Shown: piece by piece, positions 1 to 64,000 of the stretch
Layout of the letters: every line of letters starts with the position of its first letter
How positions within the stretch are numbered: the first letter of the stretch is position 1
NCBI GenBank assembly: GCA_028066355.1
Contig: JALCBP010000003.1
Location: 69,746-133,745 of the forward strand
Length of the DNA stretch: 64,000 nt
From: Pirellulales bacterium
GTDB taxonomy: Bacteria > Planctomycetota > Planctomycetia > Pirellulales > UBA1268
Reading direction: 5' to 3'
The notes under the pieces: generated by a model
What the model was told of the DNA's origin: nothing
Database searches by the model: none
What the model saw: the letters and a program-made list of their open reading frames with translations, nothing else
Translations under genes and position numbers: made by a program

Positions 1-819
1 GTATCAGGAGAGTCGGTTCAAATTCGCCTTGGGGGAAAAATAAAAGATATTGGTATCTCAAAACGCACCGGGCACTTTGAAACGAGCTTTGATCTCGATG
101 CACAAACAGTATCTGAAACTGTAGTTGAAACACCCTATGGACAAAAACTCTGTTTCGAATCGGTCAATGGAGACACATATTCCACGTCAGTAACAACCAT
201 GGGCTCTGTTCAGTTGCTCCATACGAGTGGAACCTCAGTCATTTCTGATATTGACGATACCGTCAAACTAACAAACGTTGCAGACCGCCGAGAACTCTTA
301 GCAAATACACTCTTGAGAGAATTTGTACCAATTCCAGACATGGTTGATCTTTACAAACACTGGTCATCGTCTGGAGCAGCCTTTCATTATGTATCAGCCA
401 GTCCGTGGCAACTCACAAGACCACTCAATGATTTTTTTCAGTCTGCAGGCCTGCCAGATGGATCTATGCACCTGAAGCTTTTTCGGTTAAAGGACTCAAC
501 ACCGCTTGGAAGGATGCGTTCTTCCAAAAAATCAAAACGGGACGTAATCATTGAAATAATAGATCATTTTCCAAATCGAAAATTTATTCTTGTCGGTGAT
601 TCTGGAGAGCGAGATCCCGAGGTTTACGCAAAAGTAGCACAGCAGCGGCAAAATCAGATAGCCGGTATTGCGATCCGTCGAGTTCCTAGCAGGAGGTCCA
701 AGCAAAAAACGGAGTATGCTCTCAAGAATCTTGCGCAAACTGTACCCAACGATATGTTGCGAGTGTTTACTTCAGCAGACGAAATCAGCGACCTTGTATC
801 GCCAAAAGAGATAATCTAG
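1..819 (+). CDS. App1-like HAD-superfamily phosphatase (DUF2183 family); 5' end lies upstream of the window
   Basis: Frame 1 has no stop from base 1 to the listed ATG at 199, so the ORF enters from upstream. The DxDxT motif (SDIDDTVK), SASPWQL and LVGDSGERDPEVY are the blocks I associate with App1/DUF2183 proteins. Confidence 0.7.
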   Translation, partial: VSGESVQIRLGGKIKDIGISKRTGHFETSFDLDAQTVSETVVETPYGQKLCFESVNGDTYSTSVTTMGSVQLLHTSGTSVISDIDDTVKLTNVADRRELLANTLLREFVPIPDMVDLYKHWSSSGAAFHYVSASPWQLTRPLNDFFQSAGLPDGSMHLKLFRLKDSTPLGRMRSSKKSKRDVIIEIIDHFPNRKFILVGDSGERDPEVYAKVAQQRQNQIAGIAIRRVPSRRSKQKTEYALKNLAQTVPNDMLRVFTSADEISDLVSPKEII

Positions 820-1223
820 GAATCCATTTCGAAGGCATTCTGGAAATGCTCAATGATTGGTGAATGACCAGAACGCCAAAAGAACCAACGGTTTTGAATT
901 GGTAGAGAAGGTGTAAACAGGACCGTAATAACATCGAGCCGAAATGAATAATTTTCAAGTCGATGCTGTTTTATGTAGGCATTCGCTAACGTACAAATTC
1001 GCTGTTTCTTCCGAGCATCGATTGTTTCAGCAGGATGTCCGTGATGGGTACTTGTTCTAGAGCGCACTTCGATGAAGACAACAGTGCGCTTATCAAGAGC
1101 AATGATATCGATATCACCGCGCAGAATACGTTCACGGTGAGCTATTATTTGATATCCCTGTTTTCGAAGATAACGAACAGCTTCTTGCTCACCTTGAAGG
1201 CCAATTGTTTTGCGAGTGGCCAC
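816..1223 (-). CDS. yraN: YraN-family (UPF0102) endonuclease-like protein
   Basis: 135 aa. GEQEAVRYLRKQGYQIIAHRERILRGDIDIIALDKRTVVFIEVRSR fits the UPF0102 pattern. Its stop overlaps the stop of the convergent App1-like gene by 4 nt. Confidence 0.8.
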   Translation of the reverse strand: MATRKTIGLQGEQEAVRYLRKQGYQIIAHRERILRGDIDIIALDKRTVVFIEVRSRTSTHHGHPAETIDARKKQRICTLANAYIKQHRLENYSFRLDVITVLFTPSLPIQNRWFFWRSGHSPIIEHFQNAFEMDS

Positions 1224-1261
1224 CCAAAGTCCTTTTTGTGATTCTCAGATCACAGTAACCA

Positions 1262-1627
1262 TTATTTGGTTTTCGCGTCGGTTCGACGTTCACGAAGACG
1301 CACTGCTTTTCCAACACGATCACGCAAATAATACAATTTCGCACGTCGTGTAACACCGGATCGTTTCACAACGATCTTTGCAATTTTTGGGGAATGAACA
1401 GGGAATTTGCGCTCCACCCCTTCCCCTGAAACAATTCGACGAACAGTAAACATCTCACGACTGCCAGAACCGCTGCGGGCAATAACGACACCATTGAAGA
1501 TCTGAGTCCGTTCTTTATTTCCTTCAAGAATACGATTATGGACGTCTACTGTGTCGCCAATTTCAAATTTATCAATTTCCTTTTTTAGGCTGTTTGATTC
1601 AACGTGCTCGAGAATTTGCTGACTCAT
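1262..1627 (-). CDS. rplS: 50S ribosomal protein L19
   Basis: 121 aa. FEIGDTVDVHNRILEGNKERTQIFNGVVIA...FTVRRIVSGEGVERKFPVHSPKI is typical L19. It sits in the conserved trmD-rplS context. Confidence 0.95.
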   Translation of the reverse strand: MSQQILEHVESNSLKKEIDKFEIGDTVDVHNRILEGNKERTQIFNGVVIARSGSGSREMFTVRRIVSGEGVERKFPVHSPKIAKIVVKRSGVTRRAKLYYLRDRVGKAVRLRERRTDAKTK

Positions 1628-1664
1628 TTTCTAATCTCCAAGAAATGTAGCGTACTGTTGTAAA

Positions 1665-2387
1665 TTATTTTTCTGTGTGTTTGTTTGATTGCGTGCGGGT
1701 GGCATGAACCGCCTGAGTTTTACGCCAAGCAGCAATTCGTTGATGGTCACCGGTTAAAAGGACATCGGGTACGCGAAGACCACGATATTCACGAGGACGC
1801 GTATACTGTGGGCCTTCGATAAGTCTTTCCGTGCCCGAGAACGAATCATCGACAGCACTTCGTGAGTCACCAAGAACGCCAGGTATTAGCCTAGCAACAG
1901 CATCAATAATCACCATAGCAGCTACTTCACCGCCTGAAAGGACATAGTTTCCAACTGAAATGAGGTCTGGCTTCAGTGTGTCACAGATCCGTTGATCAAA
2001 TCCCTCATACCTTCCACAGAGAAGAATGAGGCGTTGTCGTCCAGCGAGCTCTTCAACAACTTCCTGAGTGAGTGGTCGTCCGGCGGGCGAGAGCATTTTA
2101 ATACTACTTGATAAGTCAGGACTACTTGAAGATTCAGGAAGTTCGGACGAACTATTTTGATCGAACAGAGACTCAACGCAGTCAACAACTGGGCCGGGCA
2201 TAAGAAGCATTCCAGGACCTCCACCGTATGGACGATCATCAACTTGCCGGTGGACTCCAGTCGCAAAGTCTCGGATATTTTTCAATCGGATGTCGAGTAA
2301 ACCGGATTTTTGCGCAGCGCCCAGTAAACTTCCATCAAGAAAGCCCTGAAACATTTCAGGGAATAGCGTAACGACGTCGATCCGCAT
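1665..2387 (-). CDS. trmD: tRNA (guanine37-N1)-methyltransferase TrmD
   Basis: MRIDVVTLFPEMF, DDRPYGGGPGM, CGRYEGFDQR and SVGNYVLSGGE blocks. It carries a Ser-rich insertion (NSSSELPESSSSPDLSSS). Confidence 0.93.
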   Translation of the reverse strand: MRIDVVTLFPEMFQGFLDGSLLGAAQKSGLLDIRLKNIRDFATGVHRQVDDRPYGGGPGMLLMPGPVVDCVESLFDQNSSSELPESSSSPDLSSSIKMLSPAGRPLTQEVVEELAGRQRLILLCGRYEGFDQRICDTLKPDLISVGNYVLSGGEVAAMVIIDAVARLIPGVLGDSRSAVDDSFSGTERLIEGPQYTRPREYRGLRVPDVLLTGDHQRIAAWRKTQAVHATRTQSNKHTEK

Positions 2388-2405
2388 GGCACGTCCTGCA
2401 CTTGC

Positions 2406-2948
2406 TCACTCGGTAGTCTCGTCAGTCTTTGCCTCAGCATCTGGAGCTTCCGTGGCCGATGAGGCTTCAGCGGATGCTGGCTCATCAGTTGGTTGCTCCG
2501 CGGGTTTGGCATCTTTTGTATCCGTTTCAGCCGATACTGCAGCAGAAGAATCGTCGCTTGCAGATTCAGATGGTGCATCCGCTTCTGCTACTGGTGATTC
2601 CTCTTCCAACGGTGCTGCAACTACTGGCTCACCAGCCTCCGGTACGATCCGAGGCAGGGATAACCTTGCACGAGCTTCTTCCATTGCTTTGACGTGTGTG
2701 CCATTTGTCCCATATTTCTTTATGAGAACTTGCACTTTATCACTTGGTTGAGCTCCTACGCTCAGCCAATAATCCACTCTTGCTGATTTGAGAGTGCAGC
2801 GGGCGTCGGTATCAGACACACTCGGGTCGTATGTGCCAAGTTCTTCAATAACGCGACCATCCCGGGGTGTCCGGCGGTCAGTTGCACAAATCCTGAAAAA
2901 AGGACGATGTGTACGTCCCATTCGTTTCATACGAATTACCACTGCCAC
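2406..2948 (-). CDS. rpsP: 30S ribosomal protein S16 with long acidic C-terminal tail
   Basis: The N-terminus MAVVIRMKRMGRTHRPFFRICATDRRTPRDGRVIEELGTYDP is canonical S16. The last ~90 aa are Ala/Glu/Asp/Ser-rich low complexity. Confidence 0.93.
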   Translation of the reverse strand: MAVVIRMKRMGRTHRPFFRICATDRRTPRDGRVIEELGTYDPSVSDTDARCTLKSARVDYWLSVGAQPSDKVQVLIKKYGTNGTHVKAMEEARARLSLPRIVPEAGEPVVAAPLEEESPVAEADAPSESASDDSSAAVSAETDTKDAKPAEQPTDEPASAEASSATEAPDAEAKTDETTE

Positions 2949-3158
2949 GATTTCAACTCTCCAAAATTATGAATTGGTCGGTACTTGGATTCACATACTG
3001 TCACCAACACGTGGTGCTTCCAGCATGTGCATGGTCGCAGGTGCGCCGGGCCTTCTAAGGTACACCACAACGAGTCGTAAAAAAGGTGGGTACTGTATTT
3101 TTTTTGTTCAGGGACGACTCACAACAGGATTGAAGACACCTGACGGCCGGCAGGAAGA

Positions 3159-4634
3159 TCAACGTCGAGCGTCTCGTTTTCGCCGTCGGGCCTCTTTTTC
3201 CCGCTGTTTTTTGAGTTTTCGTCTCTGTTCAGCTGTTAATCTCTTCCCTGTATCACCCTTTGGTCGTCCGAGACGGCCTGCCGGATTGCCCATAGCGGAT
3301 TGCATTTTTTGGACCTCTCGCATTCGATCTTTCATTCCTAGGCCTGCCATGCCTTTCATCATAGAGGCCATACCATCAAACTGCTTTACGAGATCATTGA
3401 CTTCTTGAGGCTGAACACCTGCTCCAGTTGCAATGCGTCTGCGTCGTGTCTGATCAATCACCCGTGACGGGTTACGTCGTTCTTCAGGTGTCATTGAATC
3501 AATGATTCCAAATAGTCGATTGATGTCTTTTTCAAGATCAGCACCGGCTAATGTTTCCTGCATCCCTCCCATACCAGGAATCATTCCAATAACTTTTCCA
3601 AGTGGGCCAAGCCGCCTGGTTTGGAGCATCATTTTTTTGAAGTCCTCAAGTGTAAATTCACCTGACTTGAGACGTTCCTCTTGTCGCTGCATCTCGTCTT
3701 GATCAAATTTTCTTTGAGCTTCTTCAACGAGACTTACGACATCCCCCATACCAAGAATTCGGCCGGCGAGTCGGTCGGGATGAAATTCTTCAAGCGCATC
3801 AACGCCCTCACCGGTTCCCATAAATTTAATCGGTACACCGGTGACACTTTTTACTGATAGCGCAGCACCACCCCGAGCGTCGCCATCTAGTTTCGTCATG
3901 ATGACGCCATCAATTTCAAGCGATTCGTTAAAGGCTTTCGCACTTGAAACAGCATCCTGACCGGTCATCGCATCAACAACCAAAAACACCTGATCAGGCG
4001 AAACTGTTCGATCAATGCGTGATAATTCAGCCATTAATTCTTGATCAATAGAAAGCCTGCCTGCTGTATCAAGAATGACAACATCGATCCCATCCTTCTT
4101 TGCTTTTTTTACACCAGCCTTGCAAACCGCAACGGGGTCAGCCTGGTCATGAGGAGTATGCACCGGTATACCAATTTGTTCACCCAGCACCGATAGTTGC
4201 TCAATCGCTGCAGGTCGTTGTAAATCAGCAGCAACAAGCATGACTCCTTTTCCCTGCTCCTTGAGGCGTCGAGCAAGTTTTCCACACGTGGTGGTTTTTC
4301 CTGATCCTTGGAGCCCACAAAGCATAAGAATTGTGGTATCGCCTGAATGAAAAGAAAGCTCATGGTCGACCGGTCCCATGAGATTAATTAGTTCGCGGTG
4401 CACAATGCCGATGAGTTGTTGTGCTGGATCTAGGGCATCAAGAACCTTTGCACCAACAGCATCTGCAGAAACACGGTCGAGGAATTCCTCAACAACATCG
4501 TATGCAACATCAGCTTCAAGAAGTGCTGTTCGAACCTCACCGAGGCCCTCGCGCATATTTGATTCAGAAAGTTTTCCTCTACCACGGAGAGAACTTATTG
4601 CAGAGGTAAGCGAATTGGAGAGATTGTCAAACAT
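3159..4634 (-). CDS. ffh: Signal recognition particle protein Ffh
   Basis: 491 aa. GTPase motifs [20 protein letters not shown] and [10 protein letters not shown], plus a Met-rich M domain (GMIPGMGGM). It ends in a Lys/Arg-rich tail ([21 protein letters not shown]). Confidence 0.95.
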
Positions 4635-4838
4635 GACAAAGAGTATAACTACGAAGCAGCATAAAAATGAGTGGATGATGAAGAATCCAGCACAGATTCA
4701 GCTCGTTAAGACGCCAGATACAGCTCGATACGACGATGGACCGCTCGAATCGGGAGCGAACACCCATTGTGTCGCAATACCCGATGCGTGGCCGGCAAGA
4801 GCGGTGCATCGTCGTATCGAGCTAAAAAGTACTTGGCA

Positions 4839-5141
4839 TTAAGAAAAAGTACCAGGATCACTCACAACAGGAGTTGGACCAATGACTGTGCCGCTTTCCA
4901 CTCCGCCTTCGCAACAAGGCGTAGGACTTCCGCATGGTTCGCAACCACAGGGAGCCGCTCCGCACGGTTCACATGGCGCTTGACCGCATGGTGTATTGCA
5001 GTTGTTCTGATAGAGTCCCCGGCCCGTATTTCGGAATTCAAGAAAAGACGGTCGTCTGCAACTATTCCCGAAGCAACTACTACATCCTGGTAGAACGACC
5101 AAACAGCCCAGTGCAGTCAGCAGGCAAACAAGACGTGTCAT
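4839..5141 (-). CDS. Small Cys/Pro-rich putative lipoprotein (hypothetical)
   Basis: 100 aa. Hydrophobic leader ending in the lipobox-like LPGC. There are 12 Cys from C20 onward, 9 of them within residues 48-77 as repeated (P)C-x-PCG units. It overlaps a + strand ORF (4767-5093), so coding status is not certain. Confidence 0.45.
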   Translation of the reverse strand: MTRLVCLLTALGCLVVLPGCSSCFGNSCRRPSFLEFRNTGRGLYQNNCNTPCGQAPCEPCGAAPCGCEPCGSPTPCCEGGVESGTVIGPTPVVSDPGTFS

Positions 5142-5413
5142 AGGGGAGTCTCCCGGTGAATCAAATTAAAGTCGCTGAGTACTGAATGACCTGATTGCAA
5201 TAGAGCGAAAGCAACAGTCAATCAGTCTTGCTGAGCAACCCTACCTCACGCTTGCATGATGTGACGGAAGTTTTTATCTCCTCACCAATTTTTCCGTGCT
5301 AGTGTTGAAAGTGAACGTTAAGGTTTACGGAAACCGCATTGTTTCACAAACCATTCTTTTCGCCGTGAAAAGGTAGTTTTTCATTTTTGTAATCGGGCTG
5401 TTGTTCAACACTG

Positions 5414-6463
5414 ATGTCTGGAACTCACGAAAGAAAAACAAGTTTGTACCGTTTGTACCGATTGTCCTGGGTATTTTTGACCTTCGGACTATTTGGTTGT
5501 GTTTCAGTACCTGTCTCTGGTGCATCCAATGGTTCACAGGCTTGTTGCGAGCCGAATATCTGGGTTTTCAGTACAAGGCATCTCCCAGGTATTTGTTGTA
5601 TACCAGAAGTGGTGAACCCTACTGTACAGCGTTATGAGCCAGAGCATTGTAGATGGCTCTCGGACGACGTTGGAAGTTTGCTTTCGGGAAAAGGACCTCT
5701 TGTCATTTTTCTACATGGAAATCGATATGACGCATGGTCGGCAAAACAACAGGGTATCCGTCTTGCAAAGCGTTGTAGTTTTTTCATGTCCCATTCGGTG
5801 GACACACAGTTGATGATTTATTCATGGCCTAGTCAGCAGGATGGCTGTCTGCTGAAAGATGGTCGAAACAAATATCATCGCTGTTTTACGGAAGGACATT
5901 ATCTGGCATGGCTCCTTGGCCAGATAGACCCCGAGCGTCCGGTTGTTTTTATTGGATACAGCTTCGGTGCACTTATTACGCTTGAGGCTTTAGAGGATCT
6001 TGTTGCAGCAGAAAATTCAGGTAGGCCTGTCAGTCCGTGGCAACACCGACCAGGAGACACACGGCTCATTTTTGTAGCTCCGGCAGTTCGGTGTGACGCG
6101 TTCGCACCGTGTGGAAAATACCGTGAAACACTAGCGTGCGTAGATCGTGTTTCACTGACCATCAATTCAAGAGATGATGCGTTACGATTTTTCCACCTCC
6201 TCGACACCCGTACCAATGTTGACGCACTCGGGTATAACGGGATGCCACGCAGATGGATGCCGCCCGAAATTTTATATTCCGCAGTAGATGCCCGACGGAT
6301 TATCGGTCGTGAGCATGGCTTTCCACTGTACCTTAAATCAAACACACTTATGCATCGAATCTGTCGTGATGCGTATAGTGGACTTGAAGTAAGTTCTCAT
6401 GAAATGATTTTGAAACACAAAAGTATTTTGAGAAAAGATATTGAAACTCAGGAATCTGAGTAA
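5414..6463 (+). CDS. Alpha/beta-hydrolase-fold protein (DUF900-like), probable lipoprotein
   Basis: 349 aa. Leader with LFGC, VIFLHGNRYD, and the nucleophile-elbow-like GYSFG (FIGYSFGALITLEAL). Confidence 0.55.
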   Translation: MSGTHERKTSLYRLYRLSWVFLTFGLFGCVSVPVSGASNGSQACCEPNIWVFSTRHLPGICCIPEVVNPTVQRYEPEHCRWLSDDVGSLLSGKGPLVIFLHGNRYDAWSAKQQGIRLAKRCSFFMSHSVDTQLMIYSWPSQQDGCLLKDGRNKYHRCFTEGHYLAWLLGQIDPERPVVFIGYSFGALITLEALEDLVAAENSGRPVSPWQHRPGDTRLIFVAPAVRCDAFAPCGKYRETLACVDRVSLTINSRDDALRFFHLLDTRTNVDALGYNGMPRRWMPPEILYSAVDARRIIGREHGFPLYLKSNTLMHRICRDAYSGLEVSSHEMILKHKSILRKDIETQESE

Positions 6464-6542
6464 TCGGCTTACTTTTTTGTGAGCCTCTATCAGATGTAGT
6501 ACGAGTTTGGGTTTTGTTCTGAGGATGAAAGAGAAATTGTCT

Positions 6543-7541
6543 TTATAGGACTGAATCCTCGAGGACGCCGTTCTTCTTTTCAAAAAACCATCGGGCAGTC
6601 GCTTCCAATCCTTCATGGAATGAATATGTTGGCTTCCAGCCTAGGATGTTCCTAGCACGGCTTGCGTCGAGGAGACTCGACCGTAGGTCTCCAACCCGCT
6701 CTGGGCCATACTCGGGTTCAGGCAGGGTTTGTTCTTTAGAAGTACGTGTATAAAGCTGTTCTGTCTGTGTTCGCAAGTTCTTCTCGAGCGTATTGACATC
6801 AGTGCCGATTCCCGTGCCTATATTAAGAGAAAGCGTTTTTCTTTCACTAAAGTGCTGCTCATCTAAAGAAATAGCAGCGAGATTCGCAGCAGCAACATCA
6901 GGGCCGTAGACATAATCACGAATATATTTTCCATCACCATTGATGCGAGCAGGATGACCATCGAGGAATTGATTACAGAAAATAGCAACTACCCCGGCCT
7001 CGCCATGGGGATCTTGTCGAGGTCCGTAGACATTTGAATATCGTAGTGCGATTGATGACAGTCCGTGTTCTCGAGCATAGAAATCAAGATATCTTTCACC
7101 AACCCACTTAGTAATACCGTATGGGCTAATCGGGTTTGCAGGTGCTGTCTCAGGAGCAGGTGTTGTAACGTCTCCATACAATACACCACCGGAGGATGCG
7201 AAGACCATTCGCTTGCAACTCGTGTTGACGGCAGCGTTGAGTACAGAAAGAAGGCCGAGGCAATTGATATCGGCATCCAATAGAGGGTCACGAACAGAGC
7301 GACTGACTGATAGCTGAGCTGCTTGGTGACAAACAGCATCAGGTTGAAACTTCTGAAAAATGTCAGCGATACGCTGTGTATTACGGATATCAACCTTGTG
7401 AAGTGGTATGTCTTCGGGAACATTCCCAGATAACCCACTCGAAAGATCATCAATGACTTCGACGTTGTGACCAGATTGTAAACACGCATCCACAATGTGG
7501 CTGCCAATAAACCCCGCGCCGCCGGTTACTATGATCTTCAT
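6543..7541 (-). CDS. NAD-dependent sugar epimerase/dehydratase (GalE-like SDR)
   Basis: 332 aa. MKIIVTGGAGFIGSH Rossmann motif and the YxxxK catalytic pair in SPYGITKWVGE. It lies directly downstream of gmd on the same strand. Confidence 0.85.
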   Translation of the reverse strand: MKIIVTGGAGFIGSHIVDACLQSGHNVEVIDDLSSGLSGNVPEDIPLHKVDIRNTQRIADIFQKFQPDAVCHQAAQLSVSRSVRDPLLDADINCLGLLSVLNAAVNTSCKRMVFASSGGVLYGDVTTPAPETAPANPISPYGITKWVGERYLDFYAREHGLSSIALRYSNVYGPRQDPHGEAGVVAIFCNQFLDGHPARINGDGKYIRDYVYGPDVAAANLAAISLDEQHFSERKTLSLNIGTGIGTDVNTLEKNLRTQTEQLYTRTSKEQTLPEPEYGPERVGDLRSSLLDASRARNILGWKPTYSFHEGLEATARWFFEKKNGVLEDSVL

Positions 7542-7616
7542 TGCGAACCCAAAAGTTGGTATTTAGTACTGCCAAAAACTCATTATAAGTCACGTGACAG
7601 TAGGGTTTGGTTCAGG

Positions 7617-7641
7617 AAAGACAATAGAGAAACTTGTCTTT
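7617..7641 (-). other. Perfect 8-bp stem / 9-nt loop hairpin between gmd and the epimerase gene
   Basis: AAAGACAA (7617-7624) pairs with TTGTCTTT (7634-7641). No U-run follows on the minus strand, so it is not a classical terminator. It may be a processing or attenuation element, or it may have no function. Confidence 0.25.
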
Positions 7642-7679
7642 TAACTTTACCAGGAAGGCTTGCAAGCGGGCATCCTCCT

Positions 7680-8711
7680 TCATGCAGCTTGGCTGCCACG
7701 AAGCTGCTTTCCTTTGAGAATGAGTTCCTGTTGAGCAAGTCTCATGTCGTTCTCGACCATCATTGTGACGAGTTGATCAAAGCTTGTTTCTGGTTTCCAT
7801 CCCAACTGCTCGCATGCCTTGGTAGAGTCACCAAGAAGGAGTTCAACTTCAGCGGGACGGTAATAGCGAGGATCAATTTCAACATGATCTTCGTAGTTGA
7901 GTCCAAGCTGACTAAAGGTTTTCTTACAGAAGTCTCGAACAGAATAGAGTTCATTTGTTGCAACAACATAGTCATCAGGAGTTTCCTGTTGAAGCATGCG
8001 CCACATTGCTTCTACGTAGTCACCTGCAAAACCCCAATCTCGTTTTGCATCAAGGTTGCCGAGATACAGTTTTTCTTGAAGACCTAGTTTAATACGAGTT
8101 GCTCCACGTGTGATTTTTCGAGTAACAAAGGTCTCGCCACGTCTCGGGCTTTCATGATTGAAAAGAATGCCACATGATGCGTGCAGGTCATAACTCTCGC
8201 GATAGTTGATAGTAATCCAGTGGCTATACACCTTTGCGACGCCGTAAGGGCTACGCGGATAAAATGGAGTCGTTTCCTTCTGAGGAGTCTCAACTACTTT
8301 CCCGAACATTTCAGAACTTGAGGCCTGATAAAAACGAATTTGACAACCGGTATCGTCCTGTACATCCCGAATGGCTTCCAAGAGACGCAACGTACCTACA
8401 GCAGTTACGTCAGCGGTATATGTAGGTTGATCAAAACTGACTCGAACATGACTTTGAGCAGCCAAGTTATAGACTTCGTGTGGTTCGATTTCTCTGAGCA
8501 GTCGCATTAACCCATTGCCGTCTGCAAGATCACCATAGTGCAGGTGTAGCTGCGGATTATCACCAAAAATTAGATGTTCTATTCTCTCTGTTCCGAATGT
8601 ACTCGAGCGTCGTCGTAGGCCATGTACTTCATACCCCTTAGCCAACAGCAGTTCTGCCAAATACGAACCATCTTGACCAGTTACTCCAGTGATAAGGGCT
8701 CGTTGCGACAT
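7680..8711 (-). CDS. gmd: GDP-mannose 4,6-dehydratase
   Basis: 343 aa. [43 protein letters not shown] and [10 protein letters not shown] are textbook Gmd blocks. Confidence 0.93.
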
Positions 8712-8876
8712 CTAATTTCCTTTTTACCAAGAAGCGAACAACGTAGAATTTTGCAGTCAGAACAAAGCAGAATTCCACAATATGGGCGGAAAATATCAAT
8801 TTAATGTTCTGAGTGACAGAGTAATTTCTGCGTCGTTAAACCGATTTTTGCATAAATAATCGCTTCTCGTCTTCAG

Positions 8877-10076
8877 TCACCGCTCGAGCACTGTCTTGTA
8901 GACATCAGCATATCCCTTGGCAGCCGCCTGCCAGGAATAGGTAGCGGCATGCTTTCGGCTACGGATTGCTGATTGCGGATCGCTTTGGAAAGCGCTCAAA
9001 GCATTCTGGACAGTCATGGCCATTTCAACAGGTTCGTAAGAAGGAAAGAGCATCCCACTTTCACCAGCAACCTCTGGAAGACTTGTACGATTGGATATGG
9101 CAACAGGTTTCCCGCATTGCATGGCCTCGAGCACTGGAAATCCAAATCCCTCGGTCAAGGACGGAAAGGCGAATACTTCACAGTTTTGATACAACCAGGC
9201 CCTCTCCGTATCAGAGATGATACCAGGCAGAAGCACCTGGCTTGTGAGATTGGATTGCTTTATCGATTGAATAACCTTTCTCCCGTAAGGCGTATCCTTT
9301 TTACCAGCTATAACGAGTTTATAGTCTGGCAAGTGCTTCATCATTTCAATCAACGTGTGAAAATTTTTGTGCTGAAGAAAGTTTCCAATAGAAAAAATAA
9401 ATGGACTCTTCGGTGTCCAAGAAGGTTGATTATGGATAATTTCAGAAGGTGGTGTCAGTCCGTTTGGAACAACATGAATGTCCTTGGATCCAACATCAAT
9501 ATGTTTAGCCAAATCAGTGGCTGTATATTTTGAAACAGTGACAATAGCAGTTGCCCGCGTCACGAGTTTTTGAATGCGGGCAAGCCGCTGGTGAATTCGT
9601 TCCTGCTGATAATTACAATCTGTCATGTGTAAAAAATTCAGATCGTGTACGGTTAGCACAACAGGCATTTGGTCATCGAACGGTAAATACTTTGATGTCT
9701 GATGAGTTACATGCCAGAGCCCAGGCCCACCGTCTTTTTTAAAGTGACGGCCAATAGGCCGTACCCACCGCTGAAAACTCTCTTTATTCCACGGATGAAC
9801 TTTTATGCTGCCGTACTTGGCATTTGGGGTACCAGCAAAATAGTGATCACACTTCTCGGGCAGAAAGAAGACAGGCTCAAAACAATTATCGGACCGAGCA
9901 AGTAGTTCCTGAGCAAGGTAAAGAGAGAACCGACCTAGACCACAGTTGATATGACGAAGTTTCTCAAGATCGATAACTACGCGAGGCATTGTGTCAGGTT
10001 GGTTCGTACTCGTGTCGAACAGCGCACCGGTGAGACGTGTCGAATTCATGAATAAGCTAGTCAGAACTGAGAACAC
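8877..10076 (-). CDS. Family-1 (GT4-like) glycosyltransferase
   Basis: The C-terminal half carries the GT-B EX7E-type region (FAFPSLTEGFGFPVLEAMQCGKPV). The likely true start is the internal ATG at 9989 (MPRVVIDLEKL). Confidence 0.8.
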   Translation of the reverse strand: MFSVLTSLFMNSTRLTGALFDTSTNQPDTMPRVVIDLEKLRHINCGLGRFSLYLAQELLARSDNCFEPVFFLPEKCDHYFAGTPNAKYGSIKVHPWNKESFQRWVRPIGRHFKKDGGPGLWHVTHQTSKYLPFDDQMPVVLTVHDLNFLHMTDCNYQQERIHQRLARIQKLVTRATAIVTVSKYTATDLAKHIDVGSKDIHVVPNGLTPPSEIIHNQPSWTPKSPFIFSIGNFLQHKNFHTLIEMMKHLPDYKLVIAGKKDTPYGRKVIQSIKQSNLTSQVLLPGIISDTERAWLYQNCEVFAFPSLTEGFGFPVLEAMQCGKPVAISNRTSLPEVAGESGMLFPSYEPVEMAMTVQNALSAFQSDPQSAIRSRKHAATYSWQAAAKGYADVYKTVLER

Positions 10077-10293
10077 TTACTAAGCAGCACTATTTCAGTT
10101 TTTTCACGCGCATGAAAGATGGATTTCATCCACGTGACGGATTTTTGAATAGAGGGAGTTTCCTGCGAGAAACTGCTTACTGTTGGAACAGAATGACTTC
10201 CGTGCCATATTGTATTTACGTGATAGACAATTATGGCTGAGGTGCTCCAGCTTCGGTCAGGTCCTTAATATTCGATTGTCAGAGAAGGCAGCC

Positions 10294-11478
10294 ATGAAAA
10301 TCCATGAATTTCAAGCGAAAGAACTCTTGCGGGCCGCGGGTGTGCCGGTCTTGAAAGGAAAGGTTGTCCACACTCCCGAGGCAGCAGCAGATGCATTTGA
10401 GTCCCTTGGTAGTCCAGTCTGTGCGGTGAAAGCTCAAATTCATGCAGGCGGCCGTGGGAAGGGGTACGTAGAGGGGTCGGAACAACGAGGTGTTGAACTG
10501 GCCAAGTCAGCAGATGATGCTTCTCGAATTGCAAAGGCTCTTCTCAACAAAACACTTGTGACTATTCAAACGGGGCCGGAGGGCCAGCTTGTCAGACAGG
10601 TATTCGTTGAAAGTGGCTGTGATATTCAGCAAGAACTTTACTGTGCCATTCTTGTAGATCGAGCGGCGGGATCCCCCGTTCTCATCGCCAGTACTGCTGG
10701 TGGAATGGATATTGAAGAAGTAGCAGAGAAGACACCAGAGTTGATTCTTTCAGAACCATTTGATCCGGATCGCGGACTTGGTGCCTATCAGGCTCGTCTC
10801 ATGGCGTCGAAACTTGGCCTACCAACAGCGAGTTGGCGATATGCAGTGCAATTTTTTCAGTCTCTGTGTAACGCGTTTGTTGCACTCGACGCATCATTAT
10901 TGGAAATCAATCCATTCGTGCTCACTGGAGATGGAACGCTGGTAGCTCTCGATGCAAAAATGACATTTGATGACAACGCCATATTTCGTCACAAAGATGT
11001 CCTCGCACTCCGTGATGAATCTGAAGAAGAACCAGCAGAAATACGAGCAGATGCTGCAGGATTATCTTATGTAAAACTCAGTGGAGAAATAGGCTGTCTT
11101 GTGAATGGTGCTGGTCTCGCTATGAGTACTATGGACCTTGTTAAGTTTCATGGTGGTGAGCCAGCGAATTTCCTTGATGTTGGAGGCGGAGCAAATGTTG
11201 AACAGGTCACCGAGGCTTTTCAGATAATTCTTTCAGATAGCAATGTGAAGGCAATATTAGTCAACATTTTTGGGGGCATCATGAGATGTACAACAATCGC
11301 AAACGCCCTCGTAGAAGCATCCAAAACGATAGGATTCACCGTCCCTCTTGTGGTCCGGCTGGAAGGCACTGAAGTTGAAGAAGGAAAAAAGATTCTTGCC
11401 GCGAGCGGCACCTCAATCATCACAGCAGATGGGCTTACCGATGCTGCTCAAAAAGTGGTTGATTCAATTAAAGCGTAA
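10294..11478 (+). CDS. sucC: Succinyl-CoA synthetase beta subunit
   Basis: [12 protein letters not shown] is the canonical N-terminus (ATG at 10294, purine-rich AGAGAAGG just upstream). The listed ORF start at 10183 is a TTG that adds a non-homologous 37 aa. NIFGGIMRC and LEGT are present. Confidence 0.93.
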
Positions 11479-11524
11479 GCACTGTTTTTAATCATTGTAC
11501 CTCTCTAGCTAATAGCAAATTTTT

Positions 11525-12403
11525 ATGAGCATTCTTGTTAATCGTGATACACGTGTCATCTGCCAGGGAATCACAGGAAAAGTTGGTGAATTTCATACCC
11601 GAGGTTGCCTAGAGTATGGAACGAGAATGGTCGGTGGTGTTACTCCGGGTAAAGGAGGGGAAACGATTGCCGATCTTCCGGTGTTTAACACGGTTGCGGA
11701 GGCTCGTGACGCAACAGGTGCGAACGCAACCATGATTTTTGTTCCACCACCATTTGCAGCAGATGCGATTCTTGAGGCAGTTGCTGCTGAAATCGAACTC
11801 GTCATAGCAGTTACCGAAGGCATACCTGTGCTCGATATGGCACGAGTTTTACCAGTTCTTGAAAATTCTAAAAGTCGACTTATCGGTCCAAACTGTCCAG
11901 GAGTTATTACTCCTGGACAATGTAAGATTGGAATTATGCCAGGTTATATCCATGCACCGGGTAACGTTGGCGTGATGAGTCGTTCCGGTACGCTTACGTA
12001 TGAAGCAGTGTGGCAACTTACACAACTTGGTCACGGACAGAGTACGTGTGTTGGCCTTGGTGGTGATCCTTTGGTCGGATCAAGCTTTATAGATATCTTG
12101 GCACTCTTTGAACAAGATGATGATACGCATGCTATTTTGATGATGGGTGAGATAGGCGGCTCAGCTGAAGAAGAAGCTGCGGCGTACGTAAAAGAACATG
12201 TCACAAAGCCTGTCGCAGCCTTTATAGCTGGTCGTACAGCTCCTCCTGGGAAACGTATGGGGCATGCTGGTGCGATTATTTCGGGAGGTAAGGGTACCGC
12301 AGAGGCCAAGTTAGAAGCACTTCGAGATGCTGGAATTGAGATTGCAGAGACTCCAGCTGATATGGGGGCAGCAATGGTTCGTGCAATGCAGCCAAAATCT
12401 TGA
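11525..12403 (+). CDS. sucD: Succinyl-CoA synthetase alpha subunit
   Basis: 292 aa. [23 protein letters not shown] and the phosphohistidine loop [15 protein letters not shown]. Confidence 0.95.
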
Positions 12404-12516
12404 TCGGACACCGATCACAAATATTCTGTAATCAGCATGCAGCCCTTGCAATCATTCTGAAAACTTCCATACCGCGATAGCTTCGGGAACCCGGTCATCA
12501 ATATGTTGTGACCCAT

Positions 12517-13455
12517 CTATTCTGCTGAGTCAGTTGGGGCTGCATCAAGATTTACAGGATCCACTTCTGTACTTTCAACTGGATAAAGATCTTCCCAAGT
12601 CGATTGATTCACGCGCCATCGCCACCAATTATTTTCTTTATATCTTTCCAGCAGACCAACAAATCGGTTCAGATCATTGTCTTCCGGGGGGGCAATAAGT
12701 GCATTTTCCGTGAACTGGCGATCTTTATTCACGTCAAGATATACCAATTCATTGTCATCGCGTTGTTTATTGTTGTTTAAATCGACAAATGGTTCACTCC
12801 AAATATTTGGTGGTGGCGGAACAAAAGGGGAAGGAGTTTGCCCTGCTGGCAGGTCTTTTGGTTCAGGTGGAAGTGGTTTCTCAGGGTATTGTGGAGTGCC
12901 ATTTTCACTGCTAACGGTCGGCCAAACTTCTCCGTTGAGTAGCAGATTTCGTTTTTCACTATCGGGCTCAATAATGCGTGCGAAGGTTCGTAATAACGGC
13001 GTACCCAAATCGAGTTGGAGTTCCGAGTGGTTTATTTCATAACTTTCCGGAAGTGGCATGAGTGAGAGAGCGATAAGAATACCTCCTGAAGCGATGTAGC
13101 CTGCAGCCCCACCAACAAAAGCGCCACCAATTTTGTCAATCATCGAAAGAAGAGGAATCGATTCACTAGAGATATATTTTTCGACGAGCATGTGAACACC
13201 AACAGTTGTTCCTATCAACAGAATTAATACAGCGATGGGAAACGCGTAGCTAGGAGGCATATCAACGGCAATGAGAACTTCTGTAATCATTGGGGTGAAA
13301 GTTAATGTCACGACAAAGGATACGACAGCCTGCATTCCAGCAAGTACTGATCGAAACATTCCATGCATAAACCCATACGCAATAAAGCCAAGCACAATGG
13401 CAACGGCAAGGAGACTAGCCAACGTTTGAAAAATTCCGGCCAAAGGTAGCATCAT
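12517..13455 (-). CDS. CvpA-like polytopic membrane protein with Pro-rich C-terminal domain
   Basis: The N-terminal ~150 aa hold 4-5 hydrophobic segments, with GF.HG..R and IDKIGGAFVGGAAGYIASGGILIAL resembling the colicin-V-production (CvpA) family. The C-terminal half is soluble and Pro-rich. The gene starts 41 nt downstream of the GspE-like gene. Confidence 0.55.
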   Translation of the reverse strand: MMLPLAGIFQTLASLLAVAIVLGFIAYGFMHGMFRSVLAGMQAVVSFVVTLTFTPMITEVLIAVDMPPSYAFPIAVLILLIGTTVGVHMLVEKYISSESIPLLSMIDKIGGAFVGGAAGYIASGGILIALSLMPLPESYEINHSELQLDLGTPLLRTFARIIEPDSEKRNLLLNGEVWPTVSSENGTPQYPEKPLPPEPKDLPAGQTPSPFVPPPPNIWSEPFVDLNNNKQRDDNELVYLDVNKDRQFTENALIAPPEDNDLNRFVGLLERYKENNWWRWRVNQSTWEDLYPVESTEVDPVNLDAAPTDSAE

Positions 13456-13496
13456 TCGACTTTCTTACGTAATGAAACTTTCATACTGGTGTGACG

Positions 13497-15137
13497 TTAT
13501 TTTGCGACCCGCATAACCTCATTGAGACTTGTAATTCCAGCAACCACTTTTCGAATTCCAGACTGCTTGAGCGTTTTCATTCCAGATTTCCGTCCAGCTT
13601 GTCGTATTTCCTGAATTGATGGTCGACCCACTAACAAGTCTCGTATGTTGGAATCGAAGACAAGCAATTCATGAATTCCGGTACGGCCTCGGTATCCTGT
13701 ATCCAGACATGATGTGCATCCAACCTCCTTATAAAGCGATACTTGCTTTCCAGGAGGAAGACCAAGTTTTTGCAAAAATTCAGTGGGAGGGGTGTATGCT
13801 TCTTTACACCTTTTACAGAGTACTCGTAGAAGACGCTGTGCGAGTACAGCTGAAACTGACGACTGTATCAGTGTTGTATCTATTCCGATATCAAGAAGCC
13901 GAGTGATTGTCGTAGCTGAGTCGTTCGCGTGCAGGGTTGAAAAAACAAAATGTCCAGTCAGTGCAGCCTGCATGGCAATTTCAGCAGTTTCTTTATCTCG
14001 AATTTCTCCGACAAGAATAACATCCGGATCTTGCCTCAGAGTGGACCGAAGAATATTGGCAAATGTGAGTTCTGCAGCAACATTGACAGCAGTCTGAGAG
14101 ATGTTATCGAGTCGATATTCAATCGGATCCTCAATGGTGACAATATTTTTTGAAAAGACATCAAGTTCACCTAATGCCGTGTAGAGGGTCGTCGTTTTGC
14201 CTGATCCTGTAGGGCCACAAACGAGCATCATGCCATGGGGTTGGTGAATAATCTGACGCATTTTCTTTGTGACAGACTCACTCATGCCGATGCCTTCGAG
14301 ACCGTTTTTTACGATACCGCCATCCGAATCGAGGAGCCGCAGAGCCATTTTTTCACCAAAGTTTGTCGGGCCCGAGGCTGCCCGGATGTCGAATTTGCGG
14401 CCTTCGAAGAGGACTGCAAATGTGCCGTCCTGTGGACGTCGTCGCTCGGCGATATCCATATCAGAGAGCACTTTCAGAGCAGAAATCGAAGACTTCCCTT
14501 CTGCAGCCCAGAGTGTCGTGAGATTCTGCATGACACCGTCAACTCGACAACGCACAGCCATCTCCTCACCACTTTTTGGTTCAAAGTGTATGTCAGTGGC
14601 TCCGTTCTTAATTGCCTTTTCAAACAAGTCCTGGACAACACGAACAGCTTTCGATGCAGCCCGATCCATTCCTTTTCCCTGCCCCTCAATTGGTGAACCA
14701 TCTTTTTTCAAGAGGACAACAGAACTGTCTTGCTTGCTGGAAGAAAGTTGTTTCATTGATCTGTCGAGGAGAGACTCAACGTCATCAATCCCTAGGCTTT
14801 GAGCAAGCTTGATCAAAACCTTTTTCAAAAAGGCAACACACAAGATACGTTCTTGCGCCGGTGCCTTCTTGTCTCTTGTAAAGGTGTAGAAAAAGAGAGC
14901 AGCAATAAATCCAACAGCAAAAACAGGAGTTGCGGAAAGCCCCCACATAACAGTTACTAGGAAAAAGACAGCACCAAAACAGACAGAAGCTAATGGCCAC
15001 GACGACTCACCAAAAATCAGCTCAGAGTCAGAGGCTATCCATACAGAGGCAGATGCCCATATGACGCTGAGCAAAACCCATAGGCCACCAAGCCAGAAGA
15101 TGCGGGTCAGGTTATCCGGGTTAATCCAAAAATCCAT
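13497..15137 (-). CDS. GspE/PilB-family secretion ATPase with N-terminal transmembrane anchor
   Basis: Walker A VCGPTGSGKTTTLY, GEIRD, STLHAN, and the tetracysteine CKRC...CTSC typical of GspE/PilB. Residues 1-90 form three hydrophobic helices instead of the usual soluble N1 domain. Confidence 0.85.
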   Translation of the reverse strand: MDFWINPDNLTRIFWLGGLWVLLSVIWASASVWIASDSELIFGESSWPLASVCFGAVFFLVTVMWGLSATPVFAVGFIAALFFYTFTRDKKAPAQERILCVAFLKKVLIKLAQSLGIDDVESLLDRSMKQLSSSKQDSSVVLLKKDGSPIEGQGKGMDRAASKAVRVVQDLFEKAIKNGATDIHFEPKSGEEMAVRCRVDGVMQNLTTLWAAEGKSSISALKVLSDMDIAERRRPQDGTFAVLFEGRKFDIRAASGPTNFGEKMALRLLDSDGGIVKNGLEGIGMSESVTKKMRQIIHQPHGMMLVCGPTGSGKTTTLYTALGELDVFSKNIVTIEDPIEYRLDNISQTAVNVAAELTFANILRSTLRQDPDVILVGEIRDKETAEIAMQAALTGHFVFSTLHANDSATTITRLLDIGIDTTLIQSSVSAVLAQRLLRVLCKRCKEAYTPPTEFLQKLGLPPGKQVSLYKEVGCTSCLDTGYRGRTGIHELLVFDSNIRDLLVGRPSIQEIRQAGRKSGMKTLKQSGIRKVVAGITSLNEVMRVAK

Positions 15138-15620
15138 TATGATTTTTCTAAGGGCATGTTAAGAAAAAAGTACTACGCATTTGAATGTGTAAATGAGTTG
15201 TTGAACCATGCACTACTTGGTGTTATTGAAAATGTATTGCAATGTCGTTTTGATTCATACCATAAATTATTCGGTAAAAGTCTGGAATGAACGTTCTCAC
15301 CCAACCAACAAAATAGTAGATTCGATATATTGTCAATACAACCTTCAAGAAACCTTCGATTGTGAAAAGAATAATTCTATTGTAGTAAACCACGACTACC
15401 TACGTGTTGACCGCCTTTTCTGATCGTGGATGTTTCTATGTAGCAGCCATGCATGTTGATGAGTTTTTAACTAGCACCCGACCAAAGTAAGATAATAATA
15501 GAGTCACAAAAGAGTGAACATTCCACTACACCGAATGAGAACTCATTGAAAACGACACTTTCGTTCCTCGGCGACTTTTTGTCGCGTAATTGCCCCATGA
15601 TATTCTGTTAAAAAACGTTG

Positions 15621-16310
15621 TCACGCATTGTGCCGTTTTTTGATTTCGAGCAGGACGCTTTGAGTATCTTTGCCAGGAATTGGCCAGTCCGCTATGCGAC
15701 GCGCGGTCACTTTTTTTAGAAAACCTCGGTGGCGAGAGTCTCGTTTCTCGGCTTCCCATCGTGGCCCCTTGATTAGCAGAAGTCGTCCATAGACGCTACT
15801 GATCGGTTCAAACCAAGCAAGTAGTTTTGGGAGTGGAGCAACAGCTCGAATGATGAGTGTGTCAAATGGATGGCCCTGGCTGTTCATGTCGTGAGCAATC
15901 TGCTGAGCTGGTTGATGGTGAATCGTCAGAGACAGCTTGATTTCATCAAGAATAGACCTTAGTGCTGCTATTCGTTTTGATGAAGTATCTGATAATTCAA
16001 CTGTGAGATCACGACGCAGGATAGCCAATACGACACCCGGCACGCCGCCTCCTGTTCCGACGTCAAGAACCCGTTCGTTGGTCTTCATGAATGGGCATAT
16101 GGCAGCAGTATCAATCACATCTCGCTGAACAAATTGTTGTACGTCAGTATGCCTGGTGAGATTAAGTCGATCATTCCACGACCATAAGCTTTTGGCATAG
16201 GCAGCCAGTTCAGGAATGACATCTTCGGGTAAGGTAAGGCTGAGTTGTTGTGCCTCTTTGCTTATTGCCTCAGCAAGAAAATTTGTTGATGGATTATGAT
16301 GTATTTGCAT
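15621..16310 (-). CDS. rsmG: 16S rRNA (guanine527-N7)-methyltransferase RsmG
   Basis: 229 aa. WNDRLNLTRHTD....VLDVGTGGGVPGVVLAI is the GidB/RsmG signature. Confidence 0.85.
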   Translation of the reverse strand: MQIHHNPSTNFLAEAISKEAQQLSLTLPEDVIPELAAYAKSLWSWNDRLNLTRHTDVQQFVQRDVIDTAAICPFMKTNERVLDVGTGGGVPGVVLAILRRDLTVELSDTSSKRIAALRSILDEIKLSLTIHHQPAQQIAHDMNSQGHPFDTLIIRAVAPLPKLLAWFEPISSVYGRLLLIKGPRWEAEKRDSRHRGFLKKVTARRIADWPIPGKDTQSVLLEIKKRHNA

Positions 16311-16408
16311 GAAGTTTCAACATCATTGAACTACAATACAGAGACAGATTAGTGAGAGCATCCGAACAAATTTCAAGAAGTGCTCATTCAAGTAATCCAG
16401 TGACGTAT

Positions 16409-18184
16409 TTATTGAGCGATAATTCTTCGAGCGACAGGCTGAGAGATAACAGGGCTTAAAGTCTTACGGATCTCACTGAGTGCTGTGGCAAGTGTTGCAT
16501 CATTATTAATCATTTGACCGGAGGCATCTGGGCGAGCGGTCTGTTGTACCCAGAGATCCGGTGAGACGCCGACTCGACTATATGGCTGGCCAGTTGGTGA
16601 ATAAAAATGAGCAGTTGTTAATCGCATGCCAACGCCAGCTGCATCCATTGGGAAAATCCCTTGAATCGACCCTTTTCCATAGCTCTGGACACCAATAATT
16701 TTGCCACGATTATGGTCTTTTATAGCGCCAGCAAAAATTTCACTCGAACTTGCGGAATCACTATCAATGAGAAGGGTAATTGGCATATGCCAAGTGCCAG
16801 CGTGACTCGCAGTGTAGTTGAAATCTTCTTCAGGACTGCGGCCTCGCGTCGCTACAACGAGGCCACGGTCAATAAATAAATCAGACACATCAACGGCTGC
16901 GGATAGAAGTCCACCTGGATTCCCTCGAAGATCAATAATGAGAGATCGCATCCCGGCGGCATCAAGTTGACGCATTGCGGCATCTAGGTCAGAAGCAGTT
17001 TTTTTCTGAAAGGAAGTAATGTGGAGATAGCCAATCCCATTCACACGATCGAGTAATTCAACATTTTCGATACTTGGGATTTCAACATGTTCTCGTCGAA
17101 CTGTCATAGCACGTGCTGGCCCAACTCCTCGTAGTACAGCAAGTGTCACACGTGAACCTTCGGGTCCTTGCAGTAATTGTGCTGCCGCGTCAACATGCAT
17201 GCCAGCAATAGGTTTTCCGGCGATCCCAATCAGGTGATCTCCTGCTTTAAGTCCCGAGCGTTCGGCAGGACTACCAGAAATGACATGTACTACTAACAGA
17301 CCGTCTTCAGCGCTTTTTAACTCAACTCCAAGGCCAACAAAGTTGCCCTCGATTTGAGCGTAGAGGTCATTGAGCTGGCCTGTTGTCAGGAATGCAGAAT
17401 ACTCATCAAGGCCACCAACAGATGCGGCAGTCATTTCAAGAAAAGTGACAGCAGGGCGAACACCAACCACGGATTGGGCGGCACGAGCAATCCAGATTGC
17501 AACAGTCTCAGCGTCCGAAAGGCTCCCAATACTCCGACCTTCAAGGATATGTTGTATATGCTGTTGCAATAACGCAACACGATCTGGTGTTGCCTGCCGA
17601 GCATGCATGGACTGAAATTGGGGATCACTCACTGCAACGTGAAGAGCCAAACAGCCACGGCTGATGAGTTTATTTAAATCTGGATTGGTAACGTGATGCG
17701 AGTTGATACGTTCCAGACACTCTACAAAAAGTTGCCTTGCTTCCCTTTCCGTAATGTGACCCAGAGCTTCTTGATAGGCTTTTTCAGCTGAGCGACGATC
17801 AAGGTCGCAATGAATCTTTGCTAAATCATATCTATGATAAAGCTCATTCGACAATTCACCCTTACGAGCGGCTGTCTCACAAAGACTGACTAACTCTGGC
17901 CATTGACCAGCAGCCTCAAGCTTTGTTGATCGAACAGCTAGATCATCAACAGTACTATCACCAGCGCTTGTGAGGTTGACTGGTTGAATGGCAAGCAATC
18001 CACCCAGCAGAACAATAAAAAAAGTGTTCAGAATGGAAGTCCACTGTGGACGAATGCGACATCGATGAGCGGTCATTTTCGACATGTGGAGAGGGGTGGT
18101 AGCACGCACAGGCAATCCGTTTTCTAGCCGGCAATCAGAGGTGAACAGCGGTCGATCCCGTGACCGCATAAGATTATGGATCAC
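16409..18184 (-). CDS. S41-family C-terminal processing peptidase with PDZ domain
   Basis: PDZ (SPAERSGLKAGDHLIGIAGKP), DLRGNPGGLL, catalytic Ser block DSASSSEIFAGAIKD and Lys block YGKGSIQ. The true start may be internal (MSKMTAHR..., about 18085), just ahead of the membrane anchor. Confidence 0.85.
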   Translation of the reverse strand: MIHNLMRSRDRPLFTSDCRLENGLPVRATTPLHMSKMTAHRCRIRPQWTSILNTFFIVLLGGLLAIQPVNLTSAGDSTVDDLAVRSTKLEAAGQWPELVSLCETAARKGELSNELYHRYDLAKIHCDLDRRSAEKAYQEALGHITEREARQLFVECLERINSHHVTNPDLNKLISRGCLALHVAVSDPQFQSMHARQATPDRVALLQQHIQHILEGRSIGSLSDAETVAIWIARAAQSVVGVRPAVTFLEMTAASVGGLDEYSAFLTTGQLNDLYAQIEGNFVGLGVELKSAEDGLLVVHVISGSPAERSGLKAGDHLIGIAGKPIAGMHVDAAAQLLQGPEGSRVTLAVLRGVGPARAMTVRREHVEIPSIENVELLDRVNGIGYLHITSFQKKTASDLDAAMRQLDAAGMRSLIIDLRGNPGGLLSAAVDVSDLFIDRGLVVATRGRSPEEDFNYTASHAGTWHMPITLLIDSDSASSSEIFAGAIKDHNRGKIIGVQSYGKGSIQGIFPMDAAGVGMRLTTAHFYSPTGQPYSRVGVSPDLWVQQTARPDASGQMINNDATLATALSEIRKTLSPVISQPVARRIIAQ

Positions 18185-18222
18185 ATTTAGAGGCTGGTCA
18201 AAAACTAGCCGGCGCCAAACAG

Positions 18223-18248
18223 GAAAACCCGAGGGATACAGGCCCGTA
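18223..18248 (+). promoter_or_regulatory. Candidate ECF-type promoter (GAAAAC-N16-CGTA) upstream of the ECF sigma gene
   Basis: GAAAAC at 18223-18228, a 16-nt spacer, then CGTA at 18245-18248. This resembles the AAC-N16/17-CGT architecture of autoregulated ECF promoters. It lies ~100 nt upstream of the ATG at 18352. Pattern match only. Confidence 0.25.
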
Positions 18249-18351
18249 GTCTCGTTCTGATTGCTGTAATCCGTATTTTACAATCGATTTTCCCGATTAT
18301 GCTGCCACGTTGGTACGATAGAGAGTCCCATTATTTCCCTTGTAATGCCAA

Positions 18352-18999
18352 ATGACCATGTCCTCTGATTCAGCCGAACCGTCAGATCCCCCACCACAAA
18401 CGTTGATTCTCCTTGATCGCGTTCGACAGGGGGACACTGCGGCTGTGAACGGACTGCTTGAGAGGCACAGAGCGGCAATCCGCCGGATGATTGATCAGCG
18501 TCTCGATCGCGTTGTCCGCAAACGTGTTGATGCGAGTGACATTGTTCAAGATGTTCTCGTGGAGGCAAATCGAAGATTGGGAGACTATCTAACCAATCCC
18601 ACAATGCCATTTCAGTTATGGCTTCGGCATATGGCTCGCGATCGAGTTATTGATGCCCATCGAAGACATAGAGTGGCGGGTACGCGTAGTCTGGATAAGG
18701 AGGTATCGCTGGATTCGCCAGTGGATACAGATCATTCACAAACAAATCTAGCTCAGAAGATTGCGGATACAGAACTTACACCAGCCGCAGTCGCAACATG
18801 GCATGAACTTGAGCAACGTTTTGCGACCGCTGTGGAAAAGCTTGATGAAATAGATCGCCAGATTGTCTTGCTGCGACATTTTGAACACCTCTCCACGGGA
18901 GATGTGGCAGAGGTTCTAGGGCTTACAAAGCCAGCAGCAGGCATGAGATATATGAGAGCAATGCGACGACTCAGAGTGTTACTCGGTGATGCAAGCTGA
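18352..18999 (+). CDS. ECF-family RNA polymerase sigma factor
   Basis: 215 aa. Region 2 (DASDIVQDVLVEANRRL) and region 4 HTH (LSTGDVAEVLGLTKPAAGMRYMRAMRRLR). Confidence 0.85.
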   Translation: MTMSSDSAEPSDPPPQTLILLDRVRQGDTAAVNGLLERHRAAIRRMIDQRLDRVVRKRVDASDIVQDVLVEANRRLGDYLTNPTMPFQLWLRHMARDRVIDAHRRHRVAGTRSLDKEVSLDSPVDTDHSQTNLAQKIADTELTPAAVATWHELEQRFATAVEKLDEIDRQIVLLRHFEHLSTGDVAEVLGLTKPAAGMRYMRAMRRLRVLLGDAS

Positions 19000-19098
19000 C
19001 TTTGAAAACAAGATATCGTCAATTACATATGGAATGCCTACTATCCTTTTATTCATGTGAAAATTAACTTTGTATATCTATAAACAGCAAACAGCCTC

Positions 19099-20817
19099 GT
19101 GCAGAAAATAGACAACAATAATAATTTGGGTGAGGAAGAACTCTCTTTAGAAGCTGAAGAGAGACTGGCAGTTTTACTGGAGGACTTGACAACAGGGCCA
19201 GTCGATCAAGCTCATATGCGGCTTGAGAAGCTTTGTCTTCAACACGCCGATTTAGCAGGACATCTCCGAGAATTATTTGCGACGGTATCTGTGACGGATG
19301 CTGTGGCGATGGAGTCCACGATTATCATGGGTGATGATCGTAGAGGAGAATCTGCTGCGGAACAGAAAGGCACCGGACCATTTATTACGGAGGGGTTTGT
19401 ACCTGGTGTTTCTTCGCTACCGGCCCAATTCGGGGAGTACGAACTTCTCGAGGAGATCGGTCGTGGCGGTATGGGAATTGTCTATCGTGCGGTACAAAAA
19501 AGTCTTCAGAGAGTTGTTGCAGTAAAGATGCTCTTGCGTCGTGACCTTGCAAGTCACGCAGACCTTACACGCTTTCGCAGTGAGGCTGAGGCAGCTGCCC
19601 AACTCGATCATCCTGGCATTGTCTCTATTTTCGAAGTTGGAGAATATCAAGGTCACCCGTTTTATTCGATGAAATATATCGAAGGAACGACCCTTTCAAA
19701 ACGATTACAAAATGGACCAATTCCACCGAGAGAAGGTGCACAAATTTTACTTTGTGTAGCTGAAGCTGTTCAGGCTGCACATACGCGAGGGGTCCTTCAC
19801 CGGGATCTGAAACCATCAAATATTCTTATAGATCTAGCAGGCAAGCCGCATGTCTCTGATTTTGGTTTGGCAAAGAGACTTGAAGGCAACCAGACGATGA
19901 CGCACACGGGTGCAATTCTTGGTACACCGTGTTATATGTCGCCGGAGCAGGCCGCTGGGAGTCGCGGAGACGTTGGGCCGGCGAGTGATGTGTGGAGTCT
20001 TGGTGCGATCCTTTACCAAGTACTTGTAGATAGGCCACCATTTCAGGCATCGAGTCCAATGGATACATTACTCGCTGTACTGGAAGTTGATCCACCTCTC
20101 CCTCGCTCAATTAATCGCCAAGTGAATCGTGATCTGGAAATGATCGCCCTTAAGACGCTTCAGAAGCCGCAGGATTTACGATATGCGTCAGCAGCAGACT
20201 TAGCCAAGGATCTTCGCGCATTTCTGGCGAGTGAACCTATTGCAGCTCGTCAGGGTGGAGTTCTCGATGTTGTTTCCCGACTGCTTCGAGAAACACACCA
20301 TGCCGTTGTTTTGGAGAATTGGGGACTTCTCTGGATGTGGCATTCAGTTGTAGTTCTTATTCTATCAGTTATTACAGATGTTCTCGCCTGGCAGGGAGTC
20401 GAAAACCGCTGGCCGTATGTTGTTCTGTGGACAGGTGGTCTTGCCTTATGGGCACCCATCTTTTGGGCACTTCGTCACAGAGCTGGTCCGGTAACAGCCG
20501 TTGAACGACAAGTTGCTCATATTTGGGGAGGCACCATGATTGCGAGCATGCTGCTTTTTTCTGTTGAGGAGTTGCTTGGCTTACCCGTCCTTAAACTTTC
20601 ACCAGTTCTCGCCTTACTGGCCGGACTAATGTTTTTCGCGAAAGCAGGAATACTTTCTGGAGTTTTTTACATTCAGTCGATTTGCCTGTTTGCTACAGGT
20701 TTAATCATGTGTGGACTTCCTCAGTTTCAGCATATTCTCTTTGGGCTGGTAAGTGGCGGCTGCTTTTTCATCCCAGGGTTGAAATACTATCGACAACTGA
20801 CAGAGTCTGAGCGATAG
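19099..20817 (+). CDS. Ser/Thr protein kinase with C-terminal six-helix membrane domain
   Basis: Hanks motifs GRGGMGIVYRA, VAVKML, HRDLKPSNIL, DFGLAK and SPEQ. The last ~190 aa contain about six hydrophobic segments. The GTG start is as listed; the exact start is uncertain. Confidence 0.9.
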   Translation: MQKIDNNNNLGEEELSLEAEERLAVLLEDLTTGPVDQAHMRLEKLCLQHADLAGHLRELFATVSVTDAVAMESTIIMGDDRRGESAAEQKGTGPFITEGFVPGVSSLPAQFGEYELLEEIGRGGMGIVYRAVQKSLQRVVAVKMLLRRDLASHADLTRFRSEAEAAAQLDHPGIVSIFEVGEYQGHPFYSMKYIEGTTLSKRLQNGPIPPREGAQILLCVAEAVQAAHTRGVLHRDLKPSNILIDLAGKPHVSDFGLAKRLEGNQTMTHTGAILGTPCYMSPEQAAGSRGDVGPASDVWSLGAILYQVLVDRPPFQASSPMDTLLAVLEVDPPLPRSINRQVNRDLEMIALKTLQKPQDLRYASAADLAKDLRAFLASEPIAARQGGVLDVVSRLLRETHHAVVLENWGLLWMWHSVVVLILSVITDVLAWQGVENRWPYVVLWTGGLALWAPIFWALRHRAGPVTAVERQVAHIWGGTMIASMLLFSVEELLGLPVLKLSPVLALLAGLMFFAKAGILSGVFYIQSICLFATGLIMCGLPQFQHILFGLVSGGCFFIPGLKYYRQLTESER

Positions 20818-20834
20818 CTTGCTTAAATACTGCA

Positions 20835-21596
20835 TCAAAACCTGAGCCAGGTTTGCATTGCGAGTCTCATCAAATCTCGTGCGCCTCGAAGCATTTCGAT
20901 GCCACTCGCTTTGCTTGTTCCAAGTTTTCTGTTGGTAAAGGTTATTGGGATCTCTGTCATACGAGCTCCTGATTGATGTGCTCGCCATAAAAAATCTTCA
21001 AAAAAAGCATAGCCGGAGGTAAGATTTTCAAGCTCGATAGCGTCGATGCACCGTATGCGAAGAGCACGAAAGCCACTCGATCCGTCACGGACAGGAACAC
21101 GTAGGACAACGCGCGTGAACCAGCACACGAGCCAACTGATGATATGCCGCTTCAGCGGCCAACCAATGACAGCTCCACCAGGTATCTTCCGTGACCCAAT
21201 AGCAATATCGATTGGCACATCATCTGAAAGTTTGAGGGCTGCGATCAATCGTGGGATATCGGCGGGATTATGGCTGAAGTCTCCATCAAGATGAACGACA
21301 ACCTCAGCGGCTCTTTTCTGTGCCCACTGAATCCCTTCTAGCGTCGCTGTACCAAGGCCTCGACGATCAGTACGTAAAAGAAGGTGAACACGTTCATTCT
21401 TATCAGCCTCTTTCGCAACGATTTGTGCTGTACCGTCAGGTGAGTTGTCGTCAATGACGAGGATATGAGCATGTGGAATAGCCGTATGAATTGTTTCGAT
21501 AAGCGAACCAATTGAATCGGCCTCGTTGTAGGTTGCTATTTGTACGACCGTTGCAACAGGTGGCCATTGAGGAGGTGGGTGGTGTGTGGCCTGCAT
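20835..21596 (-). CDS. GT2 polyprenol-phosphate mannosyltransferase-like protein
   Basis: IATYNEADSI, VIDDNSPDGT and LDGDFSHNP are DPM1/Ppm1-like GT2 motifs. Confidence 0.8.
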   Translation of the reverse strand: MQATHHPPPQWPPVATVVQIATYNEADSIGSLIETIHTAIPHAHILVIDDNSPDGTAQIVAKEADKNERVHLLLRTDRRGLGTATLEGIQWAQKRAAEVVVHLDGDFSHNPADIPRLIAALKLSDDVPIDIAIGSRKIPGGAVIGWPLKRHIISWLVCWFTRVVLRVPVRDGSSGFRALRIRCIDAIELENLTSGYAFFEDFLWRAHQSGARMTEIPITFTNRKLGTSKASGIEMLRGARDLMRLAMQTWLRF

Positions 21597-21638
21597 GAGG
21601 TACTTGTGAGGGATGGTAGTAATCTCACAAAGTCTAAT

Positions 21639-21669
21639 AAAAAAAGGGAGCCGGCAAATGCCGACTCCC
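21639..21669 (-). terminator. Rho-independent terminator downstream of the DUF1559 gene
   Basis: The minus-strand RNA reads GGGAGUCGGC-AUUU-GCCGGCUCCC (9 bp plus one mismatch) followed by 7 U (A-run 21639-21645 on +). It lies 29 nt after the stop at 21698. Confidence 0.7.
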
Positions 21670-21697
21670 TTCCTGTATGAACAATAGTTTTCACAAA

Positions 21698-22561
21698 CTA
21701 AGGTCGATCGTCACCAATCGTATCACCACTGTTGCAAGTGGCCAAAGCTCGCAGCGTAGCTTTGCTAATGGTGTTGGACATAAAGCCACTTGAACCATCT
21801 GCCAAGCAGTATCCATTTACGCCACCAGCGTGTGGTGAACTTGGGAATGCCTGTGAAACAGTGCCTGGAATAGGTCCAGCCGATGCTCCGGTTGCGAGAC
21901 CGAACGTCGATGCATTTGAGTGACCTTCCCAGTAGTTTTCGTTGAAGTTTTCTTCAACGATCATGAGGGTGTTACTTGTGCCATCACGATACGATGCAAA
22001 ACCCTTGTCCTGATACAGGCCAAGACCACCATTGTCGGAAAGAGTTTTGCCACTGAAAGCACCAGAAGCTGTTGCAGATGCACCAGTTTCATCACTGGTT
22101 CCAACGTTGGCCTTGTAAACACTCTGGCCAGCTGTGGTACCAACAAATGAAGGGCAGATCAGCCAATCAACTTCAACAGTTGCATTGGTACCAGTGGGAA
22201 CAGCATAGTTGCCAGCTCCATTGATCGCATTGTAAAGATTGTTCTCTTCACCATATGGAAGAATATTTACAATGTGACTCCAGTGCGTAACACCAGTTAC
22301 TGGATTAGTAACAGTAGAAGCACCAGCTTGGTTAACACCCATTGCACTAGGCAGGAAGTTGTCACCACGACTGGCATGCTTGTCAGCATAGTTGTGTGCA
22401 GCCAAACCTTGTTGCTTCAGTTTGTTTCCACATGAACTGCGACGAGCAGCTTCACGAGCCTGTTGCACAGCTGGCAACAGCAGACCAACAAGAACACCGA
22501 TAATGGCAATAACCACTAGGAGTTCGATGAGGGTAAACCCTCGACGTGACGTAACTGTCAT
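21698..22561 (-). CDS. DUF1559 protein with prepilin-type N-terminal methylation motif
   Basis: [36 protein letters not shown] is a type II secretion/type IV pilin-like leader. The C-terminal SSPHAGGVN...LADGSSGF block is DUF1559-like. GGTGGAGGA lies upstream of the ATG. Confidence 0.85.
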
Positions 22562-22857
22562 AAAGATTCCTCCACCCTAACGGGTATATGAGAAGAAAAA
22601 AGTAAATCCCAAAAGGTCGGAAGAACAAGCACGCGCCCCTTGTTGCTATGCCAGTTCCTGATGATTAAATAACGTATTTGGAATCATCTGAAGGAAAAAC
22701 GTTCCGAGCGCCTTGCCTTCACCATGCGTAAAGGTATAGCCAGAATCGGCTGCAGTCAAGCACTTCGATTCGCTGAAAATAGACAACCCTGCAATTTTTC
22801 CGAATAAACGTAGACTGGGTGATTTGTAACGAATTTAGCCCGATTACCCGCTTCTAA

Positions 22858-22881
22858 CCCCTCAAAGGTGGGCTTTTTTTT
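22858..22881 (+). terminator. Orphan plus-strand terminator-like hairpin with T8 run
   Basis: CCCCTC-AAA-GGTGGG (one C/T mismatch) then C and TTTTTTTT (22874-22881). Both flanking genes are on the minus strand, so no annotated + strand gene ends here. Confidence 0.3.
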
Positions 22882-23056
22882 GTGCTATTTTTGCGTGTGA
22901 CTACACCAATTTTGGCACCCATGTTTCGGACTCTTTTTGGAACGATTGAGAAGCGATGCCTTTGATCAGTGAATAGTAATGTGAAGCACCGTTTGCCGCG
23001 TGTTTTTTGACTAGACGCAGACGGAAATCATTGCTTTCGAATAAGATTGCTCACTG

Positions 23057-24505
23057 TCAACGGAGAATACTCGTGACAACCTTGCCGTGGACATCGGTGA
23101 GTCGGAACTGACGCCCCTGATATCGGTATGTCAGGCGGGTGTGATCAATGCCGAGCAATTGCATGATTGTGGCCTGCATGTCGTGAACGTGAACCGGGTC
23201 AGTCGTAATATTCCAGGCATACTCATCTGTGGCACCGTGCACGTATCCGCTTTTTACTCCTCCACCTGTTAGCCACCATGAAAAGGCCTTTCCAAAATGG
23301 TCACGGCCCTTTGGGTTCACTGGATCACCTTGTCCAAAGGGAGTACGGCCAAATTCACCACCCCACGCCACGAGTGTATCCTCTAGCAATCCACGATCTT
23401 TAAGATCCTGTACCAGTGCAGCAGATGGTCCTTGTGTGTCGCGACACTGAATTTCAAGTTGAGTGTGCAGATTACTGTGTTGGTCCCAACCGGCATGCAT
23501 TAACTGAACAAATCGTGTGCCACGTTCCAGTAGTCTTCTCGCTACAAGACAGTTGAAAGCGAATGAACCCTTCTTATGCACATCAGGTCCATACCGCTCA
23601 AGTACATGTTTTGGTTCATCTGAGAAGTCAATGAGATCTGGCACACTTGCTTGCATCTGGAAGGCCATCTCATACGAGGCAATTCGAGTATCAATCTCTG
23701 GATCGCCGTAGTCTGCCCGGTGCTTGGCGTTCATGACGGCAAGGTCATCCAGTAAAGCTCGACGAGCAGCACGACTGATGCCAGGTGGATTTGCAAGATA
23801 AGGAACAGGCTCTCCTGTGTTTCGGAATTTTACTCCTTGAAAGCGACTTGGAAGAAAACCGGAACCCCAGTAGTAATCAAAAAAGAGTTGTCCACAGCTC
23901 TTTGCTTCATCGGACGATGTCATGACAACAAAAGCAGGCAGCTCTTCAGTTTCGCATCCAAGGCCATAGGATACCCATGCGCCAAGGCTTGGACGTCCAG
24001 GAACCTGGCTTCCTGTGAGAAAAAATGTGACACCAGGTGCATGATTGACAGCCTCAGTATGAAGGCTTCGAACAAGACATAGATCATCAGCTAGCTCGCC
24101 AATTGCCGGAAGCATTTCACTGAGTTCCATACCACACTGGCCATACCGTCGAAATTGTTTTATTGGTGCAACGACGGGCCATTGGGAATACCCACTCGAC
24201 ATTGTTGACAGACGAGTTGTACCTCGAACACTATCTGGAACATTTTCACCAGATCGTTTGAAGAGTGTGTCTTTCGGATCGAAGAGATCAACATGAGAAG
24301 GTCCCCCGCCTTGCCAAAGCATCACCATTCGTTTCGCACACGGAGCGTGGTGTGGAAGGCCAGCGAGTCCTAGCTCGCTCCCTTTACAATCACTATTCCG
24401 TTGAAAGAGCGATGCCAAAGCAGCAAGCCCAATTCCCTGTCGTGCTGATCCAAAGAGTTGGCGGCGAGTAACACGCTTTATATTTTCACTCAATAATTCA
24501 TGCAT
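23057..24505 (-). CDS. DUF1501 (sulfatase/alkaline-phosphatase-like) protein with Tat signal
   Basis: 482 aa. Twin-arginine leader VTRRQLFGSARQGIGLAALASL. WGGEFGRTP and the C-terminal RLT....G blocks are typical of DUF1501. Confidence 0.9.
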   Translation of the reverse strand: MHELLSENIKRVTRRQLFGSARQGIGLAALASLFQRNSDCKGSELGLAGLPHHAPCAKRMVMLWQGGGPSHVDLFDPKDTLFKRSGENVPDSVRGTTRLSTMSSGYSQWPVVAPIKQFRRYGQCGMELSEMLPAIGELADDLCLVRSLHTEAVNHAPGVTFFLTGSQVPGRPSLGAWVSYGLGCETEELPAFVVMTSSDEAKSCGQLFFDYYWGSGFLPSRFQGVKFRNTGEPVPYLANPPGISRAARRALLDDLAVMNAKHRADYGDPEIDTRIASYEMAFQMQASVPDLIDFSDEPKHVLERYGPDVHKKGSFAFNCLVARRLLERGTRFVQLMHAGWDQHSNLHTQLEIQCRDTQGPSAALVQDLKDRGLLEDTLVAWGGEFGRTPFGQGDPVNPKGRDHFGKAFSWWLTGGGVKSGYVHGATDEYAWNITTDPVHVHDMQATIMQLLGIDHTRLTYRYQGRQFRLTDVHGKVVTSILR

Positions 24506-24564
24506 GACTCGAGCCCTTTCATCGATACTTTACCGGAATAAAGACGTGTATAAAGTTTAAGCTT

Positions 24565-27159
24565 CTATTCTCGCGTGAGTGCTTCATCAAGATTCAGGAT
24601 TGCGAGACAGACATGCGATAATGCAGCGAGCGGCACAGGGTCAGAGAACTTCTCTTTTGCGTGCGTATCTTCGCCAAGGAATGTGTGTGCTGACTCAATG
24701 CTTATCTGAGAGTGTTGATTTGTGAACATATCTGCAAGAATGGCATGTTCCGATAGTGTTGGCTGCCGGCATAGAACGGTACGAAATGCAAAAGCAATCT
24801 GCTCATCAAGCGTATTCCGGCTTGCAATGCACCGCTCGGCAAGAGAGCGGGCTGCCTCAACCCATGTTGGGTCGTTTAGAGTCGTCAGTGCATGGAGTGG
24901 CGTACATGTTTGGTTGAGACGAACGGTGCATGTGCGACGGTTGGCAGAATCGAACATATTGGCTGGTGCAACAGTTCGTCGCCAGAAGGTATAGATGCTT
25001 CGGCGATAGAGGTCTGTTCCGGTCGATTGAGGGTAGGTGAAATCCCGTTCTTTCGTAATTGCCAGTGATTCCCAGATCTGATCAGGCTGGTATGGGTATA
25101 CCGGAGGGCCTCCAATCTCTTCACTGAGTAGACCACTACACGCGAGTGCCCAATCACGTAAAACCATTGCAGGCATCCGAAAACGACTGGCACGCCCATG
25201 AAGTCGATTTTCTGGATCCTTCTCTAGTTGGTCGGCATTTATCTTGCTTGTTTGCCGATACGTTGCGCTCATGAGAAGTAATTTATGCATGGACTTCTGG
25301 CTCCAGCCTTGTTTTTGGAATTCAATTGCAAGCCAATCAAGAAGAGCAAGGTGCCGTGGGTATTCACTTTGCACGCCCATGTCTTCTGTCGTCTTGACAA
25401 GACCAGTGCCGAAAAAATGTTGCCACATCCGATTGACTTGAACACGAGCTGTAAGCGGATGATCTGGGAGAAACAACCATTGTGCCAGTCCTAGCCGATT
25501 TTTTGGAAACGTGTCAGGTAAGGGTGGCAGGTTTGCCGGCGCTGCGAAAGTAAGAGCGTCACCGATTGGTGAGAGATAGTCACCTCGATCAAGCACACGT
25601 GTTTCTCGTGGCTTGTCATCGTTCATAATCATGACTCGTGGAATCTTATCACCGCTAAACAAATCATGAGCCTGCTTGGCTTTTTCATACTCAGTAACGA
25701 CTGAGACATGTTTTGTGACTGACCTCCTCACTTTCGTATCAAAAAAGTTTCGCAGGCCACTTTCGATTTTTTTCTTTTCAGCATCGGATAGCGTGTCTTT
25801 TGGCTTTCGGAGTAACGGTGTGAGTGACCGTGGAAGGTCTTTTCCATCTGCAGCCTGCCCGTCAGAGAACAAGCCTGACTTCCACGCTGTATATGCAACG
25901 TCAATAATTGGCTTTGCATCTTTCTCAAGGAGTCTCATGTTCTGTTTAAACTGTGACAACTGTTTTTTTTGATCAGCTGTAGCCACTTCTAGAAACGGTG
26001 TGGCAACACGTATACGAGTTGACTGTCGGCCGGGGCGCCCAGTTTCTGAGACCTGATTGAAGACGTGGAGCAACCGGTAATAATCGGACTGCGTCAAAGG
26101 ATCATACTTGTGGTCATGGCACTGTGCGCATGCCATCGTGAGACCAAGCCAGGTTGTGCTTGTTGTGTCAACCCGATCGAAAAGGTTGTTAAATCGCTGT
26201 TCTTCGGCAATTGCACCTCCTTCACCATTCAAAAGATGATTCCGGTTAAATGCAGTAGCAATTTGTTGCTGTTGTGTTGCGTCCGGCAAAAGGTCTCCTG
26301 CAAGTTGCTCAATTGAAAACTGATCGAATGGCATGTCGTCATTCAGTGCATTGATCACCCAATCTCTCCAGATCCATTGCCATGTGTCACCATCCTGTTG
26401 AAAACCATTGCTATCGGCAAAGCGAGCGGCATCGAGCCATGCCATTGCCATGCGTTCACCATAGTGTTGACTGGCCAACAAGTGATCGACCAACTGTTCA
26501 TAGGCATCTGGTGACTGATCCGTGAGAAATTCATCGACTTCTTCTTGTGATGGTGGAAGCCCAATAAGATCAGCATAAAGACGTCTAATTAATGTTTCCC
26601 TACTGGCTTCCGGTGACGGTGTAAGACCCACGTTTTCAAGTTCAGCAAGAATAAAATTATCGACAGAATTTTTTGGCCAATACTGAAGCGTTGGGGTGTC
26701 AATCAATGGTGGCATTTTCTGAACAGGAGCGACAAACGCCCAGTGTGTTTGATACGTGGCCCCTTCATGAATCCATCGCGTAAGCATTTTTTTGTCACGC
26801 TGAGAAAGATGCCGATTCGAGTCCGGTGGTGGCATAAGAAGATCACTATCATCGGAATGGATGCGATCGATGATCAAACTCCCGGAAGGATCAAGAGCCC
26901 CAGCATCTAATGCTGATTGTCGTTGATCGAGACGAAGATCAGCTTTTCGTTTGTTTGGGTCTGGCCCGTGACAGTAGAAACAGTTTTCAGCGAGTATCGG
27001 ACGAATGTCTCGATTAAATTCAAGTGTTTGAAGCGTGGTGTCGTCAGATGCGACCGTAATACCATTGAGAACGAGAGCAAGGAAACACCAGCTCGAACAA
27101 AGAGAAGTCAGCTTTCTTTGCAACGTTTTGGTGCCTTTGTTTGACATGTGATTTTTCAA
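24565..27159 (-). CDS. PSCyt/DUF1549/DUF1553 protein (planctomycete cytochrome-c-domain family)
   Basis: 864 aa with a signal anchor. CFYCHGPD heme-type CxxCH lies near the N-terminus (nt 26968-26982), and a second CAQCHDHKYDP motif is characteristic of DUF1549. The DUF1553-like C-terminal half ends in LNLDEALTRE. Confidence 0.9.
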   Translation of the reverse strand: MKNHMSNKGTKTLQRKLTSLCSSWCFLALVLNGITVASDDTTLQTLEFNRDIRPILAENCFYCHGPDPNKRKADLRLDQRQSALDAGALDPSGSLIIDRIHSDDSDLLMPPPDSNRHLSQRDKKMLTRWIHEGATYQTHWAFVAPVQKMPPLIDTPTLQYWPKNSVDNFILAELENVGLTPSPEASRETLIRRLYADLIGLPPSQEEVDEFLTDQSPDAYEQLVDHLLASQHYGERMAMAWLDAARFADSNGFQQDGDTWQWIWRDWVINALNDDMPFDQFSIEQLAGDLLPDATQQQQIATAFNRNHLLNGEGGAIAEEQRFNNLFDRVDTTSTTWLGLTMACAQCHDHKYDPLTQSDYYRLLHVFNQVSETGRPGRQSTRIRVATPFLEVATADQKKQLSQFKQNMRLLEKDAKPIIDVAYTAWKSGLFSDGQAADGKDLPRSLTPLLRKPKDTLSDAEKKKIESGLRNFFDTKVRRSVTKHVSVVTEYEKAKQAHDLFSGDKIPRVMIMNDDKPRETRVLDRGDYLSPIGDALTFAAPANLPPLPDTFPKNRLGLAQWLFLPDHPLTARVQVNRMWQHFFGTGLVKTTEDMGVQSEYPRHLALLDWLAIEFQKQGWSQKSMHKLLLMSATYRQTSKINADQLEKDPENRLHGRASRFRMPAMVLRDWALACSGLLSEEIGGPPVYPYQPDQIWESLAITKERDFTYPQSTGTDLYRRSIYTFWRRTVAPANMFDSANRRTCTVRLNQTCTPLHALTTLNDPTWVEAARSLAERCIASRNTLDEQIAFAFRTVLCRQPTLSEHAILADMFTNQHSQISIESAHTFLGEDTHAKEKFSDPVPLAALSHVCLAILNLDEALTRE

Positions 27160-27256
27160 ATCAGTGTTTATGAATAAAAGAACGGTATAAGTAGAAGTTG
27201 ATAGCAGACACGTTGAATACTTTGCGGTAGTTCAATCTGGATGCACACTATGATAT

Positions 27257-27285
27257 TGCTGCACATTTATAATACTGCTGCATAT
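27257..27285. repeat. Imperfect direct repeat TGCTGCA(C/T)AT x2 in a divergent promoter region
   Basis: TGCTGCACAT at 27257-27266 and TGCTGCATAT at 27276-27285 (starts 19 bp apart). They lie between the divergent DUF1549-family gene and the flavoprotein gene. Confidence 0.3.
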
Positions 27286-27410
27286 TCATGCTTAGGTAGC
27301 CAACTTGGCAACGGACAATCGCGGTCCTCGTCCACATAAGTAATGTTATTCAATGAAAAACTCTTACCAGAGTGCCAAAAATAAACAGTGAGATGTAGGA
27401 TTCATACAAA

Positions 27411-28709
27411 ATGTCACTCGGGCGCGATGAAGAGCAGGTCGATATTGCAATTATTGGTGCGGGAGCCGCTGGCCTCTTTGCGACAATATGGGCAGGGAAA
27501 AATTTAGAATCCTATCCAATTCGTATCGCAGTCTTTGATGGAGCGAAAAAACTTGGTGCCAAGATTCTCGTAGCTGGTGGCGGTCGTTGCAATGTAACCC
27601 ACCGTCGTGTCACAGAACACGATTTTGCTGGAAGCAGTCCGGCGGCTATTCGCAAAGTGTTGCGTCGCTTTACGGTAGCACAGGTGATTCAATTTTTTTC
27701 TAGTGCAGGTGTTGAACTCAAGGAAGAAGAGACAGGGAAATTATTTCCGGTTACGGACTCAGCAAGAACAATTCTTCATGCGTTAATTGAACAGGCGAAA
27801 AAAGTACATGCGTCACTAGCACATCCAGCACGTGTTACTGAAATTGAACAACTTACAGCCGATGAGATAGCCAAGGGGGTCAAGCAGGGGCCGTGGTTCC
27901 GTGTCGTGTCCACTTGTGGTGTGGTGGTGGCTCAACACGTCATTGTGTGTACAGGTGGAAAATCATTGCCCAAGAGTGGCTCAGACGGTGGCGGCTATAA
28001 ACTGGTTGAAAGACTAGGACACACAATTACAAAACCCTTAGTTCCTGCCCTAGTTCCACTTATTTTAGAAGATAGTCATTGGATAAGACAGCTATCCGGT
28101 GTAACCGTTCCAACAACAGTTACACTTTCTACAGCATCGGGGAAACGAATTTTTTCCTGTTCTGGCAGTACACTTTGCACGCATCTCGGTCTTTCAGGTC
28201 CAGCTATTCTTGACATCAGTCGTCATTGGCTGATTGAACGAAATGCCAATTCTGATGTTCAGTTGAGCATGAACTGGTTGCCTGGACTGGATGCTGAAAC
28301 TGTCGATAAGCTATTGCAGTCTCAGCGAACAGGAGCATTGGGCGTGTTGCGACAACGGCTTCCAGATAGATTGGCTCGACGCATCTGTTTAGAGTCACAG
28401 GCTCCATTCGTCGGCGACCTGACTCGTCCCATTCGAAAAAAACTGGTTCAGAGTATCGTGGCAACTCCATTACCAGTAACTGGTGATCGAGGTTTCTCTG
28501 TGGCCGAGGCTACGGCCGGTGGTGTCCCACTCGCAGAGGTGAATCTAGAAACCATGGAAAGTAGAAAGTGTCCAGGTCTTTACCTCGCCGGTGAAGTACT
28601 TGATGTGGATGGTCGAATCGGAGGCTTTAATTTCCAGTGGGCTTGGTCAAGTGCGTATGTCGCAGGCTCTGCAGCTGCAAAATCCGTTATTGAAAGAAAT
28701 CCCTGTTAG
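27411..28709 (+). CDS. HI0933/BaiN-family NAD(P)/FAD-dependent oxidoreductase
   Basis: DIAIIGAGAAGLFA dinucleotide fold, GGGRCNVTH and GGFNFQWAW near the C-terminus. Confidence 0.85.
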   Translation: MSLGRDEEQVDIAIIGAGAAGLFATIWAGKNLESYPIRIAVFDGAKKLGAKILVAGGGRCNVTHRRVTEHDFAGSSPAAIRKVLRRFTVAQVIQFFSSAGVELKEEETGKLFPVTDSARTILHALIEQAKKVHASLAHPARVTEIEQLTADEIAKGVKQGPWFRVVSTCGVVVAQHVIVCTGGKSLPKSGSDGGGYKLVERLGHTITKPLVPALVPLILEDSHWIRQLSGVTVPTTVTLSTASGKRIFSCSGSTLCTHLGLSGPAILDISRHWLIERNANSDVQLSMNWLPGLDAETVDKLLQSQRTGALGVLRQRLPDRLARRICLESQAPFVGDLTRPIRKKLVQSIVATPLPVTGDRGFSVAEATAGGVPLAEVNLETMESRKCPGLYLAGEVLDVDGRIGGFNFQWAWSSAYVAGSAAAKSVIERNPC

Positions 28710-28718
28710 AGCACGTGA

Positions 28719-31700
28719 TTATCGTGCGAACCCAACAAAGAAGCTAAAGAGTTGCTGGCTGTCAAACTCGGCGTATGAAACAGGTACTGCAAAATCGAGG
28801 GCAATCGGAGCTGGTCCAAGTGCAGGCATAGTGATTCGGAGGCCGAATCCTGGCGATACTCGAAAGTCTTTAATTGTTACGTTTTGTTCAACGGTACCAA
28901 AATCAGTAAAGACAACACCACGAAGTGAATCATCGGCAGTAATCGGAAACATATATTCAATGGTGTTTAACCATTCAAATGGTCCACCAACAATAGCTTC
29001 CTGGCCTGTGGTTGTACTTCGCTGCCGTGGACTTGCACCACGAAAAACAAAACCACGTAGGGTGTTGTATCCACCAGCATAGAAGTTGTCGTACGACGGC
29101 GTATCAGGACCAGAGAATCCGAGTATGGTGCCCGCCGACAAGACATGTCGGCCCGAACCATCGGGTCGCTGATTCAGAAGGAAATATTGTCGAGCTTCAA
29201 AGACACCTCGTGGATAGATGAAGGTACCTATTACTTGTTCAAATTCAACCGTGGCGAGATGGCCTTCTGTAGGCAGAAAAGGGCTGTCTCGAGTGTCATG
29301 AATAAGACCGGCACTGAAACCGTACACCGAATTTTTTCCAAGCATGTTATCGATGTCAGGTACCCCAGGAACACGAGGGTTGAAGATATCAACGCTTTCA
29401 CCACGGAAGCCTGCATTCACAGAAAAATCGGGTGCAAAGACAAATTGATACCCAAGGCCAACACGGCCTCCTACACGACCTTCAGCCCAATCGAAAAAGT
29501 AACGGGTAAAGTATGAGGCACTCGTTGAAAGTCCGACGCGAGTATCAAAAAGATACGGTTCTTGGAAGGTCGCAGTGTATCGCTGCAACTCTGTACCAGG
29601 TGCTGCTTCCAGTCGAAACCTTTGGCCGGCACCACGAAAAGCCGTGCCATTTCGTATGTCTTCCCAACTGGTTGGAAGCCGAGTGATATCAAAATTCTGT
29701 TCATCAATAACAATGTTTCCGACCAAACCTGCATTGGAGTTGACCCCTGCCCCGATCATGAGCCGGCCGGTCTGTGTTTCTTCAGCGTTTACATCAACAA
29801 CGACGTACGGTTCATTTCCAGGAAACACTTGAACAGGTGGCTGAGCGAAACCTTGTTGTGGAAGCCCTGGTTGACCAAAACCAGGAACATTTGGAAGTGG
29901 ATCAAAGCCAGAAGGATCTGAAAAACCTGGTTGACCAAAACCTGACTGAGCATAACCAGAGGGTGTGGTGGGAGCAGCTTGAGGTTGTGCGACAGGCTGC
30001 TGGGCAACCATCGGTGTTGCTGTTGGAGAGGCTGGTGGAATTCGACCATAGTCAATTGCACCCGGGTTTGTCGCCCCTATCGCAGAGCCCCCCCAAGCAG
30101 CAGTATTTGTGTTTTGGGTGGTTGATGGACCGGGAACACCTTCAGGGAGAGCGGATGGCGCCTGTTGAGGAAAAGATTGTCTGTAGGCCGGAGGGCTTCC
30201 TGCATTAGCTGGGGTAGTCGTTGCAGGAGGTTGATATCCGTATGCCGGACTTTGTCCCCGCCATTGTGGCTGCTCACGTATTTCAGCAGGGTGGACTGAG
30301 TTCTTGTTATTTGGAGCGTGCTCACCAGCAGACTCTGCAGATTCTCGCTCAGACGGTGATGGAGCTAATTCGCCTTTGAGCACGAGGTCAAGCACGGCAT
30401 CACCATCGTCAGGGCTCTGACCTCGAAAACCATTTTGATTTGGTTCACGAGCTATTAATTGTTCAGAAGGATCAGGTTTACTAAAAACAATTCGTGGTCC
30501 TTCTCCTCTCGCAGGTTCATTAAGGAAGAGACCACTTGATGCAATTCGTCGTTCGTCAGAGCGCAGTTTTCGAATATCAAGAATGTCACCAGGTCGTAGA
30601 GATAGCCGATTTAATATGACGCTGTGGCGAGTATGTGGATTCTCACCACCAATACGTACGTTAATTTGTCCAACCCGATATCGCTGTCCCTCGGCAACTT
30701 TGTACACCAGATCGAGTTCACCAGGCTCTTCAAGAAATCGGGGGTCTGCTTGGATGTCAGCGAATACAAAACCACGACCGCCATAAATATCACGAATCAG
30801 ATTCAAGTCGGCGTCCATATGATCTTGATTGAAGAATTCACCACTTTTAAGTTTTAGATCACGCTCAAGGAATTCTCCTTTAAACCGGCTGTTGCCCAGA
30901 AATGAAACATTTCGAACGCGGTAACGAGGCCCCTCATTGATGACAAAAGTGAGCAAAGCCCAATCTCGGCCTATGCCATTGATAACTTGCACCTCACGAC
31001 CAACGCGTGCCTGGAAAAAACCAAGGCTGCGGTAATAGGCAGTGAGCGTATCAACATCAGCATCAATTTTTTCGTGGTCAACGTCGCCACCCAGGAACCA
31101 GAAAAATCCTGGTTTAGATTTTATCTGTGTAAGTAATCGAGCATCGGTTGCGATGGTGTTCCCAACAAACGTTGTCCAGAAAGATTTACGACTACGACCC
31201 TCATCAACCAGAAAGACCGCTCCTCTATCGCCAGGTTTTGTTCCTTCAACGGTGGTTACACGAGCTTTGTCATACCCTTTTTCATGATAGTAACTTTCAA
31301 CTCGCCGACGGGCTTCTTCGACTACATAGCTATCAATGGAATCACCAACATCGATTTCCGCTTTCTTTCGTAATGTTCGAGTTGTCACACGTTCGTTACC
31401 AACAAATTTCACATAACGTAATGTTGGACGCTCAACTACAGTAAAGACGACGACGACCCCTTGACGGACTCGCACATATTTAGGCAAGACATCAATAAAT
31501 TTTCGCGTACGATGGAGTGTTCGCACATCTTCTTCAATGGCTTGCGGATCAAAAATTTGCCCAGCGCGTGTATTGAGTTGCGGTAGCTTTGAGATTTCAA
31601 CAGTCTCATTTCCTTCAATTCGTACCTCAACAATCCGTTCGTCTTGATTGGTGTCACGACCAGTTGAAGGAAGCAGGTCGATACTGTCTGGCTGTTCGAT

Positions 31701-31844
31701 GCTGCCTGATTGAGCAAAAGCATATTCTGATCCTGTTAGAACACTCAGTAATCCAGCAATGCAAAGCAGACGAACGATCACCATGCATGTGGTGAATCGA
31801 GAAGCCGCAATGGTGCATTCTTTAGAGATACGGGTGTTCGGCAT
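28719..31844 (-). CDS. bamA: BamA/Omp85-family outer-membrane assembly protein with ~180-aa Pro/Gln/Gly-rich linker
   Basis: Repeated POTRA-like units in residues ~70-450. An Omp85 barrel runs from ETQTGRLMIGAGVNSNAGLVG to the C-terminus. A low-complexity segment spans residues ~492-675 (nt ~29820-30371). The signal peptide may start at M21 (31784). Confidence 0.8.
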   Translation of the reverse strand: MPNTRISKECTIAASRFTTCMVIVRLLCIAGLLSVLTGSEYAFAQSGSIEQPDSIDLLPSTGRDTNQDERIVEVRIEGNETVEISKLPQLNTRAGQIFDPQAIEEDVRTLHRTRKFIDVLPKYVRVRQGVVVVFTVVERPTLRYVKFVGNERVTTRTLRKKAEIDVGDSIDSYVVEEARRRVESYYHEKGYDKARVTTVEGTKPGDRGAVFLVDEGRSRKSFWTTFVGNTIATDARLLTQIKSKPGFFWFLGGDVDHEKIDADVDTLTAYYRSLGFFQARVGREVQVINGIGRDWALLTFVINEGPRYRVRNVSFLGNSRFKGEFLERDLKLKSGEFFNQDHMDADLNLIRDIYGGRGFVFADIQADPRFLEEPGELDLVYKVAEGQRYRVGQINVRIGGENPHTRHSVILNRLSLRPGDILDIRKLRSDERRIASSGLFLNEPARGEGPRIVFSKPDPSEQLIAREPNQNGFRGQSPDDGDAVLDLVLKGELAPSPSERESAESAGEHAPNNKNSVHPAEIREQPQWRGQSPAYGYQPPATTTPANAGSPPAYRQSFPQQAPSALPEGVPGPSTTQNTNTAAWGGSAIGATNPGAIDYGRIPPASPTATPMVAQQPVAQPQAAPTTPSGYAQSGFGQPGFSDPSGFDPLPNVPGFGQPGLPQQGFAQPPVQVFPGNEPYVVVDVNAEETQTGRLMIGAGVNSNAGLVGNIVIDEQNFDITRLPTSWEDIRNGTAFRGAGQRFRLEAAPGTELQRYTATFQEPYLFDTRVGLSTSASYFTRYFFDWAEGRVGGRVGLGYQFVFAPDFSVNAGFRGESVDIFNPRVPGVPDIDNMLGKNSVYGFSAGLIHDTRDSPFLPTEGHLATVEFEQVIGTFIYPRGVFEARQYFLLNQRPDGSGRHVLSAGTILGFSGPDTPSYDNFYAGGYNTLRGFVFRGASPRQRSTTTGQEAIVGGPFEWLNTIEYMFPITADDSLRGVVFTDFGTVEQNVTIKDFRVSPGFGLRITMPALGPAPIALDFAVPVSYAEFDSQQLFSFFVGFAR

Positions 31845-31949
31845 AGGTGATACGGCTCAGTCAATTGGTCAGTCATAGGCATGGAGTATCAAGCCAAGCG
31901 GACTTGGGACCTCTACACCGGACCGCTGAGAAATACCGAAGCAACTCTG

Positions 31950-31985
31950 GTCTCCACAAGGTGAAAAGTTGTCAGATGTGGAGAC
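31950..31985. promoter_or_regulatory. Perfect 9-bp inverted repeat (GTCTCCACA-N18-TGTGGAGAC) in the bamA / yrdC-ptp divergent region
   Basis: Arms at 31950-31958 and 31977-31985 are exact reverse complements. Function unknown. Confidence 0.25.
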
Positions 31986-32163
31986 AACAACCTATTTTCC
32001 CGGAATAACGAATTTGTTCCCGTAAACATCGGTTAAAGTAGGCTTACCCAGTCTGCGATGCTTAACCTATTGGTGTAGCCTCCGAATTTTGCCGACGACT
32101 CTTAGGCAGCAAAAGAGGAATTTGCTCAGAATCTACGCGTATCCATGCTTCATAACGGAATAT

Positions 32164-33309
32164 ATGTCACCCACTGTTATTAATCTCAAGGAGTCTGATG
32201 ATCTGCGTGATGTGGTGCATCGCGTGGTGCAAGCGCTTGCTGAAGGAAAAGTCGTTGGAGTACCAACTGAATCGAACTATTGCATAGCTGCTGCGGGTAC
32301 ACATGAGACTGCTGTTAGAAAAGTTTGTGCGTTCGCCGATGCTGTAGAGCATGAGCCCCAACTGACTATTGCCATAAAGAGCAGTGATGAAGCGACTGAC
32401 TGGGCACCAGCAATGACACCACTTGCTTTGCGATTTGCACGACAATGCTGGCCAGGTCCTTTGTCGATGCTGGTGTCCGGGAATCATCCAGATGGTTTGG
32501 TGCATCAACTACCAGTGTCGACCCAACCGTATGTTTTGTGTGATAACCGTATTCGCTTGCGAGCGCCGAGGCATCGGATGCTGCAGGACTGCATGCGACT
32601 TTTTGCGGGCCCTGTTGTGCTTGCAGAGCCTAGTGGAAGCACGGAGCCGCCTAAGACGGTTACAGATCTTTTGGATTTTTGTGGACAAGATAAGAAGTCA
32701 TTCCTTGTCATAGATGATGGCAGACAGCCAATTCAGGAACTCGTTTCAACAATTGAAATCCATGCTACTGGTTTTCAGATTATTCGTGGCAACACGTTCA
32801 GTAAGGAAGAGCTTCAAGATTTTGCACGCTTTACAGTACTTTTCGTTTGTACGGGAAACACCTGTCGCAGTCCGATGGCCGAAGCATTGTTTCGTGCGAA
32901 AATAGCGGAAAAATTAAATTGTTCGACTGAGGAAATCCGGGACCGCGGTTTTGAGGTCAAAAGTGCCGGCTTATCTGGTTGGGGAGGGAGTCCGGCAAGC
33001 GAGAAGGCGTTTCAAACGATGAAACAATCAGGCATTGATTTGAGTGGTCACACCAGCCAAATATTGACAGAAGAGTTACTTGAAAAAGCAGCCATTGTGT
33101 GGACGATGACATCTGCCCATCGGGCAGCAATTCTCGGCCAGTTTCCGAACTTTGCTGACCGGGTTCACATGCTATCTCCTACAAATCAAGACGTGTTGGA
33201 TCCGTTTGGAGGGACTGCAGAAGCCTACAATCAGTGTGCTCAGCAAATCCGTGAGCATCTTGACGCGCGAATGGATATACTGGATTTCCGAAGTTCGCTG
33301 GAACAGTAA
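32164..33309 (+). CDS. Fusion protein: YrdC/Sua5-like domain + low-molecular-weight protein (Tyr/Arg) phosphatase
   Basis: The N-terminal half has the YrdC-fold blocks VGVPTESNYCIAA and CWPGPLSMLV. The C-terminal half has the LMW-PTP P-loop VLFVCTGNTCRSPMAEALFR and the DP loop (VLDPFGG). The ATG at 32164 is preferred over the listed TTG at 32089. Confidence 0.8.
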   Translation: MSPTVINLKESDDLRDVVHRVVQALAEGKVVGVPTESNYCIAAAGTHETAVRKVCAFADAVEHEPQLTIAIKSSDEATDWAPAMTPLALRFARQCWPGPLSMLVSGNHPDGLVHQLPVSTQPYVLCDNRIRLRAPRHRMLQDCMRLFAGPVVLAEPSGSTEPPKTVTDLLDFCGQDKKSFLVIDDGRQPIQELVSTIEIHATGFQIIRGNTFSKEELQDFARFTVLFVCTGNTCRSPMAEALFRAKIAEKLNCSTEEIRDRGFEVKSAGLSGWGGSPASEKAFQTMKQSGIDLSGHTSQILTEELLEKAAIVWTMTSAHRAAILGQFPNFADRVHMLSPTNQDVLDPFGGTAEAYNQCAQQIREHLDARMDILDFRSSLEQ

Positions 33310-33406
33310 GTCTTTTGTGGAATTCTAGTAAGTCGAATGGGCAGGATGAGCGATTCGAAACTATGTTTTCATGCGGGAGCCATGGCCTGCAGCCTGGATT
33401 AAATGA

Positions 33407-33868
33407 ATGAAAATTGCGATCGGAAGCGATCATCGAGGTGTTGATGCCCGCCGTCGTCTGATCGGATTTTTGGAGCGCCACGGTCATTCCGTAAAAGACT
33501 GTGGGAGCTACGATGAAACAGCAGTTGATTATCCAGATGTTGCTGCTGATGTGTCCCGTCAGGTTGCCGATGGTGCAGTAGACAGAGGAATTTTGCTCTG
33601 TTGTACCGGTGTAGGGATGGCTATTGCCGCAAATAAAATTCCGGGTGTTCGCGCCGCGACGTGCCATGATGAGGTTGCGGCTGAAATGAGCCGACGGCAC
33701 AATGATTTGAATGTTCTCTGTCTGGCTGCAGAAATGGTCGGAGCGGAACAGCAGGAAAAAATGACAGAAATCTGGCTCAATACGGATTTTGAGGGCGGCC
33801 GTCATGAACGGCGATTGAATAAGATTTCTGCTCTTGAGGCAACGGCGTCCGGTCAGCAGAGTGCCTAG
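33407..33868 (+). CDS. rpiB: Ribose-5-phosphate isomerase B
   Basis: 153 aa. MKIAIGSDHRG, LLCCTGVGMAIAANKIPGVRAA, and the NDLNVLCL..R pattern. Confidence 0.92.
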   Translation: MKIAIGSDHRGVDARRRLIGFLERHGHSVKDCGSYDETAVDYPDVAADVSRQVADGAVDRGILLCCTGVGMAIAANKIPGVRAATCHDEVAAEMSRRHNDLNVLCLAAEMVGAEQQEKMTEIWLNTDFEGGRHERRLNKISALEATASGQQSA

Positions 33869-34141
33869 AAACTCTGGCAAGCCTCAAAATCTGCCCAAAA
33901 TAGCAGTATCCGGTACCAGAAAACTAATTGTGGTAACGTCGGTGAAATGTGCTGATTTTGAAGGCCAACGAAGACTTGTCGTGTCGTAACGGTCATGCCG
34001 AAACACAGACAGATTTTCTCAGTAAAATGAGCTTTCAATTTGTTGCGTCGCCAACTCACGTTGGTAATGTCGGGGGTAGGGAAAAACAACATTGTTGTTC
34101 CCCGCGATTCCTTGATTCCGCCGCCTTCATTAGGTCGCACC

Positions 34142-34759
34142 ATGAATTTCACAAACGCACCGACTCCCGAAGAAGTGTCATGTCTTCTGCAGAATGCAGC
34201 ATTGCGAGACGCAATCGAGCCATTCTTAGAGGATGAAACATTTGGTGATATCGATTTTTTTGAAATGCCTACGGAGGTAGAGAATCGTTATCTTGAATCG
34301 ATGTTGGCTTGGGAGCAGGCGCCAGTTTTGCCTGTCGGCCGCTGGTTCAATCCCTCACTTGTGTTGCAACCGTCTTGTAATCTGAGTGAAGAACATCTTC
34401 GGGAAGAGTTGTGGGCGGTTATCGAAAGACTCTACCAAGGTCGAATTATTCTCGACTTTACGGACCATCTTTCAGATCATGAACTTTACAATCTGATCCG
34501 GAAAGAAATCCTTCCAACGGCAATCAAGCGTGTTGATTTACCGGATAATTATTTCCACTGGGATTGTAGCGTTGCAGGTCGAGTTCCTGAAATTTCTGAT
34601 GGCGAATGGTACCCAGAACCTGTGATCGATTCATTGATTTGGCTTACGTACTACGCCGACAATGCCGAGCGAAGTGAGTGGGAGGTTGAATATGGCATTG
34701 ATCTTCCCCCAAGAGAGATTCCACCATACCCGCGAGCCATGCCATCCGCACCAGTATGA
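34142..34759 (+). CDS. Hypothetical cytoplasmic protein
   Basis: Open frame with no motif I recognise. The ATG at 34142 (MNFTNAPTPEE) is preferred over the upstream alternative start at 34040. Acidic and Trp-rich. Confidence 0.4.
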   Translation: MNFTNAPTPEEVSCLLQNAALRDAIEPFLEDETFGDIDFFEMPTEVENRYLESMLAWEQAPVLPVGRWFNPSLVLQPSCNLSEEHLREELWAVIERLYQGRIILDFTDHLSDHELYNLIRKEILPTAIKRVDLPDNYFHWDCSVAGRVPEISDGEWYPEPVIDSLIWLTYYADNAERSEWEVEYGIDLPPREIPPYPRAMPSAPV

Positions 34760-34764
34760 GACAT

Positions 34765-34791
34765 GTTGCGACAGGCTATAACGCAACTTTT
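34765..34791 (+). terminator. Weak terminator-like hairpin after the hypothetical gene
   Basis: GTTGCG (34765-34770) pairs with CGCAAC (34782-34787) across an 11-nt loop, followed by TTTT. Confidence 0.35.
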
Positions 34792-34897
34792 ACTCACACC
34801 AGTATTCCTTGTATAATACGTGAGTTTGTAATTTTTGGTGCCGTTGATTCCCACCGTGTGCCGACGAGGTCGGGGTGTTCAATGAAGGAAGTTAGTC

Positions 34898-36016
34898 ATG
34901 ATTGCTCACAGACTGTTTCTTGTGCCGTTGATTTGTTCACTTACCATCTGTGGTGCCTTCCAAGCGAAGGTCAAAGCGACCACACCTGAAGCAATTGAGC
35001 ACGCGATTTTCAGAGCATCGCAGTATTTGCAGGATTCTGGTCAACAGTCGGATGGAAGTTTCTCACCCAAAAGTGGTCCGGCAATTACCGCCCTTTGTAT
35101 CACTGCACTTGTTCGGACCGGAACGGCTATTGATAGCCGAATGGTGTCGCGAGCAGTTGCATACCTTCTTACGTTTCAGCAATCGGATGGTGGCATCTAT
35201 CAGCCTGAATCAGCAGTTGCAAATTATGAAACATCAATTGCCATACTTGCTCTTCACGAGTGCAATAGTTCCGGTCAATACGAGGAAATAATCCAAAAAG
35301 CCAGGCAGTTTCTCACGGTGATACAGTGGGATGAAAGTGAAGGAAATACGTATGCTGATCCTGAGTATGGTGGAGCCGGATACGGACGACACGAGCGACC
35401 AGATCTATCTAATACCGCCTTTCTCATCGATGCCTTGAAAGGTGTGGGAGCCAGTTCAGATGACCCTGCCATCCAGCGTGCGTTGATTTTTGTCTCGCGA
35501 TCTCAAAACCTTGAGGGCGTCTACGACATACTCGATGTTGCAAACAAAAATCCAGATGGTGGCTTTTTTTATACGCCAGCAAATGGGGGTGAGAGTCAGG
35601 CTGGCACAACACCAACTGGTGGTTTGCGCAGCTATGGGTCAATGACATACTCTGGGTTGAGGAGTATGATCTATGCTGGTGTTTCAGCAGATGATCCCCG
35701 TGTGGTTGCAGCGATAGAATGGCTTAAACGACACTACACCTTTGCAGAAAACCCTGGCATGGGTGATGCTGGTTTGTTTTACTATTTCCACACAGCTGCT
35801 AAGGCACTTCATGTTCTGGGGCAGGATCAAGTTATAGGTATTGATGGGAAAGCCCATGACTGGCGAAAAGATCTGGTGGGTGCTCTTCTTAGTAGCCAGA
35901 ACGAAGATGGCTCATGGGTGAATAACAACTCCCGATGGCTGGAAGGTGATGCTAATTTGGTAACGAGCTACGCACTGCTCGCACTGAGTTACTGTCAGCC
36001 ATCTATCAGTAAGTAG
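34898..36016 (+). CDS. Secreted prenyltransferase/squalene-oxidase-repeat (terpenoid-cyclase-fold) protein
   Basis: Signal peptide. Repeated Q.SDGS/GW units (QQSDGSFSP, QQSDGGIYQ, KNPDGGFFY, SQNEDGSWVN) are typical of alpha/alpha-toroid prenyltransferase-like repeats. Confidence 0.7.
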   Translation: MIAHRLFLVPLICSLTICGAFQAKVKATTPEAIEHAIFRASQYLQDSGQQSDGSFSPKSGPAITALCITALVRTGTAIDSRMVSRAVAYLLTFQQSDGGIYQPESAVANYETSIAILALHECNSSGQYEEIIQKARQFLTVIQWDESEGNTYADPEYGGAGYGRHERPDLSNTAFLIDALKGVGASSDDPAIQRALIFVSRSQNLEGVYDILDVANKNPDGGFFYTPANGGESQAGTTPTGGLRSYGSMTYSGLRSMIYAGVSADDPRVVAAIEWLKRHYTFAENPGMGDAGLFYYFHTAAKALHVLGQDQVIGIDGKAHDWRKDLVGALLSSQNEDGSWVNNNSRWLEGDANLVTSYALLALSYCQPSISK

Positions 36017-36371
36017 GCCGATTTGGTCGTTCCGTAAGTGAGCCTGATCATAGGTTGTGGACTCACATTCTGAGCATTACTGCGTTCAAAGCCTTATATT
36101 CACGGAACGCCTGTGGGATCGTCACATTGTGTGGGATGAGACATATCCCCTATGTATCCCCACTTCCATGCAAAAATTATGAAACTGATTTCACAAATCG
36201 AATATGTTACCGACGGTTAAAAAAACAGATTTTCCCTCGAATTGGTGGGTAATGAGCGAGATGAACACCCTATGGCTTAAATTTTAGACGATAGAAAAAA
36301 GCTTTATTTTAAGTCGAATCGTTTTCCTCGAGTGAAATTGTGACCGGGACTCAAAAAAATCAGAAAAAGAC

Positions 36372-36399
36372 TTGACGTCTTCACCGACAAGCCTATCAT
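36372..36399 (+). promoter_or_regulatory. Candidate sigma70-type promoter of the DUF1559-led operon
   Basis: TTGACG (36372-36377), a 16-nt spacer, then TATCAT (36394-36399). Each hexamer matches the consensus at 5/6. This implies a leader of about 165 nt before the ATG at 36570. Confidence 0.5.
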
Positions 36400-36402
36400 A
36401 AA

Positions 36403-36416
36403 TGAAACCGGTTTCT
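36403..36416. promoter_or_regulatory. Candidate LacI-family operator O1 (TGAAACCGGTTTCT)
   Basis: 14-bp CG-centred palindrome, 13/14 symmetric, starting 4 nt after the -10 hexamer so that it covers the expected transcription start. A near-identical site lies upstream of the lacI-like gene at 43959-43972. Confidence 0.55.
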
Positions 36417-36569
36417 TGTGGCGGACCGAATAGGGGTATTTGCAAGAAAACGGTTCCAAACGGGGTCGTGGCAGTTTGGCCTTTTCACGTCTTTGAACTT
36501 CATCACGATTTGCCAGACGTCTCAATCTGCATTTAACGCGTTCTTCACTTTTCTCAAAGGAGCTAAATC

Positions 36570-37604
36570 ATGGGGATGAAAACTGTGAGCCGACGGGGCT
36601 TCACGCTTATCGAACTTCTCGTAGTTATTGCAATTATTGGTGTGCTTGTTGGCCTTCTCCTACCAGCTGTGCAGCAGGCTCGCGAAGCTGCGCGGCGTAA
36701 CAGTTGCGGCAACAACCTCAAACAACTTTCTCTTGGTTGTTTGAATTATGAGTCGACAAACCAAAGCTTTCCTTCTGCTGGAGGACAAGCACAAACATTC
36801 TGGGGCACTGGAGAAATCAACAACCCGGCATCATCCAGAGAAAACGGTGGTTGGGCTTATCAGATTCTTCCCTACACGGAACAAATGAACGTCTATGAAC
36901 TTCGTAAGAGTGGCGGATGGAACGCGATTCTTGATGCCGAGATTCTTGAGCACACATGTCCTTCCCGTGGACTTCGCTTTACAGACAACGGTGCAGACGT
37001 GTTTCATTTAACTGACTATGCAGGCTGCATGACTGCAGAACCTGATTGGGCGGGAGCCGCCCGGGTCTGGGAAAACTGGAAGGCCAATGATCCCAATGAA
37101 GAAGCAAATGTCTGGACAGGTACAATTAAGAAGGGAACGCACAATGCTTGGCTTGGTGGCTCGTCACCAACGTGTGTCCCATATAAACGGGTGAGTTTTG
37201 CTGAAATTACAGATGGTTCAAGTAATACGATACTGCTTGCTGAGAAGTCAGCTTGGGGGCAGAACTATCAGATGACTGGTGGTGGCGCCATGTGGTGGGA
37301 AGATCCAGGTCGTTTTGCACCGAGTGATTGGGGTTCTATTCGTTACTTCGGTACAAATAACTTCGGTACTCCCCGAGGAGATTTTCAGGAGCGTCCTTGG
37401 GGCTGGTGGTTCCAGTATGGACAGGGAAGTAATGGCGAGACACGAATTGTCGAGCAAGGTTTCGGTTCGGCACATCCTGGTGTTTTCTCTGCCAGCATGA
37501 GCGATGGATCAGTAAAAACGATTCCTTTCAATGCTGACATTCAAGTGCTTATCAATCTGGCCAAACGCAACGATGGTAATGTAGCCAGTGCGAATGATCT
37601 GTAG
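36570..37604 (+). CDS. DUF1559 protein with prepilin-type N-terminal methylation motif
   Basis: [37 protein letters not shown] is identical over 37 aa to the paralogue at 21698-22561. The C-terminal GSAHPGVFSASMSDGSVKTIP block is DUF1559-like. AAGGAG lies upstream. Confidence 0.85.
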   Translation: MGMKTVSRRGFTLIELLVVIAIIGVLVGLLLPAVQQAREAARRNSCGNNLKQLSLGCLNYESTNQSFPSAGGQAQTFWGTGEINNPASSRENGGWAYQILPYTEQMNVYELRKSGGWNAILDAEILEHTCPSRGLRFTDNGADVFHLTDYAGCMTAEPDWAGAARVWENWKANDPNEEANVWTGTIKKGTHNAWLGGSSPTCVPYKRVSFAEITDGSSNTILLAEKSAWGQNYQMTGGGAMWWEDPGRFAPSDWGSIRYFGTNNFGTPRGDFQERPWGWWFQYGQGSNGETRIVEQGFGSAHPGVFSASMSDGSVKTIPFNADIQVLINLAKRNDGNVASANDL

Positions 37605-37671
37605 TTGTTCAACATGGGATTACGGTGGCGTCAGTTGTCGTGCTGACGCCACCAACTTACAGGGGAAAAAA

Positions 37672-38196
37672 ATGAATAAAAAGTTTCTGTTGGGTGTTTT
37701 TTCATTGTTATTTGTGATTCCTGGATGTGGTGACGGACGTGCTACTCCGGAACAACGTATACAAAACGCTAATCCGAGTAATGTTTTTCGTCTAACGAAT
37801 CTTTACAACCAGTTCAGCCAAATTCGAAATCGTGGTCCAAAAGACGAGAAAGAGTTCCGTCTTTTCATCGAGAATTTTGGTGACAAAAGGCTAGATCGAA
37901 TGGGTGTGTCTTTAGACAATCTTGACAACCTATTCGTGAGCGAAAGAGATTCCCAAAAATTTGACATCGCATATGGAGAGAGGCCGAAACGCGAAAAGGG
38001 TGTTACGGAAGACCCGGGAGATCTGGATGAAGGAAAAACGCTGTCTCGGGAGGAGAGAGAAAAAGGTCCTTCATTGGCATCACTTGGGTTGCCAGTAATT
38101 TTTGAGACAACTGGCGTTGATGGAAAAAAGAACGTTGGCTTTCTCGGAAGCCGTGTTGTTCGTGAGCTGACAGAAGCGGAAATTAGTTCACTTTGA
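37672..38196 (+). CDS. Small lipoprotein (hypothetical)
   Basis: The ATG at 37672 is preceded by AGGGGAAAAAA. The leader MNKKFLLGVFSLLFVIPGCGDG has a lipobox. The mature part is charged and Lys/Glu-rich. The listed ORF start at 37588 overlaps the upstream gene and is less likely. Confidence 0.55.
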   Translation: MNKKFLLGVFSLLFVIPGCGDGRATPEQRIQNANPSNVFRLTNLYNQFSQIRNRGPKDEKEFRLFIENFGDKRLDRMGVSLDNLDNLFVSERDSQKFDIAYGERPKREKGVTEDPGDLDEGKTLSREEREKGPSLASLGLPVIFETTGVDGKKNVGFLGSRVVRELTEAEISSL

Positions 38197-38403
38197 ATGT
38201 GGTCTAAAAAATAGATTTCGCGTACTTGAATTCATAAGAGTGGGCTATCTGCAGATTTGTTTCTTCGTGTTTTAAAGGAAACACGTTTGAATCAAGGCAG
38301 GTTATTTGAGCTGTCAGATGTAGCCTTATTTGATGGATGCTGCATGCACAGCTGTAATTGTCGATTGTGCGCTTGTTGAGATTGTTGTTATTTGGAGTAG
38401 GTC

Positions 38404-41400
38404 ATGAGCATTGCCAATAATCAGAGATCAGAACGGTCTCCAGAAAAAATTGGTACTACCACAAATAACGAGGAACCGTATCTCAGCTATGTTTTGCCAG
38501 GAGAGACTGGTAATAGCTTTGCTAACATTAAAGCGGTAGATCAGATTCCTCCATTTCTCATGACGGTACTTAGCAGTGATGATCACTGGATGTTTCTTTA
38601 TAGTAACGGTGCAGTGACATGTGGACGGAAAAATGCAGACCATGCCTTGTTTCCGTACTACCCAGCGGATGCTCTATTGGCTCTCAAAAATGCAGTAGGG
38701 CCGAAGACGATAATTTGGGTTCATCGCGATGAAGACGTTACCTGCTGGGAACCCTTTGGAGAGCAAGAAAGTCTTTTCCATGTTGACCGTGAACTCTCCA
38801 AAAATTTGATTGGTGACAAGGTCTGTTTCCAAGAGCACAATGAAACACTTGGGTTAAGTTTCTGGTATGAGTGGTCAGTAAGCGCCCGTTATGGTTTTGT
38901 GCGCACTGCTGGAATAACGAACCATAATGAGCAGGACTGTAGAGTAACGGTCTGCGATGGTGTCCACGGAATACTGCCAGCGGGTGTTGGGCATATTTTT
39001 CAGCAGCGATACAGCAACCTCGCTGATGCATATAAACAATCTGAACTCATCCAGGGTTTAGGAGTGAGTGTTCATTCGTTGAGTTCAATACCAGTTGACC
39101 GGCCCGAAGCCAGTGAAGCTTTGCGGAGTACTGTAGCTTGGACTCCGTCGTCGAGTCCGTCAACGAAGTTTCTCCTCTCAGATGATCAAATTAATCTGTT
39201 TCGTGATGGGATGACTGTCAGGACTGAGTGCACAAAGCGTGGGGTAAAGCCAGCCTTCTACAGGGTCGACGAATATAGTTTGTCTGCTGACGAGAACATA
39301 GAATGGAATATTGTTTGTGATGTCGCTGTTGATGCTTGTGACCTTCACGATCTACGTCGCTCACTGCAGAAAGGCAATATCTCAGATGTGAGTATTAAGG
39401 ACGATATATCACAAACCAATGCTGAGTTACATGCATTTGCAGGCCGAGTTGATGGACTTCAGTACTCAGGAGACGAGGCAGAGTCTCATCGTCACCTTTC
39501 GAATGCGTTACTAAACATTATGCGAGGCGGCATTCCACTTGATGGGTACACTATACGACGGAATGATTTTTTACGGCATGTAGAAAAGCGGAATAAAGAC
39601 TGCTTTAGAGAGAACAGAAACTGGTTGGAAATACTCCCGCAATCGCTCCAAAAAAGTGAACTTCTGGATGAGTGTAGGAGGCAGAGTTGTAAAGATATTG
39701 ATCGAATTGCTACTGAGTTTTTACCTCTTACTCTAAGCAGACGTCACGGTGACCCATCAAGGCCCTGGAATAGTTTCTCTATTCCGTCGCGGAATAAAGA
39801 TGGTGAGAGACAAATCGGTTTTGAGGGCAACTGGAGAGATGTCTTTCAAAATTGGGAAGCGCTCGCCGATTCTTTTCCTCAACTACTGGAGGGAATGGTT
39901 TATCGGTTCGTAAATGCGTCCACAGTCGATGGGTATAATCCATACCGTATCCAACTTGATGGTATCGATTGGGAACAGCCTGACCCGAATGATCCTTGGG
40001 CAACGATTGGGTACTGGGGCGATCATCAAATTATTTATTTGCATCGTTTGCTCTCACGTTACAGGAACTACTTTCCAGAAAATCTCAGGCAAGATTTAAC
40101 CGCTGATCGGTGTGTGTATGTTGATGTGCCCTACCGACTCAAGCCATTTGAAGAGATTCTAAAAACGCCAGGTGATACAGTAATTTTTGACGCTGCGGCG
40201 AATGATTCGCTTCGACGGAACATACAGTCGAGTGGATCAGATGCAGTCCTTGTGAGAAACGTTGATAAGAAGATTCATTATGTGTCACTCGCCGAGAAGT
40301 TACTGCTAACATCCCTGGTGAAGGTTTCAAATTTTGTTCCCGGGGCAGGGATCTGGCTTAGTACACAGCGACCCGAGTGGAACGATGCCCTAAATGCACT
40401 TGCGGGTAAGGGCGCATCTGTTATTACGGCATGCCACTTAAAGGTTTTTCTTGAGAGACTTGATGAACTGTTTGAGGACGTGAGTGAAAAAAGTATTCGA
40501 ATCTCTTATGAAGTTTCTCAATTTCTGCAATCCATTATATCGGTTCTTGATGGTTGCAGACTGTTTTCTGGTAGAACGATAGATTCGATAACGCGTCGAT
40601 TTACTTTAGCTGGCCTACAAAAAGCTGCAGAGACTTATAGGGAAACGGTGTACAGTGGTTTCTCTGGTAAGAGAACCGATGTTGCTATAGCAGATATTCG
40701 GCGGTTCTGTCTCAGAGCGATTCATGTCCTTGAGGAGACGATACGAGGTAACCGGCGTTCGGATGGTCTTTATGAATCCTACAATTGGGTCTGTGTGGGT
40801 GATGAGGCAATTCATATTGCTCCAGTTGGGCTTATGTTAGAGGGTCAAGTAGCGATTCTGGAGTCCAATGTGCTTTGCCAAAAAGAAGTTGTTGAACTTC
40901 TGAATGCCTTGGAAAAAAGTGATCTGTATCGTCCTGACCAAGACAGTTATTTGTTGTACCCGAACCAAGCAGAAAAAAAGTTTTCTGAAAAAAATCAGAT
41001 TCCTCAAGAGTGGTTTAAAAATAATTCAATAGCACGAAGAGTGATTGATGCTGGGGGCTGTGACCTGCTCTGCCAAAACGAAGATGGGGGATTGCATTTT
41101 GCGAGTGATCTCCGAAACAATGCCGATCTGAATGCGAAGATAGACTTGTGGAATAACACAGAGAACCAGTGGGAATTTACACAAGAGGATCGCAGGCAAA
41201 TATCAAATCTTTGGGAAGCCGTCTTCCACCATGAAACTTTTTCTGGAAGAGCTACAAATTTTTATGCATATGAAGGCCTTGGAAGTATTTATTGGCACAT
41301 GGTTTCAAAGCTTGTCCACGCAGTTGCCCAACAAATTCAAACAAGACAGTTTCGAGGTGAGCCAGTAATTCCAGAACTTAAAGAACACTTCTTTAAGATT

Positions 41401-41898
41401 CGAAATGGTGTTTGGAAAAGTAAATCTGTTCGCTCGTATGGTGCCTTTCCCTCAGATCCTTATTCACATACACCAGCTCATGCAGGTGCCCAGCAACCAG
41501 GTATGACAGGACAGGTAAAAGAAGATTTACTTACACGACTACTAGAACTCGGTATTGTTATTTGTGAAGGCCGTATTTATTTTGAAAATGTAATTCTGGA
41601 TCACTCTGAATTCCAAAGCATGCCGGGGCAGTTTCAATATTACGATGTTGACGGGAATCGAGCCAGCATTGATCTTGATGCTGGATTATTTGGATTTACG
41701 TTTTGCCAGGTCCCGATAATTTACGCAACTAATGGTCGAGGCCGGGGTATTCGGATTATATCACGATCAGGCGGAGAGGTGATTCGAAACCGTATGCGTC
41801 TGACAAAGCAGGAGTCAGAGGCGATCTTCAATCGCACGGGTAACATTGTAAGAATTGATGTGGGTGTCGAGTGCCCGCAGGGTGATGGTAGAGGCTGA
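38404..41898 (+). CDS. 1164-aa leaderless protein, putative GH94-like (alpha/alpha)6 glycoside phosphorylase/hydrolase-fold enzyme
   Basis: Long uninterrupted ORF with no signal peptide. EWNDALNALAGKGASV (nt 40375-40422) resembles the catalytic DWND..N....GKGESV block of GH94 enzymes as I recall it. GNWRDVFQNWE (nt 39826-39858) resembles their RD..Q block. The ORF call is firm. The fold and function call is tentative. Confidence 0.5.
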   Translation: MSIANNQRSERSPEKIGTTTNNEEPYLSYVLPGETGNSFANIKAVDQIPPFLMTVLSSDDHWMFLYSNGAVTCGRKNADHALFPYYPADALLALKNAVGPKTIIWVHRDEDVTCWEPFGEQESLFHVDRELSKNLIGDKVCFQEHNETLGLSFWYEWSVSARYGFVRTAGITNHNEQDCRVTVCDGVHGILPAGVGHIFQQRYSNLADAYKQSELIQGLGVSVHSLSSIPVDRPEASEALRSTVAWTPSSSPSTKFLLSDDQINLFRDGMTVRTECTKRGVKPAFYRVDEYSLSADENIEWNIVCDVAVDACDLHDLRRSLQKGNISDVSIKDDISQTNAELHAFAGRVDGLQYSGDEAESHRHLSNALLNIMRGGIPLDGYTIRRNDFLRHVEKRNKDCFRENRNWLEILPQSLQKSELLDECRRQSCKDIDRIATEFLPLTLSRRHGDPSRPWNSFSIPSRNKDGERQIGFEGNWRDVFQNWEALADSFPQLLEGMVYRFVNASTVDGYNPYRIQLDGIDWEQPDPNDPWATIGYWGDHQIIYLHRLLSRYRNYFPENLRQDLTADRCVYVDVPYRLKPFEEILKTPGDTVIFDAAANDSLRRNIQSSGSDAVLVRNVDKKIHYVSLAEKLLLTSLVKVSNFVPGAGIWLSTQRPEWNDALNALAGKGASVITACHLKVFLERLDELFEDVSEKSIRISYEVSQFLQSIISVLDGCRLFSGRTIDSITRRFTLAGLQKAAETYRETVYSGFSGKRTDVAIADIRRFCLRAIHVLEETIRGNRRSDGLYESYNWVCVGDEAIHIAPVGLMLEGQVAILESNVLCQKEVVELLNALEKSDLYRPDQDSYLLYPNQAEKKFSEKNQIPQEWFKNNSIARRVIDAGGCDLLCQNEDGGLHFASDLRNNADLNAKIDLWNNTENQWEFTQEDRRQISNLWEAVFHHETFSGRATNFYAYEGLGSIYWHMVSKLVHAVAQQIQTRQFRGEPVIPELKEHFFKIRNGVWKSKSVRSYGAFPSDPYSHTPAHAGAQQPGMTGQVKEDLLTRLLELGIVICEGRIYFENVILDHSEFQSMPGQFQYYDVDGNRASIDLDAGLFGFTFCQVPIIYATNGRGRGIRIISRSGGEVIRNRMRLTKQESEAIFNRTGNIVRIDVGVECPQGDGRG

Positions 41899-41929
41899 TC
41901 ACAAAAGTTATGTTTAGCTTTTCATAAAG

Positions 41930-42442
41930 ATGAGGAATAGTGGAATGATTCAAAAATTAAACCGGATGAAACTTCGCTGGTGTGTTCTTCTCGTTCTTGT
42001 AGCAGTTCTATCAAGTGTAAAATCCGATTTGCTGGCACAAGACTTCGGTGATAGTAAATCATCGACTTTGGTGACGAAAGCTTGGGAAGCGTTGGCAGCA
42101 GGTGAGCATGACAATGTTACTGCGTACACAAAGAAGTGTTGTGAGCTCTACCAAGACGAAGCAAAAAAACAGCAGAGTTCACTCTCTGATTTTGCAGGTG
42201 GGGACGACGATAAAATTCACTCATATTGGGCTCTGAATGATGTAGGAACAATCTTATTTGTTCAAGGAGAGTCACTATCGCAGCAAGGAAAATCTTCTGA
42301 GGCAGTGGAGGCTTACAAGAGCCTTGTTGATGACTACGGGTTCTGTCAGTGCTGGGACCCTCAAGGCTGGTTTTGGAAGCCATCAGAAGCTGCAGTAGCA
42401 AAAATAAAGGAATTAGATTTTGACGCACAACTGGATGATTAG
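41930..42442 (+). CDS. Small secreted helical (TPR-like) protein
   Basis: Signal peptide (LRWCVLLVLVAVLSSVKSDLLAQ) followed by a helical repeat-like region (SSEAVEAYKSLVDDYG). The start could be 41930, 41945 or 41966. It begins 31 nt after the giant gene and overlaps the next gene by 8 nt. Confidence 0.45.
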   Translation: MRNSGMIQKLNRMKLRWCVLLVLVAVLSSVKSDLLAQDFGDSKSSTLVTKAWEALAAGEHDNVTAYTKKCCELYQDEAKKQQSSLSDFAGGDDDKIHSYWALNDVGTILFVQGESLSQQGKSSEAVEAYKSLVDDYGFCQCWDPQGWFWKPSEAAVAKIKELDFDAQLDD

Positions 42443-43781
42443 AACTCAAATAGTTAAAAGCATCCTCGACAACGTTACATTTCTGTTTCTCTGCGCTCTT
42501 GTTGCACAAACAAGTGTAGCTGCTGATGGATCACGGGTCAGGATTCGTGGCAGTGCCAAAGATGGCTACCAACTGTACGTCAATGAAGAACACTTTGTGA
42601 TCAGGGGTGTTGGTGGGACATCACATATTGAATTACTCGCTTCATGTGGTGGTAACGCGATTCGGACATGGGATGCTGCATCAGCAGAGAAGAAAGTTGA
42701 CGGTAAGTCTCTCCTCGATCATGCGTATGACAAGAATATTTTTGTCACAGTTGGATTGTGGCTTGGTCATGAACGACATGGCTTTCGTTATGACGATCCA
42801 AATTCAATTACTCAGCAACGTGATGAGGTAGTTAACGCGATAAAAAGGCTGAAGAACCACCCAGCACTGCTATGTTGGGGTTTGGGAAATGAAATGGAAG
42901 GCCCTGATGGCAAGGGAGACAGTGTTCAGATTTGGAAAGAGGTAAACACACTCGCCAGCCTCGTTAAGAAACACGATCCGGACCATCCCGTAATGACTGT
43001 GGTGGCAAATGTGAATGATGCGAAGTTAGCCGCCATAAAAAAGTATGCACCACTCATCGATATTCTTGGAGTGAATGTTTATTCCGGATCAGTTGGAATG
43101 GACAAGACTCTTCGAGATCTTGGGTGGGAAAAACCATATTGTGTGAGTGAATATGGTCCTCCTGGTCCTTGGGAGGTCGCGTCAACAACCTGGAAAGCAC
43201 CTCTAGAGCCGTCGAGCCGAAGTAAGGCATCAACCTATTTTGCTGCAACATCTTCTATCTTGGATGCGACTTCAAAAGATGGTTCGCAAGTTGGACAGAA
43301 ATACTGTCTGGGTGGTTATGCATTTTTGTGGGGGCACAAACAGGAGACAACGGCAACCTGGTTCGGCATGCTCCTTCCTACTGGTGAAAAAACACTTGTC
43401 GTCGATGCGATGACCAAAGCATGGACTGGATCATGGCCTCGAAATAGAGCACCGATTCTGCAGAGCAACAGGATCACTTTCGCCGGTAAGAGAGTAGGTC
43501 CCGGTGAAATTCTCGATGCACATGTGGAATACCGTGACCCTGACAGTGACGATTTGTCGTACATATGGGAGATCGTAAAAGAAAGTACCGATCGGAAAAT
43601 TGGAGGTGACGCTGAAAAACGGCCAGACATTATTGAGAGTCGAGTTATTGATGGCTCTGGTTCTGATCAGATACGAATTCAGGCGCCACAGAAAACGGGT
43701 GGTTATCGACTATTTGTGACTGTTCGTGATGGACATGGATCTGGTTGTAGTGAAAATTGGCCATTCTTTGTGAGTCCCTAA
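42435..43781 (+). CDS. Secreted clan GH-A-like (TIM-barrel) glycoside hydrolase with C-terminal beta-sandwich domain
   Basis: Signal peptide (FLFLCALVAQTSVAADG). LCWGLGNEMEG is a candidate acid/base NE motif and PYCVSEYGPPG a candidate nucleophile Glu. The final ~100 aa look like an Ig-like domain. The ATG at 42435 overlaps the upstream stop (ATGATTAG). Confidence 0.6.
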   Translation: MIRTQIVKSILDNVTFLFLCALVAQTSVAADGSRVRIRGSAKDGYQLYVNEEHFVIRGVGGTSHIELLASCGGNAIRTWDAASAEKKVDGKSLLDHAYDKNIFVTVGLWLGHERHGFRYDDPNSITQQRDEVVNAIKRLKNHPALLCWGLGNEMEGPDGKGDSVQIWKEVNTLASLVKKHDPDHPVMTVVANVNDAKLAAIKKYAPLIDILGVNVYSGSVGMDKTLRDLGWEKPYCVSEYGPPGPWEVASTTWKAPLEPSSRSKASTYFAATSSILDATSKDGSQVGQKYCLGGYAFLWGHKQETTATWFGMLLPTGEKTLVVDAMTKAWTGSWPRNRAPILQSNRITFAGKRVGPGEILDAHVEYRDPDSDDLSYIWEIVKESTDRKIGGDAEKRPDIIESRVIDGSGSDQIRIQAPQKTGGYRLFVTVRDGHGSGCSENWPFFVSP

Positions 43782-43958
43782 AGAGCTGTGTACCCATCCG
43801 AACATTCTTAACATGATGAGCAGATGTTCTGATGAAGAGCATGAAAGCATTGTTCCCCACGTCAGGAAACAGTTGCGATTGTTCCACGTATGCCCCGTGA
43901 CAAGTAAAAGGGCATTTGCTTTGCCACTTAATGCGCTTTCAGACGAATTAGATTGCTA

Positions 43959-43972
43959 TGAAACCGGTTCCA
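43959..43972. promoter_or_regulatory. Candidate LacI-family operator O2 (TGAAACCGGTTCCA), autoregulatory
   Basis: 13/14 symmetric palindrome sharing TGAAACCGGTT with O1. It exactly fills the 17-nt spacer between a weak TTGCTA (43953-43958) and TATTTT (43976-43981), about 110 nt upstream of the lacI-like ATG. Confidence 0.5.
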
Positions 43973-44085
43973 GTCTATTTTAGAATGACACTCAGTAACC
44001 AGATAGCGGCAAGGTTTACTTCCAAAAAGGGAGTGAAGTGAAAATCGCCTAATGAGCTTTGTGCCTGGCAATCAAGAAAATAACC

Positions 44086-45132
44086 ATGATCAATCGAGAG
44101 ACTCACCAATCGCAATCAGCAGAGACAGTGCGAGACGGTGTCACGATTGATGATATAGCAAAACGGGCGAATGTATCAAAAAGTACAGTTTCAAGAGTTT
44201 TAAATGGGACTGCTGTCGTCAATGAACAGAAACGATCTGCCGTTCATCAGGCCATCGCTGAACTAGACTACAAGCCGAATGTGTTTGCTCAGGGTCTGGC
44301 GAGTGGAAAGTCAATGACGCTTGGCATCTTGACCCAAAATATTGGTAGTCCTTTCTACGATACAATTGCCCAGGGAGCCATTGAAGGCTTAGCAGGCTCA
44401 GGCTATACCCCAATTTTTGTTGACGGAAGATGGGAGCACGCTAGAGAAGCGGCTGCAATTGAGACACTTATTTCAAGAAAAGTTGACGGATTGCTTGTTG
44501 TTGGTGGTGACATTGATGCATCAGAACTTCAGTCCTACAAAACACAACTACCACTTATTGTTGCTGCAAGAGACATAGAGGGCCTCGAAGAACAATGTGT
44601 CTCAGTCAATAACAAACAGATTGGATATCTGGCAACGAAACATCTTTTGGAACAGCGGCATACACGGATTGCATTTATTCATGGAATAGAGGGTCACCCC
44701 GATGCTCAGAATCGTTTTGTAGGTCACCTTGAAGCGATTCAAGAGGCAGGCCTCAGTTTATCTGATGAACTTGTTTATCAAGGTGACTTTAGTGGGCATG
44801 CGGGACTCATGGCCATCAATTACTTTCTTGATCAAGGCATTTGCTTTAGTGCAATAGTTGCTGCAAATGATATGGTTGCATTTGGTGCAAGACTTGCCCT
44901 CTATCGAAGGGGCATCCGAGTTCCAGATGATGTTTCTATTATAGGTTGCGACGACCAGGCGGAGGCAGCCTTTATGACGCCGCCGCTCACAACGGTGCGG
45001 CAGCCCTCGTACGAAATGGGTGTGGCTGCCTCTAAAGCCCTTATTGCCTTGATAGGCAAGAAAAACTATGAGTGGCCTGCGTTGAATCCGGAATTGCAAA
45101 TTCGTGAAAGCGTCAAGCGTTTTACAAGTTAA
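44086..45132 (+). CDS. LacI-family transcriptional repressor
   Basis: HTH VTIDDIAKRANVSKSTVSRVLNG, the hinge region, then a periplasmic-binding-protein-like sugar-binding core (PDDVSIIGCDD, LTTVRQP). The ATG at 44086 is preferred over the TTG at 44059. Confidence 0.9.
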   Translation: MINRETHQSQSAETVRDGVTIDDIAKRANVSKSTVSRVLNGTAVVNEQKRSAVHQAIAELDYKPNVFAQGLASGKSMTLGILTQNIGSPFYDTIAQGAIEGLAGSGYTPIFVDGRWEHAREAAAIETLISRKVDGLLVVGGDIDASELQSYKTQLPLIVAARDIEGLEEQCVSVNNKQIGYLATKHLLEQRHTRIAFIHGIEGHPDAQNRFVGHLEAIQEAGLSLSDELVYQGDFSGHAGLMAINYFLDQGICFSAIVAANDMVAFGARLALYRRGIRVPDDVSIIGCDDQAEAAFMTPPLTTVRQPSYEMGVAASKALIALIGKKNYEWPALNPELQIRESVKRFTS

Positions 45133-45173
45133 CAGTCCACTGATTTCTGTATTAGCAGATGCTCTTTCACGCT

Positions 45174-46448
45174 TTACTCTTTCAAATCAAAGAGTCGCCT
45201 TAACGCTTCAAGGAGTCCGTGAGGTGGCCCAGCCTTACTTTCACTTCGTAAGGAAGCCATAGGAGGATGGAGCATTTTCGCTGCATACCTTTCGAACGAC
45301 TGTCGTATTTCTTGCCGACTATTTGAATCAAGTTTTGGAAGCTTTCGAAAAAGTCGATCAAGTTCTGCTTCACCTGTTTCATTCCATCCTGCTCGTAGTT
45401 GTTCAATGACCGGAGCAGTTGACCGATGATGCATGTCGCCCATGAACCGACGAGTTTCTTCATCAACAATTGTGAGTGCTGCAGGAAGTTGCTTTTGTCT
45501 TCTGCGTCGATTGGAATCGCAGGCCTGACCAAGGTCATCAATTGAGTAAAGCCAAACTCCAGGCTGGGTGCCGATGCGTGAATCGAAGTCTCGAGGAACC
45601 GCAAGGTCAAGAACAACAAGGGGGCGTCCCTCTCTCTGATCTTGAATTTTTTGGAAGAGGTCTAGCGTGACTACGGGTTCTGTGGCACCAGTCGTACTCA
45701 CAACAAGATCTGCATTTACAAGTTCATGAGACATGTTGTCGAAATCACCAATTTGAGCTTCAAGTCGTTGTGCCAGACTGTGAGCCCGCTTCATGGAGCG
45801 ATTAATAATTCGAATGTTCTGTGACCCGGCGTCACGAAGATAACGAAGGGTTTCAGCCGCCATTTTGCCGGCACCAATGAGAAGTACCTGTTTGTCATCA
45901 AATCGTTCAAACACACCACTGGCAAAATCAGCGACCGCGATACTTGGGATTGATAAACGTTCTCGTCCGACAGCTGTTTCAGTTGTTACGCGTTTTGCAG
46001 CTCGTAAGGCGGCCTGAAAGAGTTCTCCAGTAAGAGGACCAGTTGTTCCACTATTTTGAGCAAGCTGCCATGCCTGTTTGACTTGTGCAACTATCTGAGG
46101 CTCACCAAGAACCATGCTGTCGAGTCCTGCTGCAACACAAAATAAGTGCTTCACAGCAGCCGATCCTTGCTCTCCACCAAGAACTTTTCCGGCATTGATA
46201 GGATCGACACCTCGGCATTCTGCTAAAAACATCGCTAATTCATCTGGTGGAGGTGGCCCTCGGCGTTCCTCGTCGGCAGCGTACAACTCAATGCGATTGC
46301 AGGTTGACAAAAGGACCGCTTCACTTCCGGGGAACTGCTTCCGAAAGCGAACCAGTGCCTCGGTTGCTTGCTCTGATGAAAAAGCCAGTTTTTCACGTAG
46401 CTCAATTGGGACAGTACGGTGACTTCCTCCTGCGAAGGCGAGGCTCAT
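45174..46448 (-). CDS. hemA: Glutamyl-tRNA reductase
   Basis: SLAFAGGSHRTVPIELREKLAF, LSTCNRIELY (catalytic Cys) and LLIGAGKMAAET (NADPH fold). The ATG at 46448 overlaps the upstream stop as ATGA. The listed longer ORF start at 46535 lies inside the upstream gene. Confidence 0.9.
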   Translation of the reverse strand: MSLAFAGGSHRTVPIELREKLAFSSEQATEALVRFRKQFPGSEAVLLSTCNRIELYAADEERRGPPPPDELAMFLAECRGVDPINAGKVLGGEQGSAAVKHLFCVAAGLDSMVLGEPQIVAQVKQAWQLAQNSGTTGPLTGELFQAALRAAKRVTTETAVGRERLSIPSIAVADFASGVFERFDDKQVLLIGAGKMAAETLRYLRDAGSQNIRIINRSMKRAHSLAQRLEAQIGDFDNMSHELVNADLVVSTTGATEPVVTLDLFQKIQDQREGRPLVVLDLAVPRDFDSRIGTQPGVWLYSIDDLGQACDSNRRRRQKQLPAALTIVDEETRRFMGDMHHRSTAPVIEQLRAGWNETGEAELDRLFRKLPKLDSNSRQEIRQSFERYAAKMLHPPMASLRSESKAGPPHGLLEALRRLFDLKE

Positions 46449-47341
46449 AAAGCGTCTCCAACAGGCTTGGTTATGACCGAAGTATGCTTCTGTGAAGGAG
46501 TAAGTCCGTGCTGCGTAGTTCCAAGTACTCCCCATAAGATTGAAAATGTGAGCAGTGTAAGGCTAACAAGTGACAGCAGTGCTATGACTCTTCGGCCTAT
46601 CGCCCGCTGTCGCATCGCTCGTGATGTACCAGCCACAAACGTGAGCCAAGCAACGAGTGCGCCCATGCGTAGAACAACAGGGTCTGTCCATGGTACGCTC
46701 CCCAAAAGACCGCGTTGCTGATTGACAATATTCAAAATTATTCCTGAAAGAAAGCCAAGGCTGCCTGATACTGCGGCAGTCACGGCCATTCGTGATGACC
46801 AGTTCGATAGCTTTTCCAAACTGGGCATACGAAATCCTTGCAGTGGGGCCTGCTTCCTCGCAAGTCGTCCAGCCTGAATAAGCCACATGCCACCCGCGAG
46901 GCCACCAAGTACCACAGCGACGCTCATAACAAGATTGAAGCTTCCGTGAATAACACCCCAAATTTGTGTTGCAGGACTCTGTGGAAATGGTTCTCGGCTT
47001 GAAAGTTCAGCAACTCCAATAAGAGCTAATACGGCGGGTAGCACAAAAAGCCCAACTGGTGTCCGAGGATTTGAGACTGTCATCCAAAGAGATCCAGCCG
47101 CTAAAAGCCAGGCAGCAAGAAGATACCAATCAAACTCACTCGATAATGGTACCGAAGGAAGTGTGGTCGATCTCCAGATAAGATAGAGGCTGTGTGCAAC
47201 CAGGCCGGCAGTCACAAAACCAATCATTGTGATGCCTCGAACTCCCGACCGAAACCATAGCCGGCTTGCCTCAAATATGAGTGCGACACCATAGCTGGCG
47301 GCAAAGCAAACAACAGAAATTCGCGAGATGAAATCAGTCAT
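46445..47341 (-). CDS. HemX/CcsA-like polytopic membrane protein (cytochrome c assembly family)
   Basis: 298 aa with about 8 hydrophobic segments. It is translationally coupled to hemA (4-nt overlap). Family assignment rests on topology and context only; I did not see a clear WWD motif. Confidence 0.45.
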   Translation of the reverse strand: MTDFISRISVVCFAASYGVALIFEASRLWFRSGVRGITMIGFVTAGLVAHSLYLIWRSTTLPSVPLSSEFDWYLLAAWLLAAGSLWMTVSNPRTPVGLFVLPAVLALIGVAELSSREPFPQSPATQIWGVIHGSFNLVMSVAVVLGGLAGGMWLIQAGRLARKQAPLQGFRMPSLEKLSNWSSRMAVTAAVSGSLGFLSGIILNIVNQQRGLLGSVPWTDPVVLRMGALVAWLTFVAGTSRAMRQRAIGRRVIALLSLVSLTLLTFSILWGVLGTTQHGLTPSQKHTSVITKPVGDAL

Positions 47342-47582
47342 AGAGACCTTTAATAAAAACTCACTCCAAACATGGACAAACTATATGCACAAATATCGAC
47401 GATGATTATGAAGTCAGTGAAGGATCCCACGCAGAATGAACATTGGTTATATAGGGCTAAGACCAGTCTTTATTCCCGAAACAGAGTAATAAACTATTTC
47501 TCATTGTGAACATTCTTATTGTATCCAAGAAATTGATGACTTTGAGCCAACAACGGCTCCTGACAAACTATACTGAGCTATT

Positions 47583-48653
47583 ATGAATGATGATTCTCAT
47601 TTACCAGAACAAAAAGAGCTAGCCACTGGCATCGTTGAAGACTCCCTTTTTATGAGGGCATGTCGGCTTGAACCGGTATCTCGTCCACCAGTTTGGCTCA
47701 TGAGGCAGGCAGGCAGGTATCTTCCAGAATATCGGGCCATTCGTAATAAGACTACATTCTTAGAGCTATGCAAAAACCCAAAGCTTTCTTCTGAAGTCAT
47801 GTTGGCAACAGTGGATCGACTTGGTGTGGATGCAGCAATTATCTTTAGTGATTTGCTGCCACTGTTGCAGCCGATGGGCCTTGATTTGGAATTTGCTGCT
47901 GGTGAAGGACCCATCATACATAATCCACTTCGTAGCAGGGAAGATCTCGATCGATTTCATGAGCTCGTTGATGTTGATTCACTTAGCTTTGTTTTTGAAA
48001 CGGTACATTTAACACGTGCCGGCCTTCAAAAAGAATTGCCTGTCATCGGTTTCGCTGGCGCTCCATTTACTTTGGCAGGATATGCTATCGAAGGAGGAAC
48101 AAGTCGTAATTGGTTGCATACAAAACGATTGATGTTGACCGATCCTGATTCTTGGCACGAACTCATGGAAAGACTTGCAAGAACGATTGCCAGATATCTT
48201 CATGCTCAATTTGACGCTGGAGCAAATGCGGTACAGGTCTTTGATAGCTGGGTAGGTTGTCTCTCACCGGAACACTACAAGGAATTCGTTTTACCCCACA
48301 GCCGCGCCGTCTTTGAATCAATAGCAGGAAGGGGGCCAGCGATTCATTTTGCAGCGGGGAATCCGGATTTGTTGCCGCTTGCGGCTGAAGCAGGTGGCAC
48401 TGTCATGGGTATTGATTGGCGTACGGAATTGGATCATGCCTGGAAGCAGGTGGGGTACGATCGTGGCGTGCAGGGTAATCTAGACCCGGCCGTATTGCAT
48501 ACTACACCCGATGTTGTACGTCGTCGGACGGAAGATATCCTTGCACGTGTTGGGGGCCGCCCGGGACACATCATGAATCTTGGTCACGGCATCTTGCCAG
48601 AAACTCCAGTCGAAAATGTGTTGGAGTTCATCTCAACTGTTAAACAAAAATAG
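47583..48653 (+). CDS. hemE: Uroporphyrinogen decarboxylase
   Basis: PPVWLMRQAGRYLPEYR, IIFSDLL, GFAGAPFTLA and FDSW blocks. Confidence 0.93.
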   Translation: MNDDSHLPEQKELATGIVEDSLFMRACRLEPVSRPPVWLMRQAGRYLPEYRAIRNKTTFLELCKNPKLSSEVMLATVDRLGVDAAIIFSDLLPLLQPMGLDLEFAAGEGPIIHNPLRSREDLDRFHELVDVDSLSFVFETVHLTRAGLQKELPVIGFAGAPFTLAGYAIEGGTSRNWLHTKRLMLTDPDSWHELMERLARTIARYLHAQFDAGANAVQVFDSWVGCLSPEHYKEFVLPHSRAVFESIAGRGPAIHFAAGNPDLLPLAAEAGGTVMGIDWRTELDHAWKQVGYDRGVQGNLDPAVLHTTPDVVRRRTEDILARVGGRPGHIMNLGHGILPETPVENVLEFISTVKQK

Positions 48654-48826
48654 AGAGCCAGTCAACTCGTTGTCGTATCACAGGCAAATTCTCTGAATAT
48701 TTTTCGTCTGTGTTTCTGTGCGAATTGGGGTAAAACTAGGAGTTGGCTTTCACGATTACCAAGGCAGTTCGTTTGAGCATTTGTTTGATTTATTTATTAT
48801 CCATTCGCTAAGTAACAAAAATAAAT

Positions 48827-51800
48827 ATGACCACTTTGGAGCAACGCCTCTTTCATCTTTTTGATCCGCGTGACCGCAAGCGAGCACGGCATCTCGTGCC
48901 AGAAAAAGTTGTCTGTCCCCGTGTTGGCCAAGTCCAGGCAACACTTTCGAGTGATGATGGGACAAACCACGAAGTCTTTCTTGAACTCTCTGCAAATCGA
49001 CGGGGCGGCATGATCCTCGAGAGTCGTTGTACAAGTCCCGATGGACGAGCTGGTAAACCATGTGCACTCGTCGCAGCTGTTCTGCTTGAGGTTGATCGAC
49101 GTGGCCTGCTTAGTGGTATTGCAGAGCAGACACCAGTAACACTCGATATAGTTGTTGATGAGGCAGATGACCTTGAAGATATTGAAGCCGAAAAGTTCTC
49201 GGCATCGCGACAAGAGAACGATGTGGCGTATTCAGGCCAATCACAGTCAGATGGCCTGCAGTTAAATCGGAATCGACATGGTGAGGGACGCTCGGGGCAA
49301 AAAAAAGGGCGACAGCCAGCATGGTCTACTGAACTTGAAAACCGTCGGCGATTGGTTGAGCCAGCATTACGAACAACTAGTGTTGCCCTAGGTGGTTTAC
49401 GAAAAAGTACTGGCACTCTGATGTTTTTACTTGATGCAGCATCGGCTGATAGTCGACTTGTTGCATTACAGCCATGTCGTATGCCGATTGATGAATCTGG
49501 TAATCCTTCTGGTCAACCAAAGCCAATCATTATTGGTCCACAGGCGATTTCGTTTGGTCATTTTGATGCTGATGAAAAGCGTGTCCTTTCCATGCTCGCT
49601 GGCACAATGTCTGCTGAAACACATCATGGTGGCCAGACACTTGAAGAACGTACCATGAGTCGCTTTTTGCTCAGCCGACAATCTGCAGCGAGGGATCTAG
49701 CGATGCTTTGTGCAGAAGGTCGGCTCGTTTTCCAACCAGAGCCCCGTCGCGCACCAGAAGCAATCGTGCCATTAGTGTGGGATGCCGGTCGACCATGGGA
49801 ATTTGCCTTAATCATAGAGCCCGGTGACGATACGGGTCTTGAAGCCTGTCTACAGAATGACCTTGTCTCGAAAAAGGAAAAGCGAGTTTGTCCAAAGAAG
49901 GCCAGTCTCAATGGCCTTCTTGTCAGGGGTAGTGAGCGACAGTCGCTGCAAACACCGAGATTGATTCTGCGAGCTGGGTTTCTCGTGTTTGAAGATCGGC
50001 TGTGTCGACTCGTTATTGACGCTTCTGCAGAGGAAGATCAGGGTGAGTTCTCAGAGCAAGACGAACAAGTGGGTCTTCGAGGCTGGATGGAGCAATTTGA
50101 TAGAAGAGGTCCAATTGAACTTTCTGGGTCACAGGTCGATGGGCTCATTGAGCAGCTTGCTTCACTTGCGGACTTACCCAAACTAGAACTGCCGGGATGG
50201 ACAGGATGGCAGGTCGAGTCAGGAAGGCCGCAGCCGAAATTAGTGCTAGATGATTCACCTAGTGTAAAAGACGAAGAGCAAGTCGAATCTGTTGATCCGG
50301 AGGAATCGCTCGGCCGCCCGAAGCGTAAGTCACGTAAAAGCAAATCAAAAATTCAGCTGGGAGGGAGCATTTGGTTTGATTACGGTGGCATGCAGATAGC
50401 TGCAGATGATCCAGCTGGTGGTGCTGCTGATGCAGCAAGGCGTCGACTTGTTCGCCGAAATAAAATAGCAGAGCGAGAAGCGCTCAAAGCATTGCCACGT
50501 TTTGGATTTTCTCCAGTACGCACCGGACACGCAAGTGCCACTGAAGATGATTCAGCCCCAACGCACCATGTTGAGATTCCTCGTTCACGACTCGATGCAT
50601 CAGTGTCACAATTAGCAAGTGTGGGGTGGGCAGTAGAGGTATCTGGACGACGATATCGGCCAGCTGGAAATGTAGCGTGGAATGTAAATAGCGGGATTGA
50701 TTGGTTTGAACTTTCCGGATCGATTGATTTTGGTGGTGTGATCGCAGATATGCCTGAACTCCTTTCTGCTTTGGCAAGAGGTGATGGAGCAGTTGATTTG
50801 CAGGATGGCTCTCGTGGAATCTTGCCAGCTGACTTTGCCACTCAGCTGGAGCCCCTCCTTGCACTCGCGCAGGAAAAAAATGGCCGTCTACGGTATGGCC
50901 GAATGCAGGCAGCTCTGCTTGATGCACTTATAGCCGGAATGCCACAGTCGCAGGTGGATGATGCATTTTCTGTGATTCGTGATGAACTGGCTGCGGGTGG
51001 TAGGCCTGAACCGGAAAATGAGCCGAATGGATTTGACGGTAGCTTGCGACACTACCAGAAAGAAGGTCTGGGGTGGCTGAGTTTTCTTGAGCGACTAGGC
51101 CTTGGTGGTTGTCTTGCAGATGACATGGGTCTTGGAAAGACCATTCAGGTGCTCGCTTTACTGGTGCGGAGGCAGCGGGTGCTTGAGGAAGCTGGTATAG
51201 CGAAGCGACCGTCACTTGTTATTGTGCCAAAAAGTTTGATTTTTAATTGGATGCAAGAAGCCGAACGTTTTGCGCCAGAATTACGTCTACTCAACTACAC
51301 AGGTCAAGAACGGACTGATTCAGCGGAGAAAATAGACCAATTTGATCTTGTTCTTACAACGTACGGTACCCTCCGTCGTGACATAGCTCAGCACCGAAAA
51401 ACTGATTTTGATTATGTCATTCTTGACGAAGCCCAATCAATCAAAAATGCAACGAGTCAGGCTGCGAAGGCATGCCGGCTGCTACGGGCGAGACAGCGAT
51501 TGGCTCTGACGGGTACGCCAGTTGAAAATCATATCGGTGAACTGTGGAGTATCTTTGAGTTTCTGAATCCAGGGCAGCTCGGAACGGCTGGCCGCCTAAA
51601 AAGATTTCTTGCCGGTGGTCGTGGGAACGGGTCAGAACTTGTGGCACGAGCAGTAAGGCCCTATCTGCTTCGAAGAACAAAAACAGAGGTGCTCACAGAC
51701 CTGCCTGAAAAAACGGAGCAAACACTATTCTGTGAGTTAGGTGACCAACAAAGAAAAGCATATGACGATCTTCGTCAGCATTACCGCAAAGAACTTACAA

Positions 51801-52426
51801 CTCGAATTGGCCAGCAAGGAATCGGTCGTAGTCGCATTGCCGTACTGGAGGCTCTTTTACGACTTCGTCAAGCAGCGTGTCACCCTGGCTTGATAGATGC
51901 AAAAAGAATTGATGATCCGTCTACAAAACTAGATACGCTTTTGGAGCAACTTGATGAAGTGCTCGATGAAGGACACAAGGTGTTGGTGTTTAGTCAATTT
52001 ACAAGTTTTCTTGCGATTCTTCGACAAAAATTAGATGAGCGAGGTCGGACGTATGAATATTTAGACGGCAAGACCACTGATAGACAAAGCCGTGTTGAAA
52101 GGTTTCAGGAAGATTCAGATTGTCGGCTGTTTTTGGTTAGCCTGAAAGCAGGAGGACAGGGTTTGAATCTGACTGCAGCGGACTATGTCTATATTCTTGA
52201 CCCTTGGTGGAACCCGGCAGTGGAGGCCCAAGCTATTGACCGAGCTCATCGCATTGGTCAAACACGGCCTGTTTTTGCCTATCGACTCATTGCCCGAGAT
52301 ACAGTTGAAGAGAAGATTCTTGCCCTTCAGGATCAAAAACGTGAACTCGCAGCATCAATCATTTCTGCAGATACAGGCATTCTTTCAGGACTGACAACCG
52401 AAGATGTCGAAATGTTACTGTCTTAA
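48827..52426 (+). CDS. SNF2-family helicase (RapA/HepA-like) with long N-terminal accessory region
   Basis: LADDMGLGKT (motif I), ILDEAQSIKN (II), LTGTPVEN (III), VFSQFTSFL, LSLKAGGQGLNLTAADYVYILDPWWNPAVEAQAIDRAHRIGQ (V/VI). A Cys-containing SWIM-like patch lies near the N-terminus. Confidence 0.9.
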   Translation: MTTLEQRLFHLFDPRDRKRARHLVPEKVVCPRVGQVQATLSSDDGTNHEVFLELSANRRGGMILESRCTSPDGRAGKPCALVAAVLLEVDRRGLLSGIAEQTPVTLDIVVDEADDLEDIEAEKFSASRQENDVAYSGQSQSDGLQLNRNRHGEGRSGQKKGRQPAWSTELENRRRLVEPALRTTSVALGGLRKSTGTLMFLLDAASADSRLVALQPCRMPIDESGNPSGQPKPIIIGPQAISFGHFDADEKRVLSMLAGTMSAETHHGGQTLEERTMSRFLLSRQSAARDLAMLCAEGRLVFQPEPRRAPEAIVPLVWDAGRPWEFALIIEPGDDTGLEACLQNDLVSKKEKRVCPKKASLNGLLVRGSERQSLQTPRLILRAGFLVFEDRLCRLVIDASAEEDQGEFSEQDEQVGLRGWMEQFDRRGPIELSGSQVDGLIEQLASLADLPKLELPGWTGWQVESGRPQPKLVLDDSPSVKDEEQVESVDPEESLGRPKRKSRKSKSKIQLGGSIWFDYGGMQIAADDPAGGAADAARRRLVRRNKIAEREALKALPRFGFSPVRTGHASATEDDSAPTHHVEIPRSRLDASVSQLASVGWAVEVSGRRYRPAGNVAWNVNSGIDWFELSGSIDFGGVIADMPELLSALARGDGAVDLQDGSRGILPADFATQLEPLLALAQEKNGRLRYGRMQAALLDALIAGMPQSQVDDAFSVIRDELAAGGRPEPENEPNGFDGSLRHYQKEGLGWLSFLERLGLGGCLADDMGLGKTIQVLALLVRRQRVLEEAGIAKRPSLVIVPKSLIFNWMQEAERFAPELRLLNYTGQERTDSAEKIDQFDLVLTTYGTLRRDIAQHRKTDFDYVILDEAQSIKNATSQAAKACRLLRARQRLALTGTPVENHIGELWSIFEFLNPGQLGTAGRLKRFLAGGRGNGSELVARAVRPYLLRRTKTEVLTDLPEKTEQTLFCELGDQQRKAYDDLRQHYRKELTTRIGQQGIGRSRIAVLEALLRLRQAACHPGLIDAKRIDDPSTKLDTLLEQLDEVLDEGHKVLVFSQFTSFLAILRQKLDERGRTYEYLDGKTTDRQSRVERFQEDSDCRLFLVSLKAGGQGLNLTAADYVYILDPWWNPAVEAQAIDRAHRIGQTRPVFAYRLIARDTVEEKILALQDQKRELAASIISADTGILSGLTTEDVEMLLS

Positions 52427-52648
52427 GTGGGATTTTCGACAGATGAGACCTCACATAAACCAAATATATTTATGTAAGTATTTGCAGATGCGACCTGTAA
52501 AGGATAGCGTGTTAGCTGCGTAATAAATCCTGAGTTTATCGCATCCGAAGAACTGAAATAACAAGCAAATATGTCTCATTGCTGGTTATCAAAGATTTGA
52601 TTTAAAGTTGTAGAAGTCTAAATCGTACAAACCCTGCGTACTCTCAAA

Positions 52649-53356
52649 ATGTCCAGCAACGACTCAGTACTTCACCACAACATACTTGTTGTCGATGATG
52701 AGGAAGACCTTCTTGAATTAGTGCGATATACACTTGCGAAGGAAGGACATTCAGTTACATGTGTCGATACCGGAGAAAAGGCTGTTGATTCAGTCAGGCA
52801 GAGTTTGCCGGATCTTCTTGTCCTTGATTTAATGCTTCCTGGAATTGATGGTCTTGAAGTATGTAGGCGTCTCAAGGGAGATTTAAAAACACGTGAAGTA
52901 CCAATCATCATGCTCACAGCTAAGAGCGAAGAGCGAGATGTCATTACTGGCCTTGATGGTGGTGCTGATGACTATGTCACGAAACCTTTTAGTCCACGAG
53001 TCTTGCTTGCCAGAGTAAAATCTTTAATGCGTCGTAAAGATGCAGAATTACGTACTCAGCACGATACGATTATCCAGATTCGAGAACTTGTAATTCATCC
53101 TGGTCGGCATGAGGTGAAGTTACAGGGTGAGTCAATAAACTTGACATATACCGAGTTTGCTCTTCTTCAGTTCCTCGCAAAACGACCAGGGTGGGCGTAC
53201 AGCAGAAGTCAGATTGTCGATGCAGTTAAGGGAGAGGATTATCCAGTTACAGAACGATCAGTTGACGTGCAAGTAGCCGGTTTAAGAAAAAAACTTGGTT
53301 CTTTTGGTGGTAATATTGAGACTGTTCGGGGCGTAGGGTATCGGTTCCGGGCATAA
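52649..53356 (+). CDS. OmpR/PhoB-family response regulator
   Basis: Receiver domain (ILVVDDEEDL, DLLVLDLMLPGIDG, LTAK) plus a winged-helix output (TVRGVGYRF). Confidence 0.9.
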   Translation: MSSNDSVLHHNILVVDDEEDLLELVRYTLAKEGHSVTCVDTGEKAVDSVRQSLPDLLVLDLMLPGIDGLEVCRRLKGDLKTREVPIIMLTAKSEERDVITGLDGGADDYVTKPFSPRVLLARVKSLMRRKDAELRTQHDTIIQIRELVIHPGRHEVKLQGESINLTYTEFALLQFLAKRPGWAYSRSQIVDAVKGEDYPVTERSVDVQVAGLRKKLGSFGGNIETVRGVGYRFRA

Positions 53357-53378
53357 ATCTTAAACCCCTCGTGCTATT

Positions 53379-55184
53379 ATGCCTAAACCCCGTCTTTCAA
53401 GGCAGCTTTTTGGAACTTACGCAGTAGCTTTAGTGATCGTGCTAGCCAGTTGCTACTGGCTCTCAACTGTACGAATAGCTGCTGTCACGGAAGAAGCGGA
53501 GTTCAAGCGGATGGTGTCAATTGCTGTTGGCTTGGCAGAATCTCTTAGAGAAGTTGTCGATCAATCTCAAGAAGAGCAAATCACATCGCTCGTGAATGAA
53601 ATCATTCGTTCAGAACAACAGAGAATAGGGGTGTTTGATTTTCAAGGAAATCGTTTAGGGATGACAGCCTCCGAAGAGTCATTAAACGATACTGTCATCG
53701 ACACATTGCCCGACCTCAAGCACCTTCTTGGCGAAACAGAAGTTGGGAGAATTGCCAAGACAAGCAGGTACAATGTGGATAAAAATAGTCGTCTTCTTGT
53801 AGTCGCTGTTCCATTCGGTCCCATGCATGCTCCGGTAGGGGCCCTCTGCCTGGCGGCAGATACCCATGAGACAGACCATATTCTGTCGGGTTCTCTCAAA
53901 AAGCTTTTGTTTGGTTTTATTTCTGTTGGCTTGTTTGCTCTATTCATTGGATGGCTGATTGCTCTTTGGGTCGCAAAACCAGCACGTGATCTTGCTCGTG
54001 CAATCAAACGTGTTGTAAGTGGTGATGGAACAGAGCCAATACCAAAGCCGGAAGTTGCAGAATTAGCAACGATTGCTGAAGCAACCAGTATTCTTAAAGA
54101 AAGACTTGTAGAGCGAGGCTTGACCCTAGGGCGAAGAGATATTGAACAAGAGGCTGTCCTCGATAGCATGATGGAGGGTGTGCTTGCGGTCGATGTTCGG
54201 CAAAAAATTGTTGGTCTTAATCAAGCAGCAGCAACTCTCTTGAATACCGATATCGACGGTGCTCTACGAAAGCCTCTTCAGAGTATTGTGCGAAATCCAG
54301 CGATTCGCCGCTTTGTTCTTCGAGCAATTGATTGTCGTGAGCCAATAGAGGATGATTTTGATCTTACAGGGCCACCAAAGCGAACAATTCGTGCTCAGGG
54401 TACAGCGCTCCGAGATCCGTCTGGTGAGGGTGGGGCCGTAATCGTCTTAAACGATGTTACGGAGCTAGAGCGACTAGAGGTTGTTCGGCAAGATTTTGTG
54501 GCAAACGTGTCACATGAATTGAAGACACCCATTGCAACAATCAAGGGATTCGTTGAAACACTCCTTGATGGAGCAATCAATGAACCAGATGATAATAAAA
54601 GGTTTTTATCCATTGTTGCAAAACAGGCAGACCGGCTTGAAGCAATAATTGAGGATCTTCTGGCTCTCTCACGGATCGAACAGAGTGAGGAAGCTGGGGC
54701 TCTTCCTCTGGAGCCCACTACGATCGCTGATCTTTTGGCAACTGCATGCTCGGACTGTATGCCCCGAGCTATGGAGCAGGGAATTACAATGAATATTAAT
54801 TGTGACGAGAACCTGATTGCGTCGGTGAATGCACCTCTTTTAGAGCAGGCAGTTGTCAACCTGATTGAAAATGCAGTGAAGTACAGTGGGACGCATCAAC
54901 CAATCTCTATTTCTGCCAGTCTGGAAAAAGTTGCACCTGAAGACAAGGACGAACTTGTGATCAGCGTTGCTGATCATGGCTGTGGAATACAGTCAGAGCA
55001 TCTGCCCCGACTCTTTGAGCGATTTTATCGTGTTGATAAAGGGCGTAGTAGGCAGGCTGGTGGAACAGGACTTGGACTATCGATTGTGAAACACATTGTT
55101 CTGGCTCATGGCGGAACCATCTCGGTTGATAGTCGACCGAACGAGGGTAGTTCATTCTGCCTTCGAATACCGTATGTTCGATAG
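53379..55184 (+). CDS. PhoR-like sensor histidine kinase (2 TM, HAMP, PAS, HisKA, HATPase)
   Basis: H-box SHELKTPIATIKGF, N-box NLIENAVKYS, G-boxes DHGCGI and GGTGLGLSIV. It starts 22 nt after the response regulator gene. Confidence 0.9.
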   Translation: MPKPRLSRQLFGTYAVALVIVLASCYWLSTVRIAAVTEEAEFKRMVSIAVGLAESLREVVDQSQEEQITSLVNEIIRSEQQRIGVFDFQGNRLGMTASEESLNDTVIDTLPDLKHLLGETEVGRIAKTSRYNVDKNSRLLVVAVPFGPMHAPVGALCLAADTHETDHILSGSLKKLLFGFISVGLFALFIGWLIALWVAKPARDLARAIKRVVSGDGTEPIPKPEVAELATIAEATSILKERLVERGLTLGRRDIEQEAVLDSMMEGVLAVDVRQKIVGLNQAAATLLNTDIDGALRKPLQSIVRNPAIRRFVLRAIDCREPIEDDFDLTGPPKRTIRAQGTALRDPSGEGGAVIVLNDVTELERLEVVRQDFVANVSHELKTPIATIKGFVETLLDGAINEPDDNKRFLSIVAKQADRLEAIIEDLLALSRIEQSEEAGALPLEPTTIADLLATACSDCMPRAMEQGITMNINCDENLIASVNAPLLEQAVVNLIENAVKYSGTHQPISISASLEKVAPEDKDELVISVADHGCGIQSEHLPRLFERFYRVDKGRSRQAGGTGLGLSIVKHIVLAHGGTISVDSRPNEGSSFCLRIPYVR

Positions 55185-55241
55185 TCGTTGTGGTTGTCTA
55201 CATAACGATTACTTATCTGGGGTGTTATCCGGTACAAGTTC

Positions 55242-56207
55242 TTAAGTCGGTTTATTTTTCAGATCTTTGTTGAACCGAAGTATTTTTTTCCATGCACTTT
55301 CAGGTGTGTCTGCATATTCGAAAAGATCGAGGTGTTCATGAGAGATAACACCAGAGTCAGCGAGGAAGTCAAAATCAATTACCTTGGACCAGTAATCATG
55401 TCCAAACAAAATAATTGGGATAGGTTGCATTCTGTGCGTCTGCCGGAGCGTGAGTGCCTCAAACATTTCATCAAGTGTTCCAAATCCACCTGGGAAAAGT
55501 ACAGCACCTACAGATCGAAGAATAAAATGAAATTTTCTTAGAGCGAAATATTTAAATTGGAAACAAAGTTCTGGCGTTATAAAAGGATTTGGTTGTTGCT
55601 CTGCAGGCAACTTGATATTCAATCCAATCGATTTACATCCAACATCAAAAGCCCCACGATTCGCAGCCTCCATAATGCCTGGACCACCACCAGTTACTAT
55701 GACGTAGGACCTTTTTTTGTCGCACTGATTATCGAGCGAAACAAGTCGAGCAAACTGCCTTGCGTCATCATAAAAATGGGATAACTCAACAAGCTTCTCA
55801 CTTCGTCGAACTTCAAGGGCAAGTTTTTTGTTGTCAAAATCCATTGACTGATTACGAATGGCTTCCGACAAACGTCTTTCTGCATTATTTTTTTCGGTTA
55901 TTTGTGTTCCACCAAACACAATAACGGTCGATTCGACATTATCTTCTTGAAATGCAAGCTCAGGTTTTCCGAGTTCCAGCAGCATGCGAACGCCTCGCAT
56001 TTCAGTTCGTTCAAGCAGTACACGGTCGTCTTGGGCAAGGCTATAGCTTGGTGAGCGAAGTATTGCCTCCATGTTTTCAGTAACAAGTGCAATGTCATCA
56101 CCGAGTATAGTATTGGGAAGGTGGTTGCACGCGTCAGCATGTGTCTGACTCCAGGGAGTATTCTCTGACGTCTGATTTTTTTCTGTCCTCTTATTTTTTT
56201 TGCTCAT
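55242..56207 (-). CDS. LOG/TIGR00730-family nucleotide 5'-monophosphate nucleosidase-like protein with N-terminal extension
   Basis: GGGPGIMEAANRGA and PGGFGTLDEMFE signatures. It has ~90 extra N-terminal residues compared with minimal LOG proteins. Confidence 0.8.
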   Translation of the reverse strand: MSKKNKRTEKNQTSENTPWSQTHADACNHLPNTILGDDIALVTENMEAILRSPSYSLAQDDRVLLERTEMRGVRMLLELGKPELAFQEDNVESTVIVFGGTQITEKNNAERRLSEAIRNQSMDFDNKKLALEVRRSEKLVELSHFYDDARQFARLVSLDNQCDKKRSYVIVTGGGPGIMEAANRGAFDVGCKSIGLNIKLPAEQQPNPFITPELCFQFKYFALRKFHFILRSVGAVLFPGGFGTLDEMFEALTLRQTHRMQPIPIILFGHDYWSKVIDFDFLADSGVISHEHLDLFEYADTPESAWKKILRFNKDLKNKPT

Positions 56208-56218
56208 TTTTTCTTACT

Positions 56219-57028
56219 TTATGGTGAGGATTCCGCACCGGTTGGAGAAGTTTTCTTCATATGACTTGTTCCTGCAACGGTGACTGCACCACGGTCGATT
56301 CGTAGGGATTCGACTTGCCAACGCCGAGGCAGTCGGCTTTCTGTGGTGGACGAGGATGAATCTGTAAACTGTTGGGGAACAGTTGCCAAAAGGACAATTC
56401 GATCACGATACTGTTGAATATCTATATCTAGCCCAGTTTTTTCTAACATTCTGCTGCATTCTTGGAGAATTGCGTTACGAGGAAGGGGAAGTTGCCCTAC
56501 GCCGGCCCTTTGTACAGTTAAGGCAAATTGATTAGCAGATTTTAGGCGGACTTCAATGTCTGCCCATGCTACTGCTGTAACTCCCCACCTTGAGACTTCG
56601 ATTCCAATACGAAATAGGTGTGGTTCGAGTTTGATCCGCGGACGGGATAATCGACCCCATAATGCGGTTCCAAGGAGTTCAGGGTGGTTTCGAGGCACAT
56701 CATTTCCCAACCATGCATTTATTTCATTTTCACGCACGCTGATACCCCATTCGTTCCTATGGCGAATTTCATCTGAGACGGCTGCAATTTGCGTTATAAA
56801 ACGTCCAGCACTCGACTGATCCCCCGATCCGATATGCACAGCTGATTGATAAAATTGAGGTGGTATTAGGGCAAGAACGAAAACAAAAACCATGATCGTG
56901 CTACAGGCCAGCAGTATAAAAAGAACTGGACGACATGCTTTTAATAGCTCAGCGTTTTCATCAAACGCTCTTTCCCCCTCGTCAGTTTTTAGGTCCTGCG
57001 AAAAATTTTTATCTACAGTATTTTTCAA
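56219..57028 (-). CDS. Hypothetical single-pass membrane protein
   Basis: 269 aa. One hydrophobic helix (VLFILLACSTIMVFVFVLALI) followed by a soluble domain with no motif I recognise. It is wedged between csrA (18-nt gap) and the LOG gene (11-nt gap). Confidence 0.4.
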   Translation of the reverse strand: MKNTVDKNFSQDLKTDEGERAFDENAELLKACRPVLFILLACSTIMVFVFVLALIPPQFYQSAVHIGSGDQSSAGRFITQIAAVSDEIRHRNEWGISVRENEINAWLGNDVPRNHPELLGTALWGRLSRPRIKLEPHLFRIGIEVSRWGVTAVAWADIEVRLKSANQFALTVQRAGVGQLPLPRNAILQECSRMLEKTGLDIDIQQYRDRIVLLATVPQQFTDSSSSTTESRLPRRWQVESLRIDRGAVTVAGTSHMKKTSPTGAESSP

Positions 57029-57046
57029 AACAGAACTCTCTACTGG

Positions 57047-57268
57047 TTACCCAGCAAGTTTGCATAAGCTTGAGATGGGTAACACACCATCATCCTCAAG
57101 AATGACGTCTCCAAGTGCATCAATTTCTAATTCGTCCCGCAAAACGCGCATTTCAGATGGTGCCTCGATACCTATTCGCACTTTATCACCGTTTACTCTT
57201 ACGATTGTCACCACAACTGATTCACCAACTCGAATGCGCTCATTTTGCTTTCGGGACAATACCAGCAT
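57047..57268 (-). CDS. csrA: Carbon storage regulator CsrA
   Basis: MLVLSRKQNERIRVGESVVVTIVRVNGDKVRIGIEAPSEMRVLRDEL is canonical CsrA. The ATG at 57268 is preceded by ACGGAGGC. The listed longer ORF start at 57319 is unlikely. Confidence 0.88.
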   Translation of the reverse strand: MLVLSRKQNERIRVGESVVVTIVRVNGDKVRIGIEAPSEMRVLRDELEIDALGDVILEDDGVLPISSLCKLAG

Positions 57269-57557
57269 AAAAGCCTCCGTTTTTGTGAGATAGATTTTAG
57301 AAATGAATAGAGCTAGCAACTATGTAGGCTTAAATATGATCCCACCGGGTTGACGGTACCGCGACTGAGTTCAACAGATAGCCTTGGCAAGATAGGAGCC
57401 AAAGGAAATATCGTCCGGATACTTAAGATTTCTTGGCCGTAACGATTTATCACGCAGTCATGCGGATCATTCCGGCTGCACCGGGCACACGTCAGAAATA
57501 CAAGAGCTCTTTTATACGAGACGCTTCCACATCCATAGTCAATGAGAAAAAATTAAT

Positions 57558-58439
57558 TTATTTTTTTTCAGCCTGTGTGTACTCGGCAAGAGTTACTTCT
57601 TCGGCAACTGCCATACACGCTTCAGCATCAGCAATTCTTTCGAGATCATCAGCGCGAAGTGCGGGGTGAATGCGGTGAACCGAATATAGATGGCGCTGCA
57701 TCATCGAGGAGAGTCCGGCAGTAACAAGGCTTCCTCGAGAATCTATTTGAAGAGTGACTGATGCAGGAAGTTTAGCTTCTGCTGCAATCCGTTTATTTAT
57801 TGCCAGCCGTGGAAACGGTGGAATGCCACCTGGATGAAGTAGGGCACGTAATAGGAGTGCCGTATCTGCAAACCGTCTGTATTGACTTGCAATTTCTTGT
57901 GATGGTGCATCTGTGGTTTTAATGTGGTACTGCACTCGCGGGCCAACGAGTTCAATTTCATTATTTGATTCATGAATACTATTCTCAAAGTGTGGACCAC
58001 CAGCCCAGCACAGCAGTTTGTCATCCGATGTCTGTGCCCATTTTGCGAGTGATACCCGTAGTCGTTCGAGTTGAATGCTATCGATCGATGTTTTGACTTG
58101 CCGAAGTGGATCAATCAACAAAACTCGTTCTCGAGTTGGGTCGTGAAGAACAATTTCGCCATTGAATGCTTTTGAGTGATTTGATTCAGAATCAGATGTC
58201 TTCTTCTCAGCAGGTTTGGTGTCAAGAAAGTCCCAGGCGACTTTGGATGAGAAAAGTGTCAGACTGCGAGCAATTGGTATGTCATCGCGATCCGCAAAGA
58301 CGTCAGTCTCTATTCTGAGAGCCTCAGCATCATTGGCAAAAACTGCTTCCCCAAAAGAAAACATGAATACAATGACAGGACAAAATGTCTTGATCAGATG
58401 ACTCGCCCAATGACGTTGTGTGATAACCACTAGTATCAA
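57558..58439 (-). CDS. Hypothetical secreted protein
   Basis: 293 aa with an N-terminal hydrophobic leader (FCPVIVFMFSFGEAVFAND). No motif I recognise. Confidence 0.4.
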   Translation of the reverse strand: MILVVITQRHWASHLIKTFCPVIVFMFSFGEAVFANDAEALRIETDVFADRDDIPIARSLTLFSSKVAWDFLDTKPAEKKTSDSESNHSKAFNGEIVLHDPTRERVLLIDPLRQVKTSIDSIQLERLRVSLAKWAQTSDDKLLCWAGGPHFENSIHESNNEIELVGPRVQYHIKTTDAPSQEIASQYRRFADTALLLRALLHPGGIPPFPRLAINKRIAAEAKLPASVTLQIDSRGSLVTAGLSSMMQRHLYSVHRIHPALRADDLERIADAEACMAVAEEVTLAEYTQAEKK

Positions 58440-58581
58440 GCCTTCATAGGAAAATATCAGAGGTTTTGGTGCATAAAGGACTCTAACAGATGCTGGACTG
58501 CTCTCCCTAGTGTGATTTTCAGCAGGACATGTCTTAGTATTCGATAATTTTCCTATAGTTTTGCCAACAAATGAAATTACC

Positions 58582-58621
58582 CCTGCTGCCCTTTTCTCCT
58601 ACCTGCTGCCCTTTTCTCCTA
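58582..58621. repeat. Perfect 20-bp tandem duplication (CCTGCTGCCCTTTTCTCCTA x2)
   Basis: Copies at 58582-58601 and 58602-58621 are identical. The second copy ends 8 nt before the antiporter ATG at 58630. Confidence 0.9.
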
Positions 58622-58629
58622 TTTGAATA

Positions 58630-60654
58630 ATGTTTCTTTCTGATCTTCTTGTTGTTTTTGCCGTAACGGCGGTCGTTGTTTTTCTGTTTGGACGAGCGCA
58701 GATCCCAAGCGTAATTGGTTTGCTTGTCTCGGGGGTAGTTGTGGGCCCATATGGGCTGTCTTTGGTTGATGATCTTGAGAGCGTTGAGCTCCTGGCAGAA
58801 ATTGGGGTTGTTGTTCTTTTGTTTACAGTCGGTCTTGAAATATCTCTTTCAAGACTACTTGCCATGTTGCCGCTCATGGTAAGTATTGGGCTTCCACAGA
58901 TTGCGGGAACAACACTTCTTATTGCTGCGGCCTGTCGATGGCATGTGGGAACACTTCCTCAAGCAATTTTTGCAGGGCTGTTGATTGCCATGTCGAGTAC
59001 TGCAATCGTTCTGAAGCTCTTGTCAGATCGCAGTCAGTCAGGTACTCAGGCGGGACGGATTTCAATATCAGTTCTCTTGCTACAGGACTTGTTTGTAATT
59101 GTGGCAATGCTTGCGGTGCCTTTGCTAGCGGCTTCAGCCGGAGTCAATGCAGTCCCAAATAATGCAAATGCTTCCCATCAAAGCACTCAAGTGCTCGTTG
59201 AAAATCCATTCTTAGCAGTTCTCCTTGGGTTTTCTATCGTAGTTGGTGTGCTTCTTGCTGGTCGTCAATTCATTCCAAAAGTTTTGCACGAAGTGGTACG
59301 GCTGAGAAATCGAGAACTATTTCTCATAACACTCGTACTCATTTGCTTGGGCACAGCAGCAATCACTGCTGCGGCTGGCTTATCACTTGCTATTGGGGCT
59401 TTCATAGCTGGATTAGCACTTTCTGAAAGTGAGTATGGTCATCAGGCCTTTGCAGAAGTTCTCCCTTTTCGCGATACACTCGCCAGCCTCTTCTTTGTAT
59501 CTGTGGGGATGTTGCTTGATATATCGTTTGTCTTTTCTCACTTTGGACTCGTGTGCCTCGTTGTTTTTGTAATCGTGTTACTCAAGATCTTTGCTACAGC
59601 AATCCCAGCGATGCTTGCAGGCTTTTCTGTTCGAACAAGCCTGATTGCTGGTGGTACTATTGCTCAAGTAGGTGAATTTTCATTCGTTCTAGGATCACGA
59701 GGAGCTGATGTCGGTTTATTAACAGGCGATGATTATCAGACGTTTCTCGCAGCTGCTGTAATTACAATGGCTGCAGCCCCACTTTTGACTGGTATGGTGC
59801 CACGCTTTTGTGATTGGCTTGGACAAGGATCATGGTTTGGTGAAATGTTTCATGATTCACCACCTGAAGATGATATCGATTTGACAGACCACGTTATCAT
59901 TGCTGGGTTTGGAATTAATGGACGCAGTTTGGCAACTGCTTTGGCAGAGTTTGGCGTGCCACATGTGATTTTGGAGTTAAATCCAGAAACAGTTCGTAGC
60001 GAGAGTGCCTTGGGTATAGATATTCGCTATGGCGACTGCACTCGTCGACCTATTTTAGAACATGCAGGAATTTTTCGGGCAAGGGCCTTCGTGGTAGCAA
60101 TCTCGGATCCAGCAAGTGCTCGTCGTAGTGTGCGAGTGGCACGTGATCTTGTACCAGAACTTGAGATATTCGTTCGGACAGAATACCTAGCAGAAGTTGA
60201 TGAGCTAAGACTATTGGGTGCAGACGTTGTTGTGCCTGCAGAGTTTGAGACGGCGTTATCACTTTTTGAGCGCGTGCTTGGCATCTATGATGTTCCTGAG
60301 GAAAAGATTGACAATCTTGTTGATCAGCTTCGTCTGGAGAACTATGGGTTTTTGCGAAGTGGTGTGAGAAGACGAACCATTCAGTCGATTGAAAGCCCCG
60401 ATATTCATGACCAATTAGGGCGCTGTCGCATATCAAAACGTAGCATTGCGGCGGGAAAAACAATTGGTGAACTGGATGTTCGAGCAAAGACGGGGGTCAC
60501 TATCATTGCGATCCAGCGGAATAATCAACAGATCCGAAATCCCGGGCCAACGCTTCAGTTACACATCGGTGACGAAGTTTCATTTGTTGGAAGTCGCTCT
60601 GAGCGGACTGCTGCAAACAAGATCTTTTTGCTGACGAGTAACAACGATACCTAA
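58630..60654 (+). CDS. CPA2-family cation/proton antiporter (KefB/KefC-like) with RCK (TrkA-N + TrkA-C) domains
   Basis: About 12 TM segments of the Na/H-exchanger type, then HVIIAGFGINGRSLA (Rossmann, TrkA-N) and a C-terminal TrkA-C-like beta domain. Confidence 0.88.
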   Translation: MFLSDLLVVFAVTAVVVFLFGRAQIPSVIGLLVSGVVVGPYGLSLVDDLESVELLAEIGVVVLLFTVGLEISLSRLLAMLPLMVSIGLPQIAGTTLLIAAACRWHVGTLPQAIFAGLLIAMSSTAIVLKLLSDRSQSGTQAGRISISVLLLQDLFVIVAMLAVPLLAASAGVNAVPNNANASHQSTQVLVENPFLAVLLGFSIVVGVLLAGRQFIPKVLHEVVRLRNRELFLITLVLICLGTAAITAAAGLSLAIGAFIAGLALSESEYGHQAFAEVLPFRDTLASLFFVSVGMLLDISFVFSHFGLVCLVVFVIVLLKIFATAIPAMLAGFSVRTSLIAGGTIAQVGEFSFVLGSRGADVGLLTGDDYQTFLAAAVITMAAAPLLTGMVPRFCDWLGQGSWFGEMFHDSPPEDDIDLTDHVIIAGFGINGRSLATALAEFGVPHVILELNPETVRSESALGIDIRYGDCTRRPILEHAGIFRARAFVVAISDPASARRSVRVARDLVPELEIFVRTEYLAEVDELRLLGADVVVPAEFETALSLFERVLGIYDVPEEKIDNLVDQLRLENYGFLRSGVRRRTIQSIESPDIHDQLGRCRISKRSIAAGKTIGELDVRAKTGVTIIAIQRNNQQIRNPGPTLQLHIGDEVSFVGSRSERTAANKIFLLTSNNDT

Positions 60655-60663
60655 ATAGAAACG

Positions 60664-61077
60664 TCAAGCACTGTACTGCTTGAGTATTTCAAAAGGAACC
60701 ACATCAAGTGCCTTCTCGCTTGTGGCTTCTAGAACAACTTGTGGAGCACATCCCTCTCTCATCGCTTCGAGCCATCGTGCTGCACAAAGGCACCATCGAT
60801 CACCTGGTACAAGACCAGGGAAATTGAATTCTGGTCTTGGTGTAACAAGATCATTTCCTGCCTCGACTGTAAACCGAAGGAATGCCTCAGTCATAACGGC
60901 ACAGACAGTATGGGAGCCGGTATCATCAGAGCATGTTCGACAAAACCCATCTCGAAAAAAACCAGTGAGCGGTTCGGTGGAGCATGGAATCAGCGGTTTG
61001 CCAAGAAGGTTCCGGTTTGGCTTGGAGTCTGATGAATTATGTGAGTTGTCAAAACTAATCATCATTGTCTGCTTCAA
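60664..61077 (-). CDS. DUF2237-family protein
   Basis: EPLTGFFRDGFCRT...DTGSHTVCAVMTEAFL...GNDL.TP...FPGL.PGDRWCLCA.RW matches the DUF2237 pattern as I remember it. Confidence 0.75.
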   Translation of the reverse strand: MKQTMMISFDNSHNSSDSKPNRNLLGKPLIPCSTEPLTGFFRDGFCRTCSDDTGSHTVCAVMTEAFLRFTVEAGNDLVTPRPEFNFPGLVPGDRWCLCAARWLEAMREGCAPQVVLEATSEKALDVVPFEILKQYSA

Positions 61078-61182
61078 TGGTGAGAGTGCGTGGAGTGTGA
61101 CGGTGCTGTATATAATTCCATCAATTATTTACATTAGAAGTATAAATAACTTCACGAACTGTGTCCTGAAGTCGTCCACAAT

Positions 61183-61764
61183 ATGGTTATGCTCAGCTTA
61201 CAAATCGATACACCAGATCGCTGGTTTTCTCAGGTAGATGAGAATCTCGACGAGATATTGATAGACCATGCGCATTGTGAAAAGAAGGCAGCAGGCGTGG
61301 CAATGAACCTGCTCTTTGCTTATGTCGATAACACAAAGATTTCTCGTGCCATGACCGAAATAGTCAATGAAGAGTTAGAGCATTTCCAAATGGTTCTCAA
61401 TCTATTGGAGCGACGAGATATTCAATTCCGAAAGCTATCTCCAAGTAACTATGGCCCAAAACTTCATAAATTGATCTGCAAGAATGAGCCGGAAAGAGCG
61501 GTTGATCGATTGCTTGTGGCTGGTTTAATTGAAGCTCGTAGTTGTGAGCGGTTTTCGCTATTAAAAGATCATGTTCAAGATGATGAACTTCAAAAGTTCT
61601 ATGGCGGACTTTTTGAATCAGAGGCGCGTCATCATGCGACATATGTTCGGCTTGCCTGTGAAATAGCACCAGATACAATCGTCCATGACAGACTTCACTG
61701 GCTGGCTTCACGAGAGGCTGAGATTATTGCCGAAGGGGACAAGCGGCCGCGGATGCATAGTTAG
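61183..61764 (+). CDS. miaE: tRNA-(ms2io6A37)-hydroxylase MiaE (diiron)
   Basis: DHAHCEKKAA, EELEHF (ExxH), IEARSCERF and ESEARHH (second ExxH) are MiaE diiron ligand blocks. Confidence 0.8.
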   Translation: MVMLSLQIDTPDRWFSQVDENLDEILIDHAHCEKKAAGVAMNLLFAYVDNTKISRAMTEIVNEELEHFQMVLNLLERRDIQFRKLSPSNYGPKLHKLICKNEPERAVDRLLVAGLIEARSCERFSLLKDHVQDDELQKFYGGLFESEARHHATYVRLACEIAPDTIVHDRLHWLASREAEIIAEGDKRPRMHS

Positions 61765-61803
61765 CTATACACCAAAGGCAATTCTTTTCTTAAGCATGGC
61801 TTG

Positions 61804-62301
61804 TTACGACAGCCCTAGGGAATCACAGATCTGTTGAACGATTTTCTCTGGAGTGGAGTCGATCGTTACCACCATTGCTTGCTCATCGATACTTGGCTCT
61901 TCTAAAAGTTCAAGCTGACTTTCAAGGAGGTTTGGTGGCATGAAATGATCTTTCCGATAGGCCAGACGGTCCGAGAGTAATTCTCTGCTGCCACGTAAGT
62001 ACACAAACTGCAAGTCTGTTTGAGTGCCTCTAATCGTCTGACGGTATACCTCTTTAAGTGCGGAGCAGCTGATGACACCATCTCTGCCAGCTATACAACG
62101 AGTCTCGATCCAATCTGCAATCCTGGCAATCCACGGCTTGCGATCGTCATCATTAAGTGGAATGCCTTCTGACATTTTGACAATATTTTTTTGTGGATGG
62201 AGAGCATCTCCCTCCTGGTATTCCCAGTTCAGACGTCTGGCCAAGTTGGTGCCGATGGTTGTCTTGCCACAGCCCGAAACACCCATCAAAACAATAATCA
62301 T
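61804..62301 (-). CDS. gntK: Gluconokinase (GntK/IdnK family)
   Basis: MIIVLMGVSGCGKTTIG followed by EGDALHPQKNIVKMSEGIPLNDDDRKPW is the gluconokinase signature. The ATG at 62301 is preferred over 62343. Confidence 0.85.
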   Translation of the reverse strand: MIIVLMGVSGCGKTTIGTNLARRLNWEYQEGDALHPQKNIVKMSEGIPLNDDDRKPWIARIADWIETRCIAGRDGVISCSALKEVYRQTIRGTQTDLQFVYLRGSRELLSDRLAYRKDHFMPPNLLESQLELLEEPSIDEQAMVVTIDSTPEKIVQQICDSLGLS

Positions 62302-62499
62302 CGACGATCTCCTCCAGGAGATGTAAGTTGCTACGCTGCACATGTTGCTGAAACAAAAGTGCTTGTGTTTCTAACAAGATAGCAATGCTGTGTAGCGTTT
62401 TATATTGTTAGAGAGTTTGGAATGTGAAATCCTTAGCTAAGCAGTAAGAAATATTGTGCTTGTCATGCACTGCATAACGTGATTTTGAAAGAAAATAGT

Positions 62500-63498
62500 A
62501 TGTCTAAAGCGACGATTCAAGTGAGTGGTACACATAACAACTCAGTTCTACATATGCCCTCTGTAGGGTTGGGCTTATGGAAGGTAGATCCATTAAGTAC
62601 AGGTGAGCTTGTTTATGAGGCAATCAGCGTCGGCTACCGACACCTTGATAGCGCATGTGATTATGGAAATGAAGCCGAGGTAGGAAAAGGTATTGAGCGT
62701 GTTCTCGCATCAAACGTATGTCACCGTGAAGATTTATGGATCACTTCGAAACTATGGAATACATTTCATGAACCGAAATATGTCCGGCCAGCGGTTGAGA
62801 GAACATTGCGAGATCTACAAGTAGATTATCTCGATAGTTATTTGATTCATTTTCCAATTTCATTAGCGTATGTAGCACCTGAAACACGCTATCCACCAGG
62901 TTGGTTTTTCGAGCCGGATGCACCAAACCCGTCTATGCAATCAATCAAGGTTCCAGTGGCCGAGACATGGGGAGCCATGGAAGAACTGGTCGATACGGGA
63001 CTCGTCCGGACTATTGGCGTGTGTAACTTTGGCATTTCGCTGCTACGCGATTTGCAGGCTGGTGCGAGAATTCAGCCTTCTAGTTTACAAGTTGAGATGC
63101 ACCCAAGGCTGACCCAAGAAAAGCTTCTCCGATTTTGTAACCAAGAGAATATTGCCGTTACGGCATTTTCACCTTTAGGTGCTCCTTCGTATGTTCCACT
63201 TGGTATGGCGAAAGAGACTGACAGCCTGTTGATCAATCAAGACATTCTGGAGATAGCCGACGTCGTTCAAAGAACGCCGGCGCAGGTCTTACTTCGGTGG
63301 GGAGTCCAACGTGGTACAGCAGTTGTCCCAAAGACATCCCAGCCGAAACGTCTTAAAGAAAATATTTCTCTCTTTGATTTTTCACTCTCTGAGGAGCACA
63401 TGCTGATCATTGACGGCCTCAATAAAAATCATCGGTTTAATGATCCTGGTGATTTTTGTGAGCAGGCGTTCAATACATTTTTCCCGATTTATGAATGA
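62500..63498 (+). CDS. Aldo-keto reductase (aldose/xylose-reductase-like)
   Basis: Catalytic tetrad context HLDSACDYGNE, ITSKLW and LIHFP, plus LLRWGVQRGTAVVPKTS. The ATG at 62500 is preferred over the GTG at 62479. Confidence 0.88.
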   Translation: MSKATIQVSGTHNNSVLHMPSVGLGLWKVDPLSTGELVYEAISVGYRHLDSACDYGNEAEVGKGIERVLASNVCHREDLWITSKLWNTFHEPKYVRPAVERTLRDLQVDYLDSYLIHFPISLAYVAPETRYPPGWFFEPDAPNPSMQSIKVPVAETWGAMEELVDTGLVRTIGVCNFGISLLRDLQAGARIQPSSLQVEMHPRLTQEKLLRFCNQENIAVTAFSPLGAPSYVPLGMAKETDSLLINQDILEIADVVQRTPAQVLLRWGVQRGTAVVPKTSQPKRLKENISLFDFSLSEEHMLIIDGLNKNHRFNDPGDFCEQAFNTFFPIYE

Positions 63499-63508
63499 TC
63501 AAAGGTTC

Positions 63509-64000
63509 TTAAGGGAGACGTTTCATCCGTATGTCCTTGTAATGCACGACGCTTTCAGGGTCGTGAGCCTGTATGGCAAACGTACCACGTGAAAGTTTTC
63601 GGCCGGACATATTTTTCGGTGGCTGCCAATCCTCTGGCTCCAGCCAGTCAGTCGTTACGACTCCATTGATCTTGAGAACGATGTGTTTTCCGTCGACAAT
63701 AATGTCATAGTCGTACCATTCACCATCTTTGACGGGTGACGTATCGAGAACGTCCGCTACTGCGTAGAGCCCACCTGTTTTTTTTCTATCTTTGTGAGTC
63801 TGATTGACTTGGCACTCATAGCCAGCAGAAGGCCAGCCTGACTCTTCATACTGAGTATGGAAGTAGAGCCCACCGTTGGCTTTTGGCATGGTTTTAACTT
63901 TTGCATGCCAGTGAAAACTGGTTAGTTGATCGTCATCGGGATTTTCTGGATCACCAATCCAGAAAAGATGACAACGTGGTCCGTCGACAACAAGAACACC
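63509..64000 (-). CDS. DUF1080 (3-keto-disaccharide hydrolase-like, concanavalin-fold) protein; 5' end beyond window
   Basis: The minus-strand frame stays open from 63889 to base 64000 (...VVDGPRCHLFWIGDPENP...). The C-terminal GTFAIQAHDPESVVHYKDIRMKRL is the typical DUF1080 ending. Confidence 0.75.
   Translation of the reverse strand, partial: GVLVVDGPRCHLFWIGDPENPDDDQLTSFHWHAKVKTMPKANGGLYFHTQYEESGWPSAGYECQVNQTHKDRKKTGGLYAVADVLDTSPVKDGEWYDYDIIVDGKHIVLKINGVVTTDWLEPEDWQPPKNMSGRKLSRGTFAIQAHDPESVVHYKDIRMKRLP

What the first reader, a model, noticed from the sequence alone, without database searches (positions are those of the whole stretch)
12517..15137. Membrane-anchored GspE/PilB-type ATPase paired with a CvpA-like membrane protein, with no other secretion genes nearby
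Seen: the 546-aa ORF has a complete GspE/PilB ATPase core (Walker A GPTGSGKTTT, GEIRD, STLHAN, tetracysteine CKRC...CTSC). Its first ~90 residues (nt ~14868-15137) are three strongly hydrophobic segments (IFWLGGLWVLLSVIWASASVWIA, LASVCFGAVFFLVTVMWGL, PVFAVGFIAALFFYTF) instead of a soluble N1 domain. A CvpA-like polytopic protein with a Pro-rich soluble tail follows 41 nt downstream on the same strand. No GspF/PilC platform, secretin, pilin or PilM/N/O gene is adjacent.
Established: GspE/PilB/PilT ATPases are normally soluble and are recruited to the membrane by partner proteins.
Inference: a self-anchored secretion-type ATPase, possibly forming a minimal two-gene membrane machine.
Basis: partly seen in the sequence, partly recalled or inferred. 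Interest (0 to 1): 0.55.

Follow-up and report, generated by a model that had tools for sequence, protein, structure and literature searches.

The report
Membrane-anchored GspE-type ATPase with CvpA partner
A planctomycete secretion/pilus-type motor ATPase carries its own membrane anchor and, in every related locus I could evaluate, sits beside a CvpA-family membrane protein where the usual GspF/PilC platform gene would be; I found no description of this conserved module, and its function is unknown.

Summary

**ATPase.** ORF 13497-15137(-) encodes a 546-aa GspE/PilB-class ATPase with intact catalytic motifs and the tetracysteine motif. Residues 1-90 are hydrophobic helices instead of an N1 domain. 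This N-terminal module is conserved across homologues down to about 25% identity (invariant W27, W33, D37, W47, Y84, R88). Translation therefore starts at or near 15137, not at M128.

**Partner.** The CvpA-like gene lies 41 nt downstream. It has four TM helices and a Pro-rich tail that is probably periplasmic.

**Synteny.** A CvpA-like gene lies immediately downstream in all 79 evaluable, non-chimeric related loci (65 metagenomic plus 14 others). These span Pirellulales, Planctomycetaceae and Gemmatales. It occurs in 0 of 78 ordinary PilB/GspE loci. A GspF/PilC platform gene shows the reverse pattern: 60 of 78 ordinary loci, and none of the 89 family sequences (the window plus 88 loci) apart from one chimeric contig.

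**Sister clades.** Some add a true PilT gene upstream, and many of their anchored subunits have degenerate ATPase motifs.

**Best reading (inferred).** This is a self-anchored motor working through a CvpA-family partner that takes the platform's place. It is a new variant of a known kind, and its output is unknown.

The parts
13497..15137 (-). CDS of the 546-aa membrane-anchored GspE/PilB-class ATPase (stop codon included)
   Evidence: ORF. Pfam T2SSE E 1.1e-119. More than 120 full-length homologues.
14868..15137 (-). N-terminal membrane module, aa 1-90. Hydrophobic segments at about aa 13-35, 48-66 and 71-86. Family-wide invariant W27, W33, D37, W47, Y84, R88.
   Evidence: Hydropathy. Conservation. 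AF2 helices 7-41 and 47-91. Profile search finds 65 clusters at 50% identity. Every hit of at least 500 aa also carries the GspE core.
14649..14867 (-). Cytoplasmic linker, aa 91-163. It has a basic juxtamembrane stretch, two helices (101-114, 120-132) and the near-invariant LLKKDGxP motif (aa 142-149). It replaces the N1/GSPII domain.
   Evidence: The NCBIfam GspE profile aligns only from aa 137, which is profile position 84.
13500..14648 (-). N2 plus C-terminal ATPase domains, aa 164-546
   Evidence: Pfam. PDB sequence hits to GspE and PilF/PilB from aa 164. Foldseek match to PilF 5oiu_B: target-normalised TM-score 0.95, rmsd 1.7 A.
14193..14216 (-). Walker A GPTGSGKT (aa 308-315)
   Evidence: Invariant in the window's subfamily.
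13707..13817 (-). Tetracysteine motif CKRC...CTSC (aa 441-477), typical of GspE/PilB assembly ATPases
   Evidence: C441, C444, C474 and C477 are invariant even in members with degenerate ATPase motifs.
13456..13496 (-). 41-nt intergenic spacer between the ATPase and the CvpA-like gene
   Evidence: No terminator- or promoter-like site beyond chance expectation. Spacing ranges from -4 to 169 nt in 12 related loci.
12517..13455 (-). CDS of the 312-aa CvpA-family membrane protein (stop codon included)
   Evidence: ORF. Pfam Colicin_V 55.7 bits. 77 homologues.
13054..13455 (-). CvpA 4-TM domain, aa 1-134
   Evidence: AF2 helices 3-31, 34-63, 68-94, 104-132. Loop charges: loop 1 has 13 K/R and 0 D/E; loop 2 has 1 K/R and 18 D/E.
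12520..13053 (-). C-terminal tail, aa 135-312, probably periplasmic: Pro-rich linker, then a conserved motif region
   Evidence: Conserved over its full length in homologues. No Pfam family. Two homologues continue into cadherin/Big_9 domains. AF2 confidence is low.
12709..12801 (-). Conserved tail motif WSEPFxDxNxNxxxDxxE...LD...D..FT (aa 219-249). The DxNxNxxxDxxE part has the spacing of a Ca2+-binding loop (EF-hand/FG-GAP-like).
   Evidence: Invariant or near-invariant W219, S220, E221, P222, D225, N227, N229, D233, E236, L240, D245, F248, T249. Calcium binding is inferred from the motif only.

Best explanation
**Shown by sequence and comparison**
- The gene encodes a catalytically intact GspE/PilB-class hexameric-type ATPase.
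- The usual soluble N1 (GspL-binding) or GSPII domain is replaced by a conserved hydrophobic module of its own.
- The gene is invariably followed by a CvpA-family gene encoding a 4-TM protein with a long extracytoplasmic-type tail.
- No GspF/PilC platform gene accompanies it in any related locus.

**Inferred**
- The ATPase is tethered directly in the cytoplasmic membrane. The most likely topology is N-out, three TM helices, with the ATPase domains in the cytoplasm.
- It forms a complex with the CvpA-like protein.
- ATP-driven movements of the N2/CTD ring are passed to the CvpA-like protein, which stands in the place normally held by GspF/PilC. The work is delivered to the periplasm through the Pro-rich tail and its Ca2+-loop-like motif.

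**Most likely output**
- Sister clades put a genuine PilT-family ATPase directly upstream of the same pair, and all characterised GspE/PilB/PilT ATPases act on pilin-type filaments.
- I therefore favour assembly or dynamics of a pilin-like fibre. Planctomycetes encode many N_methyl/DUF1559 prepilin-like proteins that could be the substrate.
- A non-filament export or envelope function acting through CvpA is nearly as likely.
For: **ATPase class and integrity**
- Pfam, NCBIfam, PDB sequence search, AF2 and Foldseek all agree. Motifs are intact.

**Anchor is real and ancient**
- It is conserved in full-length homologues.
- The N-terminal profile finds 65 clusters at 50% identity. Every hit of at least 500 aa also carries the GspE core.
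- Named members are Pirellulales, Planctomycetia, Planctomycetaceae and Gemmatales.

**Partner is obligate in gene order**
- A CvpA-like gene lies directly downstream on the same strand, with a gap of -4 to 169 nt where gene calls were available. This holds in 14 loci found by protein look-up or the genome scan.
- It also holds in 65 of 65 evaluable, non-chimeric metagenome loci.
- It holds in 0 of 78 generic PilB/GspE loci, even at E<=10.

**Platform replaced**
- A T2SSF HMM hits 60 of 78 generic loci. It hits none of the 89 family sequences (the window plus 88 loci, 782 kb) other than the chimeric L143.
- The CvpA-like family shows no homology to PilC/GspF (hhalign probability 0.35%).

**Tail is outside the cytoplasm**
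- Loop charges fit that topology, and two homologues carry cadherin domains after the tail.

**Link to filament motors**
- The upstream gene in L005 and L006 scores 382 and 391 bits against TIGR01420 PilT, above the 319 cut-off.
- A PilT-size T2SSE gene is also upstream on the P0166 contig and in L090.

**N-out topology**
- Divergent homologues carry a signal-peptide-like extension before TM1.
Against: - No physical interaction, localisation or activity was tested. Synteny shows functional linkage, not a complex.
- AF2 draws aa 47-91 as one continuous helix rather than a TM2-TM3 hairpin. Loop 1 charges are mixed, 46 K/R against 67 D/E. The topology is therefore unresolved.
- No pilin, prepilin peptidase or secretin gene lies in any of the loci whose gene calls were listed.
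- Many sister-clade members have lost Walker A, Walker B and His-box residues. ATP hydrolysis by the anchored subunit is thus not universally required, and in those clades it may be only a scaffold.
- The CvpA tail could not be modelled (pLDDT below 50) and matches no Pfam family.
- E. coli CvpA has not been linked to any ATPase, and its function is unknown (bioRxiv 10.1101/2020.09.25.314492).
Confidence: 0.5

Rival explanations
1. The anchored ATPase is an extra motor for a canonical type IV pilus or T2SS-like machine encoded elsewhere in the genome. It docks on that machine's PilC/GspF. Its TM module only replaces recruitment by GspL or PilM/N/O. The CvpA-like protein is an accessory or regulatory subunit, not a platform substitute.
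For: - The core is 42-49% identical to ordinary PilB/GspE.
- T4aP genes are commonly scattered over several loci (PMC6668835).
- Planctopirus limnophila has a separate, largely essential T2SS-like operon with two GspE genes, a PilT and a GspF (PMC10632474). Canonical platforms therefore exist in the class.
- PilT neighbours occur in sister clades.
Against: - The partner pattern is strictly exclusive: CvpA-like in all family loci, T2SSF in none; the reverse in generic loci.
- The loss of the N1/GSPII recruitment domain and the gain of a conserved TM module point to a different docking mode.
- I could not inspect whole genomes, so this rival is not excluded.
Confidence: 0.22
2. The pair is not a filament machine. 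The ATPase energises or gates a CvpA-dependent process, such as export of a peptide or small molecule, or envelope-stress sensing. This would extend the E. coli CvpA phenotypes of colicin V production, deoxycholate resistance and sigma-E activation.
For: - CvpA is needed for colicin V secretion and is genetically tied to the sigma-E envelope response (bioRxiv 10.1101/2020.09.25.314492).
- No pilin, peptidase, platform or secretin gene accompanies the pair in any locus.
- The tail has an extracytoplasmic Ca2+-loop-like motif and sometimes cadherin domains, which would suit sensing or binding.
Against: - Every characterised GspE/PilB/PilT-class ATPase with the tetracysteine motif acts on pilin filaments (established knowledge).
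- A true PilT gene is part of the module in sister clades.
- Ordinary CvpA genes are not known to be linked to any ATPase, and none of the 78 control loci has one.
Confidence: 0.23
3. Artefact. The hydrophobic N-terminus is not translated (wrong start), or the fusion and gene pairing result from misassembly.
For: - One related metagenome contig (L143) is chimeric. It is 100% identical to P0060 up to residue 487, then switches to a foreign gspE end followed by gspF.
- No Shine-Dalgarno-like sequence is evident upstream of 15137.
Against: - The same architecture and pairing occur in about 80 independent contigs from many samples and sources.
- The N-terminus is conserved at the protein level, with invariant residues upstream of any alternative start.
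- A stop codon lies 5 codons upstream of the ATG.
Confidence: 0.02

Closest known systems
T2SS ATPase GspE (EpsE/PulE; PDB 4pht, 4ksr, 1p9r)
   Same: - N2 and C-terminal ATPase domains, Walker A/B, Asp and His boxes, and the tetracysteine motif.
- 44% identity over aa 164-546. It is the best NCBIfam (476.9 bits) and best PDB sequence match (E 1.9e-100).
   Different: - Scores below the equivalog cut-off (630).
- Lacks the N1E domain that binds GspL; the profile aligns only from position 84.
- Has an integral membrane module instead.
- Has no gspF or any other gsp gene beside it. A CvpA-family gene takes that position.
Type IVa pilus assembly ATPase PilB / PilF (PDB 5tsh, 5oiu, 5it5)
   Same: - Predicted fold nearly superimposable: target-normalised TM-score 0.92-0.95, rmsd 1.7-2.0 A, 42-43% identity.
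- In sister clades it is paired with a PilT gene, as in pilB-pilT loci.
   Different: - 447 bits against the 675.65 cut-off.
- No GSPII/MshEN N-terminal domain.
- Gene order is pilT, then anchored ATPase, then cvpA, rather than pilB-pilT-pilC.
- No PilC.
GspF/PilC inner-membrane platform proteins (e.g. PulF, reported as a trimeric ion channel, PMC10790770)
   Same: A polytopic inner-membrane protein encoded immediately after the assembly ATPase gene. That is the position the CvpA-like gene holds here.
   Different: - No sequence or profile similarity (hhalign probability 0.35%).
- CvpA-like has 4 TM helices and an extracytoplasmic tail. GspF/PilC have 3 TM helices and two cytoplasmic helical domains.
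- The resemblance is positional only.
CvpA (colicin V production protein, E. coli) and the CvpA-like TM domain of mycobacterial MarP
   Same: - Pfam Colicin_V domain with four TM helices.
- As in MarP, a functional domain is appended on the periplasmic side after TM4. The MarP topology is from my own knowledge. The NCBIfam MarP hit covers only the TM domain (22.2 bits).
   Different: - About twice the length of E. coli CvpA.
- The tail is Pro-rich with a conserved DxNxNxxxDxxE motif and is not a protease.
- It is obligatorily linked to an ATPase gene, which is not known for other CvpA genes.
Membrane-anchored hexameric secretion/translocation ATPases of other superfamilies (VirD4-type coupling proteins, FtsK/SpoIIIE)
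   Same: N-terminal TM helices tether a cytoplasmic hexameric ATPase directly to the membrane (established knowledge, not tested here).
   Different: They belong to a different ATPase superfamily (FtsK/HerA), not PilT/GspE-class. There is no sequence relationship in the anchor. This is an analogy only.

Membership tests
PilT/GspE-class secretion ATPases (Pfam T2SSE PF00437) | T2SSE domain above the Pfam gathering score | tested here: met
   399.9 bits against a cut-off of 24.9, aa 164-543
PilT/GspE-class secretion ATPases (Pfam T2SSE PF00437) | Walker A, Asp box, Walker B and His box intact | tested here: met
   CGPTGSGKTTTL, IVTIEDPIEY, DPDVILVGEIRD, TGHFVFSTLHAND
PilT/GspE-class secretion ATPases (Pfam T2SSE PF00437) | N2 plus CTD bilobed fold | tested here: met
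   AF2 pLDDT 85.2. Foldseek: PilF 5oiu_B target-normalised TM-score 0.95, rmsd 1.7 A; GspE 4ksr_A rmsd 2.8 A. This is a predicted structure, not a solved one.
GspE/PilB assembly-ATPase subgroup | Tetracysteine (zinc-binding type) motif in the CTD, absent from PilT | tested here: met
   C441, C444, C474 and C477 are invariant in the whole family. Metal binding itself was not tested.
T2SS GspE (NCBIfam TIGR02533 equivalog) | Score above the curated equivalog cut-off | tested here: not met
   476.9 bits against 630.25
T2SS GspE (NCBIfam TIGR02533 equivalog) | N1E domain that binds cytoplasmic GspL | tested here: not met
   The alignment starts at aa 137, profile position 84. Residues 1-90 are hydrophobic helices.
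T2SS GspE (NCBIfam TIGR02533 equivalog) | Encoded with gspF and other gsp genes | tested here: not met
   No T2SSF, secretin or GspL/M in the 64-kb window. No T2SSF-like ORF in any of the 87 non-chimeric related loci.
T4aP PilB (NCBIfam TIGR02538 equivalog) | Score above the cut-off and a GSPII/MshEN-type N-terminal domain | tested here: not met
   447 bits against 675.65. No T2SSE_N hit in Pfam.
Type IV filament (TFF) system as defined by Denise et al. 2019 (ATPase + IM platform + major pilin in a cluster) | IM platform (GspF/PilC/TadB family) co-encoded | tested here: not met
   0 T2SSF hits in the window and family loci, against 60 of 78 control loci. The CvpA-like family is not homologous to PilC.
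Type IV filament (TFF) system as defined by Denise et al. 2019 (ATPase + IM platform + major pilin in a cluster) | Major pilin with a class III signal peptide co-encoded | tested here: not met
   The nearest N_methyl genes (DUF1559) are at 21698-22561 and 36570-37604, 6.5 and 21 kb away. None is listed in the called genes of the related loci.
CvpA / Colicin_V family (PF02674) | Colicin_V domain above the gathering score | tested here: met
   55.7 bits against 29.3, aa 15-145. Homologues are annotated CvpA family.
CvpA / Colicin_V family (PF02674) | Four-TM inner-membrane architecture | tested here: met
   AF2 helices 3-31, 34-63, 68-94, 104-132. Hydropathy. Prediction only.
MarP family serine protease (NF033740) | Score above the cut-off and a periplasmic serine protease domain | tested here: not met
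   22.2 bits against 250, and only the TM region aligns. The tail matches no Pfam family.
Functional motor-partner complex (ATPase with CvpA-like protein) | Physical interaction and a shared phenotype | not testable with these tools
   Only conserved gene order is available. No multimer prediction or experiment was possible.

The most novel reading that the evidence does not exclude
Planctomycetia possess a previously undescribed class of inner-membrane machine. In it, a GspE/PilB-type hexameric ATPase is itself an integral membrane protein, and the otherwise universal GspF/PilC platform has been replaced by a CvpA-family protein. In some clades the machine has a PilT partner and a catalytically dead anchored subunit. 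If true, this would give the CvpA family its first mechanistic context, as a transducer of a cytoplasmic motor, more than 30 years after it was named.
Probability: 0.3. Interest if true: 0.8.

Novelty: new variant of a known kind. Interest (0 to 1): 0.62.

Why it matters
- **Challenge to a textbook rule.** GspE/PilB/PilT ATPases are textbook soluble motors that act only through a GspF/PilC-type platform. Here a whole bacterial class has a lineage that is membrane-anchored by its own conserved module, and that has swapped the platform gene for a CvpA-family gene in every evaluable locus. This questions both generalisations.
- **A handle on CvpA.** CvpA proteins are widespread and matter for gut colonisation and bile resistance in pathogens, yet their function is still unknown. 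This module offers a concrete, testable partner for them.
- **Missed by surveys.** TFF-system surveys require ATPase, platform and pilin together, so they miss such pairs by design (PMC6668835). Databases label the ATPase simply as 'GspE/PulE family', 'TadA' or 'hypothetical'.
- **Relevance to planctomycete biology.** The envelope biology of planctomycetes (enlarged periplasm, crateriform structures, budding without FtsZ) is poorly understood. Class-wide conserved membrane motors are good candidates for it.

Tried and rejected
1. **Internal start at M128 or M64.** Rejected, because invariant residues lie upstream of both.

2. **Genome-contig scan with the full-length alignment.** I reused the 78 generic loci as a negative control.

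3. **L056, which fell inside the family in the NJ tree.** It is an FHA-domain PilB from a Phycisphaeraceae MAG with no TM module and no CvpA, so this is long-branch noise. Strict monophyly of the whole family has only 40/100 bootstrap support. The window's subfamily has 97/100.

4. **L143, the single locus with gspF after the anchored ATPase.** It is a chimeric contig. It is 100% identical to P0060 up to residue 487, then switches at the conserved GYKGRTGV motif.

5. **A functional link to lactate utilisation.** In Pirellulales relatives the pair sits between lutBC and lutA. I rejected a functional link because the lut genes are absent in the window and in the divergent clades.

6. **Mapping the family onto Planctopirus limnophila Tn-seq essentiality data (PMC10632474).** I could not identify the orthologue from product names alone.

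7. **Structure of the CvpA tail.** The AF2 model is too poor (pLDDT below 50), and Pfam finds nothing.

8. **Regulatory RNA and promoter/terminator scans around the pair.** No Rfam match, and consensus sites no better than shuffles.

9. **Literature searches.** I searched for a TM-anchored GspE/PilB and for a T2SSE-CvpA association and found nothing relevant. The library holds only open-access papers, so this is not proof of novelty.


Full report
**1. What is in the window**

The ORF at 13497-15137(-) encodes 546 aa.
- Pfam T2SSE covers aa 164-543 (E 1.1e-119).
- NCBIfam ranks GspE first (476.9 bits) and PilB second (447 bits). Both are well below the equivalog cut-offs of 630 and 676. PilT scores only 178 bits.
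- The GspE profile aligns only from aa 137, which is profile position 84. The N1 domain is therefore missing.
- Walker A, Asp box, Walker B, His box and the tetracysteine motif are intact.
- Hydropathy analysis finds three charge-free hydrophobic stretches at about aa 13-35, 48-66 and 71-86.
- A stop codon lies five codons upstream of the ATG at 15137. The next in-frame ATG is M64, inside the hydrophobic region.

The ORF at 12517-13455(-) begins 41 nt after the ATPase stop.
- It matches Pfam Colicin_V at aa 15-145 (55.7 bits against a cut-off of 29.3).
- Its C-terminal 177 residues match no Pfam family.

The neighbours are housekeeping genes:
- rsmG and an S41 peptidase lie upstream.
- sucD/sucC and glycosyltransferase/GDP-sugar genes lie downstream.

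Pfam scans of essentially every ORF of at least 150 aa in the 64 kb found no GspF/PilC, secretin or PilM/N/O. The window is clearly planctomycetal: it carries DUF1559/N_methyl, DUF1501, DUF1553/PSCyt and an ECF sigma factor with a Ser/Thr kinase. The closest database homologues come from marine Pirellulales MAGs and TARA samples.

**2. The N-terminal membrane module is real coding sequence**

- More than 120 homologues of 542-578 aa cover 98-100% of the query at 60-99% identity.
- In an alignment of 16 of them, the first 90 residues contain invariant W15, W20, L23, W27, W33, D37, G43, W47, G66, P71, F73, Y84, R88 and D89.
- A profile of residues 1-165 was searched against 1.84 billion representative proteins. 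It found 65 clusters (E<=1e-3), of which 22 had E<=1e-10.
- Every hit of at least 500 aa also has a GspE-type core behind the module. The shorter hits look like contig-end fragments.
- In members as distant as 21-30% identity, W27, W33, D37, W47, Y84 and R88 remain invariant.
- Translation from an internal Met is therefore excluded.
- Named members come from Pirellulales, Planctomycetia, Planctomycetaceae and Gemmatales MAGs. Sources label them 'GspE/PulE family', 'TadA' or 'hypothetical'.

**3. Structure and topology**

AF2 with 28 sequences gives mean pLDDT 85.2.
- Helices span aa 7-41 and 47-91, followed by two linker helices and a short strand in the conserved LLKKDG motif.
- The N2 and CTD domains follow. 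They superpose on PilF, PilB and GspE structures (target-normalised TM-score up to 0.95, rmsd 1.7 A, 42-44% identity).
- Nothing in the PDB matches residues 1-160.

The stretch after the last hydrophobic segment is strongly basic across the family, with 181 K/R against 63 D/E. This fits a cytoplasmic location, which the ATPase domains require.

I favour an N-out, three-TM topology, for two reasons.
- Several divergent homologues (P0151, P0161, P0170, P0173) carry a signal-peptide-like extension plus 30-60 further residues before TM1. This forces TM2-TM3 to be a hairpin if the ATPase is to stay inside.
- The G66...P71 turn is conserved.

This remains an inference. AF2 draws aa 47-91 as one helix, and the charges of loop 1 are mixed.

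For the CvpA-like protein, AF2 gives four TM helices and an unmodelled tail.
- Loop 1 is basic (13 K/R, 0 D/E) and loop 2 is acidic (1 K/R, 18 D/E).
- Two homologues continue into cadherin/Big_9 domains.
- Together these place the N-terminus and the tail outside the cytoplasm.
- The tail is conserved along its whole length. It contains the invariant motif WSEPFxDxNxNxxxDxxE...D..FT and, further on, VG..ERY...W.
- The DxNxNxxxDxxE spacing matches Ca2+-binding loops. Calcium binding itself was not tested.

**4. The pairing is conserved and exclusive**

Gene calls around homologues at 72, 62, 60, 60, 52, 44, 40, 33, 30, 28 and 26% identity all show a Colicin_V or CvpA-like gene directly downstream on the same strand. 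Where Pfam missed it, BLASTP or a local HMM confirmed it. Gaps range from -4 to 169 nt.

A scan of metagenome contigs with the N-terminal profile added 76 loci.
- 66 of them have enough downstream sequence to judge, and 65 have the CvpA-like gene in place.
- The exception, L143, is a chimeric contig. It is 100% identical to P0060 up to residue 487, then jumps at the conserved GYKGRTGV motif into a foreign gspE end followed by gspF.

The controls were the 78 ordinary PilB/GspE loci returned by the genome scan.
- None has a hit to the CvpA-like HMM, even at E<=10.
- None has the N-terminal module.
- 60 of the 78 have a GspF/PilC gene by a T2SSF HMM.
- The same HMM finds none in the window or in the 87 non-chimeric family loci (about 780 kb in all).

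The CvpA-like family has no detectable homology to PilC/GspF (hhalign probability 0.35%). In gene order, therefore, the CvpA-family protein occupies the slot of the platform protein. This is a replacement, not a divergent copy.

**5. Sister clades add information**

- In L005, L006, the P0166 contig and L090, a PilT-size T2SSE gene sits immediately upstream of the anchored gene.
- The L005 and L006 proteins pass the curated PilT/PilU family threshold, with 382 and 391 bits against 319.
- Many anchored subunits in these clades have lost the Walker A lysine, Walker B and His box but keep the four cysteines and the TM module. Examples are P0151, P0161, P0165, P0166, P0177 and P0148.
- The window's own subfamily is fully intact and forms a well-supported clade (97/100 in an NJ bootstrap). 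Monophyly of the whole family is weakly supported (40/100).

**6. Mechanism**

Shown:
- ATPase class and motif integrity.
- A conserved hydrophobic N-terminal module.
- An obligate gene-order link to a 4-TM CvpA-family protein with a tail of extracytoplasmic type.
- Systematic absence of a GspF/PilC gene.

Inferred:
- The ATPase is self-anchored, and its hexamer would contribute 18 TM helices.
- The conserved W33/D37/W47/Y84/R88 cluster lies at the cytoplasmic face and may form the docking collar.
- The ATPase drives the CvpA-like protein as PilB/GspE drive PilC/GspF, transmitting work to the periplasm.

I put the coupled motor-partner reading at about 0.5.
- Within it, I slightly favour a pilin-type fibre as the output, because of the PilT association, the ATPase class and the abundance of N_methyl/DUF1559 proteins.
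- A non-filament CvpA-type export or envelope function is nearly as likely.
- The main rival is that the ATPase is an extra motor for a canonical machine encoded elsewhere. I could not exclude this without whole genomes.

**7. Comparison with what is known, and novelty**

- The protein belongs to the PilT/GspE ATPase superfamily and to its GspE/PilB assembly-type subgroup.
- It fails the membership tests for GspE proper, PilB proper and a TFF system: no N1 or GSPII domain, scores below the cut-offs, no platform and no pilin.
- The partner belongs to the CvpA family, whose function is still described as largely unknown (bioRxiv 10.1101/2020.09.25.314492).
- Reviews of PilB cofactors and of TFF diversification do not mention transmembrane ATPases, planctomycetes or CvpA.
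- Full-text searches for the combination found nothing. The searchable library is limited to open-access papers.
- I rate the finding a new variant of a known kind, with moderate to high interest. Its value lies in the clean, testable comparative pattern rather than in any demonstrated function.

Noticed in passing
L005:4500-8658, L006:6123-9836, L090:4282-7266, and the P0166 contig (no DNA held): Sister clades carry a three-gene module: a PilT-size T2SSE gene, the TM-anchored GspE-like gene and CvpA. The L005 and L006 proteins pass the curated PilT/PilU threshold. In L006 and on the P0166 contig the module follows a hisF-like gene. Many of the anchored subunits have degenerate Walker A, Walker B and His boxes but keep the tetracysteine motif, so they look like pseudo-ATPase scaffolds.
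   Followed up: partly
L001:5615-11517, L003:5500-11388, L004:505-5938: In Pirellulales relatives the ATPase-CvpA pair sits on the opposite strand between lutC/lutB and lutA, splitting the lactate-utilisation lutABC genes. In the window the lut genes are absent from this position, with rsmG upstream and sucD/sucC downstream.
   Followed up: partly
L143:221-2985: Chimeric metagenome contig. The anchored ATPase is 100% identical to P0060 up to residue 487, then switches at the conserved GYKGRTGV motif to a foreign gspE C-terminus followed by gspF. This is a warning for synteny counts on short contigs.
   Followed up: yes
L056:9383-11221: A Phycisphaeraceae MAG encodes a PilB/GspE-class ATPase with an N-terminal FHA domain and a long acidic linker. 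It is another non-canonical N-terminal architecture in the phylum.
   Followed up: no
window 21698-22561 (-) and 36570-37604 (+): Two DUF1559 proteins with N-terminal prepilin-type methylation motifs (N_methyl). The second is followed by ORFs with no Pfam match at 37588-38196, 38404-41898 (1164 aa) and 41930-42442, which may form an operon.
   Followed up: no
window 18352-20817 (+): An ECF-type sigma factor gene is followed by a Ser/Thr protein kinase whose C-terminal third or so is a polytopic hydrophobic domain. This may be a kinase acting as an anti-sigma-like partner.
   Followed up: no
P0260, P0261 (homologues of window 12517-13455): Two CvpA-like homologues keep the WSEPF...DxNxN motif and then continue into cadherin, Big_9 and He_PIG domains. 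The family's tail is therefore modular and extracytoplasmic.
   Followed up: partly
L007 (CAZDTC010000204.1): A 4.8-kb contig binned as 'Candidatus Kuenenia sp.' carries a 62%-identical orthologue plus the CvpA-like gene. Either the module extends to Brocadiia or the short contig is mis-binned.
   Followed up: no
window 15138-15620: A 483-nt intergenic region lies upstream of the ATPase start. It has no Rfam match and no promoter signal above background. Its role, if any, is unknown.
   Followed up: partly
PMC10632474 (Planctopirus limnophila Tn-seq): P. limnophila has a largely essential T2SS-like operon (Plim_0401-0410: two GspE genes, PilT, GspF and six planctomycete-specific genes). [quoted passage not shown] Which of these, if any, is the orthologue of this family could not be determined.
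   Followed up: partly

Follow-up and report, generated by a model that had tools for sequence, protein, structure and literature searches.

Candidate LacI-family operators at the promoter of a DUF1559 gene that heads a predicted beta-1,3-glucan utilisation cluster in a marine planctomycete

A 64,000-bp stretch of Pirellulales DNA, called the window here, was analysed around a sigma-70-like promoter upstream of a DUF1559 gene. A 14-bp palindrome (O1) lies on the predicted transcription start of this promoter, a second one (O2) follows it, and a third precedes the gene of a LacI-family regulator at 44086-45132. We put the probability at about 0.8 that O1, O2 and the site at 43959 are operators of this LacI protein, which would repress a beta-1,3-glucan operon and its own gene. 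This reading is drawn from sequence comparison. The combination of a promoter with an operator, proposed earlier from the letters of the window, was supported by all in-silico tests, namely the phylogenetic footprint, the enrichment of sites, an independently trained matrix and the link to the regulator.

The host is a marine Pirellulales-type planctomycete, and its relatives are labelled as Planctomycetaceae or Pirellulales MAGs. The window has a GC content of 46.6% and is 86% coding. The genes downstream of the promoter were assigned as follows.

36570 to 37604, plus strand: DUF1559 protein with an N-terminal prepilin-type methylation motif (PF07596, 1.5e-39; PF07963; NCBIfam prepilin domain)
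37594 to 38196, plus strand: small protein of no family with a lipoprotein-like signal (…FVIPGC…), start uncertain (signal reading; gene calls in loci L001-L004)
38404 to 41898, plus strand: GH149 beta-1,3-glucan/oligosaccharide phosphorylase (PDB 6hq6, E 5e-273, residues 27-1155; NCBIfam NF058639, 1318 bits, above the cut-off of 1150)
41930 to 42442, plus strand: 170-aa protein of no family with a signal peptide (conserved in L028-30, L032 and L038)
42435 to 43781, plus strand: GH158-like TIM-barrel glycoside hydrolase (PDB 9oro, 'Glycoside hydrolase family 158', 1.2e-80; PDB 6pal, 1.3e-65)

The GH149 protein matches a solved structure over its full length and scores above the curated cut-off. 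Because GH149 and GH158 are among these genes, the site heads a beta-1,3-glucan (laminarin) utilisation cluster, and by its position the DUF1559 gene is the first gene of this predicted cluster. The 207-nt gap before GH149 (38197-38403) was also inspected. No internal promoter, operator or terminator was found in it and nothing in it was conserved with locus L038, so read-through, and with it co-transcription of GH149 across the gap, appears plausible. An unrecognised internal promoter could also lie there.

The promoter and O1 lie in an intergenic spacer of 553 bp that separates a squalene-hopene-cyclase-like gene (34898-36016) from the DUF1559 gene (36570-37604). The letters were re-read, and TTGACG, a 16-nt spacer, TATCAT, AAA and then TGAAACCGGTTTCT followed one another exactly at the coordinates given in the first-pass annotation. 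The elements of the spacer are listed below; scores are those of a matrix described further on.

36180 to 36193, unstranded: distal weak operator-like site O3, TGAAACTGATTTCA, 223 bp before O1, with a TG instead of a CG centre (13.3 bits)
36353 to 36370, plus strand: A-rich tract, possibly UP-element-like, with A-runs conserved at matching positions of the window and the GC-rich L038
36372 to 36377, plus strand: -35 hexamer TTGACG, invariant in nine loci, TTGACC in L038 at equal distance
36394 to 36399, plus strand: -10 hexamer TATCAT, with the variants TATTAT, TATATT, TAACAT and TAGTAT; T1, A2 and T6 invariant
36403 to 36416, unstranded: candidate main operator O1, TGAAACCGGTTTCT (22.8 bits, top score in the window)
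36445 to 36458, unstranded: candidate second operator O2, AGAAAACGGTTCCA, 42 bp downstream of O1, invariant in nine loci (16.2 bits, third in the window)

In O1, with the half-sites TGAAACC and GGTTTCT, six of the seven arm pairs are symmetric about a CG centre, leaving one mismatch to the perfect palindrome TGAAACCGGTTTCA. O1 overlaps the predicted transcription start, and the -10 and -35 hexamers are conserved. The spacer of about 550 bp had been thought to hold one operator; the site at 36403 stands, and it is one of three (36180, 36403 and 36445). O3 reads TGAAACTGGTTTCA in five other strains, and its arms are invariant in nine loci with diverging flanks. It is probably a weak operator of uncertain function, and is doubtful because no counterpart was found in L038. 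A minus-strand open reading frame of 73 aa with a TTG start (36304-36525) overlaps the promoter; by judgement it was not taken as a gene.

A consensus scan over 35900-36700 returned the promoter as its sole promoter-like match (10/12 positions), in line with its earlier description as the best sigma-70-like promoter of the spacer. Shuffled sequences gave a mean of 1.3 such matches versus the one observed; the match alone is therefore not above chance and proves nothing. The promoter consensus is poorly documented for Planctomycetes, and nothing usable was found in the literature. The assignment to the sigma-70 type relies on two hexamers with a 16-nt spacer, whose critical positions and spacing are conserved across relatives.

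The regulator gene and its own site were then placed as follows.

43953 to 43981, plus strand: lacI promoter-like element TTGCTA-17 nt-TATTTT, read from the sequence, with the operator filling the spacer
43959 to 43972, unstranded: candidate autoregulatory operator TGAAACCGGTTCCA, 114 bp upstream of the lacI ATG at 44086 (22.1 bits, second in the window)
44086 to 45132, plus strand: LacI-family regulator of 348 aa with the recognition helix NVSKSTVSRVLN (Pfam PF00356, 1.3e-18; PF13377; PF00532)

The LacI protein combines an N-terminal HTH with Peripla_BP domains, and a regulator of the matching family is thus encoded near the sites. The site TGAAACCGGTTCCA bears out the expectation of a near-identical copy at another relevant promoter. 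The promoter scan at lacI gave ATGAAA-17-TAGAAT (43958-43986) instead of the element listed above, and the candidate operator overlaps the predicted core promoter under either assignment. The layout TTGCnn, 14-bp operator plus 3 nt, TAnnnT is common to the window, L028/L030, L034, L038 and L040, and the site is conserved though the surrounding 200 bp share only 58% identity with L028. In the 348-aa sequence no C-terminal extension for tetramerisation can be seen, and lac-type looping by a tetramer is therefore not expected. The closest solved structures were CcpA, RbsR and PurR, and the protein scored below every NCBIfam equivalog cut-off (RbsR, PurR, GalR, CytR, CcpA and Cra). Membership in Cra/FruR was rejected at 84.6 versus a cut-off of 385 (NF008452) and 86 versus 389.55 (TIGR02417). 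The hemA gene (glutamyl-tRNA reductase, minus strand) and a URO-D gene, at 45174-48653, flank lacI and are syntenic in all close relatives; they are unrelated to the cluster.

Sites were looked for in the 64-kb window and in related contigs out to ±10 kb, and their number was compared with chance expectation. The window holds two sites with at most one mismatch versus 0.01 expected in shuffles, in a test that was post hoc. The orthologous loci of other species, 118,761 bp in all, contained 12 sites with one mismatch or none, versus 0.016 expected. All 12 are intergenic and stand beside lacI or its target genes. Ten control loci with distant LacI paralogues contained no site with at most one mismatch. 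Moreover, a matrix trained on the foreign sites only ranked 36403 (22.8 bits), 43959 (22.1) and 36445 (16.2) as the top three positions of the 64-kb window, and O3 (36180) tied with one coding-region match at 13.3 bits. The sites have the features of LacI/GalR operators, being even palindromes with a central CG whose presence ahead of the orthologous target genes and of lacI is conserved in other genomes.

Loci with orthologues of the LacI protein, from 100% down to 48% identity, were collected and are cited by number. In nine strain or species variants the -35 hexamer, T1, A2 and T6 of the -10 hexamer, O1 and O2 never change; the changes fall in the promoter spacer, at positions 3-5 of the -10 hexamer and in the bases of the 3-nt gap. 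O1 keeps its 3-nt distance from the -10 hexamer in L028-30 and L038. The promoter spacer is 16 nt long in the window, L001-4, L019, L028-30 and the GC-rich L038, with a -35 hexamer of TTGAC[GC]. L038, with 62% GC and a LacI 73% identical to that of the window, has the same gene order plus an MFS gene. Upstream of its DUF1559 gene stands TTGACC-16 nt-TAGTAT-TCC-TGAAACCGGTTTCC, and another site, TGAAACCGGTTTCT, follows at a distance of exactly 42 bp. When the window was aligned with L038, the only conserved islands were the -35 hexamer, TAnnAT, the 16-nt spacer length, the 3-nt gap, O1, O2 (+42) and the upstream A-runs; the rest of the promoter region was unalignable.

The motif accompanies orthologues of the LacI protein down to 48% identity. 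Its recognition helix, NVSKSTVSRV[LI], is invariant in all motif-bearing orthologues and different in motif-less paralogues. The LacI orthologue stands next to beta-1,3-glucan genes everywhere (GH149/GH158, MFS-GH149-GH16 or GH16+CBM11/GH81+CBM56), and the association of the motif with this orthologue and with beta-1,3-glucan genes is exclusive. In the Rubripirellula-type loci, where LacI is 56-61% identical, MFS-GH149-GH16 is divergent from lacI-DUF1559, and the divergent spacers hold two to three sites overlapping or just downstream of promoter-like hexamers. In the cultured R. tenax, which has a locus of this type at SJPW01000003.1:692822-713829 of assembly GCA_007860125.1, the sites read TGCAACCGGTT[TG]CA. 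The DUF1559 gene lies 95-120 bp downstream of lacI in L034-L036, L039 and L040, and about 590 bp downstream, after a small ORF, in L037. No operator was found in the lacI-DUF1559 gaps examined, and the two genes are probably co-transcribed. This DUF1559 protein shares only about 34% identity with the one in the window and is a different paralogue in the same functional neighbourhood.

Perfect copies of the palindrome occur in L011, L034 and L040. The first of these belongs to an Ardenticatenaceae MAG binned as Chloroflexi, in which a 53%-identical LacI orthologue adjoins a giant GH16+CBM11 protein and a GH81+CBM56 protein (L011, 1321-9765) and two sites lie 42 bp apart. Either the contig was binned wrongly, or this pairing of regulator and operator at beta-1,3-glucan genes extends across phyla. 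The centre-to-centre spacing of 42 bp is shared by the window (36403/36445), L038 (378/420) and L011 (9820/9862). Spacings elsewhere were 64 bp in L034 (9874/9938), 65 and 53 bp in L037 (9845/9910/9963) and 62 and 65 bp in L039 (9788/9850/9915). That these values are near whole helical turns hints at cooperative binding on the same face of the DNA.

The operon is not present in all relatives. In L020-22 (LacI 82%), L009 (73%) and L031 (75%), lacI comes immediately after the cyclase-like (SQHop) gene, and the five genes are absent. The junctions are listed here.

L020, 3834 to 4078: cyclase-like gene to lacI
L021, 9752 to 10000: cyclase-like gene to lacI
L009, 899 to 1167: cyclase-like gene to lacI
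L031, 9887 to 10027: cyclase-like gene to lacI

L023 and L009 are of one lineage; the L023 contig does not extend to the region upstream of lacI. Since close relatives lack it, the five-gene cluster is polymorphic for presence and absence at one fixed place in the chromosome. In L007-L009 and L020-L023 a central base is missing from the lacI site, which is no longer symmetric (TGAAGC-GGCTGCA, TGAAAC-GGCTGCG), and the short region upstream of lacI in L031 is unrelated and contains no site. Furthermore, lacI is a pseudogene in L009 (1168-2150) and L023 (224-1206), with three in-frame stops, an internal deletion and a frameshift, all identical in these two independent assemblies. Because both operator and lacI decay where the operon is missing, operator, regulator and operon behave as one functional unit. 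In the 82% and 75% LacI lineages, on the other hand, lacI is intact although no operator can be recognised and no operon adjoins it, and the regulator may therefore have other targets. The operon tract itself, at about 36300-43470, has 94-98% DNA identity to L028 2200-9400, with flanks at 72-90%; at the protein level the DUF1559 proteins are 99.4% identical, versus 84% between the cyclase-like proteins and 90% between the HemA proteins. These figures suggest that the laminarin cassette, promoter included, was recently exchanged between lineages by homologous recombination.

Such a recent import, together with the expected transcription of part or all of O1 and O2, could mean that the palindrome acts in the RNA, as a 5'-UTR hairpin or attenuator, or that it is a functionless remnant of duplicated or recombined DNA. 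This explanation is largely refuted, and we regard it as very improbable. A gapless 14-nt palindrome makes a poor hairpin, and the predicted 170-nt 5'-UTR folded no better than shuffles (z = +0.48), giving no indication of a riboswitch or structured leader. No Rfam match was obtained in 35950-36650 at E up to 1. Moreover, the copy at lacI falls in a promoter spacer that would not be transcribed, and the motif is kept in unrelated contexts, in both orientations and across phyla.

The sites could also be cre-like boxes of a global CcpA-type catabolite regulator, with the neighbouring LacI protein being either that regulator or irrelevant. The motif agrees with TGNAANCGNWNNCW, the cre consensus given in PMC5483248. 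CcpA is among the best solved relatives of the protein, and the R. tenax orthologue carries the NCBI name 'Catabolite control protein A'. However, the protein reached 188.5 bits versus a cut-off of 442.35 for the CcpA equivalog (NCBIfam TIGR01481), and membership in CcpA was rejected. The distribution of sites also argues against a global role: strong sites occur in the 64 kb only at the operon and lacI, those in about 140 kb of foreign loci are only intergenic and beside lacI or its target genes, and operator and lacI decay together in lineages without the operon. We therefore consider a global cre-type function improbable and a dedicated LacI regulator the better reading of the sites.

In the first-pass annotation the operator had been likened to the LacI/FruR type. 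The LacI-type half-site and the central CG agree with this; the exact precedent is PtxS and not FruR/Cra. The Cra box has the same TGAAAC half-site without the extra central pair, and a shorter centre. More generally, the sites share with the LacI/GalR operators (lacO, cre of CcpA, purO and the Cra box) an even palindrome, a central CG and half-sites of the form TGnAAn; repression by steric hindrance at the core promoter would be a further likeness. PtxS is a 2-ketogluconate-responsive LacI-family repressor of Pseudomonas with the experimentally established operator TGAAACCGGTTTCA; it is autoregulated, and its sites in the ptxS, kgu and gad promoters span -9..+5, +5..+18 and +10..+23 (PMC5902321). 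This 14-bp palindrome is identical to the motif consensus found here, and sites near -10/+1 and autoregulation (both predicted here) are likewise common to both systems. In contrast to PtxS, two to three sites stand at each promoter here, with 42-bp phasing, and the phylum differs, as presumably does the effector. Membership in the PtxS regulon was rejected: the operator is shared, but the targets are GH149, GH158 and DUF1559 and not the ketogluconate genes kgu and gad. Orthology of the LacI protein to PtxS is unlikely.

The arrangement of these elements suggests how the switch would work. Transcription would start near 36406, as predicted from the -10 hexamer at 36394-36399, and a LacI dimer bound to O1, spanning about -4 to +10, would keep RNA polymerase from binding or from forming an open complex. 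O2 lies four helical turns further downstream on the same face and could contribute by cooperative binding or as a roadblock. The controlled transcript would begin with DUF1559 and probably run through the lipoprotein gene, GH149, the gene of the 170-aa secreted protein and GH158. The regulator would also repress itself through the site in the spacer of its own promoter (negative autoregulation). Some LacI-family members, such as CcpA and Cra, activate from certain positions, and O3, at about -225, is a possible upstream site, so we leave a small chance that the LacI protein binds the sites as an activator or dual regulator and not as a steric repressor. Against this, O1 overlaps the predicted start, the lacI site fills its promoter spacer, and the Rubripirellula-type sites overlap or directly follow core promoter elements; such positions are repression positions, as for PtxS.

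The repressor would be released by a beta-1,3-gluco-oligosaccharide, with laminaribiose as the best guess. In Clostridium thermocellum, the LacI-family repressor GlyR3 controls celC-glyR3-licA and is released by laminaribiose (PMC5483248). By analogy with GlyR3, and because the neighbourhood of GH149, GH16, GH81 and GH158 is consistent with it, the inducer here is probably laminaribiose or short laminari-oligosaccharides. The two systems have in common the LacI family, beta-1,3-glucan genes, a 14-bp CG-centred site, its position near the transcription start and autoregulation (the last two predicted here). They differ in the site, which is TGAACGCGCGTACA for GlyR3, and in the position of the regulator gene, which is inside the operon in C. 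thermocellum and downstream of the operon with its own promoter here. The enzymes also differ, being GH5 and GH16 there versus the GH149 phosphorylase, GH158 and DUF1559 here. Co-localisation of a GH149 gene with a LacI-family regulator and a sugar transporter has been reported in Proteobacteria (Kuhaudomlarp et al. 2018, PMC5827456). For those clusters, which have ABC transporters or TonB receptors, the paper describes no operator (PMC5827456); the present cluster, in contrast, is planctomycetal, has a gene for a pseudopilin-like DUF1559 protein at its head and comes with defined candidate operators.

Promoter-overlapping LacI operators, autoregulation and the proximity of LacI genes to GH149 clusters are already known, and the mechanism is textbook. 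What appears to be new, as far as sequence can tell, is this specific regulon in Planctomycetes, its defined set of candidate operators and DUF1559 as the first gene predicted to be regulated. In a literature search that was not exhaustive, no paper describing this planctomycete regulon was found, and a 2026 paper on laminarin-degrading PVC bacteria makes no mention of LacI, GH149, GH158 or DUF1559. The promoter is one of few phylogenetically footprinted sigma-70-type promoters in the phylum. Laminarin represents one of the largest oceanic carbon fluxes, and to our knowledge barely anything is known of its sensing and use by Planctomycetes. For the GH149/GH158 locus of marine Pirellulales, the promoter, three candidate operators, a putatively autoregulated repressor and a predicted inducer form a concrete testable unit, and the equivalent locus in Rubripirellula tenax makes the predictions testable in a cultured relative.

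We were particularly interested in the DUF1559 gene, since the placement of a family member under predicted sugar-specific control is a better lead than the regulation itself. DUF1559 proteins are pseudopilin-like and hugely expanded in Planctomycetes, and we know of no function for them. DUF1559 genes also stand directly downstream of lacI in the Rubripirellula-type laminarin loci. We tentatively propose, at rather less than even odds, that the DUF1559 protein and the small lipoprotein are parts of a planctomycete-specific apparatus for beta-1,3-glucan capture or uptake, co-induced with GH149 and GH158 once an oligosaccharide derived from laminarin has released the LacI repressor. If true, a DUF1559 paralogue would for the first time have a functional context tied to a particular substrate, with a defined regulatory switch for testing it. 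The window contains a second DUF1559 gene at 21698-22561 on the minus strand. No operator-like site was seen near it, and an N-terminal region of about 40 residues in its product is nearly identical to that of the DUF1559 protein of the operon.

Follow-up and report, generated by a model that had tools for sequence, protein, structure and literature searches.

The ORF at 38404..41898 (+) in the 64-kb stretch of DNA analysed (the window) very probably encodes a cytoplasmic GH149 beta-1,3-glucan phosphorylase of clan GH-Q, in the genome of a marine member of the Planctomycetaceae. The 1164-aa protein fits squarely within a CAZy family that is well established and has solved structures, and it represents no new family or mechanism. 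The sole non-routine point is the synteny of DUF1559 and lipoprotein genes with GH149, behind LacI-operator-like sites.

The ORF is unbroken and has a GGAG Shine-Dalgarno-like site 6 nt 5′ of its ATG. Its product begins with MSIANNQRSERSPEKIGTTTNNEEP; residues 1-21 were predicted to be disordered, and a hydrophobic signal sequence was not found at the N-terminus. Translation and N-terminus bore out the original prediction, made from the DNA letters, of a single 1164-aa ORF without a signal peptide. The four motifs quoted in it were all found in the translation: RHGDPSRPWNSF at aa 447-458, GNWRDVFQNWE at aa 475-485 (nt 39826-39858, as claimed), GYWGDHQIIYLH at aa 536-547, and RPEWNDALNALAGKGASV at aa 656-673, which includes D661, the Asp of the WND block. 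The start of the RPEWND block, given as nt 40375, was two codons off and lies at nt 40369.

Family membership and domain architecture

The protein matched the NCBIfam equivalog model NF058639 (GH149 1,3-beta-D-glucan phosphorylase) with 1318.1 bits (E=0; trusted cut-off, 1150 bits), aa 36-1155 being aligned with profile positions 14-1133 of 1134. A phmmer search of the PDB (threshold E≤10) returned only 6HQ6, which is Pro_7066 (E=5e-273; aa 27-1155 vs chain 39-1169), and two near-identical ~1040-aa chains, 9QQK and 9H8V, both at ~9e-17. In the PDB, 9QQK is labelled GH161 and 9H8V was deposited as 'cellobiose phosphorylase'. Pro_7066 (PDB 6HQ6/6HQ8) is experimentally a beta-1,3-glucan phosphorylase (PMC5827456). 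Our protein was 39.9% identical to it over 1123 aligned residues, with no large indels. At least 7995 homologues were found at E≤1e-10, with relatives in many phyla; identity to anything outside the protein's own species cluster was only 40-49%.

The AlphaFold model (monomer; pLDDT 85.8, pTM 0.88) was superposed by Foldseek on 6HQ6/6HQ8 with TM 0.93/0.95 and an rmsd of 2.5 Å over ~1140 columns. Secondary structure in the model followed the four-domain GH149 architecture of beta-sandwich, helical linker, (alpha/alpha)6 domain and jelly roll. The N-terminal beta-sandwich (aa 27-310; 38482..39333, +) corresponds to Pro_7066 20-303 with 39% identity and has DSSP strands throughout. It is followed by the linker (aa 311-348; 39334..39447, +; Pro_7066 304-341), with model helices at 311-323 and 328-348; the beta-rich N-terminal region thus covers ~310 aa, not the ~450 aa originally proposed. 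The (alpha/alpha)6 catalytic domain (aa 349-1049; 39448..41550, +) corresponds to Pro_7066 342-1045 with 43% identity and is mostly helical. It contains two GH149-specific inserts: Dom1 (aa 377-437; 39532..39714, +; 59 residues vs Pro_7066 370-428, 29% identity), described as missing from GH94 (PMC6771811), and Dom2 (aa 858-944; 40975..41235, +; 86 residues vs Pro_7066 852-938). Divergence within the protein was greatest in Dom2. The C-terminal jelly roll (aa 1050-1155; 41551..41868, +) corresponds to Pro_7066 1046-1150 with 30% identity and has strands at 1051-1154.

After GH149, the closest Foldseek neighbours were GH161 and GH94 phosphorylases. Membership in GH161 was rejected: only three fragmentary stretches matched (E ~9e-17), TM was 0.65-0.66 with 14% identity, and the NCBIfam match was to GH149 alone. 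GH94 was rejected likewise, as no GH94-type Pfam domain matched, phmmer matched none of the known GH94 structures among the Foldseek neighbours, and structural similarity reached only TM 0.43-0.59 with 8-13% identity (Foldseek). GH149 and GH94 belong to the same clan, GH-Q, and have the WND and RD motifs in common (PMC5827456, PMC6771811). The idea of an (alpha/alpha)6 phosphorylase related to GH94 is therefore right at the level of the clan; GH94 is a separate family. GH161 (9GY9, 9QQK) and the GH94 enzyme PsLBP (6GGY) resemble our protein in clan, overall fold, catalytic apparatus and beta-1,3-glucoside chemistry, but they show 12-14% identity, TM 0.59-0.66 (query-normalised) and phmmer matches of ~1e-16 in fragments, and both are without Dom1 and Dom2. 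They also differ in substrate length: GH161 needs DP≥3 and GH94 LBP takes the disaccharide only, whereas GH149 acts from DP≥2 (PMC6484121).

Active-site residues

All published GH149 active-site residues (PMC6771811) were kept and were invariant among 66 aligned relatives. The RD motif for sugar-1-phosphate recognition, R478-D479 (39835..39840, +), is equivalent to R470/D471 of Pro_7066, and the WND catalytic loop, W659-N660-D661 (40378..40386, +), to W651/N652/D653. The YEGLGSIYWH block (41272..41298, +) carries E957 and H965, which are equivalent to E951/H959. By this equivalence, D661 is the predicted general acid, E957 would contact a Glc1P hydroxyl, and H965 would recognise phosphate. The original prediction had proposed to check whether D661 falls on the GH94-type catalytic Asp and whether a phosphate-binding His/Arg pocket exists; D661 is equivalent to D653, the predicted catalytic Asp of Pro_7066, and the His is present as H965. 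The pocket geometry around D661 is that suggested by the superposition.

Alignment with the family revealed no lineage-specific deletions or indels. Our protein departs from the family consensus in 34 of the 321 highly conserved columns; the changes include N653S, beside the catalytic loop, and H791E. It has also lost the YE motif that Pro_7066 has in its surface binding site (Y993 to F997, E994 to K998), and E994 of our protein was kept. This surface oligosaccharide site (E990, Y993-E994) is a trait of Pro_7066 and its close relatives and does not define the family; the loss does not bear on membership, because conservation of the motif drops among bacterial GH149 proteins with lower identity to Pro_7066 (PMC6771811).

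Gene neighbourhood and operator-like sites

Two genes precede GH149 on the same strand. The first (36570..37604, +) encodes a DUF1559 protein of prepilin-type N-methylation, pseudopilin-like character (Pfam SBP_bac_10, 1.5e-39, plus N_methyl), and has full-length orthologues with 57% and 47% identity at the same position in loci L073 and L074. The second (37588..38196, +) encodes a small lipoprotein-like protein whose probable true start is an internal MNKKFLLGVFSLLFVIPGC. It had no family match in Pfam or NCBIfam, and it is syntenic with the DUF1559 gene: in L073 and L074 the corresponding position is taken by 170/171-aa genes with 37-40% identity to it.

Between GH149 and GH158 lies a gene for a secreted 170-aa protein with a signal-peptide-like N-terminus and faint TPR-like similarity (41930..42442, +). 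Pfam gave no family for it, and NCBIfam only a TPR match below threshold; among the loci compared, it was found only in L001, a 95%-identical relative. The next ORF (42420..43781, +; 453 aa), whose start overlaps the stop of the preceding one, has a hydrophobic signal sequence at its N-terminus and matched GH158(Pro) (PDB 9ORO, E=1.2e-80) and BuGH158 (6PAL, E=1.3e-65). It is 40% identical to GH158(Pro), and E158/E244 are the catalytic pair (acid/base E143 and nucleophile E229 of GH158(Pro)). It also keeps R119/D397 of the tunnel salt bridge and the tunnel/translocation residues W251 and E309. Its product is a GH158 beta-1,3-glucanase, predicted to be secreted, with catalytic and tunnel residues of the processive, laminaribiose-releasing type. 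The earlier suggestion that the adjoining secreted glycosidase supplies the substrate is plausible, since that enzyme is a beta-1,3-glucanase. The last gene (44059..45132, +) encodes a LacI-family transcriptional regulator (Pfam LacI, Peripla_BP_1 and Peripla_BP_3) with 76% identity to the LacI protein in L073.

Of 72 GH149 loci, 10, spread over several phyla, had a GH158 gene no more than 10 kb away, and ~15 had a LacI homologue next to GH149. An MFS_2 symporter is encoded in the GH149 cluster of relatives. The window has no gene for a transporter, a beta-glucosidase or a phosphoglucomutase, which leaves import and the onward use of Glc1P without a local explanation. Taken together, the genes likely form a small cluster for laminarin utilisation in a marine planctomycete.

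Two LacI-operator-like palindromes, TGAAACCGGTTTCT and AGAAAACGGTTCCA, were found at 36403..36458, upstream of the DUF1559 gene and just 3′ of the best promoter-like site (36372..36399). A third such site was found at 36180..36193, and the positions are conserved in L001. A perfect LacI-family operator consensus, TGAAACCGGTTCCA (43959..43972, 0 mismatches), lies upstream of the LacI gene, where it overlaps a promoter-like site (43958..43986) and is a candidate site of autoregulation. Operator-like sites were concentrated in the two intergenic regions flanking the cluster; four of the six operator matches in the window fell within these 830 nt of DNA (Poisson P ~2e-7). Because a promoter scan of the window gave fewer sites than shuffled sequence, we infer operon boundaries from gene spacing, synteny and the operator-like sites alone. 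Through TGAAACCGGTTYCA operators, the neighbouring LacI-family repressor probably controls both its own gene and a DUF1559-lipoprotein-GH149-TPR-GH158 transcription unit.

Proposed laminarin pathway and alternative readings

Judging from gene context, the secreted GH158, encoded two genes downstream of GH149, would cut laminarin-type glucan outside the cytoplasm. Its output would probably be mostly laminaribiose, because the tunnel residues of the processive type are kept. The oligosaccharides would then be imported, and GH149 would turn them into Glc1P and glucose, with one ATP saved per bond. By analogy with the family, phosphate would attack laminaribiose or longer laminari-oligosaccharides (DP≥2) at the beta-1,3 glucosidic bond of their non-reducing end. 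In this phosphorolysis D661 of the WND loop would serve as general acid, while R478/D479 and E957 would hold the -1 glucose and H965 the phosphate; the products would be alpha-glucose-1-phosphate, formed with anomeric inversion, and a chain one unit shorter. Acceptance of DP≥2 by GH149 (PMC6484121) matches the laminaribiose output expected of GH158. Compact pairs of this kind, an extracellular laminaribiose-releasing glucanase with a cytoplasmic phosphorylase, are found repeatedly in different phyla and are consistent with the turnover of laminarin in the ocean carbon cycle.

We consider it unlikely that the GH149 fold here serves another substrate or direction, be it another beta-1,3 glycan, mixed-linkage fragments, or intracellular beta-1,3-glucan synthesis from Glc1P. 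Although phosphorylases are reversible and GH149 makes chains to ~DP 11 in vitro (PMC5827456), the sugar-responsive LacI and the MFS_2 importers in relatives indicate catabolism, and there are no glucan synthase or storage genes near the GH149 gene. As to substrate, the score lies above the equivalog cut-off of a beta-1,3-glucan phosphorylase model and none of the -1 subsite or phosphate residues varies, even though only two GH149 enzymes have been characterised, the lineage shares only 40-49% identity with anything beyond its own species cluster, conserved-column substitutions occur near the catalytic loop, and clan GH-Q includes enzymes for other sugars. GH158(Pro) also cuts mixed-linkage glucans; however, the secreted enzyme paired with GH149 here belongs to a family, GH158, for which beta-1,3 linkages at the -2/-1 subsites are a strict requirement. 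It is very improbable that the protein, though GH149-like, has turned into a hydrolase or transglycosylase, or has become catalytically inactive: its RD motif, general-acid Asp and phosphate-recognition His are intact and invariant, the chain has no lineage-specific indels, and a second carboxylate in place of the phosphate site was not identified, although belonging to the family is by itself no proof of phosphorolytic chemistry. There is practically no chance that the protein is a true orphan or founds a new family of (alpha/alpha)6 phosphorylases far removed from the characterised ones, since NF058639 matches end to end above its cut-off, 6HQ6 is a crystallised and assayed enzyme with 40% full-length identity and a Foldseek superposition to match, and homologues number in the thousands across many phyla, which together refute that reading.

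The original prediction had called the protein an orphan without a family-level match. No Pfam family reached significance, Pfam has no GH149 model, and the database entries for its homologues nearly all read 'hypothetical protein'; these circumstances explain why it seemed an orphan. GH149 had in fact been named there as a match in size, but membership had not been recognised.

Several known systems come close to the protein and its gene cluster. Pro_7066 (~1156 aa vs 1164 aa) has the same four-domain order with both Dom1 and Dom2, identical RD, WND, Glu and His active-site residues, and no signal peptide. In contrast, 60% of residues differ, identity falls to 19% in Dom2 and 16% in the linker, and at the remote surface site the planctomycete protein has F997/K998 where Pro_7066 has the YE motif. 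The host of Pro_7066 is probably a Flavobacterium, and its gene lies in a Bacteroidetes PUL rather than a LacI/DUF1559/GH158 cluster. Pro_7066 is a homodimer in the crystal and in gel filtration. EgP1, the GH149 beta-1,3-glucan phosphorylase of Euglena gracilis, is 45% identical to Pro_7066, belongs to the same family and has catalytic residues reported to be conserved alike (PMC5827456); unlike our protein, it is eukaryotic, linked to paramylon and provided with a putative targeting peptide. Type I bacterial GH149 clusters combine a transporter, GH149 and a LacI/AraC regulator (PMC5827456). The present cluster resembles them in the LacI-family regulator linked to GH149 and, in close relatives, a sugar importer. 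However, that importer is an MFS_2 symporter and not an ABC cassette, the window has no importer, and the GH158, DUF1559 pseudopilin-like and lipoprotein genes are not described in PMC5827456. The founding paper on GH149 reported mainly Proteobacteria and Bacteroidetes; the present gene documents the family in marine Planctomycetaceae.

Three planctomycete lineages, with GH149 proteins that share only 44-49% identity, have a DUF1559 pseudopilin-like gene and a small lipoprotein gene immediately 5′ of GH149. In the window, both genes are 3′ of a LacI-operator-like cluster, a type of site common to the promoter region of the regulator itself. DUF1559 is a very large planctomycete-specific family. 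Tentatively, DUF1559 proteins and their lipoprotein partners might serve for substrate capture or uptake in a planctomycete counterpart of a PUL for laminarin, although we regard this as doubtful. The synteny offers a testable genomic hint on the role of DUF1559 pseudopilin-like proteins.

GH149 membership of the 1164-aa protein

The ORF at 38404..41898 (+ strand) was single and uninterrupted, encoded 1164 aa, and had a GGAG site 6 nt 5′ of its ATG. Translation and inspection of the N-terminus confirmed the continuous frame and the absence of a signal peptide described in the original prediction; no hydrophobic signal sequence was present, and residues 1-21 were predicted to be disordered. All of the motifs quoted there were found in the protein: RHGDPSRPWNSF (aa 447-458), GNWRDVFQNWE (aa 475-485; nt 39826-39858, as claimed), GYWGDHQIIYLH (aa 536-547), and RPEWNDALNALAGKGASV (aa 656-673), in which D661 is the WND-block Asp. 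This last block begins at nt 40369, two codons from the nt 40375 originally given.

The protein scored 1318 bits with the NCBIfam equivalog NF058639 ("1,3-beta-D-glucan phosphorylase, GH149 family"; curated cut-off 1150 bits), aa 36-1155 covering profile positions 14-1133 of 1134. Its best PDB match was the bacterial GH149 enzyme Pro_7066 (6HQ6/6HQ8; E=5e-273 across aa 27-1155), with 39.9% identity over 1123 aligned residues in a reconstructed alignment. At least 7995 homologues were found at E≤1e-10, most of them unnamed or annotated "hypothetical protein", and relatives occurred in Bacteroidota, Pseudomonadota, Verrucomicrobiota, Planctomycetota, Actinomycetota, Chloroflexota, and other phyla. 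The label "orphan" was therefore not upheld. Pfam has no GH149 model, and the Pfam search assigned the protein to no significant family, which explains the orphan impression. A sub-threshold Pfam hit to NTP_transf_3 (E=0.2; 12 bits vs. a 27-bit cut-off) was judged to be noise. The closest genome copy (95% identity) was in a metagenome-assembled genome of an uncultured marine Planctomycetaceae (locus L001); the nearest relatives beyond this species cluster were just 44-49% identical. The gene content of the window, with DUF1559 genes and a PSCyt/DUF1549/DUF1553 gene adjoining a DUF1501 gene, agrees with a Planctomycetaceae source. Profile, alignment, and model evidence refuted the reading of the protein as an orphan or new family; it is a new member of an established family and, as the question was posed, of low interest.

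Active site and predicted structure

In Pro_7066, the WND loop is W651-N652-D653, of which D653 is the predicted catalytic residue, and the RD motif is R470-D471; E951 touches the donor mimic and H959 functions in phosphate recognition (PMC6771811). Alignment placed the corresponding residues of the window protein at W659-N660-D661, R478-D479, E957, and H965, all invariant across 66 aligned family members. Pro_7066 has four domains plus two inserts, Dom1 and Dom2, that are both missing from GH94 (PMC6771811). In the window protein, Dom1 (aa 377-437) and Dom2 (aa 858-944) each aligned to Pro_7066 over essentially the whole length, and the family alignment revealed no lineage-specific indels of 3 or more residues. 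An enzyme of GH149 fold that acts on another substrate, or in the biosynthetic direction, is improbable; a non-phosphorolytic variant is less probable still, given that the phosphate and acid residues are intact.

An AlphaFold model built from the 66-member family alignment (pLDDT 85.8, pTM 0.88) consisted of a beta-sandwich (aa 27-310), a helical linker (aa 311-348), a large helical domain, and a C-terminal beta domain. The beta-rich N-terminal region thus extends for ~310 aa, not for ~450 aa as first proposed. In Foldseek searches, the model superposed on 6HQ8/6HQ6 with TM 0.93/0.95 and rmsd 2.5 Å, followed by GH161 (TM ~0.65, query-normalised; 14% identity) and GH94 phosphorylases (TM ≤0.59; 8-13% identity). 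For the predicted structure, this ranking is the order expected inside clan GH-Q and, together with the TM values for 6HQ8/6HQ6, indicates a GH149 member rather than a new family. Of the earlier alternatives, a divergent member or a new family of (alpha/alpha)6 glycoside phosphorylases, the structural kinship within clan GH-Q was retained and the new family was not. The predicted fold and the position of the WND Asp, judged by superposition of the model on 6HQ6, were consistent with a glycoside phosphorylase, and no HMM search placed the protein in a non-carbohydrate family.

In the window protein, F997/K998 stand in place of the YE motif that Pro_7066 has in its remote surface binding site; more distant bacterial GH149 members vary in this motif (PMC6771811). 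Of the 321 columns that are highly conserved in the family, 34 have a non-consensus residue in the window protein; most of these substitutions are conservative, but N653S, close to the catalytic loop, and H791E are among them.

Downstream genes and a putative beta-1,3-glucan pathway

Following the predicted GH149 phosphorylase after a 31-nt gap is a 170-aa ORF (41930..42442, +) that carries a signal peptide, shows faint TPR-like similarity, and matched no Pfam or NCBIfam family. It was found only in L001; in more distant relatives its slot was empty or occupied by other genes. The next gene (42420..43781, +), whose start overlaps the stop of the 170-aa ORF, encodes a 453-aa GH158 enzyme with a signal peptide, which matched GH158(Pro) (9ORO; E=1.2e-80) and BuGH158 (6PAL; E=1.3e-65). 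GH158 enzymes are retaining beta-1,3-glucanases, and GH158(Pro) is processive, its products being almost exclusively disaccharides (PMC13195107). By alignment to GH158(Pro), the window enzyme retains the catalytic pair E158 and E244 and, like that enzyme, has a tunnel salt bridge (R119/D397) and the translocation residues W251 and E309. Conservation of the latter features suggests that it is probably a processive, laminaribiose-releasing beta-1,3-glucanase rather than an endo enzyme of BuGH158 type. GH149 enzymes accept substrates of DP≥2 (PMC6484121), so the two activities are compatible. A LacI-family regulator gene lies downstream of GH158 (44059..45132). Among 72 fetched GH149 loci, 10, spread over several phyla, had a GH158 gene within 10 kb of GH149, and ~15 had a LacI homologue there.

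Beyond what was observed of the protein's family, fold, and active site, and of its neighbours and their synteny, we infer a pathway in which secreted GH158 would cut beta-1,3-glucan of the laminarin type into laminaribiose or short oligosaccharides. Once imported, these products would undergo phosphorolysis by cytoplasmic GH149, whose D661 would serve as the general acid, yielding alpha-Glc1P and a shortened chain; LacI would repress the cluster until an inducer appeared. The carrier gene is not in the window. In the nearest relatives, the GH149 clusters include an MFS_2 symporter of the glycoside-pentoside-hexuronide type (L073, 8682..10334; L074, 6325..8004), of which tblastn (E≤1e-3) revealed no homologue anywhere in the 64-kb window. 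Of the larger ORFs scanned, none encoded a sugar transporter, beta-glucosidase, or phosphoglucomutase.

The cluster lies between housekeeping genes: a Sua5-LMWPc gene and bamA on its upstream side, hemA and hemE on its downstream side. Its GC content was 43.5-46%, vs. 46-49.5% in the flanks, too slight a difference to count as evidence of recent transfer. The Sua5-LMWPc gene (32089..33309, +) encodes 406 aa and, from its domain matches, looks like a fusion of Sua5/YciO/YrdC (aa 49-233) and low-molecular-weight phosphotyrosine phosphatase (aa 250-391). Two ORFs, at 34040..34759 (+; 239 aa; no Pfam or NCBIfam match) and 46445..47341 (-; 298 aa; no Pfam match), may be lineage-specific genes or spurious.

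Planctomycete synteny and candidate LacI operators

At 36570..38196 (+), an N-methyl pseudopilin-like gene of DUF1559, a family of unknown function with many members in planctomycetes, is paired with a small lipoprotein-like gene (202 aa; no Pfam or NCBIfam family). The gene order in L073 (GH149 49% identical) was SQHop-cyclase-like, DUF1559, a small ~170-aa protein, GH149, GH158, MFS_2, LacI; that in L074 and L075 (GH149 44% identical) was LacI, DUF1559, small protein, MFS_2, GH149, GH158-like. tblastn showed each shared component in L073 and L074 to be orthologous to the window gene, with respective identities of 57% and 47% for DUF1559, 40% and 37% for the small protein, 61% and 38% for GH158, and 76% and 50% for LacI. 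Synteny of the pair (L073, 2237..3869; L074, 4575..6245) with GH149 thus extends over three planctomycete lineages, between which GH149 identity is just 44-49%. This conserved gene order is a hint that the pair may help to capture or take up beta-glucan, and is the sole lead worth following; in none of the four papers found to mention DUF1559 does the title or abstract tie the family to glycan use.

A search for the LacI-type palindrome TGNAANCGNTTNCA (core TGAAACCGGTTYCA, ≤1 mismatch) revealed six sites in the window vs. 3.55 expected, a total that is not significant by itself. Three sites (36180..36193, 36403..36416, 36445..36458) are just upstream of the DUF1559 gene, and a perfect site (43959..43972) is upstream of the LacI gene. 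Four of the six matches fell in the 830 nt of intergenic DNA that bounds the cluster on its two sides (Poisson P ~2e-7), so that significance derives from positional clustering only, not from the total count. A sigma-70 promoter scan of the window gave 7 sites vs. 13.7 expected from shuffles and was uninformative alone; from it we used just the two promoter-like sites coinciding with palindromes of the operator type. The three operator-like sites upstream of the DUF1559 gene lie next to the best of the promoter-like sites (36372..36399). Operator-like positions were conserved in L001, and in other GH149 loci similar sites clustered near LacI homologues. The clustering, this conservation, and the sites near LacI elsewhere suggest a LacI-controlled unit extending from the DUF1559 gene through GH158.

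Immediately 5′ of the operator region is a gene (34898..36016, +) for a 372-aa protein with squalene-hopene-cyclase/prenyltransferase alpha-alpha-toroid repeats; its orthologue in L073 (63% identity by tblastn) occupies the same position. On the minus strand, a DUF1501 gene (23057..24505) and an adjoining PSCyt1/DUF1549/DUF1553 gene (24565..27159) form a pair typical of planctomycetes, next to a second DUF1559 pseudopilin-like gene (21698..22561).
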